Shown: one piece after another, positions 1 through 64,000 of the stretch | Position numbering within the stretch: the first letter of the stretch is position 1 | How the letters are laid out: every line of letters starts with the position of its first letter | Assembly: GCA_964560085.1 (NCBI GenBank) | Contig: CAZLKF010000001.1 | Location: 184,794 to 248,793 of the forward strand | Length of the DNA stretch: 64,000 nucleotides | Source of the DNA: an uncultured Muribaculaceae bacterium | Lineage (GTDB): Bacteria > Bacillota_I > Bacilli_A > RF39 > UBA660 | Direction: 5' to 3' | Position numbers and translations under genes: made by a program | Notes under the pieces: model-generated | Told to the model about the DNA's origin: nothing | Databases searched by the model: none | Seen by the model: only the letters and a program-made list of their open reading frames with translations

Positions 1-79
1 AATAATCTATTCTATGTAATTGGTATTTATATAACTTCTATTATGGGAGGAATTATTGGTATAAATGCCAAAAAAAGTT

Positions 80-1228
<1,149 letters not shown>

Positions 1229-2539
1229 TTATTTTTCTGCATTAACAAATGAAACAAATTGCATTAAATTTATTGCATTTGATCCTTTGACATAAATAAC
1301 TTTATCTAAAAAATATGCTTTATTTATTTTATAATAATCAATTAATTCGGAAACATTAGTAAAATATAAGGCATTTTCTAATTTAATATTTTTAATATTA
1401 TTACCAACAAGTATATAATCAATGTTTCTTAATTCTTTAAGTTTATTTTCAATTTCTTTATAAATTTTCTTTCGTTTACTACCTAATTCTAAAATATCAC
1501 CCAAAAGACATATCTTTTTTTGATCATAAATTTTTAACAACTCGAGCCCTGATATTAATGACTCATAATTTGCATTATATGCATCATTAATAATTATCAT
1601 ATCTTTTTTAACAATTGTTTCTAAGCGATTTTCGACTGTTCTAAAATTATTCAAAGCTTTAACAATATGTTTTGGTTTTACTCCTAAATATAAACTAACA
1701 GCAATTGCTAAGGCAACATTGTTTAATTGTTCAACACTAGGAATATTATATTTAATATGATATTTTCTATCAATTAATAAATCAAATTCGACATAGTTTC
1801 TATTTAAAAAAATATTTTCAAATTTAAATTTTTTGTTTTTAAAAGTAACTTTTATACTATTTTTAACATTTTTTAAATACTCATCATAACCATTAACAAA
1901 TAATATTTTTTCATTCATACCTTCAATAATTTCCAGTTTTGCTTTTAATATTTCTTTTTTACTACCAAGATTACCAATATGCGCAGTTCCAATATTAGTT
2001 ATTAAGGCAATATTAGGACAACACATATTAGATAATTCGCTTATTTCATTTCGATGATTCATTCCTAATTCTAAAACTGCATATTTGTGATGCTTATTTA
2101 ATTTAGTTAGATTAAGTGGTAAACCAATGATGTTATTATTATTTTTATACGTTTTAAATGTTTTTCCCTTATAGTTTAACATACTACCTAATAATTCTTT
2201 TGTTGTCGTTTTTCCATTTGAACCAGTAATAGCAATTACTTGCCCATCAAAATGATGGCGATAATATTCACCTATTTTTTTTAATGCTTCAAGCGTATCA
2301 TTTACCCGGATAATCGGAAATTTGTCGCTTTCAAAATTATTGCTAACAATTAAACAAGTAGCATGTTTTATATCTTTTAAATAATTATGTCCATCACTTT
2401 TTTCACCCTTAAGAGCAATAAAAACTTCATTTCTTTTTAATGTTCTTGTATCAATTGAAAAATTTTTTATTTTTCTATTGATATAATAAAAATTATTTAT
2501 TTCCCCATCGACAATTTCGGCAAGTTCAAGTATATTCAT
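1229..2539 (-). CDS. murF: UDP-N-acetylmuramoyl-tripeptide--D-alanyl-D-alanine ligase
   Basis: Mur ligase P-loop ITGSNGKTTTKE; N-terminus MNILELAEIVDGE is typical of MurF; 436 aa with Mur ligase middle and C domains. Confidence 0.82.
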   Translation of the reverse strand: MNILELAEIVDGEINNFYYINRKIKNFSIDTRTLKRNEVFIALKGEKSDGHNYLKDIKHATCLIVSNNFESDKFPIIRVNDTLEALKKIGEYYRHHFDGQVIAITGSNGKTTTKELLGSMLNYKGKTFKTYKNNNNIIGLPLNLTKLNKHHKYAVLELGMNHRNEISELSNMCCPNIALITNIGTAHIGNLGSKKEILKAKLEIIEGMNEKILFVNGYDEYLKNVKNSIKVTFKNKKFKFENIFLNRNYVEFDLLIDRKYHIKYNIPSVEQLNNVALAIAVSLYLGVKPKHIVKALNNFRTVENRLETIVKKDMIIINDAYNANYESLISGLELLKIYDQKKICLLGDILELGSKRKKIYKEIENKLKELRNIDYILVGNNIKNIKLENALYFTNVSELIDYYKINKAYFLDKVIYVKGSNAINLMQFVSFVNAEK

Positions 2540-2587
2540 GATAACCCTCCGATAAAATATATTTTATTGCAAGAAAAAAATACATAT

Positions 2588-2812
2588 TTACATGTATTTA
2601 TTCATTGATTTCATCATTTGATTTACTTGCTTCTGACTAGGTGTACGCCCCATTTGTTGCATCATTGCCTTAATCATTTGCTCATTGATTGGTGGATTAT
2701 CTTTTATATATTTCTTCATTACTTTACGAGCAACAAAGAAGCCAATTACAGCACCAACAACAAGACCTAAAACTACATATAATAAATCTATCCAAAATTG
2801 TCCCATTTTCAT
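2588..2812 (-). CDS. UPF0154 / YneF-family small membrane protein
   Basis: 74 aa with an N-terminal TM helix, then [35 protein letters not shown], which closely matches the YneF/UPF0154 signature (NPPINEEM...MMQMGQKPSQKK). Confidence 0.7.
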
Positions 2813-2894
2813 TTCCTCCTTACTTAATTTTACTAGAAATTTAAATATTATTCAACAAATTAATATAAATTTATTCCTTTTTATTGTTTTGGTA

Positions 2895-3506
2895 TTAATT
2901 TAGTATACCATCAACCATCTCATAAACATTATCACATAATTTGTCAATGTCTTCTTGATAATGACTAGTAAGAATAATAGTTATTCCATCTTTTTTCAAC
3001 TTGAGGAATTGTGTTCGAAAAAACTCTACACTTTCTTTATCAAGCCCATTAAATGGTTCATCTAACAAAAGAATTTTTGGATTTTCCATTAAAGCTTGAG
3101 CTAATTTTAATTTTTGCTTCATTCCAGTTGAATAACTACGATATTTAGTTTTGTTTTTCGGATCAAGATTAACATATTTCATGATTTGATAAATATCATG
3201 ATCATCGACTTTATTTTTTAATAATGATAGTAACTTTAGATTGGCAAATCCAGTTTCATTATCAAGAAATCCCGTATCTATCAAAACTCCATAATCATCA
3301 ATTATATTAAAACCATGATAATCGATGGTTCCGGTTGTTGGCACATATAATCCTGAAATCATTTTTAGCAAAACAGTTTTACCGCTGCCATTGCGCCCAA
3401 TTATTCCTGTAATTGTGCCTTCATCGATTTTTAAATTAACATTTCTTACAACTTCTTTATCAGTAAATGTCTTACCAACATTATTTAGTGTCAATATTTG
3501 TTTCAT
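2895..3506 (-). CDS. ABC transporter ATP-binding protein (degenerate signature motif)
   Basis: Walker A GRNGSGKT, Walker B ILLLDEP, H-loop TSH; the signature is YSTGMKQ instead of LSGGQ. Translationally coupled (overlap) with the downstream permease genes. Confidence 0.85.
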   Translation of the reverse strand: MKQILTLNNVGKTFTDKEVVRNVNLKIDEGTITGIIGRNGSGKTVLLKMISGLYVPTTGTIDYHGFNIIDDYGVLIDTGFLDNETGFANLKLLSLLKNKVDDHDIYQIMKYVNLDPKNKTKYRSYSTGMKQKLKLAQALMENPKILLLDEPFNGLDKESVEFFRTQFLKLKKDGITIILTSHYQEDIDKLCDNVYEMVDGILN

Positions 3507-4213
3507 CCTAAATCCCTCTTTTCAAAAGACTTTATTATTAAATATATTATAGATATATATATAATCAATAATAGCAATATAATTATAATTGGATTGGTAA
3601 ATGTCAAAGTATTTTCATAAAATGTCGACTTTATAATAATTTCTAAAATAATATAACAGAGTATATAAATTATCGTAGAATTTAATGCCTCATCGGTTTT
3701 AATGTAAAAAAGCAAATAAATATTTGGTATTAAAATAGTTAATAATATTTTATAGGCAATTGGTATCAACATCATATATTCAAAATTAATTTTTAAATTT
3801 TCATTGATGCATACAAAATAGCAAAATATGATATATATTAAAGATATTATTAATGCAAAAAACAAGTTGATTTTAATAATTTCCTTAATCCATTTATGTC
3901 GACCAATTCTGCAAAATGTTGAAGAAGGGTTCTTGATGAAAAAATGATCTATAAACTGAATTATCACATACGATAAAATTGCTAAATATGAGCATTCAAT
4001 CAATAAACAAAAAATAAATGAAGAATCAAAAAACGTCATTGGTAATAACATTGTGTAATATATGTATGTATAATCCGATATATCATGAACATCCATATAA
4101 GATGCTTTTAATCCACAAAGCGGTTTACAAATGAAATATATGATTATCAAAAATAGTATTTGCCACAATAGAAAGTATTTATTTAGGATAAATCTCTTTA
4201 AAATACGAATCAT
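3503..4213 (-). CDS. Polytopic membrane protein, putative ABC-2-type permease subunit
   Basis: About 6 predicted TM helices; 4-nt overlaps with both neighbours in the operon. Confidence 0.5.
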   Translation of the reverse strand: MIRILKRFILNKYFLLWQILFLIIIYFICKPLCGLKASYMDVHDISDYTYIYYTMLLPMTFFDSSFIFCLLIECSYLAILSYVIIQFIDHFFIKNPSSTFCRIGRHKWIKEIIKINLFFALIISLIYIIFCYFVCINENLKINFEYMMLIPIAYKILLTILIPNIYLLFYIKTDEALNSTIIYILCYIILEIIIKSTFYENTLTFTNPIIIILLLLIIYISIIYLIIKSFEKRDLG

Positions 4214-5127
4214 ATATTCTTTAAAACCGCTTTCTTATAACACGCTTTTGCTAAAAAGTAAAAAATCAAACAAACAAATATAGTTATGATTAAAGGAATA
4301 TATAAATTAAATTTTAGCAAGTTAAATGCTGCATATAAAAATAAAGAACCATAATAAATATAAGGAACTACGTTGAACGCAATATATGGTACTATTGATA
4401 TTGCTGCGAAGGTAAAAATAAATACTAAATATGTAAGTGGCTTGTTTTTTATAGTAGAAATAATAATTATTGACAAACATGAAATTGAAAAAGCATAAAT
4501 AAAAGCCATAACTAAATCCAAAAAAACCATTAAATAAGGATTAACATTATAACTAACGTATAAAAAATCTGGTGACAAATATAAAGCTTCACTAATAATG
4601 TGCTCACTACTTATACCATTTGGAAAAAACAAACTCAAAAGGAGAAAATAACATAATCTAGGAATGGTAAATAGCAAACCAGATATTATTCCATTTTTTA
4701 AAATTGTATTCCGAAAATATTTTTTTAAACCAATTCTTGTTATTTTGCATATAGAAAAATTATTATTTATTTCCGAATATAAATTTCTAGCAATGTAACA
4801 AAATATAACAATTGGAAAAGAAAAAATTAAAGTTTGACATAGAATTGTTCCATACGAAGCTACATACAAATAAAGAGACGACATTATATTTTGAATGCCA
4901 GGCTCAATATACAACATTATGTCATTATTAACTATTAAATCTGAAACATTACCTAATAGATATTCAGAAATATAATAACGCAAATAAGAAGGAAAATAGT
5001 TTACAACATGATAAAAGAATTCTGTCTTCATTAAAATAAATGATATAACAAATATAATTGCCGAAAATGATAAAATTTTAATAATTATCTTATTCTTTAA
5101 TTCATTTTTAATTTCTCTATTTAACAT
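4210..5127 (-). CDS. Polytopic membrane protein, putative ABC-2-type permease subunit
   Basis: Highly hydrophobic 305 aa with multiple TM helices; operon position between the membrane-anchored protein and the permease/ATPase. Confidence 0.5.
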   Translation of the reverse strand: MLNREIKNELKNKIIIKILSFSAIIFVISFILMKTEFFYHVVNYFPSYLRYYISEYLLGNVSDLIVNNDIMLYIEPGIQNIMSSLYLYVASYGTILCQTLIFSFPIVIFCYIARNLYSEINNNFSICKITRIGLKKYFRNTILKNGIISGLLFTIPRLCYFLLLSLFFPNGISSEHIISEALYLSPDFLYVSYNVNPYLMVFLDLVMAFIYAFSISCLSIIIISTIKNKPLTYLVFIFTFAAISIVPYIAFNVVPYIYYGSLFLYAAFNLLKFNLYIPLIITIFVCLIFYFLAKACYKKAVLKNI

Positions 5128-5150
5128 AAAATCCCACCTTTTAATGCAGT

Positions 5151-6059
5151 TTACATATATAACTTTGGATAATTACCTTTTTTTGTTTGCATCCACAAAT
5201 TATCTAAGTCAAGTTGATACCTATTGGTGTAATATTTAGAAACCGGATTAAATATTCGTTCTGCTTTTATTAATTTATAATCAATGTTTAATACTTCCGT
5301 ATCTATATTTTTTTTAAAAAGGAAAATATTTTTATCTATATCTATTTCCATATAAGTATCAATTAAATAGTGAGAAAAGTCTTCTAAAGTTTCTGCTATG
5401 ATATCAATTATGATATCTTCATTCTTTTTATAAAAACTATCATATGATTTGTTTATAGAATCAACCATTTCTTTATATGAGTAATCTTTAGTAAGCATTG
5501 AAAAAACTTTATCATAAAAATATTTTTTATTATCGGTATATCCTTGGGTTTTTAAATAATCAACATATAACTTATTAAATGTTTCTCTATTGATTATTTT
5601 TTTAGACACTTTATATATATATGCATCATTATCTTTAATAAAGTATTTCCCATTTTGTTGTCTTACAAATACTTCTTCACTTAATTTGTAATTTATTACG
5701 TTAAAATAATCAATAAATTGCATAAATGATGAAAACGACTCAATTAATTTTGGCTTTTCAGAGACCTCAATCATGTAGTCTAAAATAGGAACTATATGAT
5801 AATTAGAAAAGTCATAAATCAAATCTCCTTTAGTTATTTTATAACCTTTACTAGTTGATAAAACTTTTCTAATACTAGCATATTGATTATCAAAGTTTTT
5901 ATAATATGTCAGCATTCTTACAACCATGCTCATACTATAATCATTGTATAAATCATATTCTTTATTTTCAGATCCTAAATAATCTTTTGTAAAAAAACAA
6001 GCAAGTAATATAGTTAAAATAGAAGTGATAAGTACAATAATCAATTTATTTTTTTTCAT
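5151..6059 (-). CDS. Membrane-anchored (N-terminal signal/TM, LLAC lipobox-like) extracytoplasmic protein of unknown function
   Basis: MKKNKLIIVLITSILTILLACFF N-terminus; the rest is hydrophilic and Tyr/Lys/Asp-rich; first gene of the ABC operon. Confidence 0.4.
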   Translation of the reverse strand: MKKNKLIIVLITSILTILLACFFTKDYLGSENKEYDLYNDYSMSMVVRMLTYYKNFDNQYASIRKVLSTSKGYKITKGDLIYDFSNYHIVPILDYMIEVSEKPKLIESFSSFMQFIDYFNVINYKLSEEVFVRQQNGKYFIKDNDAYIYKVSKKIINRETFNKLYVDYLKTQGYTDNKKYFYDKVFSMLTKDYSYKEMVDSINKSYDSFYKKNEDIIIDIIAETLEDFSHYLIDTYMEIDIDKNIFLFKKNIDTEVLNIDYKLIKAERIFNPVSKYYTNRYQLDLDNLWMQTKKGNYPKLYM

Positions 6060-6163
6060 TTATTGCTTACTCCTTTTACACATTGCGATTTTTAATTACA
6101 TCTTCATTATATCAACGTCTAACAATTTTGTAAACTTAGGCAATTTGATTTAAATTTATATAG

Positions 6164-6595
6164 TTATTTTACCAACATTTTACTCTCATTTGTTATCTTC
6201 TTTAACCAAAAATAATCTTTATTATCAAAATCACATACAAAGATATTGTTATCAAATAAATTAAGGTATTTTAATACACTTGAAATACTGGCATTTGTGT
6301 ATAAAACAATACAACTTTCATTTATTGAAATTAACGACTTTTCATTGCCTTTGATAATTACACGGTTTTTAAATATTGTGTTGTTTGGAAATCTATCTTT
6401 AAAATATTGTAATATTTTATTTTTATCAAATTTCTTGCATAATTGATTATAAATAGAGAGGCCAAAATTTAACTTATTAGTATTTAAATAATATAAATTT
6501 TCTAGAATTGTATAAAGTGATTTTAAATCATCTGGAGTTTCTCCTTGATATTTTTTTTGAATTCGAAACAGATAAAATTTACGCATATTAATCAC
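6164..6595 (-). CDS. Hypothetical protein
   Basis: 143-aa ORF with no recognised motif; plausible spacing upstream of the ABC operon. Confidence 0.3.
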   Translation of the reverse strand: MINMRKFYLFRIQKKYQGETPDDLKSLYTILENLYYLNTNKLNFGLSIYNQLCKKFDKNKILQYFKDRFPNNTIFKNRVIIKGNEKSLISINESCIVLYTNASISSVLKYLNLFDNNIFVCDFDNKDYFWLKKITNESKMLVK

Positions 6596-6649
6596 CTCAA
6601 TAATTATATAAATTTTATAGAATAGAAAATGTCAAAAAAAGTTATTAAA

Positions 6650-8635
6650 TCACTTTAATAACTTTAAAACACGATCTTTAATATCTGTGTACATAAAACT
6701 ACAATAAGATAAAACTTCATCCCTTGTTCCACTAACGCCATAATTATCTAATGTAATTAAATATTTTTTATTATAGACAAATTGATGCCATCCATAACTA
6801 GTACCTGCTTCAATAACAACCCTTTTAATTCCCATTGGTAAAATAGATTGTTGATATTGCTCTGATTGTTTCAAAAACTCTTCCATTATTGGCATAGAAA
6901 CAACACGAAGATCTAACTTCTCACTTACATATAATTCTTCAGCAATGTGAACTGCAGTCTGCACTTCTGTTCCAGTTGCAATAATTATTCCATGTAAAAC
7001 ATTTCTTTCTCTTTTTACAATATAAGCTCCTTTTTCAGTTTCAAATATACTACTATTTTCTAAAATAGGAACTTCGCTTCTTGACAACACTAAAGCAGCT
7101 GGTGAATTATAATCATGAAGAATTTTATTCCAGCAACCAATTATTTCACGAACATCAGCCGGACGAAAAACCATTAAATTAGGTGTAGCTCTTAAAGTTG
7201 CTAATTGTTCAATTGGTTGATGTGAAGGTCCATCAGGACCGATATTAACTGAATCATGCGTAAATATGTATGTTACTGGTAAATGACACATTGCTGACAT
7301 GCGCATGGCTGGTTTCATATAATCTGAGAATGCTAAAAAAGTAGAGCCAAAAGCCTTAAAACCTGTTAAAGCTAAACCATTCAATATAGCACCCATTGCA
7401 TGTTCTCTAACTCCAAAGTTAATATTTCGTCCAGAAAAATCTTGATAATTTATTGCTTTTGTATCATCAATAAATGTTTTAGTTGAGGTTGCTACATCAG
7501 CAGCTCCGCCAACAAAATTCGATAATCTTTCGGCAATATATTGCATAACTTGATGATTAATGTCACGCATCTGTTGTTTTTCACCAGTTTGGCGAATGTA
7601 ATTTAAAATTTTTTCATCGAGAGTTAAATTTATTTGCTCATCAAATATTGCCTTTAACTCACTGATATCATAATCCTTTTGAGCATCTACATATGCTTTA
7701 TAATCATGAGCCCATTTATCATATTTTTTATTACTACGATCACGAATAGCTTCCCTTAACGAATTGGCAGCCAATTCTGACATATAGAAAGGTTCATTTG
7801 TAACACCTAATTTTGTTTTAATCTTACTAATATCATCAACACTGAATACATGACCGTGAACTTTATTATCACCTGCTAATTCAGTATCCTGACCAATAGT
7901 CGTTACGACTTGAACAAATCCTGGGCGTGGTGATGCTTTACATTTATTAATAGCATCATTAATTTCGCTGACACTATTACCATCTTTGACAAATTCAACA
8001 TGCCAACCCATAGCTCTGAAACGCTCACTAACGTTTTCAGTAAATGTTATTTTTTTATTGCCATCCAATGTTACATTGTTAGAATCATATAAAACAATTA
8101 AATTGTTTAAGCCGTTATTAGCTGCAAAAGATGCTGCTTCATAACTAACTCCTTCCATTAAATCGCCGTCCCCAACAAGAGCATAAACACGGTAATTAAA
8201 AAGACTATATGGTTTGTCATCGCCAATCTTAAAACGAGACTCAAGCATTTTTTCACCCAAAGCCAAGCCAACAGCTGTTGCTAAACCTTGACCTAAAGGT
8301 CCTGTGCTAACATCAACACCTGGCGTAATTCCAACCTCTGGATGACCTGGTGTCTTATAACCATATCTGCGAAAATTTTGCAAATCTTCAGCTGTTATCC
8401 CCATACCTGCCATAGCTAATGTCGCATATAGTAAAGCTGAACCATGTCCTGCTGACAAAACAAAACGATCACGATTAATCCAATTAGGATCACGAGGATT
8501 AATATTCATATGCTTTGCATAAATTGTATATATAAGTGGAGCTGCACTCATAACGATTCCCGAATGTCCACTTTCAGCTCGATTTATCATATCTAATGAT
8601 AGTACTTTAATATTGTTTATTATTTCTCTGTCCAT
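6650..8635 (-). CDS. tkt: Transketolase
   Basis: N-terminal TPP-binding HSGIVMSAAPL...DRFVLSAGHGSALLYA; full-length 661 aa with GDGDLMEG. Confidence 0.95.
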   Translation of the reverse strand: MDREIINNIKVLSLDMINRAESGHSGIVMSAAPLIYTIYAKHMNINPRDPNWINRDRFVLSAGHGSALLYATLAMAGMGITAEDLQNFRRYGYKTPGHPEVGITPGVDVSTGPLGQGLATAVGLALGEKMLESRFKIGDDKPYSLFNYRVYALVGDGDLMEGVSYEAASFAANNGLNNLIVLYDSNNVTLDGNKKITFTENVSERFRAMGWHVEFVKDGNSVSEINDAINKCKASPRPGFVQVVTTIGQDTELAGDNKVHGHVFSVDDISKIKTKLGVTNEPFYMSELAANSLREAIRDRSNKKYDKWAHDYKAYVDAQKDYDISELKAIFDEQINLTLDEKILNYIRQTGEKQQMRDINHQVMQYIAERLSNFVGGAADVATSTKTFIDDTKAINYQDFSGRNINFGVREHAMGAILNGLALTGFKAFGSTFLAFSDYMKPAMRMSAMCHLPVTYIFTHDSVNIGPDGPSHQPIEQLATLRATPNLMVFRPADVREIIGCWNKILHDYNSPAALVLSRSEVPILENSSIFETEKGAYIVKRERNVLHGIIIATGTEVQTAVHIAEELYVSEKLDLRVVSMPIMEEFLKQSEQYQQSILPMGIKRVVIEAGTSYGWHQFVYNKKYLITLDNYGVSGTRDEVLSYCSFMYTDIKDRVLKLLK

Positions 8636-8701
8636 TTTTTCATCCCCTATTTATTATTCAGTTTTATTATAACAAATTTTTAATAATAAATAAAGTTATT
8701 T

Positions 8702-8731
8702 ATAAATAAAAAAACGAATATAAAATTCGTT
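8702..8731 (-). terminator. Rho-independent terminator after the small SOS ORF
   Basis: Perfect hairpin AACGAAT-ATAAA-ATTCGTT (8713-8731) followed on the minus strand by TTTTTTATTTAT. Confidence 0.5.
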
Positions 8732-8876
8732 ATTGTAAGTTCAAAGTTAAAGTTGTTTTATCTAGGTTGTCATTTTTTGCTTCAATATTTGTCTGCGCTC
8801 CAGCAATAATATAGAGCGATATCAAGAAAATAATTGTAGCCCCCATTAAAAATTTACTTTGAAATATTTCTTTCAT
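8730..8876 (-). CDS. Small single-pass membrane protein (48 aa), putative SOS-induced cell-division inhibitor analogue
   Basis: Not in the ORF track (<60 aa). MKEIFQSKFLMGATIIFLISLYIIAGAQTNIEAKNDNLDKTTLTLNLQ; RBS AGGAG 8 nt upstream; minus-strand promoter TTGACA-17-TAAGAT with the LexA box inside the spacer; divergent from lexA. Confidence 0.45.
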   Translation of the reverse strand: MKEIFQSKFLMGATIIFLISLYIIAGAQTNIEAKNDNLDKTTLTLNLQ

Positions 8877-8908
8877 AATCCACTCTCCTTCTGACAATTA
8901 TATCTTAT

Positions 8909-8926
8909 CACGAACATTTATTCGTG
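8909..8926. promoter_or_regulatory. LexA operator (Cheo/SOS box)
   Basis: CACGAACATTTATTCGTG is a near-perfect palindrome matching CGAACRNRYGTTCG at 12/14. It lies between the divergent lexA gene and the small ORF, within the -35/-10 spacer of the minus-strand promoter. Confidence 0.6.
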
Positions 8927-8949
8927 TCAAGATGAAAACAAACAAATGT

Positions 8950-8978
8950 TTGACATTTGACATTTTTCATGTTATAAT
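8950..8978 (+). promoter_or_regulatory. sigma-A promoter of lexA
   Basis: TTGACA (8950-8955), 17-nt spacer, TATAAT (8973-8978), followed by RBS GGAGG at 8990. Confidence 0.55.
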
Positions 8979-9000
8979 TCAAATAGTACGGAGGTATTAT

Positions 9001-9618
9001 ATGAATGAATTAACCAAAAGACAAAGTGAAGTTCTTAATTTTATTAAATCTTACATTGTTTCGCATGGTTATCCCCCAACTGTTAGAGAAATCGGTAGTG
9101 CTTTGGACATTTCATCACCAGCAACAGTACACGCTCATTTAGGTCATTTAGTTGAAAAAGGATTTATAAAAAAGGATGATTCTAAAAATCGTGCAATCGA
9201 GTTATTGGTTGAAAATGAGTATGTTGTAAAAGATGAAGATGTGGTTGAAGTTCCATTATTAGGGAAAATCACAGCTGGAAATCCAATTGAAGCAATTGAA
9301 AATCCTGATGAGTATTTTTCATTACCAACTTATTTGATTCCTAATAAACAAGAAGTATTTACTTTAAAAGTTTCTGGTAATAGTATGATTAATGTCGGTA
9401 TTTATGATGGCGACATTGTAATTGTTGAACGAAAGAATGTTGCCAATAATGGTGATATTGTAGTTGCTATGACTGATGAAAATGAAGTCACACTTAAAAC
9501 TTTCTATAAAGAAAATGGTTATATTCGTCTACAACCTGAAAATGATACAATGGAACCATTCATATTTCCTAATGTTACAATTCTTGGTAAAGCAATTGGT
9601 TTATATCGAAAATTATAA
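9001..9618 (+). CDS. lexA: LexA repressor (S24 peptidase)
   Basis: N-terminal wHTH (LTKRQSEVLNFIKSYIVSHGYPPTVREIG), Ala-Gly cleavage site region, and S24 domain VSGNSMINVGIYDGDIVIVE...K. The track ORF starts at 8932 but the true start is ATG 9001 with a GGAGG RBS. Confidence 0.9.
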   Translation: MNELTKRQSEVLNFIKSYIVSHGYPPTVREIGSALDISSPATVHAHLGHLVEKGFIKKDDSKNRAIELLVENEYVVKDEDVVEVPLLGKITAGNPIEAIENPDEYFSLPTYLIPNKQEVFTLKVSGNSMINVGIYDGDIVIVERKNVANNGDIVVAMTDENEVTLKTFYKENGYIRLQPENDTMEPFIFPNVTILGKAIGLYRKL

Positions 9619-9619
9619 A

Positions 9620-9651
9620 AAAAAAGAGAATTTTAAAAATTCTCTTTTTAA
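9620..9651. terminator. Bidirectional Rho-independent terminator
   Basis: AAAGAGAATTTT-AA-AAAATTCTCTTT hairpin flanked by A-run and T-run, between convergent lexA and the 175-aa gene. Confidence 0.5.
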
Positions 9652-10175
9652 ATGCTATCACTTATTTTATCATAATACTTTTCAACTTGATCAATAAAAT
9701 AATAATATTTTTCTTTAAATCGATTAACAATTATATCATTGATTTCAATAACGATTACATTACCATCTTCTAATTCTTCAATAGTATAATTTAATTTATA
9801 TCGTTTAAACTTCTTTAGAAGTTTTTTATATTTGTCGCCTTTTTTTGTAAATAAATACAAATTTTTCTTAGTAACATTTAAACTCTCTTTAATAAACTCA
9901 GGAATATGATTTTTTATTTCTGAGTAATCACATATTACATTATCAATACCTTGCTTTAGATAATTACGCAACTTATTTAAAGAAATGTCTTTACCAATAT
10001 CAATTGCTTCATCATCAGTTAAATCATCTATGGAATTTGAATTCAACCAATAAGTTTCGGTTATTTTCTGATTACTAGTAATATAAGATTCAATATTATC
10101 ACCTAATTCACCAATAACTAATAAAGAACCATCAACATTTTTTATTTTTTGTTTTAAATATCTATCAGTTTTCAT
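9648..10175 (-). CDS. Hypothetical protein
   Basis: 175-aa ORF overlapping the stop of the upstream ThiF-family gene by 11 nt (coupled); no motif recognised. Confidence 0.4.
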   Translation of the reverse strand: MKTDRYLKQKIKNVDGSLLVIGELGDNIESYITSNQKITETYWLNSNSIDDLTDDEAIDIGKDISLNKLRNYLKQGIDNVICDYSEIKNHIPEFIKESLNVTKKNLYLFTKKGDKYKKLLKKFKRYKLNYTIEELEDGNVIVIEINDIIVNRFKEKYYYFIDQVEKYYDKISDSI

Positions 10176-10854
10176 TTGACACCTTCAAAATATCATTAAT
10201 AACATAATTTGCACATAACAATCCCGCAACGGCTGGTACAAATGAAATCGAAGCAATTGGACCAGTAGTTTTTATTGGTTGCTCATCACTAAAAACAACG
10301 GGGATCTTTTTATTTATTCTTTCTTTTTTTAAATAGTTTCTTATCTCTTTAGCAATTTTATCATATGACGTTTTACTAATATCAGTTATTGTTATACGTG
10401 TTGCATCAAGTTTATTGCCCATTCCCATTGAGGATATAATTTTAATATTTTCTTCTACACTTCTTTTTATTAAAACTTTTTTTGTTTTTAAAGTATCAAT
10501 GCAATCAACAATATAATCAGGATTGCATTCAAAAACCAAATGTAAATTTTCTTCTGTTATAAACTCTCTTATTTTTGTTACATGACAATTAGCATTTATT
10601 TTTCTTATTCTATTTTCCCAAACATCAACTTTATATTCACCAATGTTAGTTGTATCAGTCATTAATTGTCTATTTAAATTAGTTTCTGCAATTGTATCAG
10701 CATCAATAATTATTAAATGACCAATTCCTGAACGAACAAGAGCTTCTACAGCATAACTACCAACGCCACCCAAACCCAAAACAACAACTGTTTGAGTTGT
10801 TAATCGTTGGAATTTTTTTTCACCAATTAAAGATATTGTTCGATCAAATTGCAT
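10165..10854 (-). CDS. tcdA: tRNA threonylcarbamoyladenosine dehydratase (ThiF/MoeB E1-like family)
   Basis: Rossmann VVVLGLGGVGSYAVEALVRSGIGHLIIIDADTIAETNLNRQ; about 230 aa with no rhodanese domain, as in TcdA/CsdL. Confidence 0.75.
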   Translation of the reverse strand: MQFDRTISLIGEKKFQRLTTQTVVVLGLGGVGSYAVEALVRSGIGHLIIIDADTIAETNLNRQLMTDTTNIGEYKVDVWENRIRKINANCHVTKIREFITEENLHLVFECNPDYIVDCIDTLKTKKVLIKRSVEENIKIISSMGMGNKLDATRITITDISKTSYDKIAKEIRNYLKKERINKKIPVVFSDEQPIKTTGPIASISFVPAVAGLLCANYVINDILKVSNEN

Positions 10855-10859
10855 GGTTA

Positions 10860-11216
10860 TTACTTCCTTTTTATTAATTTTATTTCATTTAATTTCTTTT
10901 CCATTAATTCATGACGTAATTGTTGTTGATGATTAATGAGCATTATATCTTGACCTAAAAAACGAGTTTGATATTCCTCATCATCCTTATTAGCTCTATA
11001 TCGTGCTTTTGCTTCTTTTATTTGCTCCTTTTCCACTTCTAATAGTGGAACAGACATCATAACAACTTCATAATGAGCTTTAGCACTTTGATTATGTTCA
11101 CCACCAAAATAACTATAAGCTTTTGATATTACCCAATTACATGTTCTTTCAAATTTGTTAGTCAATGACATTATTCCTAAATATAATTTTAAACTTTTCT
11201 TTTCCAAATTAACCAC
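10860..11216 (-). CDS. Hypothetical protein with coiled-coil C-terminus
   Basis: 118-aa ORF; Lys/Glu-rich helical C-terminal half. Confidence 0.35.
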   Translation of the reverse strand: MVNLEKKSLKLYLGIMSLTNKFERTCNWVISKAYSYFGGEHNQSAKAHYEVVMMSVPLLEVEKEQIKEAKARYRANKDDEEYQTRFLGQDIMLINHQQQLRHELMEKKLNEIKLIKRK

Positions 11217-11276
11217 CCTACTTTATTTATAACTTATTTAGTGTTTTTTGTCAAATAAAAAAGGATATTTCTATCC

Positions 11277-13928
11277 TTAAATTGCTGAATATGTGATACG
11301 TGAAGAAATATCTTTACAACTTGCATAATTGGAAGTTCCACAAGAAGTTGTATACCAAGTTGAATCACTAGTATTCCAAGAACTACATCCGCAATGTGAA
11401 CAACTTGTACTATAAACGGATAAAGCATAGCTATTATAGCATTCGGAATTGCAACTATTCCATGCAAATCCAAGATCATTACACTCAGCATATAATTCGC
11501 CATATCCTCTTCTTCCAATATAGCAACCTTTAGATTGACATAATGTTCCCGAATTACAATAAGTACAAGCATTACATTGATTACATGTATAATGTTGATA
11601 CTCATTTCTGCTCACAATTTTTACCGAGCAACTATTAGTTTTTCCTTCAGCATCTTTTATATAAGCATTGTAGGTCCCAGCTGTAGAAATAGCTTTTGTA
11701 TTAGATGACGAATAGTTAATACCATCCCATGAATATGTAATACCACTTGTCTGCGATGGTGTAATTGTTAATGTTTTACTTGTTGTATAACCACTTGTAG
11801 TTGTTATGTTGCAAGTTGTAGTGGAAAATTGGGAAGCTGCACAAGAGGAAGATATTACGTAAGGTGAAGTACTTGTTCCATTGCCTGTAAATGCAGTTGT
11901 TCCTTTTAAATACACAGTGGGTCTTATACCACGTGCCTCTGTTGCCGTATTCAAACTAACAGATCCTGTTGTATTTTGATATCTAACACGTGTCGCTGAA
12001 TATGGATTTATAACCCAATATACACTAGATGAAATATACATCCAATTATTTGTCTTACAAGCGTATGGGGAATTATTAAAGACATTCCATGTTGATGAGT
12101 CATTACAACTTGTACTTGCTCTTAAATAATCAGTTACTGAAGGTAAAGCAACATTTTTACTAACTAATCTGCTTTTTTCATTATCAATAGTTGTTGATAT
12201 TGTAACTCCACTACTTGATGCGCCATAAGGAACTGTTCCCGCATCAAAACTATGTGTAACTAATTGACTTCGCGCAAGTTCTGTCATGGAACTATAGAAA
12301 GTTGTATCTAAAACCGTATTGATTTTCATTGAACTATAAGTTTCAAGATTACTACCACTCGTATGATATACATCATTTGAATAAATTCCATTATAAATTA
12401 TTTTATATGCACCATCAGGTTCAATCGAAATTATGCGCCATATTTGGCCATTATAACTAACATAATTGTTAGGATTAGCCCCTTTAAAATAATATCTGCC
12501 AATTGTTTTCGCATCAACATATAATCCATCACCACTTGTTACTATTGCCTGATCACCTAGTATTTTACTATATATGTTAAATGTTATTGTTTTACTAGTT
12601 GCGACATTTCCGACATTATCTGAAACATTGTAAGTAATTGTATAAGTACCAACACCATAATTTGCTAAATTTGTAATAGCAGTTGTACCATTTTTTATAG
12701 CTAATGTTCCATAATTAACTCCACTATAAGAATCACTTATATTGACATAATTTGATAAAGGAATAGTTGAACCTTTAGTTAAACATACCGAAGTGGTTGT
12801 CGGATTTATTACGGGCACTTCATTATCAAATCTAAATACCCCTGAACAAGAATCACTTTGATTACCAATTTTATCAGTTGCGTATATACATAAATACCAA
12901 TCACCATTGCCACTAGCTTTTGAAATAGTGTTTCCCGAGGTAAAATTAGTCCCACTTGCTGCACTCGTTCCAGATGTTTGGGTCCATAAATATTTTGTTG
13001 TAGCAACTCCTGTTAAATTATCAGATACAGTTACAATAGTAGATTGTGATTTACCATATGCATTATTGCCATTCGTATTTATAGTTATTGTTGGTGACTC
13101 GGAATCAACAGTTATTGATGAACTACTAGTAACAGCATTTCCATTACCTGCGGTATCAATAATAGATCCTGCTTTAAGCACTATCGAATTACTTCCATTT
13201 CCAAGATTACCAACTATAGTCAAAGTATATTTATAGCCATTTGTAATGGTTTCTTTTATTATATTGTTAATTGTAAACAAATTATTAGTTAAATTAAAAT
13301 CATTTGATGTCAAATCTTTGTTTTGAATATTAGAAGCATCTGTACATGTTAAACTAATGGTTGTCGTTGTTCCACTTTTAAGATATTGATTAGCAAAAGA
13401 ACTCCATATACAATTTGGAGGCGTAGAATCATAATTTAAAGAGAATGTTCCCACCAATATTTGTTTGCTATAGGGACTTGTCGCATTTAAATACAAATTT
13501 GATGTTACAGACCCTATACTATTTTTGGGTACAATAATTACATTAACAGTTGAAGTTGAATTAGTAGCAATGACACCATCTATAGTAGAAACATTTACAG
13601 AACCATTAAAGAATTGTAAATTTGTGTTAGTTAAACTCAAATTATATGAAGACGCGAAATTACTTGTATTTGTTATAACTATAGGAATTACTATCTGATT
13701 TTGAGCATTTGCTTGAAAACTATTAGTATTAACACTAGTAGTAAGCAAAAGATCTCTTGTTTTTAAAGAAATAACTTGAGTACTATTCATATTATAGTAA
13801 GCAGATATTTCTGACAAAGAAAAAAAACTGATAAATATAAATAGTAAGAGTCTTAAAAAAAATTTTATATTATAAGAATTATTTTTTATCATATTATAAT
13901 TATTGCCAATAATTGTTTGTTTAAACAA
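11277..13928 (-). CDS. Large secreted Ser/Thr/Asn-rich protein with Ig-like repeats and a Cys-rich C-terminal module
   Basis: Signal-peptide-like LRLLLFIFISFFSLSEISA, multiple beta-rich repeats, about 20 Cys in the last ~120 aa (YTCNQCNACTYCNSGTLCQSKGCY...CSHCGCSSW). No LPXTG motif or C-terminal TM. The start may be an internal Met. Confidence 0.6.
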   Translation of the reverse strand: MFKQTIIGNNYNMIKNNSYNIKFFLRLLLFIFISFFSLSEISAYYNMNSTQVISLKTRDLLLTTSVNTNSFQANAQNQIVIPIVITNTSNFASSYNLSLTNTNLQFFNGSVNVSTIDGVIATNSTSTVNVIIVPKNSIGSVTSNLYLNATSPYSKQILVGTFSLNYDSTPPNCIWSSFANQYLKSGTTTTISLTCTDASNIQNKDLTSNDFNLTNNLFTINNIIKETITNGYKYTLTIVGNLGNGSNSIVLKAGSIIDTAGNGNAVTSSSSITVDSESPTITINTNGNNAYGKSQSTIVTVSDNLTGVATTKYLWTQTSGTSAASGTNFTSGNTISKASGNGDWYLCIYATDKIGNQSDSCSGVFRFDNEVPVINPTTTSVCLTKGSTIPLSNYVNISDSYSGVNYGTLAIKNGTTAITNLANYGVGTYTITYNVSDNVGNVATSKTITFNIYSKILGDQAIVTSGDGLYVDAKTIGRYYFKGANPNNYVSYNGQIWRIISIEPDGAYKIIYNGIYSNDVYHTSGSNLETYSSMKINTVLDTTFYSSMTELARSQLVTHSFDAGTVPYGASSSGVTISTTIDNEKSRLVSKNVALPSVTDYLRASTSCNDSSTWNVFNNSPYACKTNNWMYISSSVYWVINPYSATRVRYQNTTGSVSLNTATEARGIRPTVYLKGTTAFTGNGTSTSPYVISSSCAASQFSTTTCNITTTSGYTTSKTLTITPSQTSGITYSWDGINYSSSNTKAISTAGTYNAYIKDAEGKTNSCSVKIVSRNEYQHYTCNQCNACTYCNSGTLCQSKGCYIGRRGYGELYAECNDLGFAWNSCNSECYNSYALSVYSTSCSHCGCSSWNTSDSTWYTTSCGTSNYASCKDISSRITYSAI

Positions 13929-13939
13929 AAAAAGTACTT

Positions 13940-14545
13940 TTAAAGCACTTTTTTTAAATTTTCGATATTTATTTTTATATTCTTTAAAATATAACTTCCA
14001 GAAACAACAATGTCACTGTCTATTAATGAAATATTTGTATTGTCAATTCCCCCATCAACTTCAATTTTAACTTTTTTAGGTATAGCAGAAATTTTTGATA
14101 AAACTTTTTTATTAAAAACTTGCCCACCATAACCAGCTTTAACACTCATTATTAAAATTAAATCAACTTCATCAATGTACTTATTAATTTCCTTTATATC
14201 TGTATTTATATCAACAGCAAGACCACATTTAATATTACTTTTTTTGATATAATTGATTATTTTTTTGATGTCTTGAGGAATTTCGATGTGAATTGTAATA
14301 TATTCAACATTTAAATCTTTGATAGCATCAATATAAGGAATTGGATCATTAATCATTAAATGAACATCATTTTTTTTCGTTGACTTCTTTAATAAATCAA
14401 CTAATTCAGCAATTGGAAATTGATAATTATTAACAAAAATTCCATCCATTACATCAAAATGAATATAATCTGTTGCCGAATTATTTAATTCCATAATAGT
14501 TTTAACACGATCTTCAGCATTTAAAATTGAGGTTGATATTTCCAT
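13940..14545 (-). CDS. rpe: Ribulose-phosphate 3-epimerase
   Basis: MEISTSILNAEDRVKTIMELNNSATDYIHFDVMDGIFVNN (Rpe N-terminal metal site); conserved position downstream of rsgA. Confidence 0.9.
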   Translation of the reverse strand: MEISTSILNAEDRVKTIMELNNSATDYIHFDVMDGIFVNNYQFPIAELVDLLKKSTKKNDVHLMINDPIPYIDAIKDLNVEYITIHIEIPQDIKKIINYIKKSNIKCGLAVDINTDIKEINKYIDEVDLILIMSVKAGYGGQVFNKKVLSKISAIPKKVKIEVDGGIDNTNISLIDSDIVVSGSYILKNIKINIENLKKVL

Positions 14546-14548
14546 AAT

Positions 14549-15379
14549 TCACTTCCTATTTATAAAATTTAAATAATTATTATATCTTTCTTTTAAGATT
14601 TCATCTGTTTTGATTTTTTCTTTTACGCTGCAACCATCTTCAGCTATATGCATACAATCACGATATTTGCAATCTTGCAAACAGTTAAACATATCCAACA
14701 TATTATCACGAATCTCAATTGCTTTTAAAGAAGACAAATCAATAGATGAAAAACCTGGAGTATCAGCAACTAAACCACCATCTAATTCCATAAGCTCAGT
14801 ATGTCTAGTTGTATGTTTCCCACGACCAAGAGCCTTAGAAATGTCATCAGTTTTTAATTCCAAAAAAGGATTCAACATATTTAGTAAACTGCTTTTACCA
14901 GCTCCACTTTGACCTGTAAAAACTGTAAGTTTATCTTTAAATAAATTCTTAAAGTTTTTTTTATCTTCATTAGTCAAAACTAAATAACCCATATTTTCAT
15001 AATAACTAATATATTTTTCGATTTTTGCTCTTTCAACTACATTTAGTAAATCCAATTTTGTAAAACAAATAATTGGTCTAATATTGTTATATTCAATTAT
15101 TGTTAATAATTTATCCAACAAATTAGAATCAAATTCAGGATTTTTAACACTTGTTACAATAAAAGCTTGATCAACATTACTAACCGGTGGTCTAATTAAA
15201 GAATTTTTGCGTGGTAAAATTTTTTCGATTATCTTTTTATTTTGATCAAATTCCACCATATCACCAACTAAAGGTGACTCTTTAGTATTACGAAATATTC
15301 CTCTTGCCTTACATATATATTTACTATTACCTAAAACAGTATAATCATTACTTATTTGTTTTATTATACGACCAATCAT
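14549..15379 (-). CDS. rsgA: Ribosome small-subunit-dependent GTPase A
   Basis: Circularly permuted GTPase with G1 GQSGAGKSSLLN and C-terminal Zn finger CLQDCKYRDCMHIAEDGC. Confidence 0.9.
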   Translation of the reverse strand: MIGRIIKQISNDYTVLGNSKYICKARGIFRNTKESPLVGDMVEFDQNKKIIEKILPRKNSLIRPPVSNVDQAFIVTSVKNPEFDSNLLDKLLTIIEYNNIRPIICFTKLDLLNVVERAKIEKYISYYENMGYLVLTNEDKKNFKNLFKDKLTVFTGQSGAGKSSLLNMLNPFLELKTDDISKALGRGKHTTRHTELMELDGGLVADTPGFSSIDLSSLKAIEIRDNMLDMFNCLQDCKYRDCMHIAEDGCSVKEKIKTDEILKERYNNYLNFINRK

Positions 15380-17098
15380 TTATTCTAGTTCATCCTCATT
15401 GTCGATCTCTGCAACTGGTTCAACCGCAACAGTTATGATTAAAGTATATGGACTAGTAACACGCATACCAGCTTTTCGACTTTGCGCAATTACGGTTCCC
15501 GGTGCATAATCAGATGTTTGCTTTTCTTGTTTTTGAATTGTCACATCATATTTTGTACAAAATGTTTCGATATCTTCAAAAGTCCACTTTTCAGTTACAA
15601 AATCAGGATATTCAGTAACAACATCTGGAATAGTTAAAATAATACTATCACCTTCACTGATAATTGCTCCTTTTTTTGGATTTTGACCAATAATTGTATT
15701 TTCATCAACCTTTGTATCTGTTACTTCTTCAGTTTCAACATTAATTTTGATTCCTAAAGCTTCTAAATTACCTTTTACTTCATAATAGTTTTTACCTATA
15801 TAATTATCCAAAACGATTCCTTTTACCCCTGATGATACAATTAAAGTTACAACTTTTCCTTTTTTTACTGTTCGCCCAGCAATCGGTTCAGTTGCAATTA
15901 CTCGCCCTGATTCAACATTACTGCTGCTCTTATAAGTAATTTCTGTATTAACATCTAAACCAAGCGCTTTGATGGTTTTCTCGGCCGTTACAATGTCCAT
16001 AGTCGAGACATCTGTTATTGTTACTTCTGGCACTTGTGTAAGCTTAGGATAGATAATTAAGATGCTTCCTAAAGCTAGAAATAAAAATATGCAAATCAAA
16101 CCAGTTATAACAACAGCTGAGTTTAACCAATTAATGCTTTTTTTGCTTTTGTTATTCATACTCAATGTACCTCCTAAATTATCAAATTCAACATTTTTTA
16201 ACGACTGAATTCGCTTTGTTTTTTCAATTTCATGTTCAGGAAATTTGTAAGTGTATGGTTCATCATTTTTGTGCTCGTCATTCAAACAAACTTTTATATC
16301 CTCATACATCTCATCAACGTTATCATAGCGATTATCAGGATTCTTTGCACAAGCACGAATTAAAATGTTCTCTACACTTTGTGGAATATCCGGATTCTTC
16401 TTACAAACCGAAGGCAAGTTTTCCTTTAATTGCTTCATAGCTATTTCAACAGCATTTTCACCCTTAAAAGGAATAGTTCCGGTAAGAAGTTCATACATTA
16501 AAATTCCTAATGAATAAATATCACTTTTAACAGTTGTCGCTTTACCACTTGCTTGTTCTGGTGGCAAGTAATGAACCGACCCCATTACGGAATTTGTTTG
16601 AGTCATTTCAACGCTATTTAAAGCCATTGCAATTCCAAAATCAGTTATTTTTACTTTACCATCATCTAATATCATTACATTCTGTGGTTTAATATCACGA
16701 TGAATAATGTAACTTTTATGAGCACAGGAAATACCAGATGTTAATTGAAGCATAATATCAATTACTTCAAGTAATGATAACGCCCCTCTTTTTTTGATTA
16801 AACTCTTTAAAGTTTTTCCTTCGACTAATTCCATAACAATAAAATAATTACCATTATCTTCACCAACATCATAAACTTCAACAATATTTGGATGATTTAA
16901 ACTACTTGCGGATATGGCTTCTCTTTGAAAACGACGCACAAATTTATCATCTTCGGCTAAATCACCACGCAAAATTTTAACAGCTACTTGGCGATTTAAG
17001 ATTAGGTCCTCAGCAAGGTAAACATTGGCCATCCCACCTTCACCAATTGCTTTTATTATTTGATAGCGATCATTTATCTTCTGCCCCTTTGTAATCAA
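15380..17098 (-). CDS. prkC: Ser/Thr protein kinase with PASTA repeats
   Basis: Kinase motifs GEGGMANVY, HRDIKPQN, DFGIA; TM segment, then three PASTA-like repeats. Confidence 0.9.
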   Translation of the reverse strand: MITKGQKINDRYQIIKAIGEGGMANVYLAEDLILNRQVAVKILRGDLAEDDKFVRRFQREAISASSLNHPNIVEVYDVGEDNGNYFIVMELVEGKTLKSLIKKRGALSLLEVIDIMLQLTSGISCAHKSYIIHRDIKPQNVMILDDGKVKITDFGIAMALNSVEMTQTNSVMGSVHYLPPEQASGKATTVKSDIYSLGILMYELLTGTIPFKGENAVEIAMKQLKENLPSVCKKNPDIPQSVENILIRACAKNPDNRYDNVDEMYEDIKVCLNDEHKNDEPYTYKFPEHEIEKTKRIQSLKNVEFDNLGGTLSMNNKSKKSINWLNSAVVITGLICIFLFLALGSILIIYPKLTQVPEVTITDVSTMDIVTAEKTIKALGLDVNTEITYKSSSNVESGRVIATEPIAGRTVKKGKVVTLIVSSGVKGIVLDNYIGKNYYEVKGNLEALGIKINVETEEVTDTKVDENTIIGQNPKKGAIISEGDSIILTIPDVVTEYPDFVTEKWTFEDIETFCTKYDVTIQKQEKQTSDYAPGTVIAQSRKAGMRVTSPYTLIITVAVEPVAEIDNEDELE

Positions 17099-17100
17099 AA

Positions 17101-17835
17101 CTAGTCACCATCCTTTACAAGATAAGCTATAGATATATTATCTGTTCCCCCACGATTATTACTTTTAACAATCAATTTATTTAGTTTTTCTTGAATAGTT
17201 AAATCAGATTCTAAGACTTTCATTATTTGATCATTATCTAACATATTAGTTAAGCCATCACTACACAACAAAACAGAATCAACATCTGTTTCAACATCAA
17301 ACACGTCCATTTCAACAGTTGTTGTCGCTCCAAGTGCTTTCATCAAAACATTCTTACGTGGATGATCTTTTGCTTCTTCCTCCGTCAATTCACCAGATTT
17401 AACAAGTAAATTAACTAAAGTATGATCAGTAGTGATTTTATGTAATTCATTATTTTTTATAACAAAACCTGAGGAATCACCAATATTACCAAATAGTAAA
17501 TAATCTTTCGAACTTAAGCAAACAACAATTGTTGTCCCCATTCCACTGCTTTCAGAATGTTCTTGCGTATAATTGATTATTAATTCGTTTGCTTCGCTGA
17601 CAGCTTTTTTCAACCATTCAACAGCTACTTCTTTTGTCTTTAATTCTTTGTTTTTTAAAAATGTATCTGTTAAATGATTTATAACAATATTAGATGCAAC
17701 TTCACCAGCACGATGTCCACCCATACCATCAGCAACAGCCATTAGATATTCACCACAACTATTTTCAACAATTGTTACGCTATCTTCATTGTGCTCACGA
17801 ACAGTACCTGCATCTGTTATATAAAAATATTTCAT
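17101..17835 (-). CDS. stp: PP2C-family Ser/Thr phosphatase
   Basis: VADGMGGHRAGEVAS and C-terminal GGTDNISIA motifs; 3-nt gap to prkC. Confidence 0.9.
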   Translation of the reverse strand: MKYFYITDAGTVREHNEDSVTIVENSCGEYLMAVADGMGGHRAGEVASNIVINHLTDTFLKNKELKTKEVAVEWLKKAVSEANELIINYTQEHSESSGMGTTIVVCLSSKDYLLFGNIGDSSGFVIKNNELHKITTDHTLVNLLVKSGELTEEEAKDHPRKNVLMKALGATTTVEMDVFDVETDVDSVLLCSDGLTNMLDNDQIMKVLESDLTIQEKLNKLIVKSNNRGGTDNISIAYLVKDGD

Positions 17836-18863
17836 CTTAAATCCTCCTCATAATTAGCTCGAAGTTGACCACAAGCAGCCATAACCTTAGAACCAAACTC
17901 TTTTCTTATTGTAACGTTTATATTATTTTTTTTCAAGGTATCATAGAATTTCATAACTGTTTCTTTACTACTTTTTTTAAATAAACTATCGTTAGAAGTA
18001 GTATTATAAGGAATCAAATTAACATAACAATTGATACCTCTCAACAAATTAGCTAATTCATTAGCATTTAAAACAGAATCATTAATACCACTCAGCATAA
18101 TGTATTCAAATGTCACTCGCCTGTTAGTTTTCTTAATATATTCTTTTACTACTGAAATTAATTCTTCTATTTTATAAGCCTTATTTACAGGCATTATTCT
18201 ATCCCTTATATCATTATTTGGTGCATGTAAGCTAATTGCCAAATTTACTTGACGATCATACAACATAAATTCTTTTATTTTAGGAACAATCCCACAAGTT
18301 GAGATAGTAATATGACGAGCTCCCAAATCAATTCCTTTTGGATCATTAATAATATCAATAAATTTAAGAACATTATCATAATTATCAAATGGCTCACCTA
18401 TTCCCATTAAGACAATATGAGTTATTCGTAGATTTTTTAATTGCTCTATTTGCATTATTTGTAATACCATTTCAAAAGGTTCTAAATTACGAACTTTTTT
18501 TAAGCGTCCACTTTCACAAAAAAGGCAACTCATATTGCAACCTACTTGGGTTGATATACATAAACTATCGCCGTAATCATGATGCATTAATACTGCTTCA
18601 ACACGATTCGAATCATTTAATTCAAAAAGGTATTTATCAACATCTTTATCGCTTTGACTTGTTATTATTTTTAATTTATCAATAGTATAATTAGCAGTCA
18701 AAAAATTAATAGTTTCTTTTGAGACGTTTGCCATCAAAGAAAACTCTTTTACGCGTTTTTTATATAACCATTCATATATTTGTACAGCCTTAAACTTTTT
18801 CTGCTCATTTTCAACTAATTTTTTTTCCAATTCTTCTTTTGTTAAATTATATATGCTATTCAT
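17832..18863 (-). CDS. rlmN: 23S rRNA/tRNA m2A methyltransferase (radical SAM)
   Basis: CISTQVGCNMSCLFCESG radical-SAM cluster motif and C-terminal catalytic Cys; conserved rlmN-stp-prkC-rsgA-rpe order. Confidence 0.9.
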   Translation of the reverse strand: MNSIYNLTKEELEKKLVENEQKKFKAVQIYEWLYKKRVKEFSLMANVSKETINFLTANYTIDKLKIITSQSDKDVDKYLFELNDSNRVEAVLMHHDYGDSLCISTQVGCNMSCLFCESGRLKKVRNLEPFEMVLQIMQIEQLKNLRITHIVLMGIGEPFDNYDNVLKFIDIINDPKGIDLGARHITISTCGIVPKIKEFMLYDRQVNLAISLHAPNNDIRDRIMPVNKAYKIEELISVVKEYIKKTNRRVTFEYIMLSGINDSVLNANELANLLRGINCYVNLIPYNTTSNDSLFKKSSKETVMKFYDTLKKNNINVTIRKEFGSKVMAACGQLRANYEEDLR

Positions 18864-18939
18864 ACCTACACCCTATTAAATTATATCAAAAAAAAGAAGA
18901 AAATAACATCTATTTCCTACTTTTTTTTGAATTGCCAAT

Positions 18940-19491
18940 TTAAATGTCAACTGTTCTAATATCCGTCAAAATCCAATCATAATCAACAGCGTTATATGTT
19001 CTTCCACAATAAGCGCACTTGCCATCATAATTAGCATTAATATTGGCACCACATCCTGGACACTTTTTAGCGTCGTGTTCCTTCTTCACTACTCTTTTTT
19101 TAGTAAATGTCAAATAATTATTTTTCATAATTCGACTTTCATCTTGACCAGCAACTATTTTTCCTTCACTAGACATTATATAATCAATTGCTTTTGAAAC
19201 AATTATTACTCTTATAATAAATTGATCTTCAAGAATATTAATATCTTCTATTTCCGTCGAAGTCACATTTAGTTGCTCATACATCTGAATTTGGTTATTT
19301 TTGATCAAATTATCAACATAAGTAACATATTTGTTGTAAACTTCATCGCTTAAGAAATGACGAACTTTTAACATATCTTTCATCATTATGGAAGTCATCA
19401 ACATAACAAATACATTATCTACTTTGGTTTTAAACATACTTGTTGAAAATGTTTCATCTAGTTTTTGTAATTCTTCTACCATTATTCCCAA
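18940..19491 (-). CDS. Tim44-like domain protein with C-terminal zinc ribbon (cytoplasmic paralog)
   Basis: C-terminal CPGCGANINANYDGKCAYCG zinc ribbon; domain homologous to the C-terminal half of the adjacent 280-aa protein. Confidence 0.4.
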   Translation of the reverse strand: MGIMVEELQKLDETFSTSMFKTKVDNVFVMLMTSIMMKDMLKVRHFLSDEVYNKYVTYVDNLIKNNQIQMYEQLNVTSTEIEDINILEDQFIIRVIIVSKAIDYIMSSEGKIVAGQDESRIMKNNYLTFTKKRVVKKEHDAKKCPGCGANINANYDGKCAYCGRTYNAVDYDWILTDIRTVDI

Positions 19492-20324
19492 CCTTGACCT
19501 TTCTTTTCTTTCTTTGTCATTATTAAGTCATGATGTGAAGAAACTATTGTTGAATTGCAATAACTACAAATATTTGATGCTTGATTTGCAATTGGTGCTC
19601 CACAATTTGGACATTTACCATTATTTGCGTCTTTTGTCATTGTAAATGTTAACTCATAATGCATCAACATTCGACGTGCATCAGTACCTTTGATAACTTT
19701 ATTCTGAGCATCAATAACATAATCTTTTTGGGCAACAACTAATTCTAGTTTTATTGTCACCAAATCATTATCCGCATATATATCAGTTATTGCAATGTCT
19801 CTTTTAATAAAATCACTCATTACATTTTTTTGATTCTTCATCTTCAATGTTTCAAGTTGCATTTTATACATATTAAACATTTCATCAGATGTATATTTTT
19901 GCATAGTTTCATAATCGAAATTAGTCCAAGCAATTTGAATATTTTTATAGATTTCAAAAACTTGATCTTGTATTTCGACAGGTGTTAGATCAGTTAACTG
20001 CTTAATTTTAATTGAATCTTCATAATGATTTGTAATCGAAGATTTATGTGACGAACTTTGAACATTGTTTTTATTTTTAGAATAAATTATAGCTACTATA
20101 ATTATGATTACCACCAATAAAACAAATGAGCCTGGGGTTAATTCGCCACCTGATCCTGAATAATCACCACCAAAGTCAAAGTCAAAATCACCACCACTAT
20201 AACCGCCACCATAATCACTATCCCAGCCTGAATCAGCTTTAACACTTAAAGCTAAAATTGAAAAGCAAGTCATTACTGATAATACAAATAGCAAAATTGT
20301 TGAATACTTATGATTTTTTTTCAT
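19482..20324 (-). CDS. Membrane-anchored Tim44-like domain protein with Gly/Asp-rich ectodomain and C-terminal zinc ribbon
   Basis: Signal/TM, then GWDSDYGGGYSGGDFDFDFGGDYSGSGG, TM VLLVVIIIIVAIIY, Tim44-like domain, then CPNCGAPIANQASNICSYC. Confidence 0.4.
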   Translation of the reverse strand: MKKNHKYSTILLFVLSVMTCFSILALSVKADSGWDSDYGGGYSGGDFDFDFGGDYSGSGGELTPGSFVLLVVIIIIVAIIYSKNKNNVQSSSHKSSITNHYEDSIKIKQLTDLTPVEIQDQVFEIYKNIQIAWTNFDYETMQKYTSDEMFNMYKMQLETLKMKNQKNVMSDFIKRDIAITDIYADNDLVTIKLELVVAQKDYVIDAQNKVIKGTDARRMLMHYELTFTMTKDANNGKCPNCGAPIANQASNICSYCNSTIVSSHHDLIMTKKEKKGQGWE

Positions 20325-21906
20325 TACTTCTTATCCCCAATCCATTAATATATTTCCTCTTTACAATGATGTAAATACAAAATCCGGCAATCAAGAAATT
20401 TTCTATTCCTAAAATAATTGACCAAATATTAATCTCATTTTTTATACTTGTTCGTGAAATAAAATAATTATTATTTTGATAAGCAATTTCAATATAACCA
20501 TCATTTACTTCTATATTATCATCTTGAAGTTTAATTTTCAAATCATAATAATAAAGTTTTGTTTTTAAAACATCCTGACCAACAAATATTTTTAATTTCG
20601 TTTTTGTTTTATTAGGATTATCATTTGAGAAATAAAATGCTTCTGCATAATTAGTGGCTTTTTCTATTTCATTTTGGTATATATTATTAAAATTCAAAGT
20701 TGTGATAAATTCTTCATCTGTTAAAATATCTGAATTTAATATATGCCAAGCATATACTAATTTATCATTTTCATAATACGAAAATATAACATTCTTATTA
20801 GAATTTTTTATCATTTCTAATTGTTCTTTAGTTATTACTTGATCTTTTAAAACCATTACTTCAATTGTTTCTTTTGTAGTCGTAGAACTAATAGAAGCAA
20901 ACTTATCAATCGTTATCTGTGGATTATCATCAGTTCTCTTTACCTTCAAAACATATTTGTTAATTGATCCATCCTCTGCTTCAACGGTAATTGTAATTTC
21001 ATTCATTCCAACTACTAAATCAGTATTACTTATCTCAACTTTTGACTTTGTATCATTAGCAATTGCTGTAACGTTTAATTTTGATATCTCGTTGTTAACT
21101 GATAAAGAATATTCGTTAACATTACTTACAAAATCTAATTCATAACCATCAATCGTCAAAGATTTTAAAGTATTATTATTTGATTGAGCAAAACTTAAAC
21201 CATTCTTATCTAAGCGAATGACATTCAAAGTATATGTTTTAGTTGAACCATTTTCAGCTGTAACAATAATCTTAAATGAATTATTGTAAATATTTAACTT
21301 CTTTGTACCTGTTCCTTTAACTGTTGCTAAGGCAGATGATGGTGAGGCAGTAATATTGATAGTTGAAACATCATTATTAACAGTAATTTTGTAATTTGTA
21401 GTTGAAGATTTAAAATTGGTAATTGTTTTACCATCAATTTTTAAGTCATCTAAATTATTATCAGTTGATTTCATTTTTATAGTTATTTTTGATGTCCCAC
21501 CACTTACAGTTTTCATATTGCTAGTTCCTGTGACATTTGTAATAGAAACTATGGTTGATTCCCCTATTTTAAAATTTGCTTTAGCTTTAAATTTTAAGGT
21601 TGCATAGGTAAATGTTCCACTTTTACCATCAGTTGAATCTACAACAATGTTTGTTCCAACTGTCAGATTAAAACCATTACTTCCGTTTGAAGACACTAGT
21701 TCCAATTTATCTTTATCATAATTTAGAGTCGCTTTCAAACCAATTAAATTACTTGCCGACGTTGCTTTAAAAGTTAAAGTAATAGTTCCTCCACTTGCAA
21801 TGCCTGTACTTCCACTGATAGATGTTGTAAAATCTGCTGCCATAATTTCGGGAATATTAAAATTAATAATAACAAGTAAAAAAATTATTTTTAAAAATCT
21901 TTTCAA
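20308..21906 (-). CDS. Membrane-anchored cohesin-like + cadherin-like repeat protein (mini-scaffoldin/anchor)
   Basis: Signal peptide; N-terminal ~135 aa with a cohesin-like pattern (GGTITLTFKATSAS...LNYDKDKLELVS...GTFTYATLKFKAK); three cadherin-like beta-sandwich repeats (LKSLTIDGYELDFVSNVNEYSLSV...); C-terminal TM IILGIENFLIAGFCIYIIV followed by KRK. Confidence 0.55.
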   Translation of the reverse strand: MKRFLKIIFLLVIINFNIPEIMAADFTTSISGSTGIASGGTITLTFKATSASNLIGLKATLNYDKDKLELVSSNGSNGFNLTVGTNIVVDSTDGKSGTFTYATLKFKAKANFKIGESTIVSITNVTGTSNMKTVSGGTSKITIKMKSTDNNLDDLKIDGKTITNFKSSTTNYKITVNNDVSTINITASPSSALATVKGTGTKKLNIYNNSFKIIVTAENGSTKTYTLNVIRLDKNGLSFAQSNNNTLKSLTIDGYELDFVSNVNEYSLSVNNEISKLNVTAIANDTKSKVEISNTDLVVGMNEITITVEAEDGSINKYVLKVKRTDDNPQITIDKFASISSTTTKETIEVMVLKDQVITKEQLEMIKNSNKNVIFSYYENDKLVYAWHILNSDILTDEEFITTLNFNNIYQNEIEKATNYAEAFYFSNDNPNKTKTKLKIFVGQDVLKTKLYYYDLKIKLQDDNIEVNDGYIEIAYQNNNYFISRTSIKNEINIWSIILGIENFLIAGFCIYIIVKRKYINGLGIRSNEKKS

Positions 21907-24900
21907 TTTAATTCCTCCAATCCAGCCAAAAATCTTCTTAAAATGACCAAATCCGTTATATCAACTTCTTTATCTTTATTTAAGTCAGCTGCAAGTAAAT
22001 TTTGATCATTCAATATTTCTATTCCTGCTAAATGTCTTCTCAAAATAACTAAATCTGTTATATCAACTTCCTCGTCAGCATTAACATCTGCTAGTTTAAT
22101 ACTACTCCATTTTGCATAAAGCGTAATGTTGTTTGTTGGTATATACTGAATATCTTTTCCAACAAAATTTGTCAAATCCGCATCACTATACCAACCTATA
22201 AAATTTTTAGTTGAATCAAATGAACTAATGTCTGGTAAAGTAAGTGACGTCATCTGCCAGGTAGCTGTTAATTTACTGTTTTTAAAGCCAAAAGTATAAT
22301 TTGAATCCGCTAATGAACCAGATCCTGTTAAAATCCATTTTAAGAAAGTATGTTGAATAGGTGTTTTCATATTTTCTTTGTTTAAAACATTATAAACAAA
22401 TTCAACTTCAGTTGCATATACTGGATTGGCAATTGCAACAACCTCCAAAGAATTTTTTGTATATTTAAATTCATTTAAATCATTATATGTTCCTTTATTA
22501 GGATCGATTTCTAAATCAAAATAAACGGAATCATCAATAACATAAACCAATACTCCTGCAGCATAACGTTCTCTTAAGGCAGTAACAACAATTCTAGCAA
22601 CTCCATTACCAATGCCAGTAATTACTCCATTATCAACAGTGGCAACAGAAGAATCACTACTGCTCCACGTATATTTTGGAACTCGCATGAAATTTTTTAA
22701 AGTTGGTGTTATAGCAACTGTATTTTCCCCATTTTTATATAAAGTTACTTGAGATTTATCAAGTGTTAAGCCTGCATTTGTATCTTTAATAACCAAATCA
22801 ATTTGATCGCGACAATTATCGACTTCAATTGTAATTGTTACATTCCCCGCTTTTAAAGCTTTAACTACTCCATTTTGATCAACTGTTGCAATACTTGGAT
22901 TACTACTTGACCAAGATAAGTTACTAATTGCTGATCCTACTGGTGATACTTCAAAATTCAATTGCAGTTCATTAAAGACATTTCGATATATTGTTTGAGT
23001 TTCCTCTATAATATCGACCAGTCCGACTGTCACAATTGGTCCAACAATAATGGGGATACTCCGTTCAATAACATCATTTACAATCATTGTTATTGTTGCA
23101 TTGCCAATATGTACTGCTTCAATTAAACCTGTGTTAGAAACTGTTGCAATACTTGAATTACTACTTTTAAATTCTAATGACGTAATTGTTAATTTAGAAT
23201 CAATTACATAAGACAACTGATAACTAGGAAGTTCATTTATATCAAGTTCTACCAATTCACCATCTAATTCAACTTCAAAAAAGTTTTCATTAAATGTTAA
23301 GAAATAATTCTCTTTTTGAAAAGTGCTAGGAAATTTTATTATGCTATTAGAAGTCCCATTGATTACATAATTGTCAACCATTAAACTACGTTCACCATAT
23401 TTGTTAAAAAGATAAAGAGGAAGTTTTGTTCCTGAACTAATATTACGATATATAAATTGATGTTCGAAATTTGAACCCGTATACGTAAATTCACTTTCCT
23501 CTGTATAGATAGTCTCACTATTATTAGTCGTAAAGGCATTTAGTTCAGTACCAATAATTCCATTCAAACTTACTACTTTAATGGAAAACTCTGAATCATT
23601 TAATTCAATATCATCAATATCAACTGTTGCTAAACCAGGATAATTTGTTGTAACTGTTTTTATTAATTGATACCCACTAGTTGATGAATTTTTAACATAA
23701 ACCTCATATTTGCCATTAATTGATTCATGTGTAAAATTAACTCGTACCATTTTTTCAGAAAAATCTTTTGCTTTATCATAAGTTACTTCTATGGAATTTC
23801 GATTAGTAACAATACTTCCACTTTTTGTATAATCATAAATATTGTCCCAATTACGATACTTGACTTCTGTCACACCATTTACATCATAATATAATGACGA
23901 ATAAGCAAGATAAGTATAAGGGACGTAAGAACCCCAAGAATTTTTTAATATCCAAGCCCCAACACCAGCATAATCATCATTCCAACCAATAATAGACATT
24001 GCATGATAATTATACCCTTTATTACAATCCTCAGTTTCGTTTATCATATTGAGTTCATAATTATAACAAGTTCCCGCTTGATCGACAGCTGGTGACAATG
24101 CTGAAACATAAAGTGAACCATAATTCTTTATATGATCTTTTAACACTGCTCGATATTGTTCTTGCGTTATATTATCTTCATAATTTGCACTACCATAAAT
24201 ATTATAACCAGTTACTTGATATGCGACATTTTCAGAGTTTATAACTTCACTAAGATTTCGTTGATTTGATGAAGTGTCATAGTTACCCCAAATGTTTTCT
24301 TCAATTGGAGCCACCCCACTATTCAAATAAGTGGAAGCCAAGTTAAAATTACCACCACTCCCTAGCTCATGATTAGTTATCGAGTACGGGTTTTTTACTT
24401 CTTTGATTGAATTATCCGAAATCAAATAATCAATCTGACGCTCTGCAAAGTTAACTTGGGTGGTTTCCAACTGAGATACTAAAATGTTTGTTTCAATTGA
24501 TGAATAAGTAGCAAAAGCCCAACAAAGACCAAGTGTTGATTGGTTTTTAATTTTTGTGACATAATTGTCATCAGCCAAATTGTAGTAAGATGATGTAGAA
24601 GTAGAAATGTTATTGTCATATGTATAGTCCCACGTATAAGTTTCTGGTATAACTTCAACTCTTTTTTGATCAGCCGGTGACATTGCTAAATAATCAACAT
24701 ATTTAGGGTTTAAATATAATTGACCATTTTTCTTATTTTTTTCAGTTAAAACTTTTTTCCCGGATTCAGCTTGCTTTAAAACATATTCCTTAGCTGAGTC
24801 TGGAAGATAACTATAAGCTTCATTTTTTAAATCAATAGTTACTTTATATTCTAAGTCATTCCAACAAAAAGAAATTATTCCTAGAATAATTGTCAAAAGT

Positions 24901-24929
24901 GGCAAAAAAATCAAAACTTTCTTCTTCAT
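21903..24929 (-). CDS. Secreted C1 (papain-family) cysteine peptidase with Big_2 repeats and C-terminal type-I dockerin
   Basis: Signal peptide; catalytic Cys motif NQSTLGLCWAFAT and His region HAMSIIGWND...NSWG; several Big_2 Ig-like domains; C-terminal duplicated Ca-binding segments DVNADEEVDITDLVILRRHLAG / ADLNKDKEVDITDLVILRRFLAG. Confidence 0.7.
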   Translation of the reverse strand: MKKKVLIFLPLLTIILGIISFCWNDLEYKVTIDLKNEAYSYLPDSAKEYVLKQAESGKKVLTEKNKKNGQLYLNPKYVDYLAMSPADQKRVEVIPETYTWDYTYDNNISTSTSSYYNLADDNYVTKIKNQSTLGLCWAFATYSSIETNILVSQLETTQVNFAERQIDYLISDNSIKEVKNPYSITNHELGSGGNFNLASTYLNSGVAPIEENIWGNYDTSSNQRNLSEVINSENVAYQVTGYNIYGSANYEDNITQEQYRAVLKDHIKNYGSLYVSALSPAVDQAGTCYNYELNMINETEDCNKGYNYHAMSIIGWNDDYAGVGAWILKNSWGSYVPYTYLAYSSLYYDVNGVTEVKYRNWDNIYDYTKSGSIVTNRNSIEVTYDKAKDFSEKMVRVNFTHESINGKYEVYVKNSSTSGYQLIKTVTTNYPGLATVDIDDIELNDSEFSIKVVSLNGIIGTELNAFTTNNSETIYTEESEFTYTGSNFEHQFIYRNISSGTKLPLYLFNKYGERSLMVDNYVINGTSNSIIKFPSTFQKENYFLTFNENFFEVELDGELVELDINELPSYQLSYVIDSKLTITSLEFKSSNSSIATVSNTGLIEAVHIGNATITMIVNDVIERSIPIIVGPIVTVGLVDIIEETQTIYRNVFNELQLNFEVSPVGSAISNLSWSSSNPSIATVDQNGVVKALKAGNVTITIEVDNCRDQIDLVIKDTNAGLTLDKSQVTLYKNGENTVAITPTLKNFMRVPKYTWSSSDSSVATVDNGVITGIGNGVARIVVTALRERYAAGVLVYVIDDSVYFDLEIDPNKGTYNDLNEFKYTKNSLEVVAIANPVYATEVEFVYNVLNKENMKTPIQHTFLKWILTGSGSLADSNYTFGFKNSKLTATWQMTSLTLPDISSFDSTKNFIGWYSDADLTNFVGKDIQYIPTNNITLYAKWSSIKLADVNADEEVDITDLVILRRHLAGIEILNDQNLLAADLNKDKEVDITDLVILRRFLAGLEELN

Positions 24930-24971
24930 AAAGCCAACTCTATTCTAAAAAAATTATAGCATATTTTATGG

Positions 24972-25000
24972 AAATAAAAAAGACTTCCATTTGAAGTCTT
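24972..25000 (-). terminator. Rho-independent terminator
   Basis: AAGACTTC-CATTT-GAAGTCTT hairpin followed by a T-run on the minus strand. Confidence 0.45.
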
Positions 25001-25862
25001 ATAATTTATTTCCGCAGTTAGTACAGAATTTTCCAGTTACTGGATTACCACAATTTGAGCAAAATTTTATTTCATTTTGATTATTTACTACTTCTTTTTG
25101 GTTATGATCTAAAAGTAATAAATAAAATTTCGTTTGTGCTAAGTACAAGCGTGGTGTTAGAAAAATCATTAAAACAACTAATACTATTAAAAAAAGTATT
25201 GTTATTATAAGAAATGTTCCTGAAAATTGAAAAAGAGTTGCTAATATTTTTTCATTAGTTAAATTATTTATATATGCTTCCGCTGCAAACCTAGTTATAT
25301 TAATAATTAACAATATAAAATATACAACTACTGCTACTATATATTGCCAAGAATATGATAATAGTAATGAAAATGCTTGCCCTTTATAACCCCTTAATGC
25401 ATTTGTTACTTTATCATATACATCTTTAACACTGATTGTTGGGTCTAAAGCAAACATATATAAAATTCCCATATAAATAATCGTTGCTATTACTCCTGGC
25501 ACAATTAGTAATAAAAAGCCAATGCTTATTGCAAGAGTACCTATTAAGCCAACTAAAAATAATTTCCCAAAATATTGATAATAACTAAAGATAATTTCGA
25601 TACTTGCATTTTCATCTTTTGCTATATTAATAACATATTTATAAAGTCCAACAACCATTGGTGTTGAAATTGCAGTAGTTATAATTGCTAACACTGATGA
25701 TAAAGTATCATTCGAATCAACTAATAATCCAGTTAATAGTCCAACAACAGAAGATATGACGCCTAGTATTAATGAATATAAAATTGTCATCCCAACAATA
25801 CGAGCGCCATTACCTTTCACTTTTTCCCCGACAAATTTTTTAATTTCATAATTTTTTTGCAT
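24999..25862 (-). CDS. Polytopic membrane protein (DUF975-like) with C-terminal double Cys-x2-Cys zinc ribbon
   Basis: Six or more TM helices; C-terminus FCSNCGNPVTGKFCTNCGNKL. Confidence 0.5.
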   Translation of the reverse strand: MQKNYEIKKFVGEKVKGNGARIVGMTILYSLILGVISSVVGLLTGLLVDSNDTLSSVLAIITTAISTPMVVGLYKYVINIAKDENASIEIIFSYYQYFGKLFLVGLIGTLAISIGFLLLIVPGVIATIIYMGILYMFALDPTISVKDVYDKVTNALRGYKGQAFSLLLSYSWQYIVAVVVYFILLIINITRFAAEAYINNLTNEKILATLFQFSGTFLIITILFLIVLVVLMIFLTPRLYLAQTKFYLLLLDHNQKEVVNNQNEIKFCSNCGNPVTGKFCTNCGNKL

Positions 25863-25882
25863 AATTCTTCTCCCTAATTTCG

Positions 25883-26002
25883 TTAATTTTCTTCTTTTTT
25901 ATCATTTTTTAATAGAAAATATAATCCAATTCCAATCCCTATGGCTAATACACTACCAAGAGCAATATATTTTCCAACATTACACCTCTTATCGTTATCC
26001 AT
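25883..26002 (-). CDS. Small hydrophobic peptide (39 aa)
   Basis: Not in the ORF track. AAGGAGG RBS 7 nt upstream of the ATG; MDNDKRCNVGKYIALGSVLAIGIGIGLYFLLKNDKKEEN has a single TM helix. Confidence 0.25.
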   Translation of the reverse strand: MDNDKRCNVGKYIALGSVLAIGIGIGLYFLLKNDKKEEN

Positions 26003-26038
26003 AATAACCTCCTTATCTTATAATAAGTATACCATATA

Positions 26039-26236
26039 TTAATCTTCAAACAAATTGTTTATTAAATTATCGACATTTTTCTTTACCTGATTTTGACATT
26101 TTTTAACATTTATTTCAATTAAGTCTCCCTCTTGCGCATTCGGGACTAATCTTTTAGGAATATTCAAGGTTTGACCAACGTCAACTTCAACTATCACAAA
26201 TTCGCCTTCAATTCGATCAACAATCACTTTCATCAC
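26039..26236 (-). CDS. DUF3006-family small protein
   Basis: 65 aa (VIVDRIEGEFVIVEV...) coupled by a 4-nt overlap to the upstream MBL-fold ComEC-related gene, the usual DUF3006 context. Confidence 0.55.
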   Translation of the reverse strand: MMKVIVDRIEGEFVIVEVDVGQTLNIPKRLVPNAQEGDLIEINVKKCQNQVKKNVDNLINNLFED

Positions 26237-27117
26237 TTTTCCACCTTTACATTTATTTTTGTCCCATCACTTGCAACAACTATAGTACCATTAATATCAG
26301 TTCGATAAATTTTAACATCTCTTGCTTGTAACTTATCAAGTATTTCTTTTTTAGGATGACCGTAACTGTTATCCTTACCAACACTGATAATAGCAATGCT
26401 TGGGTTTACTTTATCCAAAAATGCATCAGATGTTGAAGTATCACTTCCATGGTGACCAACTTTTAAAACATCAACTTTAACATCAGTTGTAATTTCTTCT
26501 TCACTTGTAACTTCAGCATCACCCATAAACAAGAATTTATTTTCTTTGTAAGTTATTTTAATAACTGTAGAATAATTATTTATTTCATCATATTTAGTAC
26601 TATTAGGAGCAATAACAACAACATCTAAATTGTCACTATCTATAATACTAACTCCTGATACTGCTGTTTTAATTTTTAAGTCTTTATCAGCTATTGTTTG
26701 CAATAACTTTTCATAAGTTTTTGTCCCAACACTTACTTTCGGCATATAAATCTTACCAACATCAAATTCATTTATGATAGCAGTCATTCCACCAATATGA
26801 TCAATGTGAGGATGAGTAGCAACTAAATAATCAATTTTTTGATAATTTAATTTCTTAATATAATCTATAGTTTTTGAGGCAGTGTTTGCTTCTCCAGCAT
26901 CAATTAGCATCGTTTCTTTAGTTGGTAATTCAATGAAAATTGAATCTCCTTGATCAACATCTAAATAGTGAATTTTCATTTGTTCAGCACTTGTAAGTGG
27001 CTCTTCAATTATATTATCAACCGGTTTAGAATTATCATAATTAACGCCAAACACAACTCCAATAATTGACAAAATGACAAATATACTTATAGTAAAATTC
27101 TCTTTTCTTTTTTTCAT
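26233..27117 (-). CDS. Membrane-anchored MBL-fold metallo-hydrolase, ComEC C-terminal-domain-like
   Basis: N-terminal TM; HxHxDH motif ATHPHIDHIGG; later VLKVGHHGSDTS, as in the ComEC/Rec2 beta-lactamase domain. Confidence 0.75.
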   Translation of the reverse strand: MKKRKENFTISIFVILSIIGVVFGVNYDNSKPVDNIIEEPLTSAEQMKIHYLDVDQGDSIFIELPTKETMLIDAGEANTASKTIDYIKKLNYQKIDYLVATHPHIDHIGGMTAIINEFDVGKIYMPKVSVGTKTYEKLLQTIADKDLKIKTAVSGVSIIDSDNLDVVVIAPNSTKYDEINNYSTVIKITYKENKFLFMGDAEVTSEEEITTDVKVDVLKVGHHGSDTSTSDAFLDKVNPSIAIISVGKDNSYGHPKKEILDKLQARDVKIYRTDINGTIVVASDGTKINVKVEK

Positions 27118-27124
27118 AATTCAC

Positions 27125-28591
27125 CTACATTACTGTTGGAGCAAAAAAATATAATAAAAATAAAACAGTTGTAGTAATCAAAGTGACACTAATATCTAAT
27201 TTTATCTTATTTCCTTTTATTCTCTCAATAGTATAAATAATTAAATTAATAATAACATAAAATATTATTCCGATACCAATTCCATCAGTAATAGAATATG
27301 TTAGAGGCATCATTAAAATGGTTAAAAAGGCCGGCAAAGCATTTTTGATATTAGAGAAATCAATTTTTGTAATATTTTTCATCATCAAAACTCCAACATA
27401 AATTAAAGCCGAAGCAGCAGCGGCTAAAGGAATAAAAGCAAATAAAGGCAGTAAAAATATTGATGCGATAAATAAGATAGCTGCTGTCAAAGCTGTGAAG
27501 CCTGTTTTTCCACCTTCAGCTACACCTGCACCCGATTCAACAAAAGTTGTAACTGTTGAAGTACCAATTAAGGCGCCAACACAAGTAGCTGTTGAATCTG
27601 AATACATTATTTTTCCATAATTATATGGCTTATCATTTTTATCAGCTAAGCCAGCATTTACAGTACAACCAACAATTGTTCCCATCGTATCAAACATATC
27701 AACCATAGCTAAAGAAATAACAATCATTATTGAGGTAAGTAAAGAACCTGCCGGAAAATTAAACCCCTCTGTAAATATGCTCAAGAAAACTCCACCTTCA
27801 GATGGATTAAAATTAAAGAACGTTTGAAAGTTTTGCCATATATTCCAAGTTACACCCGGAGTTCTACCAAGCAAAATATTAATATCTGCTACTCCTAAAG
27901 GAATTGCTAATAAAGTTGCAGCAAGAATGCCAATCATAACTGCTCCTTTTACTTTGTAATGATTTAATATACAGATTACAAATAAGCCAAAAAATGCAAC
28001 AAGTGCATTTAATGCAGCTCCCCCTTTTACCCATAATTCAGGATTATTAAAATCAACTAATTGAATCAATGTAAATTGATTACTTGTAATAATTCCAGCA
28101 TTTTGTAAACCGACAAATGCAATAAATAAGCCGATGCCAATAGGAATTGCTGTTCTAATAGGAATAGGAATATCATCAAATATCTTCTCTCGTAAAGATA
28201 TTTTGTTTTTACCAACTTTAATAAATGACAATAACAAGAACAATATACCACTCACAAATATCAATAACATTGCATTACCAAATGAGTAAGAAAATCCTAG
28301 TACACCACCAATAATTGTTCCCGTTAAAGCATTAATTCCCATACCAGGTGCCTGAACAAGAGGCATTTTTGCAATAAAAGCCATCAAAATTGTGCCAATG
28401 GTTGAACCAATGGCTGTTGCAATAAAAACAGATGCCCATCTTGGATCACTAGTTCCTGCCAAAAGCATGTTATTCGGGTTAACGGTTAAAATATACGCCA
28501 TTGCTAAAAATGATGCAATCCCAGCAAATATTTCAACCTTTAGGCTTGATCCTCTTTTTGTTATTTCAAAGAATTTGTCAATTTTTTTCAT
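27125..28591 (-). CDS. pbuG: NCS2/AzgA-family purine (guanine/hypoxanthine) permease
   Basis: 488 aa with about 13 TM helices; N-terminus FEITKRGSSLKVEIFAGIASFLAMAYILTVNP is typical of the AzgA/PbuG family. Confidence 0.8.
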   Translation of the reverse strand: MKKIDKFFEITKRGSSLKVEIFAGIASFLAMAYILTVNPNNMLLAGTSDPRWASVFIATAIGSTIGTILMAFIAKMPLVQAPGMGINALTGTIIGGVLGFSYSFGNAMLLIFVSGILFLLLSFIKVGKNKISLREKIFDDIPIPIRTAIPIGIGLFIAFVGLQNAGIITSNQFTLIQLVDFNNPELWVKGGAALNALVAFFGLFVICILNHYKVKGAVMIGILAATLLAIPLGVADINILLGRTPGVTWNIWQNFQTFFNFNPSEGGVFLSIFTEGFNFPAGSLLTSIMIVISLAMVDMFDTMGTIVGCTVNAGLADKNDKPYNYGKIMYSDSTATCVGALIGTSTVTTFVESGAGVAEGGKTGFTALTAAILFIASIFLLPLFAFIPLAAAASALIYVGVLMMKNITKIDFSNIKNALPAFLTILMMPLTYSITDGIGIGIIFYVIINLIIYTIERIKGNKIKLDISVTLITTTVLFLLYFFAPTVM

Positions 28592-28630
28592 TATTCATGC
28601 TCCATTTCAACTTCAAATTTCTTATAATTA

Positions 28631-30496
28631 CTATTTTATATCTATATATTTTATTTGATTAATATCAAACGTACTATCCTCGTGGATTGTAATCAATGTT
28701 CCTCCTCTTTGATCATGTTCAAAGGCGATTTTAGGCGTTGCCAAATAATCAATTGACATACCATATACAAGCTTAATACCTCGATATTCTAAACCTATTG
28801 TATTCAAATGATCATGACCATAAAACATCGCTTTCGTACTGCCTAATTCTGTTGCAACATCAAATAGTTTTGAACTATAATCAGAAGAACTAACTTCTTC
28901 TCTTTTTTGGCCAAACAAATATGTTACTTCATTTAAACCATCTTCATAAAACGAAACCGCTTCTTTTGTTTCTGTTAAAGGAATATGAAAGAATGCCAAT
29001 GAGTTGACTGTTGATAAATTTAAAGAACTATAATATCTAATTCGGTCTCTATACCAGGCAACTTGATCGTCATGAATATAATCATAATTATTGATAGCAC
29101 TATCAATATATGAATTAGAATCAAGTAAAAATAGCAATTGATTAATACTATTATCCCAGTTTTTTAAAACAATAAGTTGATTACTACGTCCATCAATTTG
29201 ACGATCAAAATCAGTATATAATAAATTTTTACCATTTTTATTAAAAGAATAATTATTTAGAATTTCTAAAAAATCTTCATGAGTATTCGTTGCATAAGAC
29301 TCTGTGTCATGATTACCATAAGTGAATGCCCAAGGTATACCTATATTATTCATAAACATCGCAAACTGAGAAAATGCTGAATAATTGTTAAAATTAAATG
29401 ATTGTAAAGCAAATGGATACACTATATCACCTGTTACAATTATTAAATCTGGTGAGGTATATGCAATTAAACTTCGCACAGTTTCTAAAGCCTTCTTGTC
29501 TTTATCTTTAGTAATAAAACTGCCACCAATATGAATATCAGTTAATTGTAAAACCTTAAAGTCCGTATTTTTTTGATTAACTATAACAAAAGAACCATCA
29601 TCTTCATTATAAGTAATTGGTAAATCGCGACTTTCTACTTGATTAGTAAATGAAACATAAGGTAACATATAAAAACTACCCAATTCCATAACATAAAATA
29701 TCCCAACAAAAATTAAAACAATTATAATTATTTTAGCTAATTTCACACTTAATTTCTTTTTTTCAAATTGACGCCAAGAACTAAAAGGATTAACAATTAA
29801 AGCATTTAAAAGAAATATAAGAGCAAATATTATAATAACTATCCATATAGAATACCAAGCATCCGTATAATAACCAAAAAGAATTGATAAAGTTATAGTT
29901 ATGATTGCATAAATAACAACATATATAATATTTCGTACTTTAGCTCTTTTAAAAGTGTAATTATCTTCAATATTAATTTCAGCATCACATTTAAATTCGA
30001 CTTTACCCAAATTTTTTTTAATTAACAATCGTTTTGAAAACATTGTTACAATTATTGATAAAGTTAAACAGCAAATTATAAAAGGAATTAATTTGTCACT
30101 TTGATTAGTCAAAACTATTTTCAATAAAGAAATAATCATTGCTATTGATAAAGAAATAATGAAAATTAGATATGCCTTAAAATTACTTTTAATTTTATTG
30201 TTAAAAAAGTTAATATATTCTAATGCATTTTTAGATATATTTATTTCACCTTCTACCTTTTTTAAAATAATCTTTTTGTAAAATAAAGTAGAAAATGTAA
30301 TAATCAACAAACAAATTATAATCATTATAATTATATATAATAAATTAATATCATTATCTATACTATTCTTAAAAACAATAAATAATATTGACGAAATTAG
30401 AATTAGAGAATTAAAAATAATTGAGCAAATGTAATTTACTCTTTTCTTTATATCCTCGATTAAATAAAATACTTCTTTAGTATTATATACTTTCAT
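28631..30496 (-). CDS. Membrane-bound calcineurin-like metallophosphoesterase
   Basis: About 7 N-terminal TM helices, then phosphoesterase motifs GDIVYPF, GNHDTE, GHDHLN. Confidence 0.7.
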   Translation of the reverse strand: MKVYNTKEVFYLIEDIKKRVNYICSIIFNSLILISSILFIVFKNSIDNDINLLYIIIMIIICLLIITFSTLFYKKIILKKVEGEINISKNALEYINFFNNKIKSNFKAYLIFIISLSIAMIISLLKIVLTNQSDKLIPFIICCLTLSIIVTMFSKRLLIKKNLGKVEFKCDAEINIEDNYTFKRAKVRNIIYVVIYAIITITLSILFGYYTDAWYSIWIVIIIFALIFLLNALIVNPFSSWRQFEKKKLSVKLAKIIIIVLIFVGIFYVMELGSFYMLPYVSFTNQVESRDLPITYNEDDGSFVIVNQKNTDFKVLQLTDIHIGGSFITKDKDKKALETVRSLIAYTSPDLIIVTGDIVYPFALQSFNFNNYSAFSQFAMFMNNIGIPWAFTYGNHDTESYATNTHEDFLEILNNYSFNKNGKNLLYTDFDRQIDGRSNQLIVLKNWDNSINQLLFLLDSNSYIDSAINNYDYIHDDQVAWYRDRIRYYSSLNLSTVNSLAFFHIPLTETKEAVSFYEDGLNEVTYLFGQKREEVSSSDYSSKLFDVATELGSTKAMFYGHDHLNTIGLEYRGIKLVYGMSIDYLATPKIAFEHDQRGGTLITIHEDSTFDINQIKYIDIK

Positions 30497-30519
30497 ACTA
30501 CCACCAAGATAATCATACC

Positions 30520-30550
30520 ATAAAAAAACAGAAAAATAAATTTCTGTTTT
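30520..30550 (-). terminator. Rho-independent terminator
   Basis: AAACAGAAA-AATAAA-TTTCTGTTT hairpin with a minus-strand T-run. Confidence 0.5.
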
Positions 30551-30616
30551 CTAGATATAAATATTAATTAGGTCTTAGGGTTAGGAGTATCGTAGTATAT
30601 TTATACAATATTTATA

Positions 30617-30859
30617 TCACGCATCGACCGTTTCCTTAATGAAATTCTTAAGTTCACGATCCGTTATAACATTCCCTTCTGATAAAATTTTGTCTCCAAA
30701 GATAAGAGTTGGAATAACTTTGATTCCATATTTTTCCTTATCTTTAGCACTTATTCTTTCGATGTTGATAGGAACTTCAACTTCCCTCTCAACTTTATAT
30801 AAATTCTTAATAATTTTCATGCCATTGCTACAATCGGCACCTATTAGTTTAAAATCCAT
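30617..30859 (-). CDS. Thioredoxin-fold (glutaredoxin-like) small protein with a single Cys
   Basis: 80 aa with beta-alpha-beta topology hints (MDFKLIGADCSNG..VIPTLIFGDK); CSNG replaces a CxxC dithiol. Confidence 0.45.
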   Translation of the reverse strand: MDFKLIGADCSNGMKIIKNLYKVEREVEVPINIERISAKDKEKYGIKVIPTLIFGDKILSEGNVITDRELKNFIKETVDA

Positions 30860-31013
30860 TTTTTCCTCACTTTCTTTTTTGTTACTTATTATTTATATAT
30901 CATTATCACCTCTTTACAATAAAATTATATCTTATGATTTTGGCACAATTATGGGAATATTGTCGAAAATTATTTTATATTTGATTTTACGATTTTAATA
31001 TGTTATAAATTAT

Positions 31014-32180
31014 ATGGTGGTAACATTGAAAAAGTTGTTAGTTTTATTTTTTTTAATATTGTCAATTGGTTGTAATCCGAAAGATATAGAAAAAACAGAG
31101 ATTATTTTCACATCTTCTCTCACCTTTGAGTATGCAAAAGAAGTTTATCTTCACGATATTTTAAAAATAACTGAAGGAACTATTATTACCGATAATTATT
31201 TACTTGATACAACTACTATTGGAACAAAAAAAGTCGAATTTAAATATCGAAATAATTTAAATAAAGAGCGGACATATAAATTTGATATAAATGTCGTCGA
31301 TACAATTAAGCCAACAGTCTATACTTCATCGTTCACAACAATAAAAGGAAAAAACGTAGATTTTGTAAGTAATATCATTTGGGGCGACAATTATGATCGT
31401 AGTTTAACTAAAAAAATTGAAGGAAATTATGACATTAATACAATTGGTACATATCAATTAACAGCTATTGCAATTGATAGCAGTAATAATTTAACAGAAA
31501 AAAAATTTAAGCTAAATGTTGTTAATGAAAAAACAAATAGTTCAAACTCAAGATATTTATTAAGTGATTTAATAAAAGAGGCTAAAAGCGAAAATACTAC
31601 GATAGGTATTGACGTTTCTAGTTGGCAAGGAGATATTGATTGGCTAAAGGTGAAAAATGCCGGTGTTGAAGCAGCAATGATTAGAATTGGTTTTGGACAC
31701 AATAAAAATCACGAAATAATTGTAGACAGCAAATTTATCAATAATTTAAAAGGAGCCAAACAAGCAGGTATTAAAGTTGGCCTTTATTTTTACTCCTACG
31801 CCACAACTAATAGTGAAGCAGTCGAACAAGCAAGATGGATCATTAATCAATTAAATGGTGAAAAATTGGACTTGCCAATTGCTTTTGATTGGGAAGTTTG
31901 GACAAAACTTGATGATTATAAATTAAACTTCTATGATTTAAATAATATAGCACGCAGTTTCATCGAAGAAATAAATAAAAGTGGTTATACTGGTATGTTG
32001 TATAGCAGTGCTTTCTTTTTGAATCATATTTGGACTCTAAAAAACCAGCCAATTTGGTTAGCTTATTACACAACAAAAAATGATTTCGATAAACCTTATT
32101 CTATTTGGCAATTAAGTAGTGTTGGTAAAGTAGATGGGATAAACACAAATGTTGATTTAAATGTTTTTTACAAAAAATAA
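31014..32180 (+). CDS. Lipoprotein: Ig-like (DUF5011-type) domain + GH25 muramidase (lysozyme)
   Basis: Lipobox LSIGC; GH25 catalytic region IGIDVSSWQGDIDW...AAMIRIGFG...FYSYATT...IAFDWEVW. Confidence 0.8.
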   Translation: MVVTLKKLLVLFFLILSIGCNPKDIEKTEIIFTSSLTFEYAKEVYLHDILKITEGTIITDNYLLDTTTIGTKKVEFKYRNNLNKERTYKFDINVVDTIKPTVYTSSFTTIKGKNVDFVSNIIWGDNYDRSLTKKIEGNYDINTIGTYQLTAIAIDSSNNLTEKKFKLNVVNEKTNSSNSRYLLSDLIKEAKSENTTIGIDVSSWQGDIDWLKVKNAGVEAAMIRIGFGHNKNHEIIVDSKFINNLKGAKQAGIKVGLYFYSYATTNSEAVEQARWIINQLNGEKLDLPIAFDWEVWTKLDDYKLNFYDLNNIARSFIEEINKSGYTGMLYSSAFFLNHIWTLKNQPIWLAYYTTKNDFDKPYSIWQLSSVGKVDGINTNVDLNVFYKK

Positions 32181-32206
32181 TTTAGCAAAACTAAATTATT
32201 TTTTTA
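32176..32206. terminator. Bidirectional terminator between GH25 gene and gmk
   Basis: TAATTTAG-CAAAA-CTAAATTA hairpin followed by a T-run. Confidence 0.4.
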
Positions 32207-32878
32207 TATTATATTTTCTTTATTTAACATTTCTTTATCTTGAAGTAAATATTCATGAATCAATTCTTCTTCATTACCAATTTCTATGTCTTCAATTCGA
32301 TCAACGCGCAATTTTTCACTTTTTATAATTGAATTAATACTATCAACTGCTTCGATTAGATCATCATTAACGACAACATAATTATATTTTGAAAGCTCAT
32401 TAATCTCTTTATAAGCAGTTTTAAAACGAGCAATGATTTTTTCAGTTGATTCTGTTCCTCGACTTTTTAATCTTTTTATTAGCTCTCCCATACTAGGTGG
32501 AAGAATGAAGATAAATATAGCTTCAGGAACTATTTTTTTTACATTTAAAGCTCCTTCAATTTCAATTTCCAGAATTACATTTCTGCCCTTCTCTATATTT
32601 GTTGTAATCTCACTTTTTAAAGTACCATAATAATTACCATTATATAATGTATGTTCTAGCAAATTTTCTTGTTCTATATTAGTTTCAAACTCTTTTTTCG
32701 TAACAAAATAGTATTCTCGACCATTAGTCTCATAATCACGCTTTTCTCTTGAAGTCATAGAAACTGATAGATACAAATCATTATTATTCTTTAAAAGTTC
32801 TTTAATGATTGTTCCTTTGCCAGATCCACTAGGTCCACTAATTACAATTAAATCGCCTTTTTTTCTTCGTTTGATCAT
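32204..32878 (-). CDS. gmk: Guanylate kinase
   Basis: P-loop GPSGSGKGT; NMP-binding SMTSREKR...E; about 20-aa C-terminal extension. Confidence 0.9.
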   Translation of the reverse strand: MIKRRKKGDLIVISGPSGSGKGTIIKELLKNNNDLYLSVSMTSREKRDYETNGREYYFVTKKEFETNIEQENLLEHTLYNGNYYGTLKSEITTNIEKGRNVILEIEIEGALNVKKIVPEAIFIFILPPSMGELIKRLKSRGTESTEKIIARFKTAYKEINELSKYNYVVVNDDLIEAVDSINSIIKSEKLRVDRIEDIEIGNEEELIHEYLLQDKEMLNKENII

Positions 32879-32919
32879 ATTTCCCTCTCTTATATGAAAA
32901 AAAGATATAACTTATCTTT

Positions 32920-33219
32920 TTATCTTAAAATGCCCGCAGTTTTTTCTCCTTCGTCGCCAAAAGGATCACCTAAACTATTACCTGAGTTTTCTTGTATGCT
33001 TGGCTCAATACCATTAACTTTGCAAATTGCACTAACCATTTGTGTAAGTTGGTCAATTTTTGCACTATTTGCATAAGCCAGCTCACCAAATTCTCTAATT
33101 TTCTGTTCCAATGTTTTGAAATAACTAAAAAGTTCTTCAGATGTTGGCATCGCATTAAGTTTTCTTGATACGCTATCAAGCATATCTAATACATCAGTCA
33201 TATTTCCATATCCATTCAT
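32920..33219 (-). CDS. Hypothetical protein
   Basis: 99-aa ORF immediately upstream of gmk; no motif recognised. Confidence 0.35.
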   Translation of the reverse strand: MNGYGNMTDVLDMLDSVSRKLNAMPTSEELFSYFKTLEQKIREFGELAYANSAKIDQLTQMVSAICKVNGIEPSIQENSGNSLGDPFGDEGEKTAGILR

Positions 33220-33269
33220 ATAATTTTCCTCCTACTTAAATTATAACAATCGATGAATATTTAGTCAAA

Positions 33270-34328
33270 TTATTTTTTCAATGAAAAACTATTGTTTATA
33301 ATTAAAGTACTATACAAATACAACACTTCAGAGTCATCAACACTTAAATATTCTAAAACACTATCCATATTTATATATCTTAAATCAATTATAACAATTT
33401 CTTTATAAGAGGAAATTAATAAAGGAATTAAGCTACTACCAAATGAATCACGATAAATAACTAATTTTTTATCATTTAAGGCATTAGGATTTTCTATTTT
33501 TATCAATGATTGAGCTCCATTTAAATAAGTATCATACAAATCAAGTGATGAAGCTTTATTTAATGTATAAATTTTATCATTATTTTGATCTTCTAAATAC
33601 CAAACTTTACAATTCAAAATAGCATTTGAAACTAAATAATTAAGTCTTTCTGATTTTACACTTAGACCTAACTGGCCATAATAAACTCCTTTAAAGTCAT
33701 CAATTGTTTTTATTTGATAATCATCAGCATATTTAATGTCCATCACACTAGCCAACTTAGATATAACTTTAATAAGATTTTCTTGACGCCAATGAGTATC
33801 CGTTCTGAAATAATCATTTATTGTTAGTACATCGAACAAGTTTATATTACTTATGTCATTTAAATTATCACTAAGATAGTTTTTTAAATATTCATAGTCA
33901 ATTTTTAAATATTCGTCGTTCAAAAAATATGATTTGTCAGGAATTATTGCATAATACTTTTTGCTGTTTATAAAATACTTATTATTTATTTCATTAATAA
34001 TATTAGTAAAATTATTAAGCGATTCATTATTTAATTTGTAATCAATCTTGTATATATAATCATCTTTAACAAATAAAGAATTAACATCATTCATATTCAA
34101 AAAGTTCAAGTTGTATTGTGCTTTTAATGATCTAAATGCATTGCGAAATGCAAATTGATCTAAAGCATATTCATCAAAATCATTCATAAAATTATTGGTT
34201 ATTTCGGGAAACTGACTTAGTGTACGTCTTTCTTCAGATGAAACAAGAATATCGTCACTTAAAATATTATAAATTAAGAAAAATGATAAATAAAAGACAA
34301 AAGAAAATGTAATTATTTTATTTTTCAT
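33270..34328 (-). CDS. DHHW-family (AlgJ/AlgX/PatB-like SGNH) protein, partner of MBOAT
   Basis: N-terminal TM; FRTDTHW motif (DHHW-like); 3-nt gap to the upstream MBOAT gene. Confidence 0.6.
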   Translation of the reverse strand: MKNKIITFSFVFYLSFFLIYNILSDDILVSSEERRTLSQFPEITNNFMNDFDEYALDQFAFRNAFRSLKAQYNLNFLNMNDVNSLFVKDDYIYKIDYKLNNESLNNFTNIINEINNKYFINSKKYYAIIPDKSYFLNDEYLKIDYEYLKNYLSDNLNDISNINLFDVLTINDYFRTDTHWRQENLIKVISKLASVMDIKYADDYQIKTIDDFKGVYYGQLGLSVKSERLNYLVSNAILNCKVWYLEDQNNDKIYTLNKASSLDLYDTYLNGAQSLIKIENPNALNDKKLVIYRDSFGSSLIPLLISSYKEIVIIDLRYINMDSVLEYLSVDDSEVLYLYSTLIINNSFSLKK

Positions 34329-34330
34329 AG

Positions 34331-35731
34331 TTAAAATCTAAAATATAAGAAAGGATTAAATGAAGAATCAATTAAATAGGCCGTTACAAGCAACAAAATT
34401 GCAATAACAACAATTGGTTCAATAAATAGTAAAACTTTCTTAAATTTACTCCTTTCACTCATTCTTATTTGTAAGTTTTTAAATAATGGTGTTGATGCAA
34501 CAATTGCTATCATAAATAAAATTAGATAGCTCTTTAAATAATAAAGAATTTCCTGATTATAAAAGCTTAATTTATTAAAAGCAAACATATTTTTTAGATT
34601 TAAAACAAGTATGTCCATATTGTCATAATTAAATATCACAAAACTGATTATGACAATAAACATAGTATAAACATGTCCTATTATTTTATGTTTATCAAGA
34701 AACTTTTGGAGAAACATTTTTTCAAGTAATAAAAATACGGCAAAATATAAACCCCAAATAATAAAATTCCAACTAGCACCATGCCAAAAACCTGTTGCAA
34801 ACCAAACTATAAAAATATTTCTTATCCATTTTATTTTACTAACTCTGTTTCCGCCTAAAGGAATATAGATATAATCTCTTAACCAAGACGAAAGTGAAAT
34901 ATGCCAACGACGCCAAAAATCAGTGATGGAAGTTGCTATAAATGGATAATTAAAATTTTCTAAAAATTTAAAACCAAATATACGTCCTAATCCAATTGCC
35001 ATATCACTATAACCACTAAAATCAAAATAAATTTGCAAAGTATAACTTATAGCTTTAATCCAACTTGCTAAAATTGTCATTTCATTAAAATTGCCAATTA
35101 TATTACATAATTGACCAAAAACATTGGCAATTAAGACTTTTTTAGCTAAGCCACCAACAAATCTCTTGACTCCGTAACCGAAATCATCATAATTTGAGTC
35201 GCGTTTCTTTAAAAACTCATTGATATCACTATAGCGAACAATTGGTCCCGCAATTAATTGTGGAAATAAAGCGACATACGTAGCAAAAGATATGAGATTG
35301 TGGTCGGCTTTAACCTTTTTGTTATAGACATCAATAACATAACTCATTGTTTGAAAAGTAAAGAAACTAATTCCTATTGGTAATGTTAATGATAAAAGCC
35401 CAACTTTACTTGAAAAAATTGCATTAATATTCTGAATAAAAAAATTCGTATATTTGAAAAAAAATAAAATTCCAAGATCAATAATAATGGCTGATATTAA
35501 ATATTTCTTCGCTTTATTATTTTTTAAATTTTTTTCAACTAAAAGTCCAAGATAGTAATTTATTAGTATGGAAGCAATAAAAACGATAACGTATTTAGGT
35601 TCACCCAACGTATAAAAAACTAAACTTGCAACAAGCAAAACTAAATTTTTATACTTTTTACTTGCTAAAAAATATATTAATAACAATATAGGTAAAAAGT
35701 AATAAATAAACGATATACTTGAAAATATCAT
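34331..35731 (-). CDS. MBOAT-family membrane O-acyltransferase (AlgI/DltB/PatA-like)
   Basis: Polytopic; conserved MBOAT region WRRWHISLSSWLRDYIYIPLGGNR and catalytic His in FATGFWHGASWNF. Confidence 0.85.
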   Translation of the reverse strand: MIFSSISFIYYFLPILLLIYFLASKKYKNLVLLVASLVFYTLGEPKYVIVFIASILINYYLGLLVEKNLKNNKAKKYLISAIIIDLGILFFFKYTNFFIQNINAIFSSKVGLLSLTLPIGISFFTFQTMSYVIDVYNKKVKADHNLISFATYVALFPQLIAGPIVRYSDINEFLKKRDSNYDDFGYGVKRFVGGLAKKVLIANVFGQLCNIIGNFNEMTILASWIKAISYTLQIYFDFSGYSDMAIGLGRIFGFKFLENFNYPFIATSITDFWRRWHISLSSWLRDYIYIPLGGNRVSKIKWIRNIFIVWFATGFWHGASWNFIIWGLYFAVFLLLEKMFLQKFLDKHKIIGHVYTMFIVIISFVIFNYDNMDILVLNLKNMFAFNKLSFYNQEILYYLKSYLILFMIAIVASTPLFKNLQIRMSERSKFKKVLLFIEPIVVIAILLLVTAYLIDSSFNPFLYFRF

Positions 35732-35767
35732 ATTGATTTCCCTTCTAAAAAAGTCTTCTTTTGAAGA

Positions 35768-36235
35768 CTATTTATTTAATGCTAAAAAATTGTCATGCAT
35801 AGTTTTTCCAATATCATTATTCATTATTAAAACTATGACATCTCCGATGCTATCAACATAAACATTCTTTTCATCAACATCAACGCAAATCCATTTCCTT
35901 GGATTAACTTTAGCTTTAATATCAGTTTTAATTTGTTCAATATTGGTTGTATCATTAAGACGGATTAAAACTACTGAATGAGCAGTTGACGAACGCATTG
36001 GTTCTGAAACTAAAATTTCTTTATAATCAAGTTCATCAAGACCAATATAGTAACTCAAATTTTCTTTTGTAACTTCAGGGTTAGCTAAAGGTGCAGGTAG
36101 TTGTTCTTCAGGAATTCCTTCATACACTTTATCCATTATTTCTGATAAACTAAACTCTAAATTTTTTTCTTTTTTATCGCATCCGACTAATAAAATAGTT
36201 GCAATAATCATTGTTGTAATTAATATTTTTTTCAT
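35768..36235 (-). CDS. Lipoprotein (DUF4358-like)
   Basis: Lipobox LLVGC; 155 aa; third gene of the sigma/anti-sigma operon. Confidence 0.45.
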   Translation of the reverse strand: MKKILITTMIIATILLVGCDKKEKNLEFSLSEIMDKVYEGIPEEQLPAPLANPEVTKENLSYYIGLDELDYKEILVSEPMRSSTAHSVVLIRLNDTTNIEQIKTDIKAKVNPRKWICVDVDEKNVYVDSIGDVIVLIMNNDIGKTMHDNFLALNK

Positions 36236-36237
36236 AT

Positions 36238-36648
36238 TTACTCTCCTTCACATTTTTGAAATTCAATATAATTATCTTCATTTTGTATTATGATTGAATT
36301 TGCTGTTTTTAATCTATAAATTTTGTTTCCCATAATGTATTCTTTTGTTTCCTTAATAAATTGTAATAAATCAACATTACCATTCCAAATACCAACTTCA
36401 TGATAGCAAACTCCTTCAAAGATAATTTGACTATCTTCAGTTCTGATTATTTGAGGAACATTGGGAACTTGTCTATTAAATGAGACCATCATCATAAAGC
36501 AAGCTGAGGCCATGGCCATTAAGAAAATATTAGATAATAAATGATTGTTAATTTTTTTATTATCTGAATTAAGAATATTGTTTAAAATTTCATTTTTTTT
36601 CTTAGTAGATGGAGTTGTTTTATCAAATAATGCTTTAATTCTATTCAT
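36238..36648 (-). CDS. Putative anti-sigma factor (single-pass membrane protein)
   Basis: Overlaps the sigma gene by 8 nt; short cytoplasmic N-terminus, TM LSNIFLMAMASACFMMMV, small extracytoplasmic domain. Confidence 0.45.
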   Translation of the reverse strand: MNRIKALFDKTTPSTKKKNEILNNILNSDNKKINNHLLSNIFLMAMASACFMMMVSFNRQVPNVPQIIRTEDSQIIFEGVCYHEVGIWNGNVDLLQFIKETKEYIMGNKIYRLKTANSIIIQNEDNYIEFQKCEGE

Positions 36649-37132
36649 AGTCTCCCTCCTCCTTTATCATTTCTCCCAGTAATTTTCTGCCACGAAGGAG
36701 ATCAGATCTTACTGTTGATTCATTCATTTTTAAAATAATAGCTATTTCGCTTGTTTTATATCCTGCATAATAATGTAAATAAAGAACATTCTTATATTTT
36801 AAAGGTAAGTTCATTAAACATTCTAGTGTTTGGTCTTTTTGAGTAGTATAACTGGGTTCGGATATTTTTAAAATATCTGAAACTTTATTCCACCAATGCT
36901 TTAAATTATTAAAACACACTCTTTTAGAAGTTAATATCAACCAAGCTTTTTCATGATTAAGATCTGTGAATATAGGTTGTTTTTCGTATAACTTTAAAAA
37001 TGTATTTTGAGTTGCATCTAAAGCATCAGCATCTGACTTCAAGTACATCAAACACAGGTGATAAACCATATCAAAATTTCTATTGTAAATTTGAATGAAT
37101 TCTTCGTTCGTACGTAACAAAGATTCAGTCAT
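36641..37132 (-). CDS. ECF-type RNA polymerase sigma-70 factor
   Basis: 163 aa; region 2 (FDMVYHLCLMYLKSDADALDATQNTFLKLY) and region 4 HTH (YKNVLYLHYYAGYKTSEIAIILKMNESTVRSDLLRGRKLL). Confidence 0.8.
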   Translation of the reverse strand: MTESLLRTNEEFIQIYNRNFDMVYHLCLMYLKSDADALDATQNTFLKLYEKQPIFTDLNHEKAWLILTSKRVCFNNLKHWWNKVSDILKISEPSYTTQKDQTLECLMNLPLKYKNVLYLHYYAGYKTSEIAIILKMNESTVRSDLLRGRKLLGEMIKEEGDYE

Positions 37133-37202
37133 CTTTATCTCCTCCTATATAATAAACAATTGAATATATAAAAATGTTGCAAGAATTTTATATTTTTATT
37201 TT

Positions 37203-37234
37203 AACACAAAAAAAGATAATAATTCTATTATCTT
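37203..37234 (-). terminator. Rho-independent terminator
   Basis: AAGATAATA-ATTC-TATTATCTT hairpin with a T-run on the minus strand. Confidence 0.45.
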
Positions 37235-37449
37235 CTTATTTTACTATTTTGTCCTATTCCAAGTTTCATTGCTTCAATTTCATTATGTTTTTCAAGTGCT
37301 TGCGCTAAACGATCACAAGCATGTGCCAAATCATCTAAAACACAAATATTACCATTAAAATTCTTCAATGCTTCCTTTAGAGCTGCAGTGTCTTGCAGAG
37401 CATAGGATAAAGCACGCATTTGATCACAATCGTATGACATATAATTCAC
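37228..37449 (-). CDS. Small hypothetical protein (73 aa)
   Basis: Helical; ATGA overlap coupling with the upstream 76-aa ORF. Confidence 0.35.
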   Translation of the reverse strand: MNYMSYDCDQMRALSYALQDTAALKEALKNFNGNICVLDDLAHACDRLAQALEKHNEIEAMKLGIGQNSKIRR

Positions 37450-37676
37450 TCTCCTAACTCATATTTAGTTTTACTTTTAGCTTTAGCTTCTTCATATTGA
37501 TTAGGTCTTTCCGTATAAATTGCAAGAAGAATATCACGGATTTCTGTTAAGATATTGATTATTGCCGTATTATCACTGCGCAAATCTGTTGCAATAGTAT
37601 TTGCTAAAGATTTAACATCATATAAGTCTTTTGATATTTCCCTTAAATCTTTATTACTAGGATTAGTTGCTTTCAT
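37446..37676 (-). CDS. Small hypothetical protein (76 aa)
   Basis: Helical; coupled to the 73-aa ORF; flanked by terminators. Confidence 0.35.
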   Translation of the reverse strand: MKATNPSNKDLREISKDLYDVKSLANTIATDLRSDNTAIINILTEIRDILLAIYTERPNQYEEAKAKSKTKYELGE

Positions 37677-37760
37677 AATATTTCCCCCTTATTTACGAGC
37701 TATTATACCAATTATTAGATTTTTGTCAAATTAAAAAGGCAATTTCTTGCCTTTTATAAT

Positions 37761-39791
37761 CTAATCAATTGCTTTTTTACATTCTGAACAATACTTAGAA
37801 CCTTTTTTCTCAAGTACTACTGCTCCACAATCAGGACATTTCATATCTATTGGTCGATCCCAATAAGCCGTTTTACAAGTTGGATAATTATTACAACCAT
37901 AGAATATTTTACCTTTTTTGCTTTTCTTTTCAACAATCATTCCATCACAATTTGGACATTTTAGAACTTCTTTTATTTCTTTAGGAGTGGATTTTATATA
38001 TTTACATGCTGGATAATTGCTACAAGCTGTAAATTCACCATATTTCCCTTTACGAATTACTAATGGACTTCCACAATTAGGACAATCTTCACCAGTTTTT
38101 TCGGCTTCTTTTTTAGGCATTCCCGAAAATGCTTCTTTTACAGCCGGTTCAAATTCATTATAAAATTCTTTTAATGTTTTGATGTGATCAACATGACCTA
38201 AAGCAATTTCATCCAAATTTTCTTCCATATTAGCAGTATATTTAACATTAATAATATGGCTGAAGAATTCTTGCAATTTGTCAGTTATCTCAACGCCTAT
38301 TTCCGTTGGCTTAAATTTCTTATCTTCCATTAAGGTATAACCACGAGTTCTTAAAGTTTCCATAATCGTTGCATAAGTACTTGGACGTCCTATTCCTAGT
38401 TCTTCCATTTCTTTAATTAATTTAGCTTCACTATAACGAGCTGGTGGTTTAGTAAAATGTTGTTCTTTAACAATATCATTGCTTGCAATGGTTGATGACT
38501 TGTAATTTTCAAAAGGTGGTAATATAGTATCCGTACTATCTTCATAATCGGAATATACTTTTAAATAACCATCAAAAACAATTGTTTGACCAGTGGCTTT
38601 AAATTGATAATTGTTATTATCAAGTATTACTGTCGTAGCTAATACTTTAGCTTCCTTCATAAGTGATGCCAAAGCACGATAATAAATCATGCGATATATT
38701 TTATATTCATCAGCTGATAAATATTGTTTTATACTTTCTGGTGTTCTATTAATACTAGTTGGACGAATTGCTTCATGGGCATCTTGAACATTTTCTTGTT
38801 TTTTGGCTTTTTTAACGTGACCAATATATTCATGTCCATATTTTGTTTCAATAAATTTGTAAGTTGCTTTAATAAATTCATCAGAAAATCTTACCGAATC
38901 GGTACGCATATAACTAATTAACCCGACAGTTTCATTTTCAAGTTCAATTCCCTCATATAACTTTTGGGCAATCATCATCGTCTTTTTTGAACTCATATTA
39001 AATTTATTAGAAGCATCTTGTTGTAAAGTACTTGTTATGTATGGATACTTTGATTCCTTCTTTTTCTCTTTTTTATCAACATCTTCTATTTTAAACGATT
39101 TTGCTAAATTACTTAAAACTTCGTTAGCCTTAAGTTCATCAGGAATATCAAATTTTTTATGATTATAATTAAACAACTCTGCTTTAAAATCATTAAATAT
39201 AGCAGTTATTGTCCAATATTCTTCTGGGTTAAACGCCTCGATTTCTCGTTCGCGATCAACAATTAGCTTTAATGCGACACTTTGAACACGACCAGCTGAT
39301 GAGCCATCAGTTTTTGCTTGCATTAATTTACTCAAACGAAAACCAATTATTCGATCAAGCATTCTTCTTGTTTCTTGAGAGTTTACTAAATTTTGATCAA
39401 TTAATCTAGCCGATGAGAAAGAATCTAAAATAGCAGTTTTAGTTATTTCATTAAAAACAATACGTTTATAGTCATTATCTTTAAGTTTTAAAGCATCATA
39501 AAGATGCCATGAAATTGCTTCTCCTTCGCGATCGGGGTCGGTTGCAAGATAAACAAAATCTGAAGATTTGACTTCTTTTTTCAAATCATCAATCAGCTTC
39601 TTCTTACCTTTTATATTAACATAATCAGGCTTAAAATCACCTTCGACATCAATTCCTAAACCATATTTTCCTTTAGTTGATAAATCTCTAATGTGACCTT
39701 TACTGGAAACAACCTTAAACTCTTTCCCTAAATATGCTTCAATTGTCTTTGATTTACTAGGAGATTCTACTATTACCAATTTTTTTGTCAT
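37761..39791 (-). CDS. topA: DNA topoisomerase I
   Basis: TOPRIM N-terminus LVIVESPSKSKTIEAYLG; catalytic Tyr region; three C-terminal C4 zinc ribbons. Confidence 0.95.
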   Translation of the reverse strand: MTKKLVIVESPSKSKTIEAYLGKEFKVVSSKGHIRDLSTKGKYGLGIDVEGDFKPDYVNIKGKKKLIDDLKKEVKSSDFVYLATDPDREGEAISWHLYDALKLKDNDYKRIVFNEITKTAILDSFSSARLIDQNLVNSQETRRMLDRIIGFRLSKLMQAKTDGSSAGRVQSVALKLIVDREREIEAFNPEEYWTITAIFNDFKAELFNYNHKKFDIPDELKANEVLSNLAKSFKIEDVDKKEKKKESKYPYITSTLQQDASNKFNMSSKKTMMIAQKLYEGIELENETVGLISYMRTDSVRFSDEFIKATYKFIETKYGHEYIGHVKKAKKQENVQDAHEAIRPTSINRTPESIKQYLSADEYKIYRMIYYRALASLMKEAKVLATTVILDNNNYQFKATGQTIVFDGYLKVYSDYEDSTDTILPPFENYKSSTIASNDIVKEQHFTKPPARYSEAKLIKEMEELGIGRPSTYATIMETLRTRGYTLMEDKKFKPTEIGVEITDKLQEFFSHIINVKYTANMEENLDEIALGHVDHIKTLKEFYNEFEPAVKEAFSGMPKKEAEKTGEDCPNCGSPLVIRKGKYGEFTACSNYPACKYIKSTPKEIKEVLKCPNCDGMIVEKKSKKGKIFYGCNNYPTCKTAYWDRPIDMKCPDCGAVVLEKKGSKYCSECKKAID

Positions 39792-39938
39792 AAGCCACTT
39801 CCTTGTTCATTTAATTTATACACTATAATTTATTTATTGTCAATCATTAATATTATACGATTATTTGTCAATTATTCCTTTTTCTAATTGAATAATAAAG
39901 TTTTCATATGATATAATAATATTGTCCGAGGTGGAACT

Positions 39939-41168
39939 ATGAAACTAAAAGAAATTACAAATGAAGAATTTACAAAATTTGCTGATGATTTTCCAACAAA
40001 ATCAATTTTTCAAACAACTGGTTATGCTTTTACAATGAATAAACAACACTTTGATAGTGTATTTTTAGGATTGATTGATGAAAATAATACAATTAGAGCA
40101 GCTTCATTAATATTAATTGCTAATGTTAAAGGGTTCAAATATGCTTATGCTCCAAGGGGTTTTCTTATAGATTATACTAACAAAGAAATGTTAAAAGATT
40201 TTACATTCCAAATAAAAAAATTCTTAAATCGCAATGACATAATTGCCATTAAAATAAATCCTTTAGTTATTCGTAATGTCTATGATAAAAAAGGCAATTT
40301 AATTGCTACTAATCAAAATGATGATATTATTTTAAAGAATTTAACAGATCTTGGTTACGAACATGGCGGTTTTAACAATTATTTTGAAGCTTTCAAACCA
40401 AGATTTGAAGCTATTATCGATTTAAAACCATCATTAGATGATTTATTTATGTCTTGTAAGAAAGCTTTAAGAACAAAAGTTAGAAGAGCGGAACTTAATG
40501 GCATTACCGTGCATCGTGGTGATGACACTAATATTAAATATTTATATGAACAATTAAAAGCAACTTATCCCCGTGATATGAAGTATTTTCAAGATTCGTA
40601 TGAATTTTACAGTCGTAATAATTTGATAGATTTCTATTATGCCAAAATTGAAACAAGTACTTTTTTAGCTCAATCGCAAAAATTGTATCAAGACCAAGAA
40701 CAATTAGTAAGTGATTTAAGTAATACAGTTATTGTGGAAGCAAAAAATGATTCTAGCAAGACTCTTAGTATGAAATTAGAAGCAGATAATTTGCTTGCTA
40801 GTTATAAAGATCAATTATTACGTGCAACTCAATTATTAAAAGACCACCCTGAAGGAATAATTACTGCATGTGCTCTTGTCATCAAAAATGGTGCAGAAGC
40901 TGTTCTTTTAATAGATAGCCGTGATAAAGAATATTCTTCATTTAATTCTAAGCATATCTTACTATGGAAAATCATTTGCAAATATGCAATGGATGGTTAT
41001 AAAAAATTTAATCTAGGAGCCGTTTCAAATATTAAACTTAAACCGAATAAATTTCAAGGATTAAACGATTTCAAATGTAACTTCAATCCTAAAGTTTATG
41101 AATATTTGGGTGACTTTGAACTTGTAGCTGTTAAATCATTATATTTAATGTATAAAGCTGTAAAATAA
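39939..41168 (+). CDS. FemAB-family peptidoglycan interpeptide-bridge aminoacyltransferase
   Basis: 409 aa; N-terminus MKLKEITNEEFTKFADDFPTKSIFQTTGYAF parallels FemA/FemX; GNAT-like halves with an inserted coiled coil. Confidence 0.8.
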   Translation: MKLKEITNEEFTKFADDFPTKSIFQTTGYAFTMNKQHFDSVFLGLIDENNTIRAASLILIANVKGFKYAYAPRGFLIDYTNKEMLKDFTFQIKKFLNRNDIIAIKINPLVIRNVYDKKGNLIATNQNDDIILKNLTDLGYEHGGFNNYFEAFKPRFEAIIDLKPSLDDLFMSCKKALRTKVRRAELNGITVHRGDDTNIKYLYEQLKATYPRDMKYFQDSYEFYSRNNLIDFYYAKIETSTFLAQSQKLYQDQEQLVSDLSNTVIVEAKNDSSKTLSMKLEADNLLASYKDQLLRATQLLKDHPEGIITACALVIKNGAEAVLLIDSRDKEYSSFNSKHILLWKIICKYAMDGYKKFNLGAVSNIKLKPNKFQGLNDFKCNFNPKVYEYLGDFELVAVKSLYLMYKAVK

Positions 41169-41198
41169 AAAGAGTTTTCTAATAAAACTCTTTTTTTG
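41167..41198. terminator. Bidirectional Rho-independent terminator
   Basis: AAAAGAGTTTT-CTAAT-AAAACTCTTTT followed by TTTTTTG. Confidence 0.55.
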
Positions 41199-42707
41199 TT
41201 AATTAATAGGTTCAGTACTAACCCAATAATATTCACCAGTAGTATTTTTAGCAAATGTATGTTTATACTTTTTTGCATAGTTTTTTACTGAATATACTTC
41301 CTTTATTTCGTCTTCGTTCACTTTTACAACATTGCCCGTCGTTTTATCCGTGACTAAACCTTTGTCAATACATTTTATATCACCGATTTTTTCAACAGAA
41401 TCTGAATATGCATAAATTGTTCCAATTATAGAGTCTTTTTGGCAATAATCATATTCATAGTCTTCATCTATTAAAGTGGTTAGTTTTGGTTGGTAGTTAT
41501 CATGAATTTTTACATATCCTATTGAATCTTCACTATATAAGTAAATGTAATTACCTTCTTCTATAGCAGATGTTATAGTTGGTGATGTATATTCACATAT
41601 CTCCGTTTTTTCTTGAACACCACCTACTACACCATCATATAAACCAAGGCCACTAAATCCCGAACCATAATTAAAATATCCTGTTATAACTGTTAATTCT
41701 TTCGGCATTTTTATTGATGATGTATTATAAATTTTAACTAATGTTTTTTTTAACTCTTCCAAAGTTATAGATGGTTTATCTTCACAAACATATTTAGAAT
41801 TGTTTAAAATAGTACTGTAATAAGAAATAAGCAATAAGTTTTCATATGACAAATCTTTATATGTTACTTTTTTTGATTGATAAGTTGTAAATGGTAAATT
41901 GTAATATGTTGATGAAATATAAGTCATTAACTTTTTGACTGTAGCATTTGTTAATGATAATTCCTTTATTGGCGCAACAACAATGATTGTCCTTGTTGCA
42001 GTTGCAACCTCAGTTGCACTATTAGTAACTGAATAAGTCAATGTATATTTGCCGGCAACATTGCTATTTACCTTACCAGTTATTACTACATTTGATGATA
42101 AGTCTCCTTCTTTTGTATCTTTAGCAATATATCCTGGTTCAACATACGTTTCATCTTTATTAATGACCGCAATTTCTTCACCTTTTAATTCTAATGTTAA
42201 TGTTGTTTCTTTTGATACAACAGTTACTTTTCTCGTCAATGATGAGGTTAAAGAATCACTGTCAGTGACACTATATAAAATAGTATAGAATCCTGCTTTT
42301 TCAGAATTAACCGTTCCTTCAATTACAACTTTTCCTGTAATATCACCATCTTTATCATCATTGGCTTGATATCCAGGGTCAACGTAAGCTTCCCCTTCAG
42401 TTAAAGTAATTGAATTTTCACCAATTAATACTAATGTTGGTGCCACTTTGGATACTGGTTGTTGTTCTTTCTTTGATGCTAAAATCAAATATGTAACTAC
42501 TCCAGCTAATATTAAAACTAATATTGCTAAGATTATAACTAATAAATTATTATTGTTTCGACGATTATTCTCTTCACTTTGAGGTTCAAAATGATCTTTT
42601 TGATTATTACTATAGTCTTCAATTTTTACTTCATTTGTTGAAACATTCGTTATATTTTCTTGTACCTTTTCATTTTTTTCAATATTTGTATTTTGTTTTT
42701 CTCCCAT
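41199..42707 (-). CDS. Type-II membrane-anchored surface protein, two DUF5011-type Ig-like domains + variable C-terminal domain (paralog A)
   Basis: Likely start MGEKQN at 42707 (RBS GGAG); Asn-rich cytoplasmic tail, TM LLVIILAILVLILAGVVTYLILA, two Ig-like modules (YVDPGY...DGD(I/L)...GTVNS..AG.Y.(I/L)(L/T)YSVT), then a divergent C-terminal domain. Confidence 0.6.
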   Translation of the reverse strand: MGEKQNTNIEKNEKVQENITNVSTNEVKIEDYSNNQKDHFEPQSEENNRRNNNNLLVIILAILVLILAGVVTYLILASKKEQQPVSKVAPTLVLIGENSITLTEGEAYVDPGYQANDDKDGDITGKVVIEGTVNSEKAGFYTILYSVTDSDSLTSSLTRKVTVVSKETTLTLELKGEEIAVINKDETYVEPGYIAKDTKEGDLSSNVVITGKVNSNVAGKYTLTYSVTNSATEVATATRTIIVVAPIKELSLTNATVKKLMTYISSTYYNLPFTTYQSKKVTYKDLSYENLLLISYYSTILNNSKYVCEDKPSITLEELKKTLVKIYNTSSIKMPKELTVITGYFNYGSGFSGLGLYDGVVGGVQEKTEICEYTSPTITSAIEEGNYIYLYSEDSIGYVKIHDNYQPKLTTLIDEDYEYDYCQKDSIIGTIYAYSDSVEKIGDIKCIDKGLVTDKTTGNVVKVNEDEIKEVYSVKNYAKKYKHTFAKNTTGEYYWVSTEPIN

Positions 42708-42740
42708 ATAAATCTCCAAATCTAATACAAAATTAAACTT
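41953..42740. repeat. Direct repeat copy 1 (~0.79 kb, ~98-99% identical to 43417..44204)
   Basis: Covers the 5' end plus RBS of paralog A; the offset to copy 2 is exactly 1464 bp; the identical antisense 79-aa ORFs 42049..42288 and 43513..43752 in the track are a by-product of the repeat. Confidence 0.85.
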
Positions 42741-42773
42741 CACATATTATATTACATTAAAGTTATGCAACTA

Positions 42774-44171
42774 CTATTTTACAATTTCACTACTTACAAA
42801 ATAATAATCATTGTTATCATTATATTTCTTAAACGTATGCTTATAATAAGGAACACTTACATCTTCATATATTGTTTCATTTAAAATTGAATATAGGTTG
42901 TTATCTGATGGTGGATAGCAATATGTTTCACCTATTTTAATTTTGAGTTCACTATCAGCATAGGCATATTTGATTACACCCTCAGAATCACAATTATCAA
43001 AAGTTCCTCCTTGCTCAACATTTAAATTAGTATTTTTTTCTTCGACATACTTATCATAAATATATATATAATCGCCATCTTGAATAGCAGCTGACAATAA
43101 AGATGTATCTAAAGTTAATCCTTTGTTACCATTTTGCCACTTCTTTGTAGCATTGTCATAGGTTATATCTGTTTGATCAAATAAAACTTTAGTAGTAGTT
43201 GGAATACTAATGTTTGTTACATTATACATTTTTTTTAAACAGTCTGTAAGTTCTTTATTTGTCATTTCCGAATCGTTGTCGCAACTATAAAAAGCAGCAG
43301 CGAGCATTGCTTCTTTTTTTAATTCTTTATAAGTGATTTTTTTAGTTTGATGATTATTAAGCGTTCCAGAATAATAATTAACAATACTATACAATTTTTT
43401 TACTAATTGATCATTAATTGATAATTCCTTTATTGGCGTAACAACAATGATTGTTCTTGTTGCAGTTGCAACCTCAGTTGCACTATTAGTAACTGAATAA
43501 GTCAATGTATATTTGCCGGCAACATTGCTATTTACCTTACCAGTTATTACTACATTTGATGATAAGTCTCCTTCTTTTGTATCTTTAGCAATATATCCTG
43601 GTTCAACATACGTTTCATCTTTATTAATGACCGCAATTTCTTCACCTTTTAATTCTAATGTTAATGTTGTTTCTTTTGATACAACAGTTACTTTTCTCGT
43701 CAATGATGAGGTTAAAGAATCACTGTCAGTGACACTATATAAAATAGTATAGAATCCTGCTTTTTCAGAATTAACCGTTCCTTCAATTACAACTTTTCCT
43801 GTAATATCACCATCTTTATCATCATTGGCTTGATATCCAGGGTCAACGTAAGCTTCCCCTTCAGTTAAAGTAATTGAATTTTCACCAATTAATACTAATG
43901 TTGGTGCCACTTTGGATACTGGTTGTTGTTCTTTCTTTGATGCTAAAATCAAATATGTAACTACTCCAGCTAATATTAAAACTAATATTGCTAAGATTAT
44001 AACTAATAAATTATTATTGTTTCGACGATTATTCTCTTCACTTTGAGGTTCAAAATGATCTTTTTGATTATTACTATAGTCTTCAATTTTTACTTCATTT
44101 GTTGAAACATTCGTTATATTTTCTTGTACCTTTTCATTTTTTTCAATATTTGTATTTTGTTTTTCTCCCAT
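42774..44171 (-). CDS. Type-II membrane-anchored surface protein, two DUF5011-type Ig-like domains + variable C-terminal domain (paralog B)
   Basis: Start MGEKQN at 44171 (RBS GGGAG); the first ~260 aa are identical to paralog A except for one or two substitutions; the C-terminal domain is only distantly similar (YKHTF, YIYIY, YYFVSSE). Confidence 0.6.
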   Translation of the reverse strand: MGEKQNTNIEKNEKVQENITNVSTNEVKIEDYSNNQKDHFEPQSEENNRRNNNNLLVIILAILVLILAGVVTYLILASKKEQQPVSKVAPTLVLIGENSITLTEGEAYVDPGYQANDDKDGDITGKVVIEGTVNSEKAGFYTILYSVTDSDSLTSSLTRKVTVVSKETTLTLELKGEEIAVINKDETYVEPGYIAKDTKEGDLSSNVVITGKVNSNVAGKYTLTYSVTNSATEVATATRTIIVVTPIKELSINDQLVKKLYSIVNYYSGTLNNHQTKKITYKELKKEAMLAAAFYSCDNDSEMTNKELTDCLKKMYNVTNISIPTTTKVLFDQTDITYDNATKKWQNGNKGLTLDTSLLSAAIQDGDYIYIYDKYVEEKNTNLNVEQGGTFDNCDSEGVIKYAYADSELKIKIGETYCYPPSDNNLYSILNETIYEDVSVPYYKHTFKKYNDNNDYYFVSSEIVK

Positions 44172-44204
44172 ATAAATCTCCCATTCTAATATAATTTTTT
44201 TCAT
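43417..44204. repeat. Direct repeat copy 2
   Basis: Same as above; only a few SNPs at the 3' boundary (GCGCAAC vs GCGTAAC; TGTCCTT vs TGTTCTT). Confidence 0.85.
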
Positions 44205-44262
44205 TTAGGTCCAAATCAACATATCATCAGCCTAACTTTGTATTTTTCTTCTTATTTAATTA

Positions 44263-45912
44263 TTAATTTTTTACAACTACCGCTGTTCCACTGCTATAAT
44301 CAACAATAACTGATTTATTCATATCATTAGCAAAGTACCTTGGAATACTTTTACTAAAATGAGTTATACAATTCACATAACTACCACCTAATCTTGATAC
44401 TGAGTTTGTAATAATCAATTGTTTAGCACTCAATATTTTTGCACTAGCATCAGTAACGCCACAAGATGAATAAGCATGATGTGGTATTTTAACAACATCA
44501 ACTTGGCCAATTACCTTGATAATTGGGGTCAAGATAGCTGATGTATATGAATCGGCGCCTAAGAATGTTTTGATATTACCTATTTGAATATATTGAACAA
44601 CTGAATTAACATTCTCATTTCCACCTTCATAATCTGATTGATTCATTCTTTGAACTGTATTATATAAAGTAATTTTCATTGCATCAAGATTAAAAGTATA
44701 TCCTTCACTTAATGTTTCGATATAAGTAATAGGAATCTTTCTATCAGTAGCTGCTGTTATAAACCAATTATAACGATTTCTTTGAGCATCACTACAACCT
44801 GCATCTTTACATAAATATGTTTTTATATAAACTTTCTTTACATTAATTCCACTTTTAATTATAGTTGCCCCACCACCAATATGATCAGCATGATTGTGGG
44901 TTATAAGAATAAAGTCCAAAGTGTTAACATTAAGACTTTCTAAATAGTTTTTAACTCTGTTCATATCGGCAGTATTAGTTAAACCAGTATCAATCATAGC
45001 ATAATGACCATTTGATTCTAATAAAATTGCATCGGCTGAATCTTGTACTTGTTTTATAAAATGAATTTTTATAGAATTTTTGACGGTAATTAAAGCTTTC
45101 GCTTCAAAATCACCATCAACTGTAATTGCTTTTATGGTTGCCGTGCCTTCTTTTAAAGCTTTTATTTTTCCTGACTTTACACTTACAACACTCTCATTGC
45201 TACTAGACCAAACAACACTTTTATTGCTAGCATCACTAGGAATGATTGTTGTCTTAATTGTTTTTTCATCGCCAACATACATTAAAATATTTTGTTCATC
45301 TAATGCTATTCCTGTTACTCTTCTTAAAACATTTACAGAGCAAGTAGTTACTATTTTCTCATCACTAGTTTTTGCAGTAATTATTGTTGTTCCCTTAGCT
45401 ATGCCTCTTATAATTCCATTTTCTACAGTAGCTATATTTTTATTGCTACTAGTCCACACCAATTCTTTATTGGTTGCATTATTAGGTATAATAGTTGCGG
45501 TTAATTTTATAGTTTCATCTTCACCTATACTGACTTTTTGACTACTAAGTTTGATTTCTGTTACTAAAACTTCTTTCTTTATTACGATGACACTAAATGT
45601 CAAAACTTGATCATTTAGATTGTTAGTTATTTCGATAATTGCGTTTCCTTCATTTATAGCTCTTACATTGCCTTGATAATCAGCAATTGCAATATTAGGA
45701 TTATGACTTTTATATGATAATTTATATTGTTTTCCCCCAGTTTTAGCAATAACTTTAATCTGTTCAATTTGATTGGTTTCTAAAGTTGTATATGTTTTTT
45801 CCAAAGAAAATTCATATGCTGTATTAGGATTGTTAGCAATTATTAAATATATAGCACAACCAATTAATGCTATTAATACTCCAGCACAAATTCTAAAAAT
45901 TTTTTCACTCAT
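44263..45912 (-). CDS. Membrane-anchored surface protein: three Big_2 Ig-like domains + C-terminal MBL-fold (ComEC-like) metallo-hydrolase
   Basis: N-terminal TM ICAGVLIALIGCAIYLII; Big_2 repeats (VTEIKLSSQKVSIGEDETIKLTATIIPNNATNKELVWTSSN...); MBL motif ILITHNHADHIGGG. Confidence 0.65.
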   Translation of the reverse strand: MSEKIFRICAGVLIALIGCAIYLIIANNPNTAYEFSLEKTYTTLETNQIEQIKVIAKTGGKQYKLSYKSHNPNIAIADYQGNVRAINEGNAIIEITNNLNDQVLTFSVIVIKKEVLVTEIKLSSQKVSIGEDETIKLTATIIPNNATNKELVWTSSNKNIATVENGIIRGIAKGTTIITAKTSDEKIVTTCSVNVLRRVTGIALDEQNILMYVGDEKTIKTTIIPSDASNKSVVWSSSNESVVSVKSGKIKALKEGTATIKAITVDGDFEAKALITVKNSIKIHFIKQVQDSADAILLESNGHYAMIDTGLTNTADMNRVKNYLESLNVNTLDFILITHNHADHIGGGATIIKSGINVKKVYIKTYLCKDAGCSDAQRNRYNWFITAATDRKIPITYIETLSEGYTFNLDAMKITLYNTVQRMNQSDYEGGNENVNSVVQYIQIGNIKTFLGADSYTSAILTPIIKVIGQVDVVKIPHHAYSSCGVTDASAKILSAKQLIITNSVSRLGGSYVNCITHFSKSIPRYFANDMNKSVIVDYSSGTAVVVKN

Positions 45913-46011
45913 AAAATCACCAAATTTAAAATTATATTATATAGAAAACCATAAAAATAAAATTACTCTCACCTATTATGTTAATTGTATCACAAATTAG
46001 TAATTTTGTAA

Positions 46012-46044
46012 TAAAAAAAGAATCGATTTTTATCGATTCTTTAA
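46012..46044 (-). terminator. Rho-independent terminator of the str/tuf operon
   Basis: AAGAATCGAT-TTTT-ATCGATTCTT hairpin followed by a T-run on the minus strand. Confidence 0.6.
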
Positions 46045-46053
46045 ATTTATTAA

Positions 46054-47238
46054 TTACTTAATAATTTCTGAAACGTTTCCAGCACCAACTGTTCTACCAC
46101 CTTCACGAATAGAGAACTTAGTTCCGTTTTCGATAGCGATAGGAGCAATTAATTCAACTGTCATTTCAATATTATCTCCAGGCATTACCATTTCAACACC
46201 AGCTGGTAACTCGATAACTCCAGTTACATCAGTAGTACGGAAATAGAATTGTGGACGATAATTTGTCATGAATGGAGTATGACGTCCACCCTCTTCTTTA
46301 GAAAGAACATATACAGATGCTTTGAATTTTGTATGAGGTGTTACACTACCAGTTTTAGCTAGTACTTGACCACGTTCTACATCTTCACGAGAAATACCAC
46401 GTAATAATACACCAGCATTATCTCCTGCTTCTGCATAATCTAATTGTTTATGGAACATTTCAATTCCAGTAACAACTGTCTTCTTAGTGTCCTTTAAACC
46501 AACGATTTCAACTTCATCGTTAAGATTTAATTTACCACGTTCTACACGACCAGTAACAACTGTACCACGTCCTGTAATAGTAAATACATCTTCGATTGGC
46601 ATTAAGAATGGCTTATCTGTATCACGAACTGGTGTTTCAATCCATGCATCAACAGCATTCATTAATTCCATAATTGCATCTTCGTATTTAGCATCGCCTT
46701 CAAGAGCTTTTAAAGCTGATCCTCTGATAATTGGAGTATTTGCTCCATCATATCCGTATTCAGTTAAAAGTTCACGAACTTCTTCTTCAACTAAATCTAA
46801 TAACTCAGCATCATCAACCATATCACATTTATTTAAGAATACAACCATACGAGGTACTCCTACTTGACGTGATAATAGGATATGTTCACGAGTTTGAGCC
46901 ATAGGGCCATCTGTTGCTGCAATAACTAGAATAGCGCCATCCATTTGAGCAGCACCAGTAATCATGTTCTTAACATAATCAGCATGTCCTGGGCAATCTA
47001 CGTGAGCATAATGTCTTTTCTCAGTTTGATATTCAACATGAGAAGTATTAATAGTAATACCACGAGCTCTTTCTTCTGGGGCTTTATCGATATTTGCATA
47101 ATCAACAAATTCTGATAATCCTTTTTTTGATAAGACATTAGTAATAGCAGCTGTTAAAGTTGTTTTACCATGGTCTACATGTCCAATTGTACCAATGTTA
47201 ACATGTGGTTTTGAACGATCAAATTTTTGTTTTGCCAT
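46054..47238 (-). CDS. tuf: Elongation factor Tu
   Basis: [22 protein letters not shown]; full length 394 aa. Confidence 0.97.
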
Positions 47239-47307
47239 TTAAATTTCCTCCTTTATTTACTTACATAATTATTTTATATTATTAACTTTAAAATAGCAAG
47301 TCTTTTT

Positions 47308-49380
47308 TTAATTTCCACTATTTTTCTTAATGATTTCTTCTGCAATGTTGCGAGGCACTTCTTCATAGTGATCAAATGTCATTGTGAAGGTACCACGACC
47401 TTGAGTATTTGAACGCAAACTTGTTGCATATCCAAACATTTCAGCTAGTGGAACCATTGCATTAATTGCTAAAGCGTTACCGCGAGATTCTTGACCTAAT
47501 GGACGTCCACGACGAGATGTTACATCACCCATAACTGTTCCTAAATATTCTTCTGGAACAACTACTTGAACTTTCATGATTGGTTCTAGAATAACTGGTT
47601 TACACTTATTTTTAGCTTCTTTCAAAGCCATACTAGCCGCAATTTTGAAAGCCATTTCGCTTGAGTCAACTTCGTGATAAGAACCATCATGTAAAGTTGC
47701 TTTAACATCTATTAATTGATAGCCAGCAAGAATACCAGTTTTCATCGCATCTTGTAAGCCTTTGTCTGTTACTGGGATATATTCTCTTGGAACTGTACCA
47801 CCAACAACAGCATCAACAAATTCATAACCTTTATCTGGATTTGGTTCAAATTTAATCCAAACGTGTCCGTATTGTCCACGACCACCAGATTGTTTAATAT
47901 ACTTACCTTCACAATCTCCTTCTTGAGTAATTGTTTCACGATAAGATACTTGTGGTTTACCAACATTAGCTTCGACATTGAATTCACGGCGCATTCTATC
48001 AACGATGATATCAAGGTGAAGCTCACCCATACCTGCGATAATAGTTTGACCTGTTTCAACATCTGTTGTTGCTCTAAAAGTTGGATCTTCTTCAGATAAT
48101 TTTTGTAAAGCAACACCCATTTTATCTTGATCAGCTTTTGATTTTGGTTCAACAGCTAATTGAATAACTGGTTCTGGGAATACCATTGATTCTAAAATAA
48201 CTTCATGTTTTTCATCACAAAGAGTATCTCCTGTTGTTGTATTCTTTAAACCAACAGCAGCAGCAATATCTCCAGTGTAAACATCACTTATTTCAGTACG
48301 ATTGTTAGCATGCATTAATAGTAAACGACCAATTCTTTCTTTTACTCCTTTAGTTGCATTCAATGTGTATGAACCACTTGAAAGATGACCTGAGTAAACT
48401 CTAAAGAATGTTAAACGTCCAACGAATGGATCGGTCATTACTTTAAATGCAAGAGCAGCAAATGGTTGATCATCAGATGGATGTCTTACGACTTCTTCTC
48501 CTCTTTCATCAGTACCTTTGATAGATTCAATATCTAAAGGTGATGGTAAATAATCAACAACGGCATCAAGTAAAAGTTTTACTCCTGTGTTTCCTAAAGC
48601 AGTACCGCAAAGTACTGGGAAGAATTCAACAGCAAGTGTTCCCTTTCTGATTGCTCCTTTAATCATTTCAACTGATACTTCTTCATCAGCTAAATATTTT
48701 TCCATTAATTCATCATCAAATTCAGCAACAGCTTCAATTAATTCATTACGCTTTTGTTCAACTAAATCCTTCATATCTTCTGGTATTTCAATAATTGTTG
48801 GATTTTCATCTTCTTTTCGATCATAATGATAAGCAGTTCTGGTTACTAAATCAATAATTCCACGGAATTCTTCTTCAGCACCAATTGGCCATTCAATTGG
48901 TTTTGAATTTACGCCTAAGCGATCTTTTATTGTTTGTAAACTATATTCAAAGTTGGCACCCATCTTATCCATTTTATTAGCAAATATTAAACGAGGTACT
49001 TTGAATTCAGTAGCTTGACGCCATACTGTTTCAGTTTGTGGTTCAACACCAGCTTGGGCATCAAGTAGAGCAACAGCACCATCTAAAACACGAAGGGATC
49101 TTGATACTTCAACAGTAAAATCTACATGTCCTGGAGTATCAATAATGTTTAATCTATGATCTTTCCAGTAAGCAGTAGTTGCCGCTGATGTAATTGTGAT
49201 ACCACGTTCTTGTTCTTGAGCCATCCAGTCCATCTGTGATTCACCATCATGAGTTTCCCCAATCTTATGAATTTTTCCAGTATGGAACAAGATTCTTTCG
49301 GTACAAGTAGTTTTACCTGCATCGATATGAGCCATTATTCCTAGGTTACGTGTATTTCTTAAATCATGTTCACGAGCCAT
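47308..49380 (-). CDS. fusA: Elongation factor G
   Basis: [21 protein letters not shown]; 690 aa with all five domains. Confidence 0.97.
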
Positions 49381-49400
49381 AAACTTTTTCCTTCCTCAAA

Positions 49401-49868
49401 TTACCAACGATAATGTGCAAATGCTTTATTAGCCTCTGCCATACGATGTGTATCTTCACGTTTTTTAACAGCTGCTCCAACTCCGTTAGATGCATCTATT
49501 ATCTCATTTGCTAAATTTTCTGACATTGAGTGTCCGCTACGAGAGCGAGCATATTGGACTAACCAACGAAGTCCTAATGCTTGACTACGATCAGCTTTTA
49601 CTTCAATTGGCACTTGATAATTAGCGCCACCTACTCGACGAGATTTAACTTCAAGAGCAGGTTTAATATTTTCTAATGCTTTTTCAAAAACTTTCATAGG
49701 TTCTTCATTAGTTCTTGTCTTTATAAGATCAAAAGCATCGTAAAGAATTGTTTGAGCAGTTCCTTTTTTACCATCTATCATAATACTATTAATTAATTTA
49801 GTAACTAATTTAGAATTATACATTGGATCTGCTAAAACGTCTCTTTTAACTGCACGTCTTTTACGCAT
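49401..49868 (-). CDS. rpsG: 30S ribosomal protein S7
   Basis: 155 aa; C-terminal [13 protein letters not shown] is typical. Confidence 0.95.
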
Positions 49869-49885
49869 ATAAATCCTCCTTTATT

Positions 49886-50299
49886 TTATTTCTTTGGGCG
49901 TTTTGCGCCATATTTTGAACGTCCTTGACGACGTTTCTCAACTCCAGCTGTATCTAATGTTCCACGAATAATGTGATAACGAACACCGATTAAGTCCTTA
50001 ACACGGCCTCCACGGATCATTACAACGCTGTGCTCTTGCAAATTGTGTCCTTCGCCAGGAATATAGGCTATTACTTCAAAGCCATTACTCAAACGAACAC
50101 GGGCATATTTACGTAAAGCTGAGTTTGGTTTCTTTGGTGTCAAAGTTCCAACACGTGTACAAACTCCACGTTTTTGTGGTGAGTTTTGCTTTGTTGTCTT
50201 CTTTTCTTTACTATTGAAACCAATTCCTAAAACTGGGGATTTTCTTTTACGTGTCTTTTCTCCACGACCTTTTCTAACTAATTGATTTATAGTTGGCAT
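49886..50299 (-). CDS. rpsL: 30S ribosomal protein S12
   Basis: [12 protein letters not shown]... 137 aa. The track ORF (146 aa, MCVVERRKN...) is a spurious upstream extension; AAGGAG RBS 8 nt before ATG 50299. Confidence 0.95.
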
Positions 50300-50394
50300 A
50301 TTTTTTCTCCTTTCCACTACACACATCCAGGTGTTTCATTTTCTCTCTTAATTAAAGATTTACCGAAGTAAACCTTAAATCAAAACGCATCAAT

Positions 50395-50423
50395 AATATA
50401 ACATTTTTAGTATTCATTGTCAA
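50395..50423 (-). promoter_or_regulatory. sigma-A promoter of the rpsL-rpsG-fusA-tuf operon
   Basis: Minus strand reads TTGACA-17 nt-TATATT; about 95-nt leader to the rpsL start. Confidence 0.5.
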
Positions 50424-50449
50424 CTAATTTTTATGCTATTTTTAAATTA

Positions 50450-51898
50450 TTATTCCGAAACAATTTTCTTTTTACGTTTCTTCTTTTTAAGTAAAAATGC
50501 CAAAATCCCTATTAATAAAAATTGAACAATAACTAATATTTCTAATATAGTAACATAAAGACCATTTTCTTTTTTTTCTGAACTTGATTCTTCAATTGGT
50601 TGCTCTTTTTTATCATCATCTTGTTTTTCGTCTTTTAAAATTTTAATTCTATATTCTTTATTAGTTCCATCCTCAGCAGTTATAGAAATTGTAATTATAC
50701 TATCATTTTTTAGGTTTTCATTTCCCGTAATAATATAATTTGCTTTCTCGCTTTCTAAAGTAACATTAATATCAAGTTTTTCTTCTTCGTTAATTTTTAA
50801 AGAATAATCTAAAGTGTTATTATCGAATGTCAAATCATAATTACTAATTTTTAAATCTGTGATATTAGTATTATCACTTAATATTTCTTTGATTCCTGCC
50901 CTTGTAATATTTAAAGTATATGTATTAATAGTTTTATTTTCGGCAGATACTTTAATTAATATTTTATTCAAACCTTCTTTTAATGACACTTCTCTATTTC
51001 CATAGTTGGTTACATAACTAGAAGTAGTATCTGTTAATGTGGACGTTATAGTTACTTTTTCAACTTCATTTAAAACCGTTAAATTATAGTTGTTGACACT
51101 TGAACTAAAATTTATTATTCCCTCACTTAACGACAATGTTTTTAAAGTGTTTACTTTGCTGCGGTTATCTTCTCTCTTAATATTCAAAGTATAGATTTTT
51201 TTTACACCTGATGCGCCAGTAACATTTACTTTAAATACATTCATTCCATAAGCTAAAGTTTTATTTCCAACCGAACCACTAATTGTTGCATTTGCATCTG
51301 TTGCCGTTGCTTCAATCAAAACACTTGTTGTTGTGGCTGGGAATGTTGCATTATAGCTAGTTTTATCACCGGCAAATCCAGCTATTTCTTCACCATTTAA
51401 ACTTAATGATGAAAGTGTGTTGACACTTGATAAAATATTTAATGAAAGAGTTCCACCAGTAACACTGACAGAATCACCATTCTTGTCAGTTGCAACAGGT
51501 TTAGTAAGTGTAATATTTGTATTGCCAAAAGCAGCATTATTATTGACTTTAAAAACTAATTTAACGATATTTTTTGATGTATCACTAATTAATTCATCAT
51601 AATTTAAGTTACCATAACTGAATTTTTTTCCATTTGTCACAGTAGCAAATGTTGTATAAGAAGCTGATAAAAGTTTTGTTTGACTACTCAAAGTTAAAAC
51701 ATCTGCATCCCAGCTAACAATTCCGTCGACTCCAGAAATAGTCGCTTCTGAACTAGTACGATTTAAATTTATGTAGATAGTTACATCTTCACCACGAGCA
51801 GCTTTTGTTGATCCAGTAGGTTTTAATGACATAGCTTCGATGTTTTTTAAACCAAGTAGCATTAGAAAAATAAGAAAAATTATTTTTTTACATCTCAT
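50450..51898 (-). CDS. Membrane-anchored cohesin-like + cadherin-like repeat protein (second mini-scaffoldin/anchor)
   Basis: Signal peptide; N-terminal cohesin-like module (GEDVTIYINLNRTS...WDADVLTLSS...IVKLVFKVNNNAAFG); cadherin-like repeats (LSSLSLNGEEIAGFAGDKTSYNATF..); C-terminal TM followed by KKKKRKKK. Confidence 0.55.
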   Translation of the reverse strand: MRCKKIIFLIFLMLLGLKNIEAMSLKPTGSTKAARGEDVTIYINLNRTSSEATISGVDGIVSWDADVLTLSSQTKLLSASYTTFATVTNGKKFSYGNLNYDELISDTSKNIVKLVFKVNNNAAFGNTNITLTKPVATDKNGDSVSVTGGTLSLNILSSVNTLSSLSLNGEEIAGFAGDKTSYNATFPATTTSVLIEATATDANATISGSVGNKTLAYGMNVFKVNVTGASGVKKIYTLNIKREDNRSKVNTLKTLSLSEGIINFSSSVNNYNLTVLNEVEKVTITSTLTDTTSSYVTNYGNREVSLKEGLNKILIKVSAENKTINTYTLNITRAGIKEILSDNTNITDLKISNYDLTFDNNTLDYSLKINEEEKLDINVTLESEKANYIITGNENLKNDSIITISITAEDGTNKEYRIKILKDEKQDDDKKEQPIEESSSEKKENGLYVTILEILVIVQFLLIGILAFLLKKKKRKKKIVSE

Positions 51899-51900
51899 AA

Positions 51901-53892
51901 CTAACCTCCATAAATTTCCTTCGCAATTTTCATAATATCACTTAGACTATATTCATAATCATTATTATAATCAGCAGCTAGCAAGAATTCACCCTTTAAA
52001 ATGTTTTCATCGGCATATAGATATTTAGCAAGTTTCATAATATCAGCAAGAGTTAATTCCCCGTCTCCATTAACATCGCCTTTTAAGATTATTTTATAAC
52101 GCGTTTCATCACCTTCAACATTAACGCTAACTCCAGTCTTCATATTATCTTCATCAGCTAATGTTTGTTCTAAAACATCAATTAATGTATAAGGTTGAAG
52201 TAAATTAAATGTTGTTTTAAATGTTTGTATATCCATTAAATCAACTATTTTAAAGTAAAAAGCAATATCTGGATTTTTAGCATTACAAGTGCGATAAGCA
52301 TCTCTTATTCTAGCATAATTGTTTGAATTTAATATTAAATTAACAATATCTAAACAATTATTAAAAATTCCTGATAAATTAACTGTTTCATTTAAAACAA
52401 AACTACTTAAGTTTAAAGTTACTAAACTAGTACAACCACTGAACATATAAGTCATAGTTGTAACATTGCTAGTGTTAATTCCATCCAAATTTAAATTTTC
52501 AAGATTCTTACAACCATTAAACATATAAGTCATGCTTGTTACTTTGGTAGTATTAAAATCGCTTAAATTTAAAGTTGTTAAAGAAATACAACCATTAAAC
52601 ATATAAGCCATGCTTAAGACATTACTTGTATTAAAATGTGATAAATTCAAAGTTTCAAGGTTTTTACAACCGCTAAACATATAAGCCATACTAGTAACAC
52701 TAATTGTATTAAAACTAGTCAAATCAATTACATTCAACGATGTACATCCATTAAACATATCATACATGGTTGTCACCTTTGCTGTGTTAAAACTACTTAA
52801 ATTCAAATTTGTTAAAGAAATACAATCACGAAACATAGCCGTCATATTTGTAACTTCGGTTGTATCAAAATTAACTAGATTCAACATTGTTAATTTTTGA
52901 CAATCACGAAACATGCTTTCCATTGTTGTAACTTTACTCGTATTAAATGAACTCAAATTCAAAATAGACATATTGCTACATCCATTAAACATACTTTCCA
53001 TACTGATAACATTGGTAGTGTCAAAATTAAAAGTCAAAGTTGTTAAAGATGCACAATCATTAAACATATAGGCCATATTTGTAACTTTACTCGTATTAAA
53101 ACTGCTTAAATCTAAAGTTGTTAAAGAAGTGCATCCGTTAAACATACTAACCATATTTATAACATTTATTGTATTAAAACCAGTTAAATTTAAAGTTTTT
53201 AAACTCGTCAAACGATAAAACATGCTTTCCATAGTTATTACATTGTTTGTATCAAAATGACTTAAATCTAGGTTTTCTAAACCACTAGCTCTACTGAACA
53301 TATAAGCCATATTTGTAACTTTGCTTGTATTAAATGAACTCAAATTTAAGGTTATTAAACTACTACATTTATAAAATATGCTTTCCATATTTATAACATT
53401 ACTTGTGTTAAAATTGGTAAGATCTAAATTATTGAGTTTAGAGTCTCCACTAAACATACTTTCCATATTTATAACATTAATTGTATTTATGTTAGCAAAT
53501 GTAATATTTTCTAAATTTGTGAAACCTTTAAACATAATAGAAGAATTAGTTGGAAAATTAATGACTGCAGTACTACCAACATACATAATATAATTGTTTG
53601 TTACTTGATTGACTTCTAACCAAACAAAAACTTTTTCATCGCTCATTGTTAAATCTGTAATATCTTCTTTTATAAGAGCATTTGTATATTTTAAATTTAA
53701 GTTTTCATTTGTATCATTAATGAAATTAATTGTTTCAATTTTTGTTTTTTCTTGTTCAATTGCAACTGGCCAAAACAAACTTGAGGAATTTCTTTTCATG
53801 TAGCTTTCAGCAAATACCTTTGAAATTGATGCAAAAGAAAATAATGATATAAGAAAAAATATTGACAAAAATTTAGAAATAGATAATCTCAT
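51901..53892 (-). CDS. Secreted BspA-type leucine-rich-repeat protein with C-terminal dockerin
   Basis: Signal peptide; about 15 tandem ~23-aa LRRs (NLxxFNTSxVTNMxxMFxxCxSLTxL); C-terminus GDVNGDGELTLADIMKLAKYLY...AADYNNDYEYSLSDIMKIAKEIYG (two Ca-binding dockerin segments). Confidence 0.65.
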   Translation of the reverse strand: MRLSISKFLSIFFLISLFSFASISKVFAESYMKRNSSSLFWPVAIEQEKTKIETINFINDTNENLNLKYTNALIKEDITDLTMSDEKVFVWLEVNQVTNNYIMYVGSTAVINFPTNSSIMFKGFTNLENITFANINTINVINMESMFSGDSKLNNLDLTNFNTSNVINMESIFYKCSSLITLNLSSFNTSKVTNMAYMFSRASGLENLDLSHFDTNNVITMESMFYRLTSLKTLNLTGFNTINVINMVSMFNGCTSLTTLDLSSFNTSKVTNMAYMFNDCASLTTLTFNFDTTNVISMESMFNGCSNMSILNLSSFNTSKVTTMESMFRDCQKLTMLNLVNFDTTEVTNMTAMFRDCISLTNLNLSSFNTAKVTTMYDMFNGCTSLNVIDLTSFNTISVTSMAYMFSGCKNLETLNLSHFNTSNVLSMAYMFNGCISLTTLNLSDFNTTKVTSMTYMFNGCKNLENLNLDGINTSNVTTMTYMFSGCTSLVTLNLSSFVLNETVNLSGIFNNCLDIVNLILNSNNYARIRDAYRTCNAKNPDIAFYFKIVDLMDIQTFKTTFNLLQPYTLIDVLEQTLADEDNMKTGVSVNVEGDETRYKIILKGDVNGDGELTLADIMKLAKYLYADENILKGEFLLAADYNNDYEYSLSDIMKIAKEIYGG

Positions 53893-53949
53893 TACATCAC
53901 ATCCTCATATTCTACAATGTCAGTATAACATTATAGAACGTTTTTGTAA

Positions 53950-53978
53950 ACCAAAAAAGTCATGTTGAGCATGGCTTT
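53950..53978 (-). terminator. Rho-independent terminator
   Basis: AAGTCATG-TTGAG-CATGGCTT (one mismatch) followed by a T-run on the minus strand. Confidence 0.4.
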
Positions 53979-54360
53979 ATTCATAAGAATTGTCATAGTT
54001 TTTAGAAATATAATTTTGACATTTAACATAAGGTTCAATTACGATTGAATTATTATTTTTATTAATGATTGAATAACCAACACAATCATAATTAATTAAA
54101 TAATTTTGATTCTTTAAAGTAGTAATCTTAATTATTAAATTCTCACCATTTTGCAAATCACTATAATAATCCCTTATATACATTTCTGTTGCCGATTTTA
54201 ATAATTCTTCATAATTATTTTCTTGTGGCACTATATTTTCATCTGAAATGTCTTTAAAATTATTGTATAGCATAATATAGCAATACCAAAACAATAAGAA
54301 GAATAAAACAATAAAAAATATAAAATAACCAACTGTCATTCCTTTATTATTTAATAACAT
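53977..54360 (-). CDS. Small membrane protein, hypothetical
   Basis: N-terminal TM VGYFIFFIVLFFLLFWYCYIML; 14-nt overlap with the upstream gene. Confidence 0.3.
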   Translation of the reverse strand: MLLNNKGMTVGYFIFFIVLFFLLFWYCYIMLYNNFKDISDENIVPQENNYEELLKSATEMYIRDYYSDLQNGENLIIKITTLKNQNYLINYDCVGYSIINKNNNSIVIEPYVKCQNYISKNYDNSYE

Positions 54361-54979
54361 TAAAAATATTTTTCTCCAAACTTTTATTTAAAAAACGATA
54401 TAATTTTGCTGGTCTTCCTGTCGAAACTTCATTTTTTTCACCAGTTTCTTCGACTAATGGCAAGAATTTCTTTCGAAAATTCCGACGATCAATTTCTTCA
54501 TCTAAAACTTGTTCATAAATACTATGAAGTTCAGGAAAAGTAAAATCGGCAGGAAACAAAATTTTCAAATTTCCAAAATTTAATAATTCTCCTTTTAAAA
54601 TATTAATGGCATCTTTAATAATATCTCCATGATCAAAGGCCATTTTAGGAATCATAGCAATATCAAATAATTGATATTCAAATTCATAATTATGTAGTGC
54701 ATACTTATTTATTAATGTCATAAAACTAACCGCAATTGTTCTTCTTTCTTTGTTTCGATTAACATCACTAAAAGTATGACATTCTTTTAGTGACACATTT
54801 TTTAATTTAAATTTATTACATATTTTCGTAGCTGATGATTCTAAAGATTCGTCAACTTTTAAAAGACGACTTGGTAATTTCCAATTGTTAGTTGCTTCTT
54901 TTTTTAATAGAACAATCTTTAATCTTTCCTCATCAACAGTAAATATTGTTAAAAACACTTCTATTTGACACTCTATCAT
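54347..54979 (-). CDS. NrtR-like Nudix-related regulator (degenerate Nudix fold + C-terminal winged helix)
   Basis: C-terminus STGRPAKLYRF resembles the NrtR wHTH recognition region; no intact Nudix box seen. Weak call. Confidence 0.3.
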   Translation of the reverse strand: MIECQIEVFLTIFTVDEERLKIVLLKKEATNNWKLPSRLLKVDESLESSATKICNKFKLKNVSLKECHTFSDVNRNKERRTIAVSFMTLINKYALHNYEFEYQLFDIAMIPKMAFDHGDIIKDAINILKGELLNFGNLKILFPADFTFPELHSIYEQVLDEEIDRRNFRKKFLPLVEETGEKNEVSTGRPAKLYRFLNKSLEKNIFNVIK

Positions 54980-55065
54980 ATGTTCTCCTTTGCGTTATTA
55001 TTACACATCAATTATATAAAATTATTAATTTAATGTCAATAAGACAAAAGAAAAAATAACATTAG

Positions 55066-55425
55066 TTATTTTATCTCTATTTTATGACTTGCCGTTGCTT
55101 TTTCTGTTTTGGGAACATTTATTCTTAAAGTTCCCTCATTGTAAGTTGCACTAATACCTGTTTCATCAATATCACCAATATAGTAACTGCGTCGATATTC
55201 ACCATAAAATCTTTCTTTTTGAATATAATTATTCTCTTCACTATTGCGAATAGCAGAAATTGTCAAGTATCCTTTATTATAGTCTATTTTAATATCTTCT
55301 TTTTTAAAATTTGGCAAATCAGCAACTAATATATATTCAGATTCATTATCAATAATATCCGTTTTAATATTAGTTTCTTCTAAAATATCAAAATAATCTT
55401 TAAAACTACGTTGTAGATAATTCAT
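55066..55425 (-). CDS. Hsp20/alpha-crystallin small heat-shock protein
   Basis: ACD core and C-terminal GTLRINVPK; probable start MNYLQRS at 55425 (the track start 55458 is an N-terminal extension into clpC). Confidence 0.8.
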   Translation of the reverse strand: MNYLQRSFKDYFDILEETNIKTDIIDNESEYILVADLPNFKKEDIKIDYNKGYLTISAIRNSEENNYIQKERFYGEYRRSYYIGDIDETGISATYNEGTLRINVPKTEKATASHKIEIK

Positions 55426-57688
55426 ACACTTCCCCTTTCTTTTCAATAATTTGATCAATTAAACGTACTTCAATACAATCTTTAATATATTTATCAATTT
55501 TCCGTGCTCCATATTCTTGATAATTAATATTATCAATTATATCTTTTTTTATTTTGCTCGTATATTTTACTTTAATACCTTTACTTTTATACTTATCTTT
55601 TAATTCTGCAAGTTTCTTATTTATAATAATTGTGATATCTTCAATGGTTAAGTAGTTAAATCTAATTATGTTATCAAGCCGATTAATAAAAGAAGTTGAA
55701 AAATATTCTTTTAATTCGCTATTACCTTTATCATTGGAAAATCCTACTTTATTACTTTCATACCCAATATTTGAGGTCATAATAATTAAATAATTATCAA
55801 AGCGGATTGTTCTTCCCAACGAATCTTTTATTGAACTTTGATCTAAAATCTGCAAAAATAAGTTAATAACTGCTGGATGAGCTTTTTCAATTTCATCTAA
55901 TATTATTACACCACTATTGCGAACTCGAATTTCTTCAAAAAGATGATGATTATCTTCGTAACCAACATAACCAGGTGGTGAACCAATTAATTTACTAACG
56001 GCATAGGCCTCGGAATATTCGCTCATATCTAGGCGAATTATATTATTATGATTAATCAATTTAGCAAATTCATGAGCTAACAAAGTTTTACCAACTCCTG
56101 ATGGACCTAAAAAAAATAAAGAATAACATTTTGAATCATCTTTGTAACCAAGTTTTAAACGTTTAGCTATTTTTATAACTTGCAACAAAGCTTCATTTTG
56201 ACCAATTATTTTATTATTCAATTCTTCTTCAATTTTAGAAATGATTTTTACATCATCAGCCATAATCTCATAAATAGGCATTTTTGTCTTTGTGTTAATA
56301 ATGGTTGCGATATCATTTAAAGTTACTTCTTTAATTTGTTTTTCTTTAATGTTTTCAAGCTCCAATTCATTAATTGCATTATTTAATTTATTTTCTTCTT
56401 CTTTTAAAGATGATGCCAAATCATAATCGTGAACAATTATGGCATTATTTTTTTTAGAAATTACTTCATTCAATTTTTTATTCAATTCATTATACTCTTT
56501 CATTAAAGGTGTTTCTTTAATTGCAACCATCGCACAAGTTTCATCTAACACATCAATAGCTGCATCAGGTTGATTACGATCATATATATATTTATTAGTT
56601 AATTTAACTAACTGCGGTATTAATTCATCAGATACTTTAACTTGATGAAAATCAGCATAGATTTTTTTAATTTTGCTCAAAATATTTATCGTACTTTCCT
56701 GATTAGGTATTTCAATTAAAATTTTTTGAAATCTTCGTTCCAAAGCATGATCATTTTCAATAAATTTTTTATATTCATCCATTGTTGTAGCTCCAATTAC
56801 ACGAAATTTATTGCGCGCTAATGATGGCTTGAAAATATTCGAAGCATCGATTGCTCCTTCTGCGCCTCCGGCGCCTACTAAGGTATGAATTTCATCAATG
56901 AAAAGAATTATTTCATTGTTTTCTTCGACTTCTTTAATAATTTTTCTGATTCTTTCTTCAAATTCACCACGATATTTTGTACCAGCTACACTTGAGGCCA
57001 TATCTAAACTTATAATCCTTTTATTTTTTAATATATTTGGGACATCATCTGCGACAATCTTGCGTGCTAAGCCCTCAACAATTGCGGTTTTACCAACACC
57101 GGCTTCGCCAATTAAAATCGGGTTGTTTTTTGTCCTTCGTGAAAGGATTTCAATTAGTCTTCCAATTTCCTCTTCACGGTCAATTACTGGATCAAGTTCA
57201 TTATTAAGGGCCTTTTTAGTTAAATCTATTCCTAACTCATCAATTGTCAATTTTTTACCTTTTTTTATTCTTTGTTCTTTTAACGGATGAATAATTAATT
57301 CATCAATATTAATATCTAATTCAAGGAGAATTCGGTAAGCAATGCCGTCACCTTCTTCAATGATGCCATTAAATATTTCTTCAACACCCACTTCACCAGC
57401 TGCATCCTTCGCACTTTCAATTGCATATTCAATAATTCTTTTTAATAATGGAGTATATATAAATAAATCATTTGTTGTATCACCATAACCAATTGTTTCA
57501 ACTATCTCTTTTTTGAAGTCATCATATGTTAAACCTAAATTGTTTAATTTTTCACAAACAGAATTTTTTGTACTCATAATAGCTAATAAAACATGTTCTG
57601 TTCCAATATATGGATGCTTTAACTCAGATTTTTCTTTTTTTGCTAGCATTAATACTTTACGAGCTTCTTCCGTAAAATTAACGAACAT
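55406..57688 (-). CDS. clpC: Class III stress AAA+ ATPase ClpC-like (two AAA domains, single Clp_N repeat)
   Basis: Clp_N domain; AAA-1 GEAGVGKT and DEIH; coiled-coil middle; AAA-2 GPSGVGKT and sensor. Confidence 0.8.
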   Translation of the reverse strand: MFVNFTEEARKVLMLAKKEKSELKHPYIGTEHVLLAIMSTKNSVCEKLNNLGLTYDDFKKEIVETIGYGDTTNDLFIYTPLLKRIIEYAIESAKDAAGEVGVEEIFNGIIEEGDGIAYRILLELDINIDELIIHPLKEQRIKKGKKLTIDELGIDLTKKALNNELDPVIDREEEIGRLIEILSRRTKNNPILIGEAGVGKTAIVEGLARKIVADDVPNILKNKRIISLDMASSVAGTKYRGEFEERIRKIIKEVEENNEIILFIDEIHTLVGAGGAEGAIDASNIFKPSLARNKFRVIGATTMDEYKKFIENDHALERRFQKILIEIPNQESTINILSKIKKIYADFHQVKVSDELIPQLVKLTNKYIYDRNQPDAAIDVLDETCAMVAIKETPLMKEYNELNKKLNEVISKKNNAIIVHDYDLASSLKEEENKLNNAINELELENIKEKQIKEVTLNDIATIINTKTKMPIYEIMADDVKIISKIEEELNNKIIGQNEALLQVIKIAKRLKLGYKDDSKCYSLFFLGPSGVGKTLLAHEFAKLINHNNIIRLDMSEYSEAYAVSKLIGSPPGYVGYEDNHHLFEEIRVRNSGVIILDEIEKAHPAVINLFLQILDQSSIKDSLGRTIRFDNYLIIMTSNIGYESNKVGFSNDKGNSELKEYFSTSFINRLDNIIRFNYLTIEDITIIINKKLAELKDKYKSKGIKVKYTSKIKKDIIDNINYQEYGARKIDKYIKDCIEVRLIDQIIEKKGEVYELSTT

Positions 57689-57741
57689 TTTTTTCCTCCC
57701 TATTTATTCTATGTATATTATGTTCATTTAGCATTAGTTTT

Positions 57742-57781
57742 AAACAACAAAAAAATCTAAAACTTTTTGTTTTAGATTTTC
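57742..57781 (-). terminator. Rho-independent terminator of trxA
   Basis: AAATCTAAAAC-TTTTTG-TTTTAGATTT perfect inverted repeat with a minus-strand T-run. Confidence 0.5.
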
Positions 57782-58074
57782 TTACTTTCAAGCCAACTTT
57801 TTAATTCAGAAATCTCTTGATATCCAAGGCGTTTATCAATTAAATTTCCATCTTTAAATAAAAATAAACTTGGAATACTCATAATAGTATAATCTCTTGC
57901 TAATTCTTCAAATTCATCAACATTAACTTTTATAATATTATATTCTTTGCTTAATTCTTCTAAATTAGGAGCAAGCATTTTACAAGGCCCACACCAATTA
58001 GCATAAAAATCAACTAAAACTAATCCTTCTTTTATCAAATCGGCAAAATTATCTTCTTTAACTAGTACTTTCAT
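57772..58074 (-). CDS. trxA: Thioredoxin
   Basis: WCGPCK active site; 100 aa from MKVLVKED (RBS GGGAGG); the track ORF start at 58110 is an extension. Confidence 0.88.
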   Translation of the reverse strand: MKVLVKEDNFADLIKEGLVLVDFYANWCGPCKMLAPNLEELSKEYNIIKVNVDEFEELARDYTIMSIPSLFLFKDGNLIDKRLGYQEISELKSWLESKKI

Positions 58075-58792
58075 TTTTTTCCTCCCTATATTTCTGCAAA
58101 ACACTTTCAATATTATCTATTTGTAATTTTTCTTGTTCAACTAATTTGTCAGCTGAGTCAATTGATATTATATTGTATTTTAAGAAAATATCTAAAGCAT
58201 CTAAATTAAATTGTGTTTCGTTTTTGTCTTTTGAATAAACATCTTGTAGATATTCAAAATCTTGAATCATAACTACTGTTTCGTCTACCAAGCCTGATAA
58301 AACTGGTGTTTTTGTCAAAATATCATTACGATATTTTGATTCAGCCATCTGCCCTATATTAAAAACCGGCAATGATAAAATATATAGAAGAACAAATGTT
58401 ATAATATATCCTTCAATTGCTCCGACTACTGTTCCTGCAAGCTTTGAAGGAATACTTAATATTATTGTTGCTTTCAATATTTTTTCAATCAATTTTGTTA
58501 TTACAATAATTAATTTCAATAAAATGCTTAAAACAATCGCGACTATTAAAAATGCTAAAACCTCATAAAATAATATATTTACAACTGGAACATTTTTAAA
58601 AATTCCGCCAAATTTAAAAAATGGTAAATTTTCATATAATATAATTGATACGTAATTTTTGAATATAAATGATAATATTACGACCAATATTGTTCCTACA
58701 AAAGTGACAGTTGAATGCAAAAATCCACATTTTAGGCCAAGGAGTGCAAAGATAACAATGATTGCTAAAATTATGTAATCAACTATATTCAT
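58058..58792 (-). CDS. cvpA: CvpA-family membrane protein
   Basis: N-terminus MNIVDYIILAIIVIFALLG, four TM helices, C-terminal soluble extension; divergent from rnhC as in Bacillus. Confidence 0.65.
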   Translation of the reverse strand: MNIVDYIILAIIVIFALLGLKCGFLHSTVTFVGTILVVILSFIFKNYVSIILYENLPFFKFGGIFKNVPVVNILFYEVLAFLIVAIVLSILLKLIIVITKLIEKILKATIILSIPSKLAGTVVGAIEGYIITFVLLYILSLPVFNIGQMAESKYRNDILTKTPVLSGLVDETVVMIQDFEYLQDVYSKDKNETQFNLDALDIFLKYNIISIDSADKLVEQEKLQIDNIESVLQKYREEKNESTS

Positions 58793-58887
58793 TTTTTACC
58801 TCCATTTAAATTATATTATAATTTTTTAATAAAATAAAGTAATTTCAAAAAAAGTATGATAAAATACTATTGTAAGGATATGATGAT

Positions 58888-59835
58888 ATGACAATAACTG
58901 TAAAAATTACTGATAAAACAAAAGAAATGATGAATGATTTTTATAAGGATCAAGTACGTCCTAAAACGCCACAGTATGCTTGCTTTCAAGCCGATGATGG
59001 TGAAACTGTTGTAACCTTATATGAATCAGGAAAAGCTGTTTTTCAAGGAAAAGATGCCGATTTGGCTAGTGAGTATTGGATTGAAACTGAAAAGATTAAC
59101 GCCGGAAAGGTTGATTTTACTAATAGTGATGAAAAAGGAAAAAAAGAAAAGAAAGAGTTGAAGCGCGATCCTAATCTTTATCACGCGAATACAATTGGTT
59201 CTGATGAAGTAGGAACTGGTGATTACTTTGGTCCTATTGTTGTTACTGCCTGTTATGTTAATAAAGAAAACATTCCTTTTTTAGAAGAACTAGGTATCAA
59301 AGATTCTAAAAAAATGACTGATGACAAAATATTGGAAGTTGTTCCGAAAATTGTTAAAGTTGTTCCTTATAATACAGTTATCTTAAATAATAAAGAATAT
59401 AACGAACGATATAGTTCTGATATTAATATGAACGCGATAAAAGCAATTATGCATAATAAAGTTTTAAACAACATGGTTAAAGAAAATTATCAATACGAAT
59501 ATGCTGTTGTTGATCAATTTACTTATCCAGCATCATACTTTAGTTATTTAAAAAATAGTTCAAATGTTTTCCGCAATATTACATTTTTAACAAAAGCTGA
59601 GGATCAAGTTTTATCGGTTGCTTGTGCTTCTGTTATTAGTCGCTATGTTTTTATCAAAGAAATTGCTAAAATGAGTCGTGAACTTGGAATATTGATTCCT
59701 AAAGGTGCGAGCAATGCAGTTGATGAATGTGCTTTAAAAGTAATTAAAACATATGGACTAGAAAAATTAAATGAAGTTGTTAAATTAAGTTTTAAAAATA
59801 CTGAAAAAATCAAAGAAATGTTAAAAAGTGAGTAA
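58888..59835 (+). CDS. rnhC: Ribonuclease HIII
   Basis: N-terminal TBP-like domain; catalytic DEVGTGDYFGPIVV; 315 aa. Confidence 0.9.
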   Translation: MTITVKITDKTKEMMNDFYKDQVRPKTPQYACFQADDGETVVTLYESGKAVFQGKDADLASEYWIETEKINAGKVDFTNSDEKGKKEKKELKRDPNLYHANTIGSDEVGTGDYFGPIVVTACYVNKENIPFLEELGIKDSKKMTDDKILEVVPKIVKVVPYNTVILNNKEYNERYSSDINMNAIKAIMHNKVLNNMVKENYQYEYAVVDQFTYPASYFSYLKNSSNVFRNITFLTKAEDQVLSVACASVISRYVFIKEIAKMSRELGILIPKGASNAVDECALKVIKTYGLEKLNEVVKLSFKNTEKIKEMLKSE

Positions 59836-59850
59836 TCACTTTTTTTTATA
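59822..59850 (+). terminator. Rho-independent terminator of rnhC
   Basis: AGTGA-GTAA-TCACT followed by TTTTTTTT. Confidence 0.45.
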
Positions 59851-59871
59851 AAAAAAAATACTTAATGTATT

Positions 59872-60084
59872 TTATTTATCAACGCAAACACCTTTTCCTG
59901 GTTCTGAGCCTTCGACATAAACTTTATCAAACATAGTACAAGATGATTTAGTTATAGAGTCTTGTAAATAGCCTCCTAATAATTTAACCAAGCTAACTAC
60001 AATGACACTAATAACAGCAATTATAAGTAAATATTCAACTAACGCTTGTCCATTTTTATTTAACTTCATAATTTTCTCCTCCAC
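59872..60084 (-). CDS. Flp/Fap-family type IVb prepilin (orphan)
   Basis: 70 aa; leader MEEKIMKLNKNG, then QALVEYLLIIAVISVIV: Gly followed by E at +5 and Y at +6, then a hydrophobic helix, the hallmark Flp G/xxxxEY processing motif. Confidence 0.45.
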   Translation of the reverse strand: MEEKIMKLNKNGQALVEYLLIIAVISVIVVSLVKLLGGYLQDSITKSSCTMFDKVYVEGSEPGKGVCVDK

Positions 60085-60164
60085 TACTATATCTAATATA
60101 AGTTTATACTTTTTTTGCTATTTTGTCAAACAGAATTTTATGGTAAAATGTATATGGTGATTTT

Positions 60165-60443
60165 ATGAAAATTTGTCAGAGTTTTAAGGATCGATTAATA
60201 GGAAATATGTTTAAAAATGACATCATTGATATGTGCTTTCCAAAATGTAATAGCGTTCATACTTTTTTCACGAAAAAACCAATTGATATTATTATGACTG
60301 ATAAAGATTATAATGTTTTGTATGTTTTTAAATATATAAAACCTTATAGAATAATTTTACCAAAAAAAGGTGCTTATTATACATTTGAATTTAAGGTTAA
60401 TAAATATAATTACAAAATAAAAGACAAAGTAAATTTTAATTAA
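60165..60443 (+). CDS. DUF192-family protein
   Basis: 92 aa; pattern KDRLIGNMF...DMCFP...IDIIMTDKDYNVLYV resembles DUF192 (RGLMxR...LP.DxGMLF...DIxFxD..G.V). Confidence 0.45.
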   Translation: MKICQSFKDRLIGNMFKNDIIDMCFPKCNSVHTFFTKKPIDIIMTDKDYNVLYVFKYIKPYRIILPKKGAYYTFEFKVNKYNYKIKDKVNFN

Positions 60444-60459
60444 TACTTTGTCTTTTTTA
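60419..60459. terminator. Bidirectional terminator
   Basis: AAAGACAAAGTA...TACTTTGTCTTT 12-bp inverted repeat with T-run. Confidence 0.5.
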
Positions 60460-60835
60460 AAGATATTCCATTTAGCAGATAATCTTTTAGTACGTAAGTT
60501 CCCATCTCATATTTATACCCAATAGGTTCATCATTTTCGAATCTCAACTTATACCCTTCTGGAACTACATAAGTATATATGTTTTCATTGTTTTGGCCAA
60601 CAACAATACTCGGTTCAACATTAATTGTTACTTCTTTTAAAGCTTCTACCTCGACTGTTTCCAAAGCAAATGTCGCCCCAATTGTAGCAATAAGCCCAGC
60701 TGTTATAAGCAGCTTTTTAATTCTTCTTCTTTTTTTTGAATCATTAATAACTGTTGAATAATATACATCATCTTGATCGTAAGTATTATCAACATATGTT
60801 GGAAAACTTTTTTCTTCTTTAGCTTGATTTTTCAT
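60440..60835 (-). CDS. Membrane-anchored hypothetical protein
   Basis: 131 aa; RRRIKK, then TM LLITAGLIATIGATFAL. Confidence 0.3.
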   Translation of the reverse strand: MKNQAKEEKSFPTYVDNTYDQDDVYYSTVINDSKKRRRIKKLLITAGLIATIGATFALETVEVEALKEVTINVEPSIVVGQNNENIYTYVVPEGYKLRFENDEPIGYKYEMGTYVLKDYLLNGISLKKTKY

Positions 60836-60904
60836 ATTGTCCTCTCTCCAAGCGAATATTCTATCATAAAAATGTGATTAATACAAATTATTTTTTTATA
60901 AAAA

Positions 60905-62176
60905 CTATTCCTTGTATTCAAATTCAAGATCTAAAATGCGAACATTATCACCATCAACGGCACCTAATTCACGTAAACGATCATCAATTCCAAGTTTACG
61001 TAATTTACTAGCAAAGCGAATAATTGATTCTTCAGTTTGAAATTTAGTCATTTTTAAGATTTTTTCGACTTTTTCACCACTTATAACCCAAGTATTGCCT
61101 TCTCTATTAATTTCAAATGGTTTTTCTTCTTCAAATTTATATAAAATATGACTTTCAAATTTTTCTTCTTCATATAATGGCTCTTTTTTTATTTCATCCA
61201 AAATGTCAGCCATACGATATAGGACTTCATTTATTCCTTCTTTAGTTACTGCTGAAATTGGAAAAACTTCAACATCGACTTTTTCTTTAAACTTTTCCAA
61301 ATTTTCTACTGCCCCAGGAATATCCATTTTATTAGCAATAACAATTTGTTTTTTATTCATCAAATTCGTCTTAAAATTAGCTAATTCTTTATTGATTACA
61401 CAATAATCTTCATATGGATCTCGACCTTCAAATGATCCCATATCGATAATATGAGCAATTAGACGTGTTCTTTCAATGTGTTTTAAAAATTGATCACCTA
61501 AACCTTCACCTAAAGAAGCTCCTTCAATTAAACCGGGTAAATCGGCAACAACAAATGAGCGATTATCCGGTGTTCTTACGACACCTAGATTTGGTGATAA
61601 AGTTGTAAAATGATATTCTGCTATTTTAGGCTTTGATGCTGATATTTGGGAAATAAATGTTGATTTCCCAACACTTGGCAAACCAACTAGTCCAACATCA
61701 GCTAAAAGTTTAAGTTCAACTTTTACCTTCCTTATTTCACCTGGTTCTCCGTTCTCAGCATAACTAGGACACAAGTTATTACGGGTTGCCAAAGCCATAT
61801 TACCTTTACCACCACGACCACCATTAGCAACTATTACTTCTTCTCCATTTTTGGTTAAATCACCAAGAATTAAATTTGTTTCTTGATCTGTAATAATTGT
61901 TCCAACTGGAACTTTAACGATAACATCAGTAGCACTCCTACCTGTCATACCTTTACCAAGTCCATTTTCGCCTTTATCGCCTTTAATGACACGACGATAT
62001 CTTAAATCGATTAAAGTATTTAACCCTTCATCAGCCTTAAAAATAATGTTACTACCACGACCGCCATTGCCACCAAATGGTCCACCCATTTCAATATATT
62101 TTTCACGATGATAGGCCATACAACCATTACCACCATTGCCGGCTTGTAATTCAACTACTACTTCATCTAGAAACAT
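60905..62176 (-). CDS. obg: GTPase Obg/CgtA
   Basis: Obg fold glycine-rich N-terminus (GNGGNGCMAYHREKY...GGPFGGNGGRGSNI); G domain GLPSVGKST; C-terminal OCT domain. Start MFLDE at 62176 with a GAGGTG RBS. Confidence 0.95.
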   Translation of the reverse strand: MFLDEVVVELQAGNGGNGCMAYHREKYIEMGGPFGGNGGRGSNIIFKADEGLNTLIDLRYRRVIKGDKGENGLGKGMTGRSATDVIVKVPVGTIITDQETNLILGDLTKNGEEVIVANGGRGGKGNMALATRNNLCPSYAENGEPGEIRKVKVELKLLADVGLVGLPSVGKSTFISQISASKPKIAEYHFTTLSPNLGVVRTPDNRSFVVADLPGLIEGASLGEGLGDQFLKHIERTRLIAHIIDMGSFEGRDPYEDYCVINKELANFKTNLMNKKQIVIANKMDIPGAVENLEKFKEKVDVEVFPISAVTKEGINEVLYRMADILDEIKKEPLYEEEKFESHILYKFEEEKPFEINREGNTWVISGEKVEKILKMTKFQTEESIIRFASKLRKLGIDDRLRELGAVDGDNVRILDLEFEYKE

Positions 62177-62220
62177 ATTATTCACCTCGGCATCAATTAT
62201 ATACTATTTTTGGTGCTTTG

Positions 62221-62250
62221 TAAAATAAAAGAAGTGAATTTTTCACTTCT
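62221..62250 (-). terminator. Rho-independent terminator
   Basis: GAAGTGAA-TTT-TTCACTTC hairpin with a minus-strand T-run. Confidence 0.45.
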
Positions 62251-62431
62251 TCTTATTTCCTTTCATTGTAACAAATACTAATATTACGATAACGACTACT
62301 AGACCTGTAATAATGTAATTTAAATTGTTAGATGTCGTTGTTGTTGTTGCTATTGCTTTCGATATAATAGCAAGCATATTCATACATGAACTCAAAGCCA
62401 TGTTTATATCAATATTAGTTATTAAATCCAT
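62243..62431 (-). CDS. Small membrane peptide (62 aa), hypothetical
   Basis: Thr-run, then C-terminal TM IITGLVVVIVILVFV, then KGNKKK; downstream of the CPBP gene. Confidence 0.3.
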   Translation of the reverse strand: MDLITNIDINMALSSCMNMLAIISKAIATTTTTSNNLNYIITGLVVVIVILVFVTMKGNKKK

Positions 62432-62448
62432 GTATGTTTTCCCCCTTC

Positions 62449-63147
62449 TTAGGATAGTAATGTTACAAATGCATTATAGACAGCTTTTATACCGATTGGT
62501 ACATACAAGTTATTTGTCTTATAAAATGCTAATGCTCTTATAAAAGCCAAAACAAAATAATATAGAGAACTCAATATTGTAGCTCCGGTAAAATTACCAG
62601 TATAAGCAATATTGTAATACCAAAAGAACAAAGCACTAACGAAAATAAACAACCATTTGTTATTAATAACATCTTTAAGCGTTTTTTCAAATACTATTTC
62701 TTCAACGATTGGGTAATAGATAATTGTCATGAAAGCAATTAATAATGGAAATGCTTCAAAGGACTCAAATAGAGACATATCATTGGCTGTTACTTGATCA
62801 ATATGTAAAATATTAATGACTACAGCATTTACTAAGATTACCACGATAACACTTAAAAATGCATATAAAATAATCGTAATTATTGATTTTTTTAAATTCT
62901 TTTTAAATTTAATAGCGTACTCTTTAAAATCTTTCCGATATATAAATATCAAAACGCCAATCAATAATAAATTTGATATGAGACCAAAAATTAAATCACC
63001 TGTTTTATCTAATTCCATCATTTTTTTTAACATATTAATTAATTGTGGCCACAAGAAATAAAAGGCAATTACAATTACACTTAAAATTAATCTGTTATCA
63101 AATCGATTATTTCTTCTTGTAGTATTAGTTCTTTTTACTCTTTCCAT
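62449..63147 (-). CDS. CPBP-family (CAAX-like) intramembrane protease / Abi-type membrane protein
   Basis: 232 aa with 6-7 TM helices; EEIVFEK (EExxxR-like motif 1). Own promoter TTGATA-17-TATACT at about 63160-63190. Confidence 0.45.
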   Translation of the reverse strand: MERVKRTNTTRRNNRFDNRLILSVIVIAFYFLWPQLINMLKKMMELDKTGDLIFGLISNLLLIGVLIFIYRKDFKEYAIKFKKNLKKSIITIILYAFLSVIVVILVNAVVINILHIDQVTANDMSLFESFEAFPLLIAFMTIIYYPIVEEIVFEKTLKDVINNKWLFIFVSALFFWYYNIAYTGNFTGATILSSLYYFVLAFIRALAFYKTNNLYVPIGIKAVYNAFVTLLS

Positions 63148-63227
63148 ACACTCACCTACTATAATTAGTATAGCAAATTATAAAATTTTATCAAGAATTT
63201 TTTATTTTTCTTTACATTATTATGCAC

Positions 63228-63265
63228 AAAAAAGAGATTCATAAATAAGTGAATCTCTTTTTTTG
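63228..63265 (-). terminator. Rho-independent terminator immediately after micro-ORF
   Basis: AAAGAGATTCA-TAAATAAG-TGAATCTCTTT with flanking T-runs on both strands. Confidence 0.55.
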
Positions 63266-63273
63266 GATTTAAA

Positions 63274-63315
63274 TTAGCCCCATCCTAATAGTCTTCTTAA
63301 CCAGCTCATCTTCAT
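63274..63315 (-). CDS. Micro-ORF MKMSWLRRLLGWG (11 aa if started at second ATG 63309)
   Basis: Minus strand: extended -10 TGCTATAAT (63345-63353), RBS GAGAGGAGG, ATG AAG ATG AGC TGG TTA AGA AGA CTA TTA GGA TGG GGC TAA, terminator 10 nt later. Not in the ORF track. Confidence 0.25.
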   Translation of the reverse strand: MKMSWLRRLLGWG

Positions 63316-63390
63316 TCCTCCTCTCAATACTACCTTACACATACATTATAGCATAAAAGAATGCAAATATCACAATTATTTTTAAATGTG

Positions 63391-63426
63391 TAAAGTACAA
63401 AAAAAATGCATTTTAAAACAATGCAT
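63391..63426 (-). terminator. Rho-independent terminator of prp-rpmA
   Basis: AAAATGCATTTT-AAAAC-AATGCATTTT hairpin followed on the minus strand by TTTTTTTG. Confidence 0.5.
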
Positions 63427-63427
63427 T

Positions 63428-63718
63428 TTAGATAACTGGGTATACACTTACTTGTTTACGATCTTTACCAAGACGTTCAAATTTTACAACTCCTGGGACC
63501 TTAGCATAAACAGTATCATCACTACCGATACCAACATTTTTACCAGGATAAATTTTTGTCCCGCGTTGACGATATAATATAGCACCACCTGTGACAGTTT
63601 CACCATCAGCAGCTTTAGCACCTAATCTTTTTGATTCAGAATCACGACCGTTCTTAGTAGAACCCTGTCCTTTTTTATGAGCCAATAATTGAATATTCAA
63701 TTGCATTAGATTCATCAT
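63428..63718 (-). CDS. rpmA: 50S ribosomal protein L27 (with N-terminal propeptide)
   Basis: [13 protein letters not shown] | [22 protein letters not shown]... The Firmicute-type N-terminal extension is cleaved by Prp; ATGA overlap with the prp stop. Confidence 0.95.
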
Positions 63719-64000
63719 GGACGCACCTCCTCATTTATTTCTATAAATTTCTTATATTCATTAGCTAATTCTTTTAATAATTCGGTCATATTTAGCAATA
63801 AAGTATCAACTGTTTCATTATGTTTCAAAATATTTATTTCAATAAATCCTTCAGTTGCTTTAAAATCAATTGCTTGATTATCAAATCTAATAATGGCATT
63901 GATAGAAGTTGTCGCGATACTTGTTACACTAGCACAGACAATATCTTTGCCAAATTCTGCATAATCAGCATGACCTTTAATAGTAATTTGATTTTTACTT
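63716..64000 (-). CDS. prp: Ribosomal-processing cysteine protease Prp (YsxB/DUF464), 5'-truncated by window edge
   Basis: Minus-strand translation ...[32 protein letters not shown]... contains the GHA...G.D.VCA catalytic His/Cys dyad; ends in TGA overlapping the rpmA start. Confidence 0.75.

Follow-up and report, generated by a model that had tools for sequence, protein, structure and literature searches.

A small predicted single-pass membrane peptide encoded opposite lexA in uncultured gut Bacilli: a candidate SOS division inhibitor outside the SosA and YneA families

Near the start of the window, by which we mean the whole 64-kb stretch of DNA analysed here, the lexA gene and a small open reading frame on the opposite strand form a divergent pair with about 124 nt between them. 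The intergenic DNA carries two back-to-back promoters and two candidate LexA operators. The features of the locus, from the end of the small gene to lexA, are as follows.

8713-8731 (8700..8731 with the U run), minus strand: weak terminator-like hairpin AACGAAU-UUUAU-AUUCGUU, then a U7 run, overlapping the stop codon of the peptide gene
8730..8876 including the stop codon, minus strand: coding sequence of a 48-aa single-pass membrane peptide (ORF list, selection, orthologues, public gene calls and AF2)
8885..8890, minus strand: Shine-Dalgarno sequence AAGGAG, 8 nt 5' of the ATG, read from the sequence and found at equal distance in relatives
8902..8907, minus strand: -10 element TAAGAT of the peptide promoter, with a preceding TGn (extended -10), from the promoter scan
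8909-8926, no strand assigned: operator 1, a Cheo-type LexA box, palindrome CACGAACATTTATTCGTG with its core CGAACATTTATTCG at 8911-8924, filling the spacer of the peptide promoter
8925..8930, minus strand: -35 element TTGACA of the peptide promoter, which abuts operator 1 directly, an arrangement kept in almost every one of the 72 related loci that carry the ORF
8939-8952, no strand assigned: operator 2, a variant LexA box CAAACAAATGTTTG that is perfectly palindromic and shares its final 3 bases with the start of the lexA -35
8950..8978, plus strand: lexA promoter TTGACA, 17 nt, TATAAT, a perfect 12/12 with a TG extension, from the promoter scan
9001..9618, plus strand: lexA, 205 aa (TIGR00498, E=2.4e-68; PF01726, LexA_DNA_bind; PF00717, Peptidase_S24)

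The translation of lexA contains the motifs GKITAGNP, SGNSM and VTLKTF, in which, by comparison with the LexA proteins of E. coli and B. subtilis, we presume the cleavage site to be A92-G93 and place S128 and K166. Judged by these motifs, the protein appears to keep what is expected of a RecA-cleavable repressor. The divergently encoded peptide begins with MKEIFQSK, continues with FLMGATIIFLISLYIIAGA and then QTNIEAKNDNLDKTTLTLNLQ, and finishes in LNLQ. A mechanical ORF list starts this frame further out, at a TTG at 8897; we prefer the ATG at 8876, because AAGGAG sits 8 nt before it, and the ribosome-binding site that the original prediction had read for this gene is the same element (8890..8885).

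The open frame had been described as unannotated, which holds insofar as no source gives it a name, although public gene finders do call the gene in public assemblies (P0001). Comparison with the closest strain, L081, whose peptide is 85% identical, gives a dN/dS of 0.08, the 14 synonymous changes outnumbering the 7 non-synonymous ones (binomial P=4e-6), and 22 further close pairs of the peptide family give values of 0.12-0.52. The pattern of synonymous and non-synonymous change, whose absence had been named as a refutation, is that of purifying selection, and the frame is a real protein-coding gene. A hairpin terminator that had been proposed downstream of it exists, but it is weak (-5.1 kcal/mol, z=-1.9) and fails the G+C rule of the scanner; its stem is kept with an altered loop in L081, while across the family it is not conserved. 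We rejected an intrinsic terminator as a trait of the family, since few loci besides those of the window and L081 have a convincing one.

The promoter proposed for the minus strand, in which TTGACA and TAAGAT are separated by a 17-nt spacer that contains a LexA box, lies where it had been placed, and its hexamers score 10/12 in the promoter scan. A TATAAT that had been offered as an alternative -10 is not likely to serve the peptide gene, because it would require a spacer of 22 nt. Between lexA and the peptide gene, the Cheo-like palindrome is present as claimed: operator 1 follows the pattern CACGAA-N6-TTCGTG, its core has a single mismatch to CGAAC-N4-GTTCG, the LexA consensus of Firmicutes, and it is the sole match with at most one mismatch in the 64-kb window, where 0.20 would be expected. 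Operator 2, which the original prediction did not include, overlaps the -35 of lexA, stands further from the consensus than operator 1 and is predicted to be the site of lexA autoregulation. On the strand antisense to the peptide gene, the promoter scan returned only a weak promoter-like site (9/12). Further LexA-regulated SOS genes were sought by a box scan of the window and none was visible; seven matches with two mismatches turned up where 5.7 are expected, and each of the five that fall outside the lexA region is located within an ORF. We rejected other LexA targets in the window on account of this near-chance count and of the location of the outlying matches inside ORFs.

In order to place the locus among its relatives, we used 80 lexA-anchored loci from a LexA scan, all from uncultured gut MAGs with LexA proteins 65-83% identical and with labels that include Bacilli, 'Tenericutes', Mycoplasmatota, Candidatus Coprosoma, Pelethosoma and others. 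In 72 of the 80, a single-TM ORF of 28-64 aa (median 47) occupies the same position opposite lexA, starting 111-149 nt upstream of it; three of these loci contain an inserted ORF of 60-62 aa that precedes the peptide ORF. Frame, length, Shine-Dalgarno sequence and ATG are kept in all 72 genomes, and each peptide opens with about 8 residues rich in lysine, has a single hydrophobic segment and ends in an acidic tail of some 21 residues. Along the peptide strand, almost all 72 loci share one layout: TTGACA is followed by a 14-nt box and, after 3 nt, by TAnnAT; about 20 nt further on come the Shine-Dalgarno sequence and the ATG. Conservation of a small ORF together with a Cheo box divergent from lexA, which had been suggested as a test of the locus, is therefore found, both elements being present in these 72 relatives.

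The distribution of the two boxes is informative in its own right. The operator-in-spacer module is present in every one of the 72 ORF-bearing loci and in none of the seven informative loci that lack the ORF, and those seven retain the lexA-proximal box; because of this co-occurrence pattern, we regard operator 1 as dedicated to the small gene, whereas operator 2 serves lexA. Boxes with at most one mismatch number 56 in 620 kb of the relatives' loci; all 56 are located no more than 260 bp upstream of lexA, and the remaining approximately 600 kb contains zero. Operator 2 likewise holds its position: of 81 sequences examined, 80 have there a 14-mer whose end is the TTG of the TTGAC -35, with a consensus of YRAACAWWTGTTTG and with several degenerate copies. 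The peptide gene is very probably under LexA control, with LexA binding predicted from these operator sequences. It also seems to be dispensable in some lineages, since 7 of the 79 informative related genomes are without it.

The association with lexA persists through changes in the surrounding genes. In six of six look-ups that started from the protein, a divergent lexA lay 120-132 nt away from the peptide gene, and the outer neighbours of the pair vary between tkt, polA, MGDG synthase and rpsB. The pair of lexA and the peptide gene is a conserved unit, and a role as a leader peptide or uORF for tkt is excluded, because the downstream gene changes while the pairing with lexA stays constant. 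Within the window itself, the peptide gene is flanked by lexA and tkt, and a weak SirA-like ORF follows on the far side of tkt; UPF0154/YneF is found beyond tkt in relatives. The order in B. subtilis is lexA-yneA-yneB-ynzC-tkt-sirA-yneF, of which a literature search on the yne genes confirmed only the locus tag of ynzC. The position of the peptide gene between lexA and tkt matches the slot of yneA.

Single-sequence searches with the peptide returned zero family matches in Pfam and NCBIfam (in Pfam, none at E<=10), and a word-indexed protein search reached only the peptide itself and the one strain at 85% identity. Family profiles were needed for this reason. A profile built from the positional orthologues recovered 79 proteins in the word-indexed database, and a second one, built from the recovered database proteins, extended the family to about 301 representatives of clusters formed at 50% identity, with lengths of 33-97 aa throughout. 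The 301 clusters are without a family name, and where a label exists it is 'hypothetical protein [Bacilli bacterium]'. No model of Pfam or NCBIfam matched the family, which agrees with the initial statement that the peptide has no obvious sequence similarity.

Within the family, the subgroup that resembles the window peptide follows the pattern MKEMLKSK..LGVSYI..LE..., while the larger subgroups read ...IYxLFVLYLLFVSDRVEKLD... and ...KKYGVIxLLYLVIxGGxLLLNERxRLLN...; the window-like and the distant subgroups are nevertheless joined by hhalign with a probability of 81% (E=1.2e-5), against less than 1% for a SosA control. Conservation is highest (at least 90%) at a tyrosine in the TM segment and at an arginine and a leucine just after it. 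Outside a loose R/K-x-x-L-E/D motif the members diverge widely; the tail evolves fast, and hydrophobic residues alternate at the end of many tails, as in ISVNA, IIINQ or LTLNLQ. These proteins appear to constitute a separate, unnamed family across an order-level uncultured gut Bacilli lineage.

The topology that had been proposed, with the N-terminus inside, one TM segment and a short external tail, agrees with what can be predicted for the family. The window peptide has one hydrophobic segment at residues 9-27, followed by a tail of 21 residues. The N flank carries 0.33 K+R per residue with a net charge of +2, the net charge of the tail is -1, and charge bias favours the N-in orientation in 62 of 72 members. 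AF2 monomers of the window peptide and of a distant member each form one long helix, whose TM segment reaches a pLDDT of about 95, as against 55-76 for the tail. The peptide is accordingly drawn here as a predicted N-in protein with a short acidic C-terminal tail outside. A LysM domain, whose absence had been noted from the start, was found neither in the peptide (Pfam, E<=10) nor, as a LysM-containing YneA model, among the NCBIfam matches of 67 family members.

Genes for SOS division inhibitors are encoded beside lexA in Bacillus, Listeria, Staphylococcus, Mycobacterium and Corynebacterium; these inhibitors resemble one another in their single TM segment and outside C-terminus, with little similarity in sequence, and most of them contain LysM, SosA and DivS being the exceptions (PMC6851548). 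Set against the operational class formed by YneA, SosA, DivS and ChiZ, the peptide gene shows adjacency to lexA, divergence from it, a predicted operator in its promoter and a predicted single-TM, C-out product. The TM helix of YneA docks on TM7 of FtsW, and its LysM domain is required for inhibition; ChiZ, SosA and SidA have also been modelled on FtsW, SosA by way of an extended helix (PMC13396833, 2026).

The peptide shares with YneA the divergence from lexA, the control by a Cheo box (predicted here), the slot between lexA and tkt, and a short cytoplasmic N-terminus followed by one TM helix and a C-terminus outside (again predicted for the peptide), and its TM helix would be the likely docking element. 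YneA, in contrast, is about twice as long and ends in a LysM domain whose binding to peptidoglycan is essential for inhibition, whereas the peptide has a tail of 21 residues, shorter than a LysM domain; yneB and ynzC are absent from the locus in the window. We therefore rejected membership in YneA for the absence of LysM, and it is on that feature that the peptide is set apart. In B. subtilis, YneA's TM domain by itself localises to the septum without inhibiting division (PMC13396833), and inhibition by a peptide with a 21-residue tail would thus need a different element.

SosA, too, is encoded divergently from lexA, is controlled by LexA and has a single TM segment, a C-terminus outside and no LysM (control and topology being predicted for our peptide). 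Both proteins also have a conserved stretch just past the TM segment and an alternating hydrophobic end of the tail (...GKVFALIN in SosA, ...TTLTLNLQ in the peptide), while SosA differs in its length of 77 aa and its tail of about 47 residues. For a test at the level of families, fragments of SosA were rebuilt from published primers, real SosA proteins were retrieved with them, and these were compared with the family by HMM and by profile-profile alignment. The SosA model NF041581, which recognises true SosA at E=1.9e-29 as a positive control, matched neither the window peptide nor any of the 67 members; PF28057 is present in the precomputed Pfam annotation of SosA and on none of 81 family proteins; and hhalign against SosA gave probabilities of 0.4% and 0.2% for two family alignments, with a SosA alignment drawn from S. 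aureus only. We consider the two families unrelated in sequence because of these hhalign values and the missing HMM match, and membership in SosA was rejected. The suggestion that the peptide might be a new member of the SosA/YneA families did not survive these searches, one of which, the HMM search against SosA, had been proposed together with it. What endures of the initial interpretation is the regulation, the position and the architecture, and what falls is family membership alone: by sequence comparison, the peptide appears to resemble the YneA/SosA inhibitors in every testable feature and yet to form a family of its own.

That a peptide of such size can block late division through FtsW is demonstrated by SidA of Caulobacter crescentus, a LexA-controlled membrane peptide of 29 aa that binds FtsW (PMC6851548, PMC13396833). 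By description, SidA is likewise a minimal SOS effector with little beyond one TM helix; it differs in belonging to a Gram-negative alphaproteobacterium, in not being adjacent to lexA, and in being shorter, with nearly no external tail. Genes for a Mur ligase, FemAB, a PASTA kinase and a GH25 muramidase are present in the window, which indicates that the host builds a peptidoglycan wall. No FtsW gene lies in the 64-kb window, and we infer the presence of an FtsW target elsewhere in the genome from these wall genes.

Altogether, the reading that we favour, with moderate confidence, is that of a two-operator, back-to-back SOS region that provides an SOS-induced membrane effector, which would delay division by acting on the septal synthase. 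In an undamaged cell, LexA dimers on operator 1 and operator 2 would block RNA polymerase at both promoters. DNA damage would activate RecA and with it the self-cleavage of LexA at the presumed A92-G93 site, upon which both divergent promoters would fire; the mRNA of the small gene, with a leader of only about 20 nt, would then yield the 48-aa peptide. The peptide would insert so that its lysine-rich N-terminus stays in the cytoplasm, a single TM helix crosses the membrane and its acidic tail of 21 residues lies outside. By analogy with YneA, SosA and SidA, the helix may dock on a synthase of septal peptidoglycan, for which FtsW is the most likely candidate. The helical extension next to the membrane could then disturb septal wall synthesis and delay division until repair is complete. 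After repair, LexA would again repress the promoter, and the peptide would be removed, probably by an extracytoplasmic protease. It is on account of position, regulation and architecture, in analogy with the characterised inhibitors, that we think the peptide probably inhibits division; damage induction, the FtsW target, the arrest of division and proteolytic turnover are the inferred parts of this scheme.

Other products of a LexA-controlled small gene are conceivable, and the closest in anatomy are the SOS membrane toxins of the type of TisB and DinQ in E. coli, which would dissipate the proton motive force and thereby lead to growth arrest or persistence. These toxins are LexA-repressed single-TM peptides, as the window peptide is predicted to be, with fewer than 50 aa. 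The better match of operator 1 to the consensus, compared with operator 2, suggests tight repression, which would fit a toxic product, and one of the 67 members has a marginal match to the YonT type I toxin (E=0.1). TisB and DinQ have an sRNA antitoxin partner and long structured leaders, the latter being typical of type I toxins, whereas the leader in the window measures only about 20 nt and leaves the Shine-Dalgarno sequence directly accessible. The intergenic region of about 125 bp is moreover filled by the two promoters, with no apparent space or signal for an antitoxin sRNA gene, and the polar external tail of 21 residues and the charged juxtamembrane motif are conserved under purifying selection, which points to a specific partner and not to bulk membrane damage. 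The gene also sits in the yneA/sosA slot, whose validated products are division inhibitors (PMC6851548). We regard a toxin as unlikely.

Nothing in the sequence names the target of the peptide, no Pfam or NCBIfam model matched it, and many small membrane proteins modulate larger complexes, all of which would accommodate a LexA-controlled membrane protein with another role, such as the modulation of a transporter, a protease or the envelope stress response. This explanation has no positive support, and it leaves unexplained the tie to lexA through changing neighbourhoods, a tie that marks the division inhibitors of Gram-positive bacteria (PMC6851548); we find it quite unlikely.

The N-terminal 27 residues could alternatively be a Sec signal peptide that is cut after A-G-A, with the release of QTNIEAKNDNLDKTTLTLNLQ as an exported peptide. 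The window peptide does have n- and h-regions together with an A-x-A-like site (IIAGA, then QT), and I-[SG]-[AG] stands at the equivalent place in several close relatives; SosA also has V-S-A past its TM segment and is labelled 'putative secreted protein' by one source. YneA is reportedly cleaved and released as a step in its inactivation. The motif of small residues is, however, not conserved, as it reads T-G-V in the nearest species-level relative, and the large distant subgroups (LLLNERFRLLN, LFVSDRVEKLD) are without a plausible cleavage site, which makes export less likely for the family as a whole. The tyrosine, arginine and leucine conserved at 90% or more in or just past the TM segment would also be unexpected in a disposable signal peptide, and we hold export to be very unlikely. 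Fainter still is the prospect that, in the window-like subgroup, DNA damage leads to the release of the acidic peptide of 21 residues, which would act outside the cell to signal alarm or competition within the gut community. The reading as a chance open frame beside the lexA operator array, for which one might cite its shortness, the AT-rich genome and the lack of a database family, is refuted by dN/dS values of 0.08-0.52 over 23 pairs, by the gene structure kept in 72 genomes, by an operator that occurs only where the ORF exists and by a family of 301 clusters.

Should the favoured reading as a division inhibitor hold, the peptide would supply the missing SOS checkpoint effector for an order-level lineage of uncultured gut Bacilli. 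It would then represent a fourth, sequence-unrelated answer to the lexA-adjacent slot and, at about 47 aa, the smallest in Gram-positive bacteria. What is new here is the nameless, sequence-unrelated family; the lexA-adjacent regulatory slot was already known, and a result of this type was to be expected. The 2026 study of YneA and FtsW left as a question how SosA and SidA inhibit without LysM (PMC13396833), and a division inhibitor that consists of a TM helix and a short charged juxtamembrane stretch could serve as a minimal model for the LysM-free shutdown of an FtsW/PBP septal synthase. The conserved operator-in-spacer promoter could in addition act as an SOS reporter in uncultured gut Bacilli.

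The nameless family of about 301 clusters could also receive an annotation, for which the start sites deserve attention. Many public gene calls begin too early and translate operator sequence; the longer entries of the family are mis-called starts of this kind, in which the operator itself appears as ...LTRTNVFD...

In the 80 lexA-anchored loci of related uncultured gut Bacilli (L001-L080), as in the window, the spacing of the two predicted LexA boxes upstream of lexA can be compared directly. The window features concerned are:

8730-8876, minus strand, gene of the 48-aa peptide with a single transmembrane (TM) segment, divergent from lexA
8911-8924, predicted LexA box in the spacer of the peptide promoter
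8939-8952, predicted LexA box overlapping the lexA -35 element

Measured from centre to centre, the two boxes lie 27-29 bp apart in most loci and 38-39 bp apart in a second class, with one locus at 35 bp and one at 50 bp as exceptions. The offset between the main classes, approximately a full helical turn, suggests a constraint on the faces of the DNA that the two operators, or the two divergent promoters, occupy relative to each other.

Public gene calls for the peptide family often start too early, so that the operator and the -35 region are translated; this accounts for apparent lengths inflated to 60-97 aa and for the recurrent ...LTRTNVFD... or ...SNKCF... of the over-extended proteins (database entries P0011, P0032, P0043, P0057, P0069, P0082, P0119 and P0186).

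Three relatives (L027, L032 and L039) carry an extra ORF of 60-62 aa (MEYYTINDIQILTGY...RRMEIEL), located ~140-325 nt upstream of lexA between a LexA-box promoter and the TM-peptide gene. The inserted ORF of these loci has no Pfam match, and together with the TM-peptide gene it would form a two-gene SOS operon. On the downstream side, polA starts ~30 nt past the stop codon of the small ORF in many relatives (locus L087, 2501-2692; many of L028-L080), with no terminator found between the two in those genomes; transcription from the SOS promoter may therefore continue into the DNA polymerase I gene where polA follows directly.

The window peptide shares two features with SosA of Staphylococcus aureus (P0224), to which its family is unrelated in sequence. 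Both proteins display an A-x-A-like motif directly past the TM segment:

SosA, VSA|H
window peptide, AGA|Q

Both also end in an alternating hydrophobic extreme C-terminus (KVFALIN in SosA, LTLNLQ in the window peptide). The last 10 residues of SosA affect its stability via the protease CtpA, and the common motifs may reflect not homology but a turnover signal that the two proteins have in common.

The ORF after tkt (6164-6595, minus strand) matches SirA weakly (PF10747, E=9e-4, below the cut-off), and UPF0154/YneF adjoins the putative SirA-like ORF in relatives (closest strain L081, 5297-5993). The region thus mirrors the Bacillus subtilis order, lexA-yneA-...-tkt-sirA-yneF, though the hosts are distant, small-genome gut Bacilli.

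Elsewhere in the window, several large secreted or surface proteins with Big_2, cadherin-like, Bact_surface_Ig-like, DUF285/LRR and dockerin domains are encoded at 11277-13928, 20308-24929, 41199-45912 and 50450-53892, including:

21903-24929, papain-family protease with a dockerin domain, 1008 aa

The dockerins hint at cohesin-type surface assemblies. Two neighbouring ORFs of 183 and 280 aa (18940-20324, minus strand) each match a Tim44-like domain (PF04280).

What the first reader, a model, noticed from the sequence alone, without database searches (positions are those of the whole stretch)
20308..24929. Cohesin-dockerin two-gene module I: dockerin-tagged C1 cysteine peptidase + membrane-anchored cohesin/cadherin-like mini-scaffoldin
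The 1008-aa secreted protein has a papain-family catalytic domain (LGLCWAF ... HAMSIIGW), several Big_2 domains, and a C-terminal duplicated Ca-binding dockerin (DVNADEEVDITDLVILRRHLAG / ADLNKDKEVDITDLVILRRFLAG). The next gene downstream overlaps it by 4 nt. It encodes a signal peptide, a cohesin-like N-terminal beta-sandwich, three cadherin-like repeats and a C-terminal TM anchor with a KRK stop-transfer. Together these look like a minimal non-cellulolytic 'cellulosome-like' display system that would tether a protease to the cell surface. The same architecture recurs 26 kb away (50450..53892).
Basis: partly seen in the sequence, partly recalled or inferred. Interest (0 to 1): 0.75.

Follow-up and report, generated by a model that had tools for sequence, protein, structure and literature searches.

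The report
Paired dockerin protease and cohesin anchor
Two overlapping genes in an uncultured low-GC gut bacterium encode a secreted papain-type protease with a dockerin tail and a membrane protein with a matching cohesin socket, most likely to hold the protease on the cell surface; the docking principle is known, but this conserved one-to-one gene cassette appears undescribed.

Summary
The ORFs 21903..24929(-) and 20308..21906(-) exist and overlap by 4 nt (TTGA), with a GGAGGA Shine-Dalgarno site before the TTG start.

- **Cargo gene (1008 aa):** Peptidase_C1 with an intact Gln-Cys-His-Asn set, three Big_2 domains, and a two-repeat Dockerin_1.
- **Anchor gene (532 aa):** its N-terminal domain is a true cohesin. 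Scanned alone it scores 28.3 bits against Pfam Cohesin (cut-off 24.1). The family profile hits almost only PDB cohesins. The AF2 model (pLDDT 97) matches cohesin structures (TM up to 0.85).

Two details need correcting. The anchor has two cadherin-like repeats plus an unclassified juxtamembrane domain, not three repeats. The second module (50450..53892) carries a DUF285/LRR protein, not a peptidase.

The pairing is conserved. All 12 related loci from genome assemblies place a dockerin gene next to the cohesin-anchor gene. Cargos vary: S8 and C1 peptidases, Big_2 proteins, a glucosaminidase. Dockerin type tracks cohesin type.

Close precedents are R. bromii Sca2, the C. lentocellum ClcC/ClcD operon and TM-anchored single-cohesin scaffoldins. 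I rate it a new variant of a known kind, of moderate interest.

The parts
24980..25000 (-). Terminator-like hairpin plus T-run ending the upstream DUF975 gene. It marks the 5' boundary of the cassette's transcription unit.
   Evidence: 8-bp stem, 3 GC pairs, T-run; sequence.
24953..24958 (-). TATAAT -10-like hexamer about 24 nt upstream of the peptidase ATG. Candidate promoter of the cassette.
   Evidence: Read directly. Consensus match only, not evidence of function.
21903..24929 (-). Cargo gene: 1008-aa secreted C1 (papain-family) cysteine peptidase with a C-terminal dockerin.
   Evidence: ORF; Pfam. An identical protein is on record on a 260-kb contig (P0156).
23928..24572 (-). Peptidase_C1 catalytic domain (aa 120-334). 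The catalytic residues are Gln in IKNQ, Cys in LGLCWAF, His in HAMSIIGW and Asn in LKNSWG.
   Evidence: Pfam 40.0 bits against a 20.7 cut-off. Alignment to ananain 6y6l places all four catalytic residues.
22500..23252 (-). Big_2 / Ig-like spacer region, three Big_2 stretches. Coordinates are approximate (aa ~560-810).
   Evidence: Pfam Big_2 92.5 bits with 3 stretches, plus HL_N-beta and Big-like.
21909..22091 (-). Dockerin (aa 947-1007). The two near-identical 22-residue repeats are DVNADEEVDITDLVILRRHLAG and DLNKDKEVDITDLVILRRFLAG.
   Evidence: Pfam Dockerin_1 41.4 bits against a 22.9 cut-off; regex scan; own HMM.
21903..21920 (-). Translational-coupling junction: a GGAGGA Shine-Dalgarno site inside the end of the peptidase ORF, then the TTG start overlapping the TGA stop (TTGA).
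   Evidence: Sequence.
20308..21906 (-). Anchor gene: 532-aa protein built as signal peptide, cohesin, 2 cadherin-like repeats, juxtamembrane domain, TM helix and KRK tail.
   Evidence: It is the top representative (P0003) of a family of 209 clusters at 50% identity.
21466..21837 (-). Cohesin domain (aa 24-147).
   Evidence: Pfam Cohesin 28.3 bits against a 24.1 cut-off when isolated. Profile against the PDB. AF2 pLDDT 97.3. Foldseek top hits are cohesins 2jh2, 4dh2, 2w1n and 2vo8, the last with TM 0.85.
20932..21450 (-). Two cadherin-like beta-sandwich repeats (aa ~153-325), presumed stalk.
   Evidence: Pfam PF12733 67 bits, 2 stretches.
20437..20931 (-). Conserved juxtamembrane alpha/beta domain (aa ~326-490) with no family assignment.
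20311..20427 (-). C-terminal TM helix (IWSIILGIENFLIAGFCIYIIV) plus a basic tail (KRK...). There is no LPXTG motif.
   Evidence: Read from the translation; conserved across the family in alignment A4.
51901..53892 (-). Module II cargo gene: 663-aa DUF285/LRR (BspA-like) protein with a C-terminal dockerin of a different sequence type (aa 604-660, nt ~51904-52083).
   Evidence: Pfam DUF285 408.8 bits and Dockerin_1 26.7 bits.
50450..51898 (-). Module II anchor gene: 482 aa built as signal peptide, cohesin (aa ~19-160, nt ~51419-51844), 3 cadherin-like repeats, acidic linker, TM helix and KKKKRKKK tail.
   Evidence: Pfam Cohesin 38.2 bits on the isolated domain; Cadherin-like 79 bits, 3 stretches. 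At the junction a GGAGG site lies 6 nt before the ATG and the intergenic gap is 2 nt.

Best explanation
This is a dedicated, operon-encoded cohesin-dockerin display cassette.

**Proposed mechanism**
1. The two genes are transcribed together from a promoter just after the upstream terminator. They are translationally coupled through a 4-nt overlap and an internal Shine-Dalgarno site. The units are therefore made in similar amounts.
2. Both products are exported by N-terminal signal sequences.
3. The 532-aa protein stays in the membrane through its C-terminal helix and basic tail. It projects its N-terminal cohesin outward on a stalk of two cadherin-like repeats and a juxtamembrane domain. The organism makes peptidoglycan, so the stalk probably spans or reaches through the wall.
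4. The Ca-binding duplicated dockerin at the C-terminus of the peptidase plugs into that cohesin. An active papain-type cysteine peptidase is then held at the cell surface on an Ig-like (Big_2) arm.
5. A second cassette in the same genome uses a divergent cohesin/dockerin pair to display an LRR (DUF285/BspA-like) protein. This suggests each anchor is specific for its neighbour's dockerin.

**Shown:** domain identities, cohesin fold, intact catalytic and Ca-binding residues, gene coupling, conserved adjacency across species, and co-variation of dockerin type with cohesin type.

**Inferred:** the physical interaction and its specificity, the topology, the surface location and the substrate. The likely role is cell-proximal proteolysis of host or dietary protein for nutrient capture.
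For: **Domain identity**
- Dockerin, C1 peptidase and Big_2 pass their Pfam cut-offs.
- The cohesin passes its cut-off when isolated, for both modules, and in 42 of 47 family members.
- The family profile hits almost only cohesins in the PDB (22 of 25): 3l8q at E 3e-5, 4uyp, 5nrk, and the NagJ cohesin 2jh2.
- The AF2 model has pLDDT 97.3. Foldseek matches cohesins at E down to 1.6e-8 and TM up to 0.85.
- The catalytic Gln, Cys, His and Asn are present.

**Gene coupling**
- TTGA overlap with a GGAGGA site.
- Module II has a 2-nt gap with a GGAGG site.
- A terminator and a TATAAT hexamer lie upstream.

**Synteny**
- All 12 genome loci found with the cohesin alone have a dockerin-ending ORF next to the cohesin gene: 11 directly upstream and 1 directly downstream.
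- The same holds in metagenome loci L019, L020, L022 and L023.
- Orthologous C1-dockerin genes at 49% and 41% identity sit at the same chromosomal position and are again followed, with a 4-nt overlap, by a cohesin anchor.

**Cargo is swapped while the pair is kept**
- Cargos include S8 peptidases, Big_2 proteins, a glucosaminidase, DUF4430 and an LRR protein.

**Co-variation**
- Dockerin similarity tracks cohesin similarity across 13 pairs (Mantel r 0.67, p 4e-4).
- Module-II-type cohesins elsewhere are preceded by module-II-type dockerins.

**Precedent**
- The R. bromii Sca2 cohesin binds dockerins of a peptidase and an LRR protein (PMC4611034).
- An adjacent cohesin/dockerin gene pair forms a complex in C. 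lentocellum (PMC13487519).
Against: - No binding evidence of any kind exists.
- The Mantel correlation is confounded by shared ancestry of a cassette inherited as a unit.
- Two family members are orphans in the sequence available. L021 has no dockerin gene within 6 kb. L018 has none in the 249 nt upstream.
- In a distant C1-dockerin relative (L026), the overlapping downstream gene has no detectable cohesin.
- The peptidase N-terminus lacks a clear AXA cleavage site. It could be an uncleaved signal anchor, which would make docking less necessary.
- The C-terminal 'helix + basic tail' could be a sorting signal for an unknown processing enzyme rather than a stable anchor.
- Only 64 kb of the genome was seen, so other cohesins or dockerins may exist and change the pairing picture.
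Confidence: 0.72

Rival explanations
1. The cohesin anchor is a general docking site, or binds dockerins encoded elsewhere in the genome or in other species. Adjacency to the peptidase would then reflect co-regulation or shared ancestry rather than one-to-one specificity.
For: - The R. bromii Sca2 cohesin binds several unrelated dockerin proteins (PMC4611034).
- The first-cluster dockerins of several species are very alike (TDLVKLRRHLAG[IL]E), so cross-binding is plausible.
- Orphan anchors exist (L021).
- L012 has two dockerin proteins upstream of one cohesin gene.
Against: - The two cassettes within this one genome have strongly divergent cohesins (about 25-30% identity) and dockerins (normalised alignment-score similarity 0.26).
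- Each dockerin type recurs with its own cohesin type in other genomes.
- The window holds no other dockerin or cohesin.
Confidence: 0.15
2. The 532-aa protein is mainly an adhesin or wall-associated stalk protein. Its cadherin-like repeats would mediate adhesion, and its cohesin-fold domain would bind something other than a dockerin. The dockerin on the peptidase would serve only as a Ca-stabilised module or would bind a non-cohesin ligand.
For: - Cohesin-like folds occur outside dockerin binding. Foldseek also returns the CLIPPER adhesin domain 9ifr and integrin/complement domains at lower rank.
- Non-canonical cohesin partners are reported for ClcC (PMC13487519).
Against: - Sequence-level homology is to bona fide cohesins that bind dockerins.
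- Conserved adjacency to dockerin genes with interchangeable cargos is hard to explain without a cohesin-dockerin interaction.
Confidence: 0.07
3. The membrane protein acts as a regulator, chaperone or inhibitor of the protease. It would hold the protease inactive or assist its maturation at the membrane, rather than displaying it.
For: - Tight translational coupling is typical of enzyme/partner pairs.
- No I29-type propeptide was detected on the peptidase, so another latency mechanism could be needed.
Against: - The same anchor family pairs with non-protease cargos: LRR, Big_2-only, glucosaminidase and DUF4430. The partner function is therefore generic, not protease-specific.
- The docking point is the C-terminal dockerin, far from the catalytic domain.
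Confidence: 0.05

Closest known systems
Ruminococcus bromii Sca2 surface-anchoring scaffoldin and its dockerin proteins (amylosome; PMC4611034)
   Same: A single-cohesin, ~530-aa cell-surface protein anchors dockerin-bearing proteins. Its experimentally bound partners include a peptidase and an LRR protein, the same cargo classes as the two window modules. It is also a non-cellulolytic gut Firmicute.
   Different: - Sca2 is sortase-anchored (LPXTG-type). The window anchors end in a TM helix plus basic tail with no LPXTG.
- Sca2 is a shared hub for many unlinked dockerin genes, mainly amylases. Here each anchor is encoded with one cargo as an overlapping gene pair.
- The window anchors add cadherin-like repeats and a juxtamembrane domain.
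- The lineage differs: Bacilli MAGs rather than Ruminococcaceae.
ClcC/ClcD minimal cohesin-dockerin operon of Cellulosilyticum lentocellum (PMC13487519, 2026)
   Same: A two-gene operon encodes one cohesin protein and one dockerin enzyme that form a 1:1 complex.
   Different: - There the cargo is a GH5 cellulase.
- The scaffold carries CBM3 and is cell-free, so it targets the substrate rather than the cell.
- The genes are about 40 bp apart. Here they overlap by 4 nt.
- Here the cargo is a cysteine peptidase (or an LRR protein) and the scaffold is membrane anchored.
'Non-SLH anchoring' single-cohesin scaffoldins with a C-terminal TM helix, noted in Clostridia genomes (PMC11557425, 2024)
   Same: One cohesin plus a C-terminal transmembrane helix, in presumably non-cellulolytic organisms such as Lachnoclostridium sp. 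MSJ-17.
   Different: Those were catalogued without identified partners or a conserved gene pairing. The present family has a defined neighbour dockerin, cadherin-like repeats and a conserved juxtamembrane domain.
Non-cellulosomal cohesins of Clostridium perfringens glycosidases (2jh2, 2w1n, 2vo8, 2ozn)
   Same: These are among the closest structural matches to the AF2 model (E 1.6e-8; TM up to 0.85) and are hit by the family profile. Here too the cohesin-dockerin pair is used outside cellulose degradation.
   Different: In C. perfringens the cohesins and dockerins sit on secreted glycoside hydrolases and assemble enzyme-enzyme complexes. They are not part of a membrane anchor encoded with its cargo.

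Membership tests
Cohesin domain (Pfam PF00963) | Match to the family HMM above the curated gathering score | tested here: met
   The isolated N-terminal domains score 28.3 bits (module I) and 38.2 bits (module II) against a 24.1 cut-off. 42 of 47 family members match. The match is lost when the full-length proteins are scanned.
Cohesin domain (Pfam PF00963) | Nine-stranded beta-sandwich (jelly-roll) fold like solved cohesins | tested here: met
   The AF2 model has pLDDT 97.3 and is all-beta. Nearly all of the top 46 Foldseek PDB hits are cohesins, with E down to 1.6e-8 and TM up to 0.85 against 2vo8. Strand-by-strand topology was not inspected.
Cohesin domain (Pfam PF00963) | Binds a dockerin in a Ca-dependent manner | not testable with these tools
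Only indirect evidence is available: conserved adjacency and co-variation.
Dockerin type I (Pfam PF00404) | HMM match above the gathering score | tested here: met
   41.4 bits (module I) and 26.7 bits (module II) against a 22.9 cut-off.
Dockerin type I (Pfam PF00404) | Two ~22-residue repeats, each an EF-hand-like Ca loop (D/N at positions 1, 3, 5, 9, 12) followed by a helix | tested here: met
   Read directly from the sequence: DVNADEEVDITD and DLNKDKEVDITD, each followed by LVILRR[HF]LAG. The near-identity of the two repeats is compatible with a dual binding mode, by analogy only.
Papain-family cysteine peptidase (C1, Pfam PF00112) | HMM match and the catalytic Gln-Cys-His-Asn residues | tested here: met
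   40.0 bits against a 20.7 cut-off. The alignment to ananain 6y6l places Gln (KNQ), Cys (CWAF), His (HAM) and Asn (NSWG).
Papain-family cysteine peptidase (C1, Pfam PF00112) | I29-type inhibitory propeptide (typical of C1A zymogens, not required for family membership) | tested here: inconclusive
   There is no Pfam propeptide hit at E <= 0.1. Residues ~25-119 before the catalytic domain are unassigned.
Cellulosome (multi-enzyme plant-cell-wall-degrading complex) | Scaffoldin with multiple cohesins, dockerin-bearing CAZymes and a CBM | tested here: not met
   There is one cohesin per anchor. The cargos are a peptidase and an LRR protein. No CBM or GH domain was found in the four proteins. Only the docking principle is shared.
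Cadherin-like beta sandwich (Pfam PF12733) | HMM match; number of repeats | tested here: met
Module I anchor: 67 bits, 2 stretches. Module II anchor: 79 bits, 3 stretches.
Sortase-anchored scaffoldins (ScaE / Sca2 type) | C-terminal LPXTG-type motif before the hydrophobic helix | tested here: not met
   Neither window anchor contains LPXTG (read). A distant relative, L009, does carry LPQTG.
Two-gene cohesin/dockerin operon (ClcC/ClcD type) | Adjacent, co-oriented genes for one cohesin protein and one dockerin protein, conserved across relatives | tested here: met
   The window has two such pairs. The arrangement holds in 12 of 12 genome loci and in L019, L020, L022, L023, L024 and L025.

The most novel reading that the evidence does not exclude
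Uncultured gut Bacilli carry a large, unrecognised family of orthogonal 'plug-and-socket' cassettes. The family has at least 209 clusters at 50% identity and is annotated in databases only as 'cadherin-like'. Each cassette would pair one dockerin cargo (protease, LRR adhesin or wall hydrolase) with its own membrane-anchored cohesin.

In many members the juxtamembrane ZU5/GAIN-like domain carries a conserved H-x-S/T motif just before the TM helix. This domain would be autoproteolytic, so the cohesin-cargo complex could be shed or mechanically released. That would make it a bacterial counterpart of the GAIN/GPS or FIIND mechanism.
Probability: 0.1. Interest if true: 0.8.

Novelty: new variant of a known kind. 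Interest (0 to 1): 0.45.

Why it matters
The role of cohesin-dockerin pairs outside cellulosomes has been discussed since they were first catalogued, but few systems give a clean, testable pair. These cassettes offer several advantages.

- **Defined pairs.** Each cassette gives a one-to-one cognate pair encoded side by side.
- **A natural specificity control.** Two divergent pairs sit in the same genome.
- **Relevant cargos.** Cysteine and serine proteases, LRR proteins and a wall hydrolase all bear on host or dietary protein use and on adhesion by poorly known gut Bacilli.
- **Possible tools.** If the pairs are orthogonal, they are ready-made parts for surface display in Gram-positive hosts.
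- **An annotation blind spot.** The cohesin is missed when the full-length protein is scanned against Pfam. The family is therefore recorded only as 'cadherin-like', and surveys based on whole-protein scans will undercount such systems.

Tried and rejected
- **Single-sequence phmmer of both N-terminal domains against PDB chains:** no cohesin hit. A profile was needed.
- **Full-length Pfam scans:** no cohesin hit. Isolating the domain recovered it.
- **Word-indexed homologue search with the N-terminal 189 aa:** only 2 fragments. The exhaustive representative search found the family.
- **The search for related loci with the 47-sequence alignment:** An 8-sequence alignment worked.
- **Metagenome scan:** only 4 further loci, mostly short.
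- **First dockerin HMM built from 2 sequences:** missed the L009 dockerin. A 12-sequence HMM found it.
- **Wall-less, Mollicute-like host that would need a membrane anchor:** considered and rejected. The window encodes MurF and a PASTA-domain kinase.
- **Lipoprotein signal on the peptidase (ISFC):** considered and rejected because it is a poor lipobox. The cleavage site remains undetermined.
- **Species identity:** could not be established. The closest genome-collection relative of the anchor is 53% identical.

Full report
**1. The observation**

Both ORFs exist on the minus strand exactly as described: 21903..24929 (1008 aa, ATG start) and 20308..21906 (532 aa, TTG start).

The junction reads ...GGAGGAATTAAATTGAAA.... 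The TGA stop of the first gene shares TG with the TTG start of the second, giving a 4-nt overlap. A GGAGGA Shine-Dalgarno site lies about 7 nt upstream of the TTG.

Upstream of the first gene, the preceding DUF975 gene ends in a terminator-like hairpin at 25000-24980. A TATAAT hexamer follows. The 3' end of the second gene overlaps the next gene (Tim44-like) by 17 nt. The pair therefore starts a transcription unit and may be read through into downstream genes.

**2. Domain content**

Pfam assigns the 1008-aa protein as follows:
- Peptidase_C1, 40.0 bits against a 20.7 cut-off
- Big_2, 92.5 bits in three stretches
- a weak Flg_new repeat
- Dockerin_1, 41.4 bits against a 22.9 cut-off, aa 947-1001

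Alignment with ananain (6y6l) places the oxyanion Gln and the catalytic Cys in VTKIKNQSTLGLCWAF. It places His and Asn in HAMSIIGW...WILKNSWG. The enzyme therefore looks catalytically competent.

The two dockerin repeats are DVNADEEVDITDLVILRRHLAG and DLNKDKEVDITDLVILRRFLAG. Both carry acidic or amide residues at loop positions 1, 3, 5, 9 and 12, and their helices are nearly identical.

For the 532-aa protein, a full-length Pfam scan returns only Cadherin-like (67 bits, two stretches). That result would wrongly have refuted the finding. Scanned alone, the N-terminal domain (aa 24-147) matches Cohesin at 28.3 bits (cut-off 24.1, E 2.4e-6). The equivalent domain of the second module scores 38.2 bits.

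Residues ~326-490 are not a third cadherin-like repeat. They have no Pfam match and fold as a separate alpha/beta domain. The C-terminus is a 22-residue hydrophobic helix followed by KRK, with no LPXTG.

**3. Is the cohesin real?**

An exhaustive profile search with three cohesin domains found 209 representative proteins at E <= 1e-3 and 68 at E <= 1e-10. Most are 300-700 aa. In most, the domain sits directly after a signal peptide and the protein ends in a hydrophobic helix plus basic tail.

- Of 47 extracted domains, 42 hit Pfam Cohesin.
- A profile of these 47 retrieves cohesins almost exclusively from PDB sequences. Examples are A. cellulolyticus ScaB and ScaC, R. flavefaciens ScaC, and the non-cellulosomal C. 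perfringens NagJ cohesin. The best E-value is 3e-5.
- AF2 with this alignment gives pLDDT 97.3 and an all-beta model.
- Foldseek against the PDB returns cohesins for nearly all of the top 46 matches. These include 2jh2 at E 1.6e-8, OlpC cohesin 4dh2, 2w1n, and 2vo8 at TM 0.85.

I regard the cohesin assignment as established at the sequence-profile and fold levels.

**4. The second module**

The anchor 50450..51898(-) has the same plan: signal peptide, cohesin, three cadherin-like repeats, TM helix and a KKKKRKKK tail. Its partner 51901..53892(-) is a DUF285/LRR protein (408.8 bits) with a dockerin (26.7 bits), not a peptidase.

The two genes are 2 nt apart, and a GGAGG site lies inside the end of the dockerin ORF. 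The two anchors are about 30% identical overall. Their dockerins belong to clearly different sequence types.

With my own HMMs, no other dockerin or cohesin ORF occurs in the window.

**5. Conservation of the pairing**

I searched one genome per species using only the cohesin domain and obtained 12 loci. They come from MAGs labelled Bacilli, Tenericutes, Clostridia and Oscillospiraceae; three further MAGs are labelled Muribaculaceae, an assignment that fits poorly with the rest.

All 12 have an ORF ending in a dockerin next to the cohesin gene:
- 10 lie directly upstream, either overlapping or within about 70 nt.
- L009 lies upstream with a 167-nt gap.
- L003 lies directly downstream.

The cargos differ:
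- Peptidase_S8 (L002, L005)
- Big_2 proteins (L003, L004)
- a glucosaminidase (L006)
- DUF4430 (L010)
- an 11-repeat cadherin-like protein (L011)
- unassigned (L007, L008, L013)

Further metagenome loci add an S8-dockerin pair (L023) and a Big_2-dockerin pair (L022).

The peptidase has orthologues at 49% and 41% identity in other species. They lie in the same neighbourhood: permease, metallo-beta-lactamase, DUF975, then the cassette, then Tim44, RlmN and PP2C. Each is again followed, with a 4-nt overlap, by a cohesin anchor. About 95 of the 120 listed homologues combine Peptidase_C1 with Dockerin_1, so dockerin-tagged C1 peptidases are common in these lineages.

There are exceptions:
- L021 is an orphan anchor.
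- L018 has no gene in the 249 nt available upstream.
- In the distant relative L026, the gene after a C1-dockerin protein has no detectable cohesin.

**6. Specificity**

Across 13 pairs, dockerin similarity correlates with cohesin similarity (Mantel r 0.67, p 4e-4). This is expected for a co-inherited unit and is not proof of co-evolution.

A second result is more telling. Cohesins of the module II type found elsewhere (L019, L020) are preceded by dockerins of the module II type, for example ...DVNGDENLDLSDVMKTAKHIYND...ADYDCNDNYNLQDIMKMAKAVYGGQ. Cargos, meanwhile, are exchanged within a dockerin/cohesin type. I infer cognate, possibly orthogonal, pairs. This remains untested.

**7. Host context**

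The window has 28% G+C. It encodes MurF and a PASTA-domain Ser/Thr kinase, so the organism makes peptidoglycan. The stalk probably carries the cohesin through or beyond the wall.

Homologues carry source names such as 'Bacilli bacterium' and 'Candidatus Coprovivens', which NCBI places in Bacilli incertae sedis. The species itself was not found among the species-representative genomes; the closest anchor is 53% identical.

**8. Comparison with known systems**

- In R. bromii, the sortase-anchored single-cohesin protein Sca2 binds dockerins of a peptidase and an LRR protein as well as amylases (PMC4611034).
- A two-gene cohesin/dockerin operon forming a 1:1 complex was characterised in C. lentocellum (PMC13487519).
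- Single-cohesin proteins with a C-terminal TM helix have been catalogued in Clostridia (PMC11557425).

Each element therefore has precedent. The new feature is the combination: a widespread, conserved, translationally coupled one-cargo/one-anchor cassette in uncultured Bacilli. It uses a TM anchor, a cadherin-like stalk, mostly protease or adhesin-like cargos, and at least two divergent pairs in one genome. My literature searches found no description of this family. The searched library is not exhaustive.

It is not a cellulosome. There is no multi-cohesin scaffoldin, no CAZyme cargo and no CBM.

**9. Side observation**

Of 77 family representatives, 23 carry H-x-[ST]-x-[YF]-x-hydrophobic-[ST] about 40-110 residues from the C-terminus, ahead of the TM helix. 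This formally resembles the autoproteolysis sites of those eukaryotic domains.

The window protein has lost the motif (QN-NNYFIS). I therefore record this as a lead only.

**10. Verdict**

Physical binding, specificity, topology and substrate remain inferred. I rate it a new variant of a known kind, of moderate interest.

Noticed in passing
[not shown]
   Followed up: partly
window 20362..20427 (-) and alignment A4: The C-terminal TM helix of the anchor family carries a conserved Glu or Gln about 5-8 residues into the helix (IILGIENF, IAIIEGAA, VVVEAIII, SIIELVFI; module II has TILEILVIV). An [IL]-N-[IV]-[WFY] motif sits at the helix start. This hints at an intramembrane partner, oligomerisation, or an unrecognised C-terminal sorting signal.
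   Followed up: no
window 20308..21906 (-) and 50450..51898 (-): Pfam Cohesin is not reported when the full-length proteins are scanned. It passes the gathering score when the domain is scanned alone. Precomputed annotations of these genes list only Cadherin-like, so whole-protein annotation hides the family.
   Followed up: yes
L004 195..2483 and L022 3713..6004: Two Big_2 cargo proteins end in a single dockerin repeat (DVNGDGKVNILDLVKLRRYLAGLEKLD) instead of the usual pair, yet they still sit directly upstream of a cohesin anchor. They appear to be naturally truncated dockerins.
   Followed up: no
L012 1434..8432; L011 3..9584; L016 699..1346: Some relatives are more elaborate. L012 (a Clostridia MAG) has two consecutive proteins carrying both a cohesin and a dockerin, followed by a small cohesin protein. 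L011 has a dockerin protein followed by two cohesin proteins. L016 has a 215-aa protein with cohesin plus dockerin. These look like adaptor-like chains.
   Followed up: no
window 18940..20324 (-): Two consecutive Tim44-like domain proteins with C-terminal zinc-ribbons follow the cassette. The first has a TM segment and overlaps the anchor gene by 17 nt. At least one Tim44-like gene follows the orthologous cassette in L025, but none follows it in L024.
   Followed up: no
window 50326..50450 (-): Module II lies immediately upstream of the rpsL-rpsG-fusA-tuf operon. A TTGACA-17-TATATT promoter-like site lies between the anchor's stop codon and rpsL.
   Followed up: no
window 11277..13928 (-); also 41199..42743 (-), 4210..5127 (-) and 5151..6059 (-): A large 883-aa ORF and three other ORFs have no NCBIfam match at E <= 1e-10. 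They were not examined further.
   Followed up: no
L026 4001..10731 (Candidatus Coprovivens MAG): A 1447-aa C1 peptidase with Flg_new repeats and a dockerin is followed, with a 1-nt overlap, by a 795-aa secreted protein. That protein has no Pfam hit and no match to the cohesin-family HMM. It may be a different or very divergent partner.
   Followed up: partly
whole window: The anchor's own sequence fits the peptide pattern used in the genome-collection scan. Even so, the best hit among 185,579 species representatives is only 53% identical. The source species appears to be absent from that collection.
   Followed up: no

What the first reader, a model, noticed from the sequence alone, without database searches (positions are those of the whole stretch)
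41199..44204. Tandem paralogous Ig-like surface proteins with a ~0.79-kb near-identical 5' direct repeat and divergent C-terminal domains (gene conversion / cassette-like variation)
Two adjacent minus-strand genes have DNA that is ~98-99% identical from the RBS through codon ~265 (41953..42740 versus 43417..44204, offset exactly 1464 bp). This segment encodes an Asn-rich cytoplasmic tail, a TM anchor and two DUF5011-type Ig-like domains. The C-terminal ~240 aa are clearly homologous but highly diverged (shared islands YKHTF, YIY(L/I)Y, YY(W/F)VS(T/S)E). Such a sharp switch from near-identity to low identity implies recent gene conversion homogenising the 5' half, or recombination shuffling variable C-terminal 'heads' onto a constant stalk. 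That is typical of phase-variable or host-interaction proteins. Read mapping would collapse this repeat and the pair could be misassembled.
Basis: seen in the sequence. Interest (0 to 1): 0.6.

Follow-up and report, generated by a model that had tools for sequence, protein, structure and literature searches.

The report
Tandem surface-protein genes, recently gene-converted
Two neighbouring genes for membrane-anchored surface proteins share a perfectly identical front half (anchor plus two Ig-like domains) but have anciently diverged outer "head" domains. This is best explained by a very recent gene conversion at a fast-evolving locus, which is a known kind of event in a poorly known protein family.

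Summary
Minus-strand genes A (41199..42707, 502 aa) and B (42774..44171, 465 aa) share an exact 726-nt stretch (41992..42717 = 43456..44181, offset 1464). It runs from the first G of the GGAG ribosome-binding site to the end of the second PF16403 Ig-like domain. Beyond it, identity falls at once to about 50% nt, 33% aa and 41% at third codon positions.

Both proteins have a cytoplasmic Asn-rich tail, one TM helix, two Ig-like domains and a C-terminal head. The head belongs to a large family with no Pfam or NCBIfam model (about 2,700 representative clusters; invariant YKHTF…S.E).

Related uncultured Erysipelotrichaceae-like genomes keep the flanking genes (tuf, femAB, topA) at 78-96% aa identity. 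The slot between tuf and femAB holds one or two such genes that are only 20-57% identical. The tandem pairs in two other species show no identity step.

The best reading is a very recent intrachromosomal gene conversion of the 5' module. I found no silent cassettes, repeat tracts, invertible elements or nearby recombinases, so there is no support for programmed phase or cassette variation. Assembly or polishing artefacts cannot be fully excluded, because the genome is a single public assembly. This is a new member of a known kind and of moderate interest.

The parts
41199..42707 (-). Gene A (next to femAB), 502 aa: cytoplasmic Asn-rich tail (aa 1-54), TM helix (aa 55-77), two PF16403 Ig-like domains (aa ~90-249), C-terminal head (aa 250-502).
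   Evidence: ORF. Pfam PF16403 E 5.1e-42, two stretches. This exact 502-aa product is in the public collection. Head family membership.
42774..44171 (-). Gene B (on the tuf side), 465 aa: the same tail, TM and two Ig-like domains, with a different head (aa 250-465).
   Evidence: ORF. Pfam PF16403 E 2.9e-41. Identical to P0180, found independently by the exhaustive HMMER search.
41955..42727 (-). Repeat copy 1 (in gene A). Exact core 41992..42717; the edges 41955..41991 and 42718..42727 carry 2 mismatches each.
   Evidence: Base-by-base comparison at offset 1464; sliding identity.
43419..44191 (-). Repeat copy 2 (in gene B). Exact core 43456..44181.
42714..42717 (-). GGAG ribosome-binding site of gene A, 8 nt before the ATG at 42707. 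The exact identity tract begins at its first G. The equivalent site for gene B is 44178..44181.
   Evidence: Sequence printed.
42477..42545 (-). Coding region of the TM helix LLVIILAILVLILAGVVTYLILA of gene A (gene B: 43941..44009). RR lies before it and KK after it.
   Evidence: Translation. The N-in/C-out topology is inferred from the missing signal peptide and the extracellular Ig-like domains.
41199..41954 (-). Head-domain coding region of gene A (251 aa plus stop), with longer loop insertions than B.
   Evidence: BLASTP A vs B heads 28% identity, E 3e-19. AF2 model pLDDT 73.5, pTM 0.74.
42774..43418 (-). Head-domain coding region of gene B (214 aa plus stop).
   Evidence: AF2 model pLDDT 82.3, pTM 0.84: three helices followed by a long antiparallel sheet. 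Only weak NTF2-like matches.
42708..42773 (-). Unique 66-nt spacer joining the stop codon of B to the repeat in A. It is the physical link that shows a tandem arrangement. It contains no terminator-like or promoter-like site.
44172..44262 (-). 91-nt region upstream of gene B. It is unrelated to the region upstream of gene A beyond about 10 nt.
44263..45912 (-). Upstream gene in the same slot: a TM-anchored protein with three Big_2 domains and a metallo-beta-lactamase-fold domain (549 aa). It is probably co-transcribed with B and A. It is absent from this slot in all relatives examined.
   Evidence: Pfam; NCBIfam. tblastn places its only homologues elsewhere in L005-L007 and L012.
46017..46042 (-). 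Intrinsic-terminator-like hairpin after tuf, marking the upstream edge of the variable slot. A promoter-like site with an extended -10 follows at 46012..45984.
39939..41168 (+). femAB-family gene, convergent with gene A with a 30-nt gap. It is the conserved downstream anchor of the slot.
   Evidence: Pfam PF02388 E 3.4e-61. It is 78-93% aa identical in relatives.

Best explanation
A and B are two real, adjacent paralogous genes for bitopic (N-in, C-out) cell-surface proteins. Each has a cytoplasmic Asn-rich tail, one TM helix and a stalk of two PF16403 Ig-like domains. Each ends in a ~215-250-aa head from a widespread uncharacterised family marked by YKHTF...YYWVSTE. The genes lie in a fast-evolving slot between tuf and femAB in a clade of uncultured, low-GC, Erysipelotrichaceae-like Bacilli.

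The duplication itself is old, because the heads are saturated at synonymous sites. Very recently, a non-reciprocal homologous recombination between the two copies (intrachromosomal gene conversion, tract at least 726 nt) overwrote the RBS-tail-TM-stalk module of one copy with that of the other. The heads and the upstream regions were left untouched.

Shown: the identity step, the domain architecture, the family, the synteny, and the absence of a step in other species. Inferred: the conversion mechanism, the topology, and co-transcription with the upstream MBL gene.

One predicted consequence is that the 726-nt direct repeats, 1464 nt apart, can now recombine. That would delete B's head and leave a single hybrid gene (B upstream region, shared module, A head).
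For: - The exact 726-nt tract has abrupt edges.
- The N-module differs at 2 of 750 nt. The heads are 33% aa and 41% third-position identical. The probability of such a run is about 7e-100.
- Both heads are intact ORFs that keep every family-invariant residue.
- The unique 66-nt spacer B-stop -> RBS-A physically links the copies.
- The same slot in relatives holds one or two homologous genes while the flanks stay 78-96% identical.
- Tandem pairs in L007/L008 and L005/L010 have Ig regions only 40% and 33% identical. They share no nucleotide repeat longer than about 50 nt.
- The L007 and L005 pairs are each reproduced at 99.8-99.9% in an independent metagenome, so tandem pairs at this slot are real.
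- Paralogs cluster by genome in NJ trees: window pair 66% bootstrap on heads, L007 pair 88% and 93%. This fits lineage-specific duplication and/or recurrent homogenisation.
Against: - Only one public assembly carries these genes. No reads or second strain were available, so the perfect identity has not been independently verified.
- Which copy was the donor cannot be told.
- Orthology of the two copies to the pairs in other species is unresolved at 25-35% identity. 'Old pair, then conversion' and 'lineage-specific duplication, then conversion' cannot be separated.
- The tract edges coincide with functional boundaries (the RBS and the end of Ig2). A random conversion tract need not do this, which hints at selection on the outcome or at a modular exchange.
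Confidence: 0.7

Rival explanations
1. Assembly or polishing artefact. There are two real genes, but their 5' halves are only similar. They were made identical by repeat mis-threading or by consensus polishing with multi-mapped reads. Alternatively, the tandem arrangement is a chimera of two strains.
For: Both proteins are singletons on one 260,692-bp contig in the public collection. A 726-nt perfect repeat is longer than short-read k-mers. Related genomes are all MAGs.
Against: The unique 66-nt junction from B's stop to A's RBS cannot arise from two single-copy strain alleles. Tandem pairs at this slot are reproduced in independent samples for two other species. Polishing can erase a few differences but cannot create identity from the 30-40% aa identity seen in other pairs. 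The tract edges show graded decay (2 mismatches in 37 nt, then about 50%), as expected for a biological recombination end.
Confidence: 0.1
2. Recent whole-gene tandem duplication, followed by replacement of one head by homologous recombination with a foreign allele (allelic replacement or HGT at a hypervariable locus), rather than conversion between old paralogs.
For: Divergence of the slot proteins does not track flank divergence. FemAB 93% goes with slot 39%, while FemAB 79% goes with slot 44%. This would fit allele exchange or paralog sorting.
Against: The upstream regions of A and B are unrelated beyond the RBS, which is not expected for a fresh tandem duplication. The two heads are each other's closest relatives in the tree (66% bootstrap), not relatives of heads from other genomes. 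No head in 5.8 billion proteins is closer than about 31% to either one. No mobile-element genes lie nearby.
Confidence: 0.12
3. A programmed variation system (phase or antigenic variation). A constant expression module recombines with alternative head cassettes, or expression switches between heads.
For: The constant 5' module with variable 3' heads superficially resembles cassette systems. The locus evolves very fast between species.
Against: There are only two full-length genes, each with its own RBS and start. No silent or partial cassettes exist in 64 kb. There are no inverted repeats, no notable homopolymer or SSR tracts and no site-specific recombinase nearby. The locus is 99.8-99.9% stable between independent samples of two related species. 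Direct repeats allow only irreversible deletion.
Confidence: 0.05

Closest known systems
Partial interlocus gene conversion between paralogous bacterial surface-protein genes, e.g. Helicobacter pylori babA/babB and sabA/sabB, and the Streptococcus pyogenes mrp-emm-enn tandem genes (from my own knowledge, not tested here)
   Same: Paralogous outer-surface protein genes in one genome have blocks of near-identity next to strongly diverged ligand-facing regions. RecA-type non-reciprocal exchange produces the pattern.
   Different: Here the proteins are TM-anchored, not outer-membrane or LPXTG proteins. The variable part is C-terminal. The copies are directly adjacent. There is no evidence of expression switching or of a known ligand.
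Fibrillar-adhesin-like 'stalk plus head' architecture with PF16403 (Bact_surface_Ig-like, formerly DUF5011) domains
   Same: Two tandem PF16403 Ig-like domains sit between the membrane anchor and a distal globular domain.
   Different: The stalk has only two domains. There is no signal peptide, LPXTG or S-layer anchor. The head is not a known adhesive domain.
NTF2-like extracellular or intermembrane-space domains, e.g. the ARC6/PARC6 IMS domain and ketosteroid-isomerase-like or SnoaL-like proteins
   Same: Both AF2 head models retrieve NTF2-like folds as their top Foldseek matches, over about 115 residues (helices followed by a curved sheet).
   Different: All matches are weak: E 0.03-1 and TM 0.2-0.36. 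They cover about half of the domain. There is no sequence similarity. This is a resemblance, not a membership.
Polymorphic toxin loci (a constant N-terminal module with variable C-terminal toxin tips and downstream orphan cassettes; PMC3482391 appeared in the search but I did not read it)
   Same: A constant 5' module, variable 3' ends and tandem arrangement.
   Different: The two heads are homologous to each other and to a ~2,700-cluster family of stand-alone ~300-aa membrane proteins. There is no room for immunity genes (66-nt and 30-nt gaps). There is no trafficking or secretion domain.

Membership tests
PF16403 Bact_surface_Ig-like (DUF5011) domain proteins | Match to the Pfam model above its gathering score (27 bits) | tested here: met
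   A scores 142.2 bits and B 139.8 bits, with two stretches each.
Interlocus (ectopic) gene conversion between paralogs | A tract of identity bounded on both sides by homologous but diverged sequence in the same genome | tested here: met
   A 726-nt exact tract. The 3' flank is homologous at 50% nt and 33% aa. The 5' flank shows about 10 nt of residual similarity and then none.
Interlocus (ectopic) gene conversion between paralogs | A tract longer than expected from the overall density of differences | tested here: met
   P is about 7e-100 for a run of at least 716 nt with 323 mismatches over 1389 aligned sites.
Interlocus (ectopic) gene conversion between paralogs | Silent-site divergence differs between segments, which excludes purifying selection as the cause | tested here: met
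   Identical codons at 248 of 249 conserved residues in the N-module, against 37 of 71 in the heads. Third-position identity is 99.6% against 41%.
Interlocus (ectopic) gene conversion between paralogs | Comparable paralog pairs in related genomes lack the identity step | tested here: met
   The L007 pair is 40% (Ig) and 33% (head) identical; the L005 pair is 33% and 22%. Neither has a long nucleotide repeat.
Interlocus (ectopic) gene conversion between paralogs | Both copies verified by independent sequencing (not an assembly product) | not testable with these tools
   The proteins are singletons on one contig. No reads or second assembly were available.
Programmed cassette or phase-variation systems (pilE/pilS, vlsE, MgPa type; shufflons; SSR switches) | Silent donor cassettes, invertible segments with inverted repeats and a recombinase, or slippage-prone repeats in the promoter or 5' coding region | tested here: not met
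   No further copies in the window. No relevant inverted repeats. Only trivial tandem repeats. No recombinase in the flanking genes.
Polymorphic toxin / immunity loci | An unrelated C-terminal toxin domain followed by a cognate immunity gene | tested here: not met
   The heads are homologous (E 3e-19) and belong to a common family of stand-alone proteins. The intergenic gaps are 66 and 30 nt.
Sortase-anchored (LPXTG) adhesins | An N-terminal signal peptide and a C-terminal LPXTG motif with a hydrophobic tail | tested here: not met
   The sequences start with a 54-aa hydrophilic tail and a single TM helix. They end in ...YYWVSTEPIN and ...YYFVSSEIVK.
Uncharacterised 'YKHTF...YYWVSTE' head-domain family (no Pfam or NCBIfam model) | Profile match over the whole ~200-250-aa domain, with the invariant Y-K-H-T-F and S..E residues | tested here: met
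   The profile search gave 53 hits. The exhaustive HMMER search gave 2,730 representatives at E<=1e-3 and recovered B itself as P0180 at 1.2e-35. Invariant columns are listed.
NTF2-like fold superfamily | A significant structural match (alpha+beta cone) to solved NTF2-like structures | tested here: inconclusive

The most novel reading that the evidence does not exclude
The head is an unrecognised extracellular binding or sensor module, possibly NTF2-like. It occurs as a stand-alone bitopic protein in thousands of Firmicutes lineages. It also sits in the sensor position of an ECF-sigma fusion and of a BlaR1-type M56 transducer. In this clade it occupies a dedicated hypervariable slot next to femAB and diversifies under pressure from phage or the host. 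The stalk-plus-anchor module is kept identical by recurrent conversion because the two paralogs work together, for example as a heteromer through their tail, TM and stalk. That would be a two-headed surface receptor with concerted stalks and divergent heads.
Probability: 0.15. Interest if true: 0.55.

Novelty: new member of a known kind. Interest (0 to 1): 0.35.

Why it matters
The gene conversion itself is textbook biology. It matters in practice because it is a clean, very recent example in an uncultured gut- or rumen-type Firmicute. It also flags a repeat that will collapse in read mapping and can delete one gene.

The more useful by-product is the locus and the family. A conserved tuf-femAB slot carries surface proteins that diverge to 20-57% identity while the flanking genes stay at 78-96%. 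The head domain defines a large family (about 2,700 clusters at 50% identity) with no Pfam, NCBIfam or PDB relative. That family would be a reasonable target for a new domain definition and for tests as a phage receptor or an envelope sensor.

Tried and rejected
1. Looked for more copies or cassettes of the stalk or head in the window with tblastn. Only A and B were found.
2. Looked for the same stalk on other heads in 5.8 billion proteins. The nearest are unrelated PF16403 proteins at 37-40%.
3. Looked for independent assemblies of A or B. The contig index has none, and both are singletons on one NCBI contig.
4. Tried a family-profile scan of genome contigs. I used the conserved neighbour FemAB as an anchor instead. 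This yielded 10 loci, none from the window's species.
5. The promoter scan was uninformative: 41 sites against 37 expected. No promoter-like site lies in either upstream spacer.
6. Rfam found nothing in the whole window.
7. Pfam, NCBIfam and PDB sequence searches of the head found nothing. Weak hits to Tetraspanin, Sigma_reg_N and FliL fall on the TM segment only.
9. Tested a cell-wall-synthesis link by gene neighbourhood. Three of 7 distant family members sit beside peptidoglycan genes: murT/gatD/PBP5, ftsL-pbp2B in a dcw cluster, and alr with a Mur ligase. The other four do not. With femAB here this is suggestive only, and I do not rely on it.
10. Rejected the polymorphic-toxin and LPXTG-adhesin readings (see the membership tests).
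11. Two literature searches returned nothing specific to this family.
Full report
**Observation**

The region holds two adjacent minus-strand ORFs and a long direct repeat at spacing 1464. A base-by-base comparison at that offset gives an exact 726-nt run, 41992..42717 = 43456..44181. It extends to 41955..42727 with four mismatches. In a MAFFT alignment of the two genes with their flanks, 60-nt windows are 100% identical inside the tract and about 30-60% outside it.

On a codon alignment, the first 250 codons differ at 2 of 750 nt. The remaining 213 aligned codons are 33% identical in amino acids, 50% in nucleotides and 41% at third positions. Conserved residues use the same codon in 248 of 249 cases in the 5' part, against 37 of 71 in the 3' part. 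If the 323 differences were scattered uniformly, a run this long would have probability of about 7e-100. The tract is in fact perfect over its core.

**Gene models**

The identity tract starts exactly at the first G of a GGAG, 8 nt before an ATG (42707 in A, 44171 in B). The products read from those ATGs (502 and 465 aa, MGEKQNT...) are exactly the sequences present in the public protein collection. The longer products of the mechanical ORF list are not there. The upstream spacers (66 nt for A, 91 nt for B) are unrelated beyond about 10 nt. No terminator-like site separates the upstream MBL gene, B and A. A terminator-like hairpin follows tuf at 46017-46042, and a promoter-like site follows that. 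Co-transcription of the three genes is an inference.

**What the proteins are**

Both have a 54-aa hydrophilic Asn-rich N-terminus, one hydrophobic helix (LLVIILAILVLILAGVVTYLILA) and two PF16403 Ig-like domains (142 and 140 bits, two stretches each). Each then has a C-terminal region with no Pfam, NCBIfam or PDB sequence match. The two C-terminal regions are homologous (BLASTP 28%, E 3e-19).

A profile of these regions plus one first hit found 53 relatives among 5.8 billion proteins. An exhaustive HMMER search of 1.84 billion cluster representatives found 2,730 at E<=1e-3 and 1,267 at E<=1e-10. It recovered B itself as P0180. Most members are ~300-aa proteins with a short N-terminus, a TM helix (or a lipoprotein-like signal), a low-complexity linker and this domain. 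The residues Y-K-H-T-F and S..E near the C-terminus are invariant. Only P0009 among the first 53 hits carries PF16403 as well.

AlphaFold models of the heads are of fair to good confidence: A has pLDDT 73.5 and pTM 0.74; B has pLDDT 82.3 and pTM 0.84. Each shows three helices followed by a long antiparallel sheet. The conserved motifs lie in the most confident strands, and A's extra loops have low confidence. Foldseek against the PDB gives no significant match. The top hits for both models are NTF2-like folds: the PARC6/ARC6 intermembrane-space domain, ketosteroid-isomerase-like proteins and the CaMKII association domain. Best E values are 0.029 (B) and 0.35 (A), with TM 0.2-0.36. The viral library gave nothing. 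I treat NTF2-like as a lead only.

**Comparative context**

The first distant hit, P0001, lies beside femAB and topA homologues. I therefore used the window's FemAB protein as an anchor to fetch the same neighbourhood from genomes and metagenomes. I also looked up the contigs of individual hits. The source records name uncultured Firmicutes, Bacilli or Erysipelotrichaceae MAGs. Across these loci, TopA, FemAB, EF-Tu and EF-G are 78-96% identical to the window's. The interval between tuf and femAB varies:

| Locus | Content of the tuf-femAB slot |
|---|---|
| L002 | One 305-aa gene without Ig domains |
| L004 | One 448-aa gene with two Ig domains |
| L006 | One 488-aa gene |
| L007 / L008 | A tandem pair of 476 and 413 aa |
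| L005 / L010 | A pair of 362 and 497 aa, the first with a decayed head |
| L001 | A 295-aa gene followed by a pseudogene with two in-frame stops and internal deletions that keeps Ig and head remnants |
| Window | An extra Big_2x3-MBL gene, then B and A |

Slot proteins are only 20-57% identical between these genomes. Their divergence is far larger than flank divergence and does not track it:

| Pair | FemAB identity | Slot-protein identity |
|---|---|---|
| L005 vs L009 | 97% | 88% |
| L002 vs L001 | 93% | 53% |
| Window vs L002 | 93% | 39% |
| L005 vs L006 | 79% | 44% |

The window's slot has no nucleotide-level match to any other locus.

**Test of the identity step**

In the two other species with tandem pairs, the Ig regions of the paralogs are 40% (L007) and 33% (L005) identical. 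Their heads are 33% and 22% identical. Self-BLAST finds no repeat longer than about 50 nt. Those pairs recur at 99.8% and 99.9% nucleotide identity in independent metagenomes (L007 vs L008, L005 vs L010). Tandem pairs at this slot are therefore genuine and stable.

The step from 100% to about 50% is specific to the window's genome. Because silent sites are identical in the 5' module and saturated in the heads, selection cannot explain the step. Only a recent transfer of sequence between the copies can. NJ trees place paralogs together by genome: window heads 66% bootstrap, L007 heads 88%, L007 Ig regions 93%. The pairs may therefore stem from lineage-specific duplications or from earlier rounds of homogenisation. 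At 25-35% identity I cannot separate these two possibilities.

**Mechanism proposed**

I propose RecA-type non-reciprocal recombination (gene conversion) between the tandem copies. It covered at least 726 nt, from the RBS to the end of the second Ig domain. Confidence is 0.7.

The graded edges fit recombination ends in pre-existing homology: 2 mismatches in the next 37 nt on the 3' side, then about 50% identity, and 2 in 10 nt on the 5' side. The coincidence of the edges with functional boundaries may reflect selection on viable products. It may also reflect some benefit of a shared tail, TM and stalk. Both ideas are speculative.

One consequence is that the direct repeats can now mediate deletion of the 1464-nt unit, leaving a single hybrid gene. 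This is predicted, not observed.

**Rivals**

- An assembly or polishing artefact cannot be excluded, because the genes occur on a single public contig. However, the unique B-stop-to-A-RBS junction, the intact and distinct heads and the tandem pairs in relatives argue that at least the arrangement is real (confidence 0.1).
- A recent duplication followed by replacement of one head with a foreign allele is disfavoured. The upstream regions are unrelated, the two heads cluster weakly with each other, and neither has any close relative elsewhere (confidence 0.12).
- A programmed cassette or phase-variation system finds no support. There are no silent cassettes, no inverted repeats, no notable simple repeats and no recombinase in the flanking genes. 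The slot is also stable within related species (confidence 0.05).
- Polymorphic-toxin and LPXTG-adhesin architectures fail their defining features.

**Function of the head**

Function is unknown, and I commit only to an extracellular binding or recognition module. The grounds are:

- Its position distal to an Ig-like stalk.
- Its occurrence in the extracytoplasmic position of an ECF sigma-factor fusion (P0111: Sigma70_r2 and r4, TM, head).
- Its occurrence in five copies after a BlaR1-type M56 transducer domain (P0054).
- The weak NTF2-like resemblance.

Gene neighbourhood gives a mixed signal. femAB lies next to it here. Three of seven distant members lie beside peptidoglycan or division genes, and four do not.

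**Verdict**

The cassette and phase-variation half is not. This is a new example of a known process (partial gene conversion between tandem surface-protein paralogs), set in a hypervariable locus and an uncharacterised domain family. Interest is moderate (0.35).

Noticed in passing
window 44263-45912 (-): A TM-anchored protein with three Big_2 domains and a metallo-beta-lactamase-fold domain sits between tuf and gene B. None of the related loci has a gene at this position; their only MBL homologues (30-35% identity) lie elsewhere. It looks like an insertion into the variable slot and is probably co-transcribed with B and A.
   Followed up: partly
L001 1139-1660 (+): A pseudogenised second paralog lies between the intact 295-aa slot gene and femAB. 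It has a tail, a TM helix, a truncated first Ig domain and a shortened head ending in ...YIWESSEMVK, with two in-frame stops. This shows gene decay (birth-and-death turnover) at the slot.
   Followed up: yes
proteins P0111 and P0054: The head domain also occurs fused behind an ECF sigma factor plus TM helix (P0111). It occurs five times in a 2,261-aa protein that starts with a BlaR1-type peptidase M56 domain (P0054). This suggests an extracellular sensor or binding role for the family.
   Followed up: partly
loci L015, L017, L019 (contexts of P0030, P0024, P0040): Three distant family members lie directly beside cell-wall genes: alr with a Mur ligase, murT-gatD-PBP5, and mraZ-rsmH-ftsL-pbp2B. 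Four others (L020-L023) do not; two of those sit inside housekeeping gene strings (pgk-X-tpi, rplQ...pheS). The cell-wall link is possible but inconsistent.
   Followed up: partly
window 50450-53892 (-): Just upstream of rpsL lie two more predicted surface proteins: a Cadherin-like beta-sandwich protein (482 aa) and a DUF285/LRR protein with a C-terminal type I dockerin (663 aa). A dockerin in an Erysipelotrichaceae-like genome is unusual.
   Followed up: no
window 33270-37132 (-): Downstream of topA lies an envelope-related gene string: an ECF-type sigma factor (163 aa), a 136-aa ORF with no Pfam match that overlaps it by 8 nt (possibly an anti-sigma factor), a DUF4358 protein, an MBOAT O-acyltransferase and a DHHW protein. 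In relative L002, MoxR/DUF58/VWA genes follow topA instead, so this side of the neighbourhood also differs.
   Followed up: no
window 1-64000: No Rfam family reaches its gathering score anywhere in the 64-kb window. That means no tRNA, rRNA, riboswitch, T-box or ribosomal-protein leader, even around the rpsL-rpsG-fusA-tuf operon.
   Followed up: no
window 42049-42288 (+) and 43513-43752 (+): Identical 79-aa antisense ORFs appear inside both repeat copies. They are mirror images of the repeat on the opposite strand, with no support as genes.
   Followed up: partly

What the first reader, a model, noticed from the sequence alone, without database searches (positions are those of the whole stretch)
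50450..53892. Cohesin-dockerin two-gene module II: dockerin-tagged BspA-type LRR protein + second cohesin/cadherin-like anchor
The 663-aa protein has a signal peptide, about 15 BspA-like leucine-rich repeats, and a C-terminal dockerin (GDVNGDGELTLADIMKLAKYLY ... AADYNNDYEYSLSDIMKIAKEIYG). It is followed with a 2-nt gap by a 482-aa protein with a cohesin-like N-terminus, cadherin-like repeats and a C-terminal TM anchor plus poly-Lys. The gene order (cargo then anchor) is identical to module I although the cargo is unrelated. That argues for a modular, recurring surface-display system rather than coincidence.
Basis: partly seen in the sequence, partly recalled or inferred. Interest (0 to 1): 0.7.

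Follow-up and report, generated by a model that had tools for sequence, protein, structure and literature searches.

The report
Two-gene cohesin–dockerin surface display cassette
A gut bacterium encodes a secreted repeat protein with a dockerin "plug" immediately followed by a membrane-anchored stalk with a cohesin "socket"; the same paired layout recurs in related uncultured gut bacteria, so cellulosome-type parts appear to be reused here to display adhesin-like proteins and proteases rather than to digest fibre.

Summary
On the minus strand, a 663-aa gene (51901-53892) is followed after 2 nt by a 482-aa gene (50450-51898).

- **Cargo (663 aa):** signal peptide, 14 clear 26-residue DUF285/PARCEL repeats, and a C-terminal Dockerin_1 above Pfam's cutoff. 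An AF2 model of the tail matched dockerins in 32 of 33 PDB hits.
- **Anchor (482 aa):** signal peptide, an N-terminal cohesin, three cadherin-like domains, a C-terminal TM helix and a poly-Lys tail, with no LPXTG. The cohesin scores 38 bits in Pfam when scanned alone. Its AF2 model has pLDDT 96, and the top 33 PDB hits are all cohesins.
- **Module I** (20308-24929) has the same layout with a papain-like protease as cargo.
- **Recurrence:** a dockerin gene abuts the anchor gene in 10 of 23 related gut/rumen loci from other genomes. Cargo varies, and dockerin subtype tracks cohesin subtype.
- **Coupling:** the anchor's GGAGG ribosome site lies in the dockerin's last codons.
- **Fusions:** some homologues join DUF285 directly to the cadherin-like stalk and TM helix, with no cohesin or dockerin.

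This is a non-cellulosomal, one-to-one display cassette in a walled, low-GC uncultured Bacilli lineage. I rate it a new variant of a known kind and moderately interesting. Binding itself is inferred, not shown.

The parts
53922..53950 (-). Promoter-like site (TTTACA-17-TATACT with an extended TG) 30 nt upstream of the cargo gene start. It is a candidate promoter for the two-gene unit.
   Evidence: Consensus scan only. The count of such sites in the region is not above the shuffled expectation, so this is weak evidence.
51901..53892 (-). Cargo gene: 663-aa secreted DUF285/PARCEL repeat protein with a C-terminal dockerin.
   Evidence: ORF; Pfam DUF285 E 2e-124 and Dockerin_1 at 26.7 bits; TIGR02167 PARCEL repeat at 376 bits.
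53809..53892 (-). Signal peptide of the cargo, aa 1-28 (...SKVFA|ESY).
   Evidence: Hydropathy peak at aa 3-28. The A-x-A-like cleavage motif was read from the sequence.
52312..53511 (-). Array of 26-residue DUF285/PARCEL repeats, about aa 128-527: 14 clear units plus one degenerate unit.
   Evidence: Regular 26-residue spacing of the V-x-x-M-x-x-M-F motif; 12 stretches matched by TIGR02167.
51904..52083 (-). Type I-like dockerin, aa 604-663. It has two Ca-loop plus helix segments (DVNGDGELTLADIMKLAKYLY and DYNNDYEYSLSDIMKIAKEIY) with matching residues at positions 10, 11, 17 and 18.
   Evidence: Pfam Dockerin_1 above gathering score; AF2 pLDDT 87 with three helices; 32 of 33 PDB matches are dockerins; internal symmetry 12 of 22 residues.
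51905..51909 (-). GGAGG Shine-Dalgarno for the anchor gene, lying inside the last two Gly codons of the cargo gene, 6 nt before the ATG.
   Evidence: Sequence read. The same arrangement is seen in module I and in L002, L007, L010, L011, L022 and L024.
50450..51898 (-). Anchor gene: 482-aa type I membrane protein made of cohesin, three cadherin-like domains, a TM helix and a poly-Lys tail.
   Evidence: ORF; domain evidence listed under the parts below.
51833..51898 (-). Signal peptide of the anchor, aa 1-22 (...KNIEA|MSLKPTG).
   Evidence: Hydropathy. The V/I-x-A|M junction is conserved across 21 orthologues.
51425..51832 (-). Single N-terminal cohesin domain, aa 23-158.
   Evidence: Pfam Cohesin at 38.2 bits, E 2e-9, scanned alone; profile hits 1g1k, 2vn5 and 2jh2; AF2 pLDDT 96.2; top 33 Foldseek PDB hits are all cohesins.
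50624..51424 (-). Three cadherin-like beta-sandwich domains, about aa 159-425, forming the stalk.
   Evidence: Pfam PF12733, three stretches, E 3.7e-22.
50453..50560 (-). C-terminal TM helix (aa 447-470, LYVTILEILVIVQFLLIGILAFLL) and basic tail KKKKRKKKIVSE. No LPXTG motif precedes the helix.
   Evidence: Hydropathy peak of 2.83 at aa 445-473; sequence read.
21903..24929 (-). Module I cargo: 1008-aa protein with signal peptide, Peptidase_C1, three Big_2 domains, Flg_new and a dockerin.
   Evidence: Pfam; sequence.
20308..21906 (-). Module I anchor: 532-aa protein with cohesin, two cadherin-like domains, an unassigned region and a TM helix. Its TTG start overlaps the cargo's TGA stop, and a GGAGG lies 7 nt upstream.
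   Evidence: Pfam Cohesin at 28.1 bits, scanned alone; BLASTP against the 482-aa protein, 30% identity, E 5e-27; junction sequence.

Best explanation
This is a self-contained, two-gene, non-cellulosomal cohesin-dockerin surface display cassette.

**Proposed mechanism**
- Both proteins are exported through Sec signal peptides.
- The 482-aa protein stays in the membrane through its C-terminal helix, with the poly-Lys tail inside the cell. Its three cadherin-like beta-sandwich domains form a stalk that reaches through the peptidoglycan wall. The single N-terminal cohesin sits at the outer tip.
- The 663-aa DUF285/PARCEL repeat protein is probably an adhesin or ligand-binding surface protein. It docks on that cohesin through its C-terminal Ca2+-binding dockerin and is displayed non-covalently.
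- The two genes are translationally coupled, because the anchor's GGAGG ribosome site lies in the dockerin's last codons. This favours matched production of the two partners.
- Each cassette carries its own matched cohesin-dockerin subtype, so module II and module I (protease cargo) are probably private pairs rather than one shared scaffold.

**Shown versus inferred**
- Shown: gene order, domain identities, predicted folds, conservation of the pair, and the existence of fusion versions.
- Inferred: actual binding, its specificity, surface location and what the cargo binds.
For: **Domain identity**
- Dockerin.
- Cohesin.
- Cadherin-like stalk, TM helix, basic tail and absence of LPXTG.

**Conservation of the gene pair**
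- Of 23 related loci from other genomes (19 from GTDB species genomes plus L002, L022, L023 and L024), 10 carry a Dockerin_1 gene abutting the 5' end of the anchor gene. These are L002, L003, L004, L007, L008, L009, L010, L011, L022 and L024, with gaps of -26 to +8 nt.
- L014 has a dockerin gene 14 nt upstream of the anchor. L017 has one just downstream of the anchor.
- Cargo varies: DUF285, LRR_4, Peptidase_C1, Flg_new, Big_2, DUF11, or no recognised family.

**Matched subtypes**
- The six loci with an A1-type cohesin and an upstream dockerin all carry the same 'DIMK...IYKGG' dockerin subtype, although their cargo differs.
- Across 12 pairs, cohesin identity and dockerin identity correlate: Mantel r = 0.86, with 0 of 5000 permutations reaching that value.
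- The two window dockerins differ at the canonical recognition positions: L-A and A-K in module II, I-T and R-R in module I.

**Other support**
- Rosetta-stone fusions: P0108 and P0036 join DUF285 directly to the same cadherin-like stalk and TM helix, with no cohesin or dockerin.
- Translational coupling: the GGAGG sits in the terminal dockerin codons in both window modules and in six loci.
- The organism has a wall, so a stalk makes sense: Mur ligase, PASTA kinase, FemAB and GH25 are present.
Against: - There is no binding, expression or localisation data.
- The Mantel correlation is confounded by shared ancestry of orthologous pairs.
- About half of the cohesin-type anchors in the related loci have no adjacent dockerin gene (L006, L013, L015, L018-L021).
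- Two loci (L008, L017) have a dockerin gene beside an anchor whose N-terminus looks like Big_2, not cohesin.
- Pfam does not report the cohesin when the full-length protein is scanned.
- The adhesin role of DUF285/PARCEL repeats comes from family annotation and the literature (PMC2996958), not from any test here.
Confidence: 0.78

Rival explanations
1. The system is shared or promiscuous. The two window dockerins bind either cohesin, or further cohesins elsewhere in the genome, so the anchors act as general docking posts and gene adjacency is only an expression convenience.
For: - Both cohesins and both dockerins are type I-like and match the same PDB families.
- Cross-reactivity among type I pairs is known in cellulosomal species (general knowledge).
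- About half of the related cohesin anchors have no adjacent dockerin gene, so some partners must be encoded elsewhere.
Against: - The window dockerins share only 36% identity and differ at positions 10, 11, 17 and 18 (L-A and A-K against I-T and R-R). The cohesins share about 29% identity.
- Dockerin subtype follows cohesin subtype across loci whatever the cargo.
Confidence: 0.12
2. The modules do not interact. The dockerin-like segment is only a Ca2+-stabilised C-terminal module, as in many Bacteroidota proteins that lack cohesin partners, and the cohesin-fold domain binds some other ligand. The two genes would then simply be neighbouring surface protein genes.
For: - Many DUF285 homologues carry dockerin-like tails in lineages not known to have cohesins.
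- L008 and L017 have dockerin genes beside anchors with no detectable cohesin.
Against: - The tight gene pairing is conserved in 10 of 23 related loci and in both window modules, with the ribosome site embedded in the dockerin.
- Dockerin and cohesin subtypes vary together.
- Fusion proteins replace exactly the cohesin-dockerin link.
Confidence: 0.07
3. This is a minimal cellulosome or amylosome, that is, a polysaccharide-degrading complex.
For: The cohesin and dockerin folds most resemble cellulosomal type I modules from C. acetobutylicum, C. cellulolyticum and C. thermocellum.
Against: - No dockerin-bearing glycoside hydrolase or CBM was found in the window or in any cassette examined. Cargos are repeat or adhesin-like proteins and papain-like proteases.
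- Each anchor has one cohesin, and there is no SLH or sortase anchoring.
- The only glycoside hydrolase in the window is a GH25 lysozyme without a dockerin.
Confidence: 0.03

Closest known systems
Single-cohesin anchoring proteins OlpA and OlpC of Clostridium thermocellum (PDB 3ul4, 4dh2)
   Same: One type I cohesin on a cell-bound protein captures a dockerin-bearing protein directly at the cell surface, with no multi-cohesin scaffoldin. Both structures are among the fold matches.
   Different: OlpA and OlpC are wall-anchored through SLH domains, serve cellulosomal enzymes, and are not encoded as a pair with their partner (my own knowledge). Here the anchor is a C-terminal TM helix with a cadherin-like stalk, the cargo is non-enzymatic or a protease, and the partner gene is fused into a translationally coupled pair.
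Non-cellulosomal cohesin-dockerin pairs of Clostridium perfringens glycosidases and toxins (NagJ/NagH; PDB 2jh2, 2ozn, 2vo8) and of Archaeoglobus fulgidus (2xdh)
   Same: Cohesin-dockerin modules used outside fibre degradation. These are among the best structural and profile matches.
   Different: In C. perfringens the modules link secreted enzymes to each other, not to a dedicated membrane stalk (my own knowledge). Cargo, host lineage and gene organisation all differ.
Dockerin-bearing LRR proteins and peptidases of Ruminococcus flavefaciens FD-1 (PMC2930009)
   Same: The same cargo classes on dockerins. That genome's 222 dockerin proteins include 28 LRR modules and 16 peptidase modules.
   Different: Those proteins plug into a large multi-scaffoldin cellulosome that is anchored by sortase (my own knowledge). 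Here the pairs are one-to-one cassettes in Bacilli-class MAGs. The 'CPxxA..C' cohesins in related loci do resemble R. flavefaciens ScaB cohesins.
PARCEL / DUF285 surface lipoproteins of Mycoplasma, such as LppQ (PMC2996958)
   Same: The same 26-residue repeat family (TIGR02167 / PF03382) displayed on the cell surface.
   Different: The mycoplasma proteins are held by an N-terminal lipid anchor. That paper does not mention dockerins (0 occurrences). Here the repeat protein has no anchor of its own and depends on a dockerin.

Membership tests
Dockerin type I (Pfam PF00404) | Profile score above the curated gathering score | tested here: met
   26.7 bits against 22.9, aa 604-660. Module I scores 41.4 bits.
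Dockerin type I (Pfam PF00404) | Two duplicated segments of about 22 residues, each a 12-residue Ca2+-binding loop (D/N at positions 1, 3, 5 and D at 12) followed by a helix | tested here: met
   DVNGDGELTLAD and DYNNDYEYSLSD, each followed by IMK[LI]AK; 12 of 22 residues are identical between the two segments.
Dockerin type I (Pfam PF00404) | Three-helix fold with paired F-hand loops | tested here: met
   AF2 pLDDT 87.4 with helices at 26-37, 45-51 and 61-72 of the modelled piece. 32 of 33 Foldseek PDB matches are dockerins, for example 2ccl_B at rmsd 1.5 A. E-values are weak (0.06 and above) because the domain is small.
Dockerin type I (Pfam PF00404) | Ca2+-dependent binding to a cohesin | not testable with these tools
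Only indirect support from synteny and co-variation.
Cohesin (Pfam PF00963) | Profile score above the curated gathering score | tested here: met
   38.2 bits against 24.1 for aa 23-158 scanned alone; 28.1 bits for module I. Caveat: not reported in the full-length scans.
Cohesin (Pfam PF00963) | Nine-stranded beta-sandwich (jelly-roll) cohesin fold | tested here: met
   AF2 pLDDT 96.2, all-beta. The top 33 Foldseek PDB hits are all cohesins, E down to 3e-9, TM 0.66-0.79. The family profile hits 1g1k at E 3e-4, plus 2vn5 and 2jh2.
Cellulosome / scaffoldin system | Scaffoldin with several cohesins, usually with a CBM | tested here: not met
   One cohesin per anchor in both window modules, and no CBM.
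Cellulosome / scaffoldin system | Dockerins carried by carbohydrate-active enzymes | tested here: not met
   Cargos are DUF285, LRR, Peptidase_C1, Big_2, Flg_new and DUF11. No GH, CE or PL domain was found on any dockerin protein examined.
Cellulosome / scaffoldin system | Wall attachment through SLH domains or a sortase LPXTG signal | tested here: not met
   No SLH hit. No LPXTG precedes the C-terminal helix in the window anchors or in the orthologues read.
BspA-type LRR (Pfam LRR_5, PF13306) | Match to the LRR_5 profile | tested here: not met
   LRR_5 is not among the hits at E <= 0.1 for the 663-aa protein. The L002 orthologue does match it at 63 bits, and NCBI names homologues 'BspA family'.
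DUF285 / PARCEL repeat surface protein (PF03382, TIGR02167) | Tandem 25-26-residue repeats matching the family profiles | tested here: met
   DUF285 at 408.8 bits; TIGR02167 at 375.8 bits in 12 stretches; 14 units at 26-residue spacing.

The most novel reading that the evidence does not exclude
Uncultured low-GC gut Bacilli carry a family of portable, translationally coupled cargo-dockerin and cohesin-stalk cassettes. Each would have a private, mutually orthogonal cohesin-dockerin specificity, and cargo such as PARCEL/LRR adhesins and papain-like proteases could be swapped onto a conserved plug. That would amount to a natural set of orthogonal surface display pairs used for host or particle attachment rather than fibre digestion.
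Probability: 0.45. Interest if true: 0.6.

Novelty: new variant of a known kind. Interest (0 to 1): 0.45.

Why it matters
- **Reach of the system.** Cohesin-dockerin biology is mostly framed around cellulosomes in Clostridia. This case suggests the same plug-and-socket is used as a general display device in poorly known, uncultured gut and rumen Bacilli. One rumen survey detected no cohesins or dockerins in Tenericutes (PMC6487960).
- **New wiring.** The layout differs from known systems: one cohesin, a cadherin-like stalk, a plain TM anchor, and a translationally coupled partner gene.
- **Annotation gap.** Databases label the anchors only as 'cadherin-like' proteins, because the cohesin is missed in full-length scans. 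A class of surface architecture in gut MAGs is therefore under-annotated.
- **Possible use.** If the pairs are orthogonal, they are ready-made parts for synthetic surface display. They also point to candidate adhesins and proteases for host interaction in these organisms.

Tried and rejected
- **Homologue search with the dockerin tail alone.** The 106-aa query returned nothing. This was a wasted capped search. The dockerin alignment had to be built from DUF285 homologues instead.
- **Genome-collection scans.** The A1 alignment was too variable to give patterns. The single-protein scan found no relative, so the window's own genome is apparently not a GTDB species representative. The A2 alignment worked.
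- **Organism name.** The exact-sequence look-up gave no accession or name. There is no rRNA, tRNA or Rfam family in the window. The taxon rests only on relatives' record titles: uncultured Bacilli, Tenericutes, Erysipelotrichaceae, Ca. Coprovivens and Clostridium sp. CAG:710.
- **AFDB fold search.** The library was not available.
- **Narrow cohesin HMM.** The HMM built from A1 missed the divergent cohesins. A broader HMM and hhalign were needed.
- **Wall-less host.** I considered that the organism is Mollicutes-like and wall-less, which would explain the TM anchor. I rejected this because Mur ligase, PASTA kinase, FemAB and GH25 are in the window.
- **Sortase substrate.** Rejected because there is no LPXTG motif.
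- **Literature.** No paper in the library links DUF285/PARCEL to cohesin-dockerin display, or describes cohesin-dockerin systems in these lineages.


Full report
**1. What is in the sequence**

The junction reads TAT GGA GGT TAG tt ATG. This confirms the 2-nt gap. It also shows a GGAGG Shine-Dalgarno for the second gene inside the last two Gly codons of the first.

The window has about 28% G+C, and nearly every gene is on the minus strand. The module sits in core chromosome. An NrtR-like regulator, a small membrane protein and a Clp ATPase lie upstream. The rpsL-rpsG-fusA-tuf operon lies directly downstream.

**2. The cargo (663 aa)**

- It has an N-terminal signal segment.
- It has 14 clear repeats spaced exactly 26 residues apart, plus one degenerate unit.
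- The repeats match Pfam DUF285 (E 2e-124) and NCBIfam TIGR02167, 'PARCEL repeat-containing surface protein' (376 bits, 12 stretches).
- Pfam's BspA-type LRR_5 is not hit, although NCBI names close homologues 'BspA family LRR surface protein'.
- The C-terminus matches Dockerin_1 above the gathering score (26.7 against 22.9 bits).
- It has two Ca-loop plus helix segments, DVNGDGELTLADIMKLAKYLY and DYNNDYEYSLSDIMKIAKEIY.
- An AF2 model of aa 590-663 has pLDDT 87 and three helices. 32 of its 33 PDB matches are dockerins, with rmsd down to 1.4-1.5 A.

**3. The anchor (482 aa)**

- It has a signal peptide.
- Its N-terminal domain (aa 23-158) scores 38.2 bits against Pfam Cohesin (gathering score 24.1) when scanned alone. 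It is not reported when the full protein is scanned.
- A profile of 21 orthologous domains hits the solved cohesins 1g1k, 2vn5 and 2jh2.
- The AF2 model is very confident (pLDDT 96.2). Its top 33 PDB matches are all cohesins, with TM 0.66-0.79. The best is the C. acetobutylicum CohA2 complex, which also supplies the best dockerin match.
- Three cadherin-like beta-sandwich domains follow, then a charged linker, a 24-residue hydrophobic helix and KKKKRKKK.
- No LPXTG or SLH is present.

**4. Module I**

Genes 21903-24929 and 20308-21906 have the same layout with a different cargo. The cargo carries Peptidase_C1, Big_2, Flg_new and a dockerin at 41.4 bits. The anchor has a cohesin (28.1 bits when scanned alone), cadherin-like domains and a TM helix. 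The two anchors align over the N-terminal domain and the stalk at 30% identity, E 5e-27. Here the anchor's TTG start overlaps the cargo's TGA stop, and a GGAGG again lies in the dockerin's last codons. A broad cohesin HMM and a dockerin HMM find no other copy of either module in the 64 kb.

**5. Relatives**

The anchor has 270 homologues. All are from metagenomes or MAGs, and where named they are called only 'cadherin-like beta sandwich domain-containing protein'.

A scan of one genome per species found 19 loci. All are in gut or rumen MAGs titled uncultured Bacilli, Tenericutes, Erysipelotrichaceae, Ca. Coprovivens or Clostridium sp. CAG:710. With four further metagenome loci (L002, L022, L023, L024), that makes 23 related loci from other genomes.

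- In 10 of the 23 a Dockerin_1 gene abuts the 5' end of the anchor gene, with gaps of -26 to +8 nt. L014 has one 14 nt upstream, and L017 has one just downstream.
- Cargo differs between loci: DUF285, LRR_4, Peptidase_C1, Flg_new, Big_2, DUF11, or no recognised family.
- The terminal Gly-Gly / GGAGG overlap recurs in six loci.
- Many anchors have a 'CPxxA..C' N-terminal domain that Pfam misses. It is nevertheless homologous to the cohesin profile (hhalign probability 94.9%, E 4e-8) and hits R. flavefaciens ScaB cohesins.
- The tight cohesin subfamily is small: 20 representatives at E <= 1e-30 among 1.84 billion.

**6. Evidence that the two modules work together**

- **Matched subtypes.** The six loci that have an A1-type cohesin and an upstream dockerin all carry the same 'DIMK...IYKGG' dockerin subtype, whatever the cargo.
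- **Co-variation.** Across 12 pairs, cohesin identity and dockerin identity correlate (Mantel r = 0.86, 0 of 5000 permutations). Shared ancestry inflates this figure.
- **Different recognition residues.** The two window dockerins differ at the canonical recognition positions (L-A and A-K against I-T and R-R). Each is internally symmetric, as in dual-binding type I dockerins.
- **Fusions.** P0108 and P0036 are single chains with DUF285 repeats joined directly to the same cadherin-like stalk and TM helix, without cohesin or dockerin. This is a Rosetta-stone argument that cargo and stalk form one functional unit.

**7. Context**

The organism makes peptidoglycan. Mur ligase, a PASTA kinase, FemAB, a GH25 lysozyme and an MBOAT/DHHW pair are in the window. 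A membrane-rooted stalk that lifts the cohesin through the wall is therefore a sensible reading. No CAZyme carries a dockerin here, so this is not a cellulosome.

**8. Comparison with known systems**

Non-cellulosomal cohesin-dockerin pairs are well established, and LRR and peptidase cargos on dockerins are documented in R. flavefaciens FD-1 (PMC2930009). PARCEL/DUF285 proteins are known as mycoplasma surface lipoproteins, with no mention of dockerins (PMC2996958). What differs here:

- the host lineage;
- the single cohesin on a cadherin-like stalk with a plain TM anchor;
- the one-to-one, translationally coupled gene pair;
- the matched subtype in each cassette.

I found no paper in the library describing this arrangement. 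One rumen survey detected no cohesins or dockerins in Tenericutes (PMC6487960).

**9. Limits**

- Binding, specificity and surface location are inferred.
- About half of the related cohesin anchors lack an adjacent dockerin gene.
- Two dockerin-adjacent anchors lack a recognisable cohesin.
- The organism's exact taxon could not be fixed.

**Verdict.** This is a new variant of a known kind, of moderate interest.

Noticed in passing
window 50450-51898 and 20308-21906: Pfam Cohesin is not reported when the full-length anchor proteins are scanned, but it is above the gathering score when the N-terminal domain is scanned alone. This probably explains why public records call these proteins only 'cadherin-like beta sandwich domain-containing protein'.
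   Followed up: partly
window 41199-42743, 42774-44204, 44263-45912 (minus strand): A further cluster of surface proteins lies just downstream of the str operon. Two are tandem, N-terminally TM-anchored proteins with two Bact_surface_Ig-like domains and an unassigned C-terminal domain. The third is a 549-aa protein with three Big_2 domains and a metallo-beta-lactamase fold. None has a dockerin.
   Followed up: partly
window 18940-19491 and 19482-20324 (minus strand): Two Tim44-like (PF04280) proteins with C-terminal Cys4 zinc ribbons lie directly downstream of the module I anchor gene. The first overlaps the anchor gene by 17 nt and has a Gly/Asp/Ser-rich segment and a TM helix. They may be co-transcribed with module I.
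   Followed up: no
window 11277-13928 (minus strand); window 3503-6059 (minus strand): An 883-aa ORF has no Pfam family (only a weak Big_13 hit). Three consecutive ORFs of 236, 305 and 302 aa have no Pfam family and sit beside an ABC ATPase gene.
   Followed up: no
window 51905-51909 and about 21913-21917; L002, L007, L010, L011, L022, L024 just upstream of the anchor starts: The C-terminal Gly-Gly (or Glu-Glu) codons of the dockerin genes double as the GGAGG ribosome-binding site of the anchor gene. The protein's C-terminus and the translation signal therefore constrain each other.
   Followed up: yes
L013, L015, L018, L019, L020, L021: A subfamily of cohesin / cadherin-like / TM anchors has no adjacent dockerin gene. 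It carries a long acidic cytoplasmic tail after the TM helix, and a conserved gene of about 237 aa lies about 1.5 kb upstream.
   Followed up: no
L009, about 6341-8500: This anchor appears to carry two cohesin-like domains (aa 34-147 and 210-340 by a local HMM). Its adjacent dockerin protein is small (282-aa ORF) and has no other Pfam family.
   Followed up: no
L008 and L017: A dockerin-bearing gene lies next to a cadherin-like/TM anchor whose N-terminal domain looks like Big_2 rather than cohesin. Either the cohesin is very divergent or the partner is encoded elsewhere.
   Followed up: partly
window 1-64000: No tRNA gene and no Rfam family were found in 64 kb. GC skew is negative throughout, and almost all genes are on the minus strand.
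   Followed up: yes
window 24999-25862 (minus strand): A DUF975 multi-pass membrane protein with a C-terminal double CxxC zinc-ribbon tail lies immediately upstream of module I.
   Followed up: no
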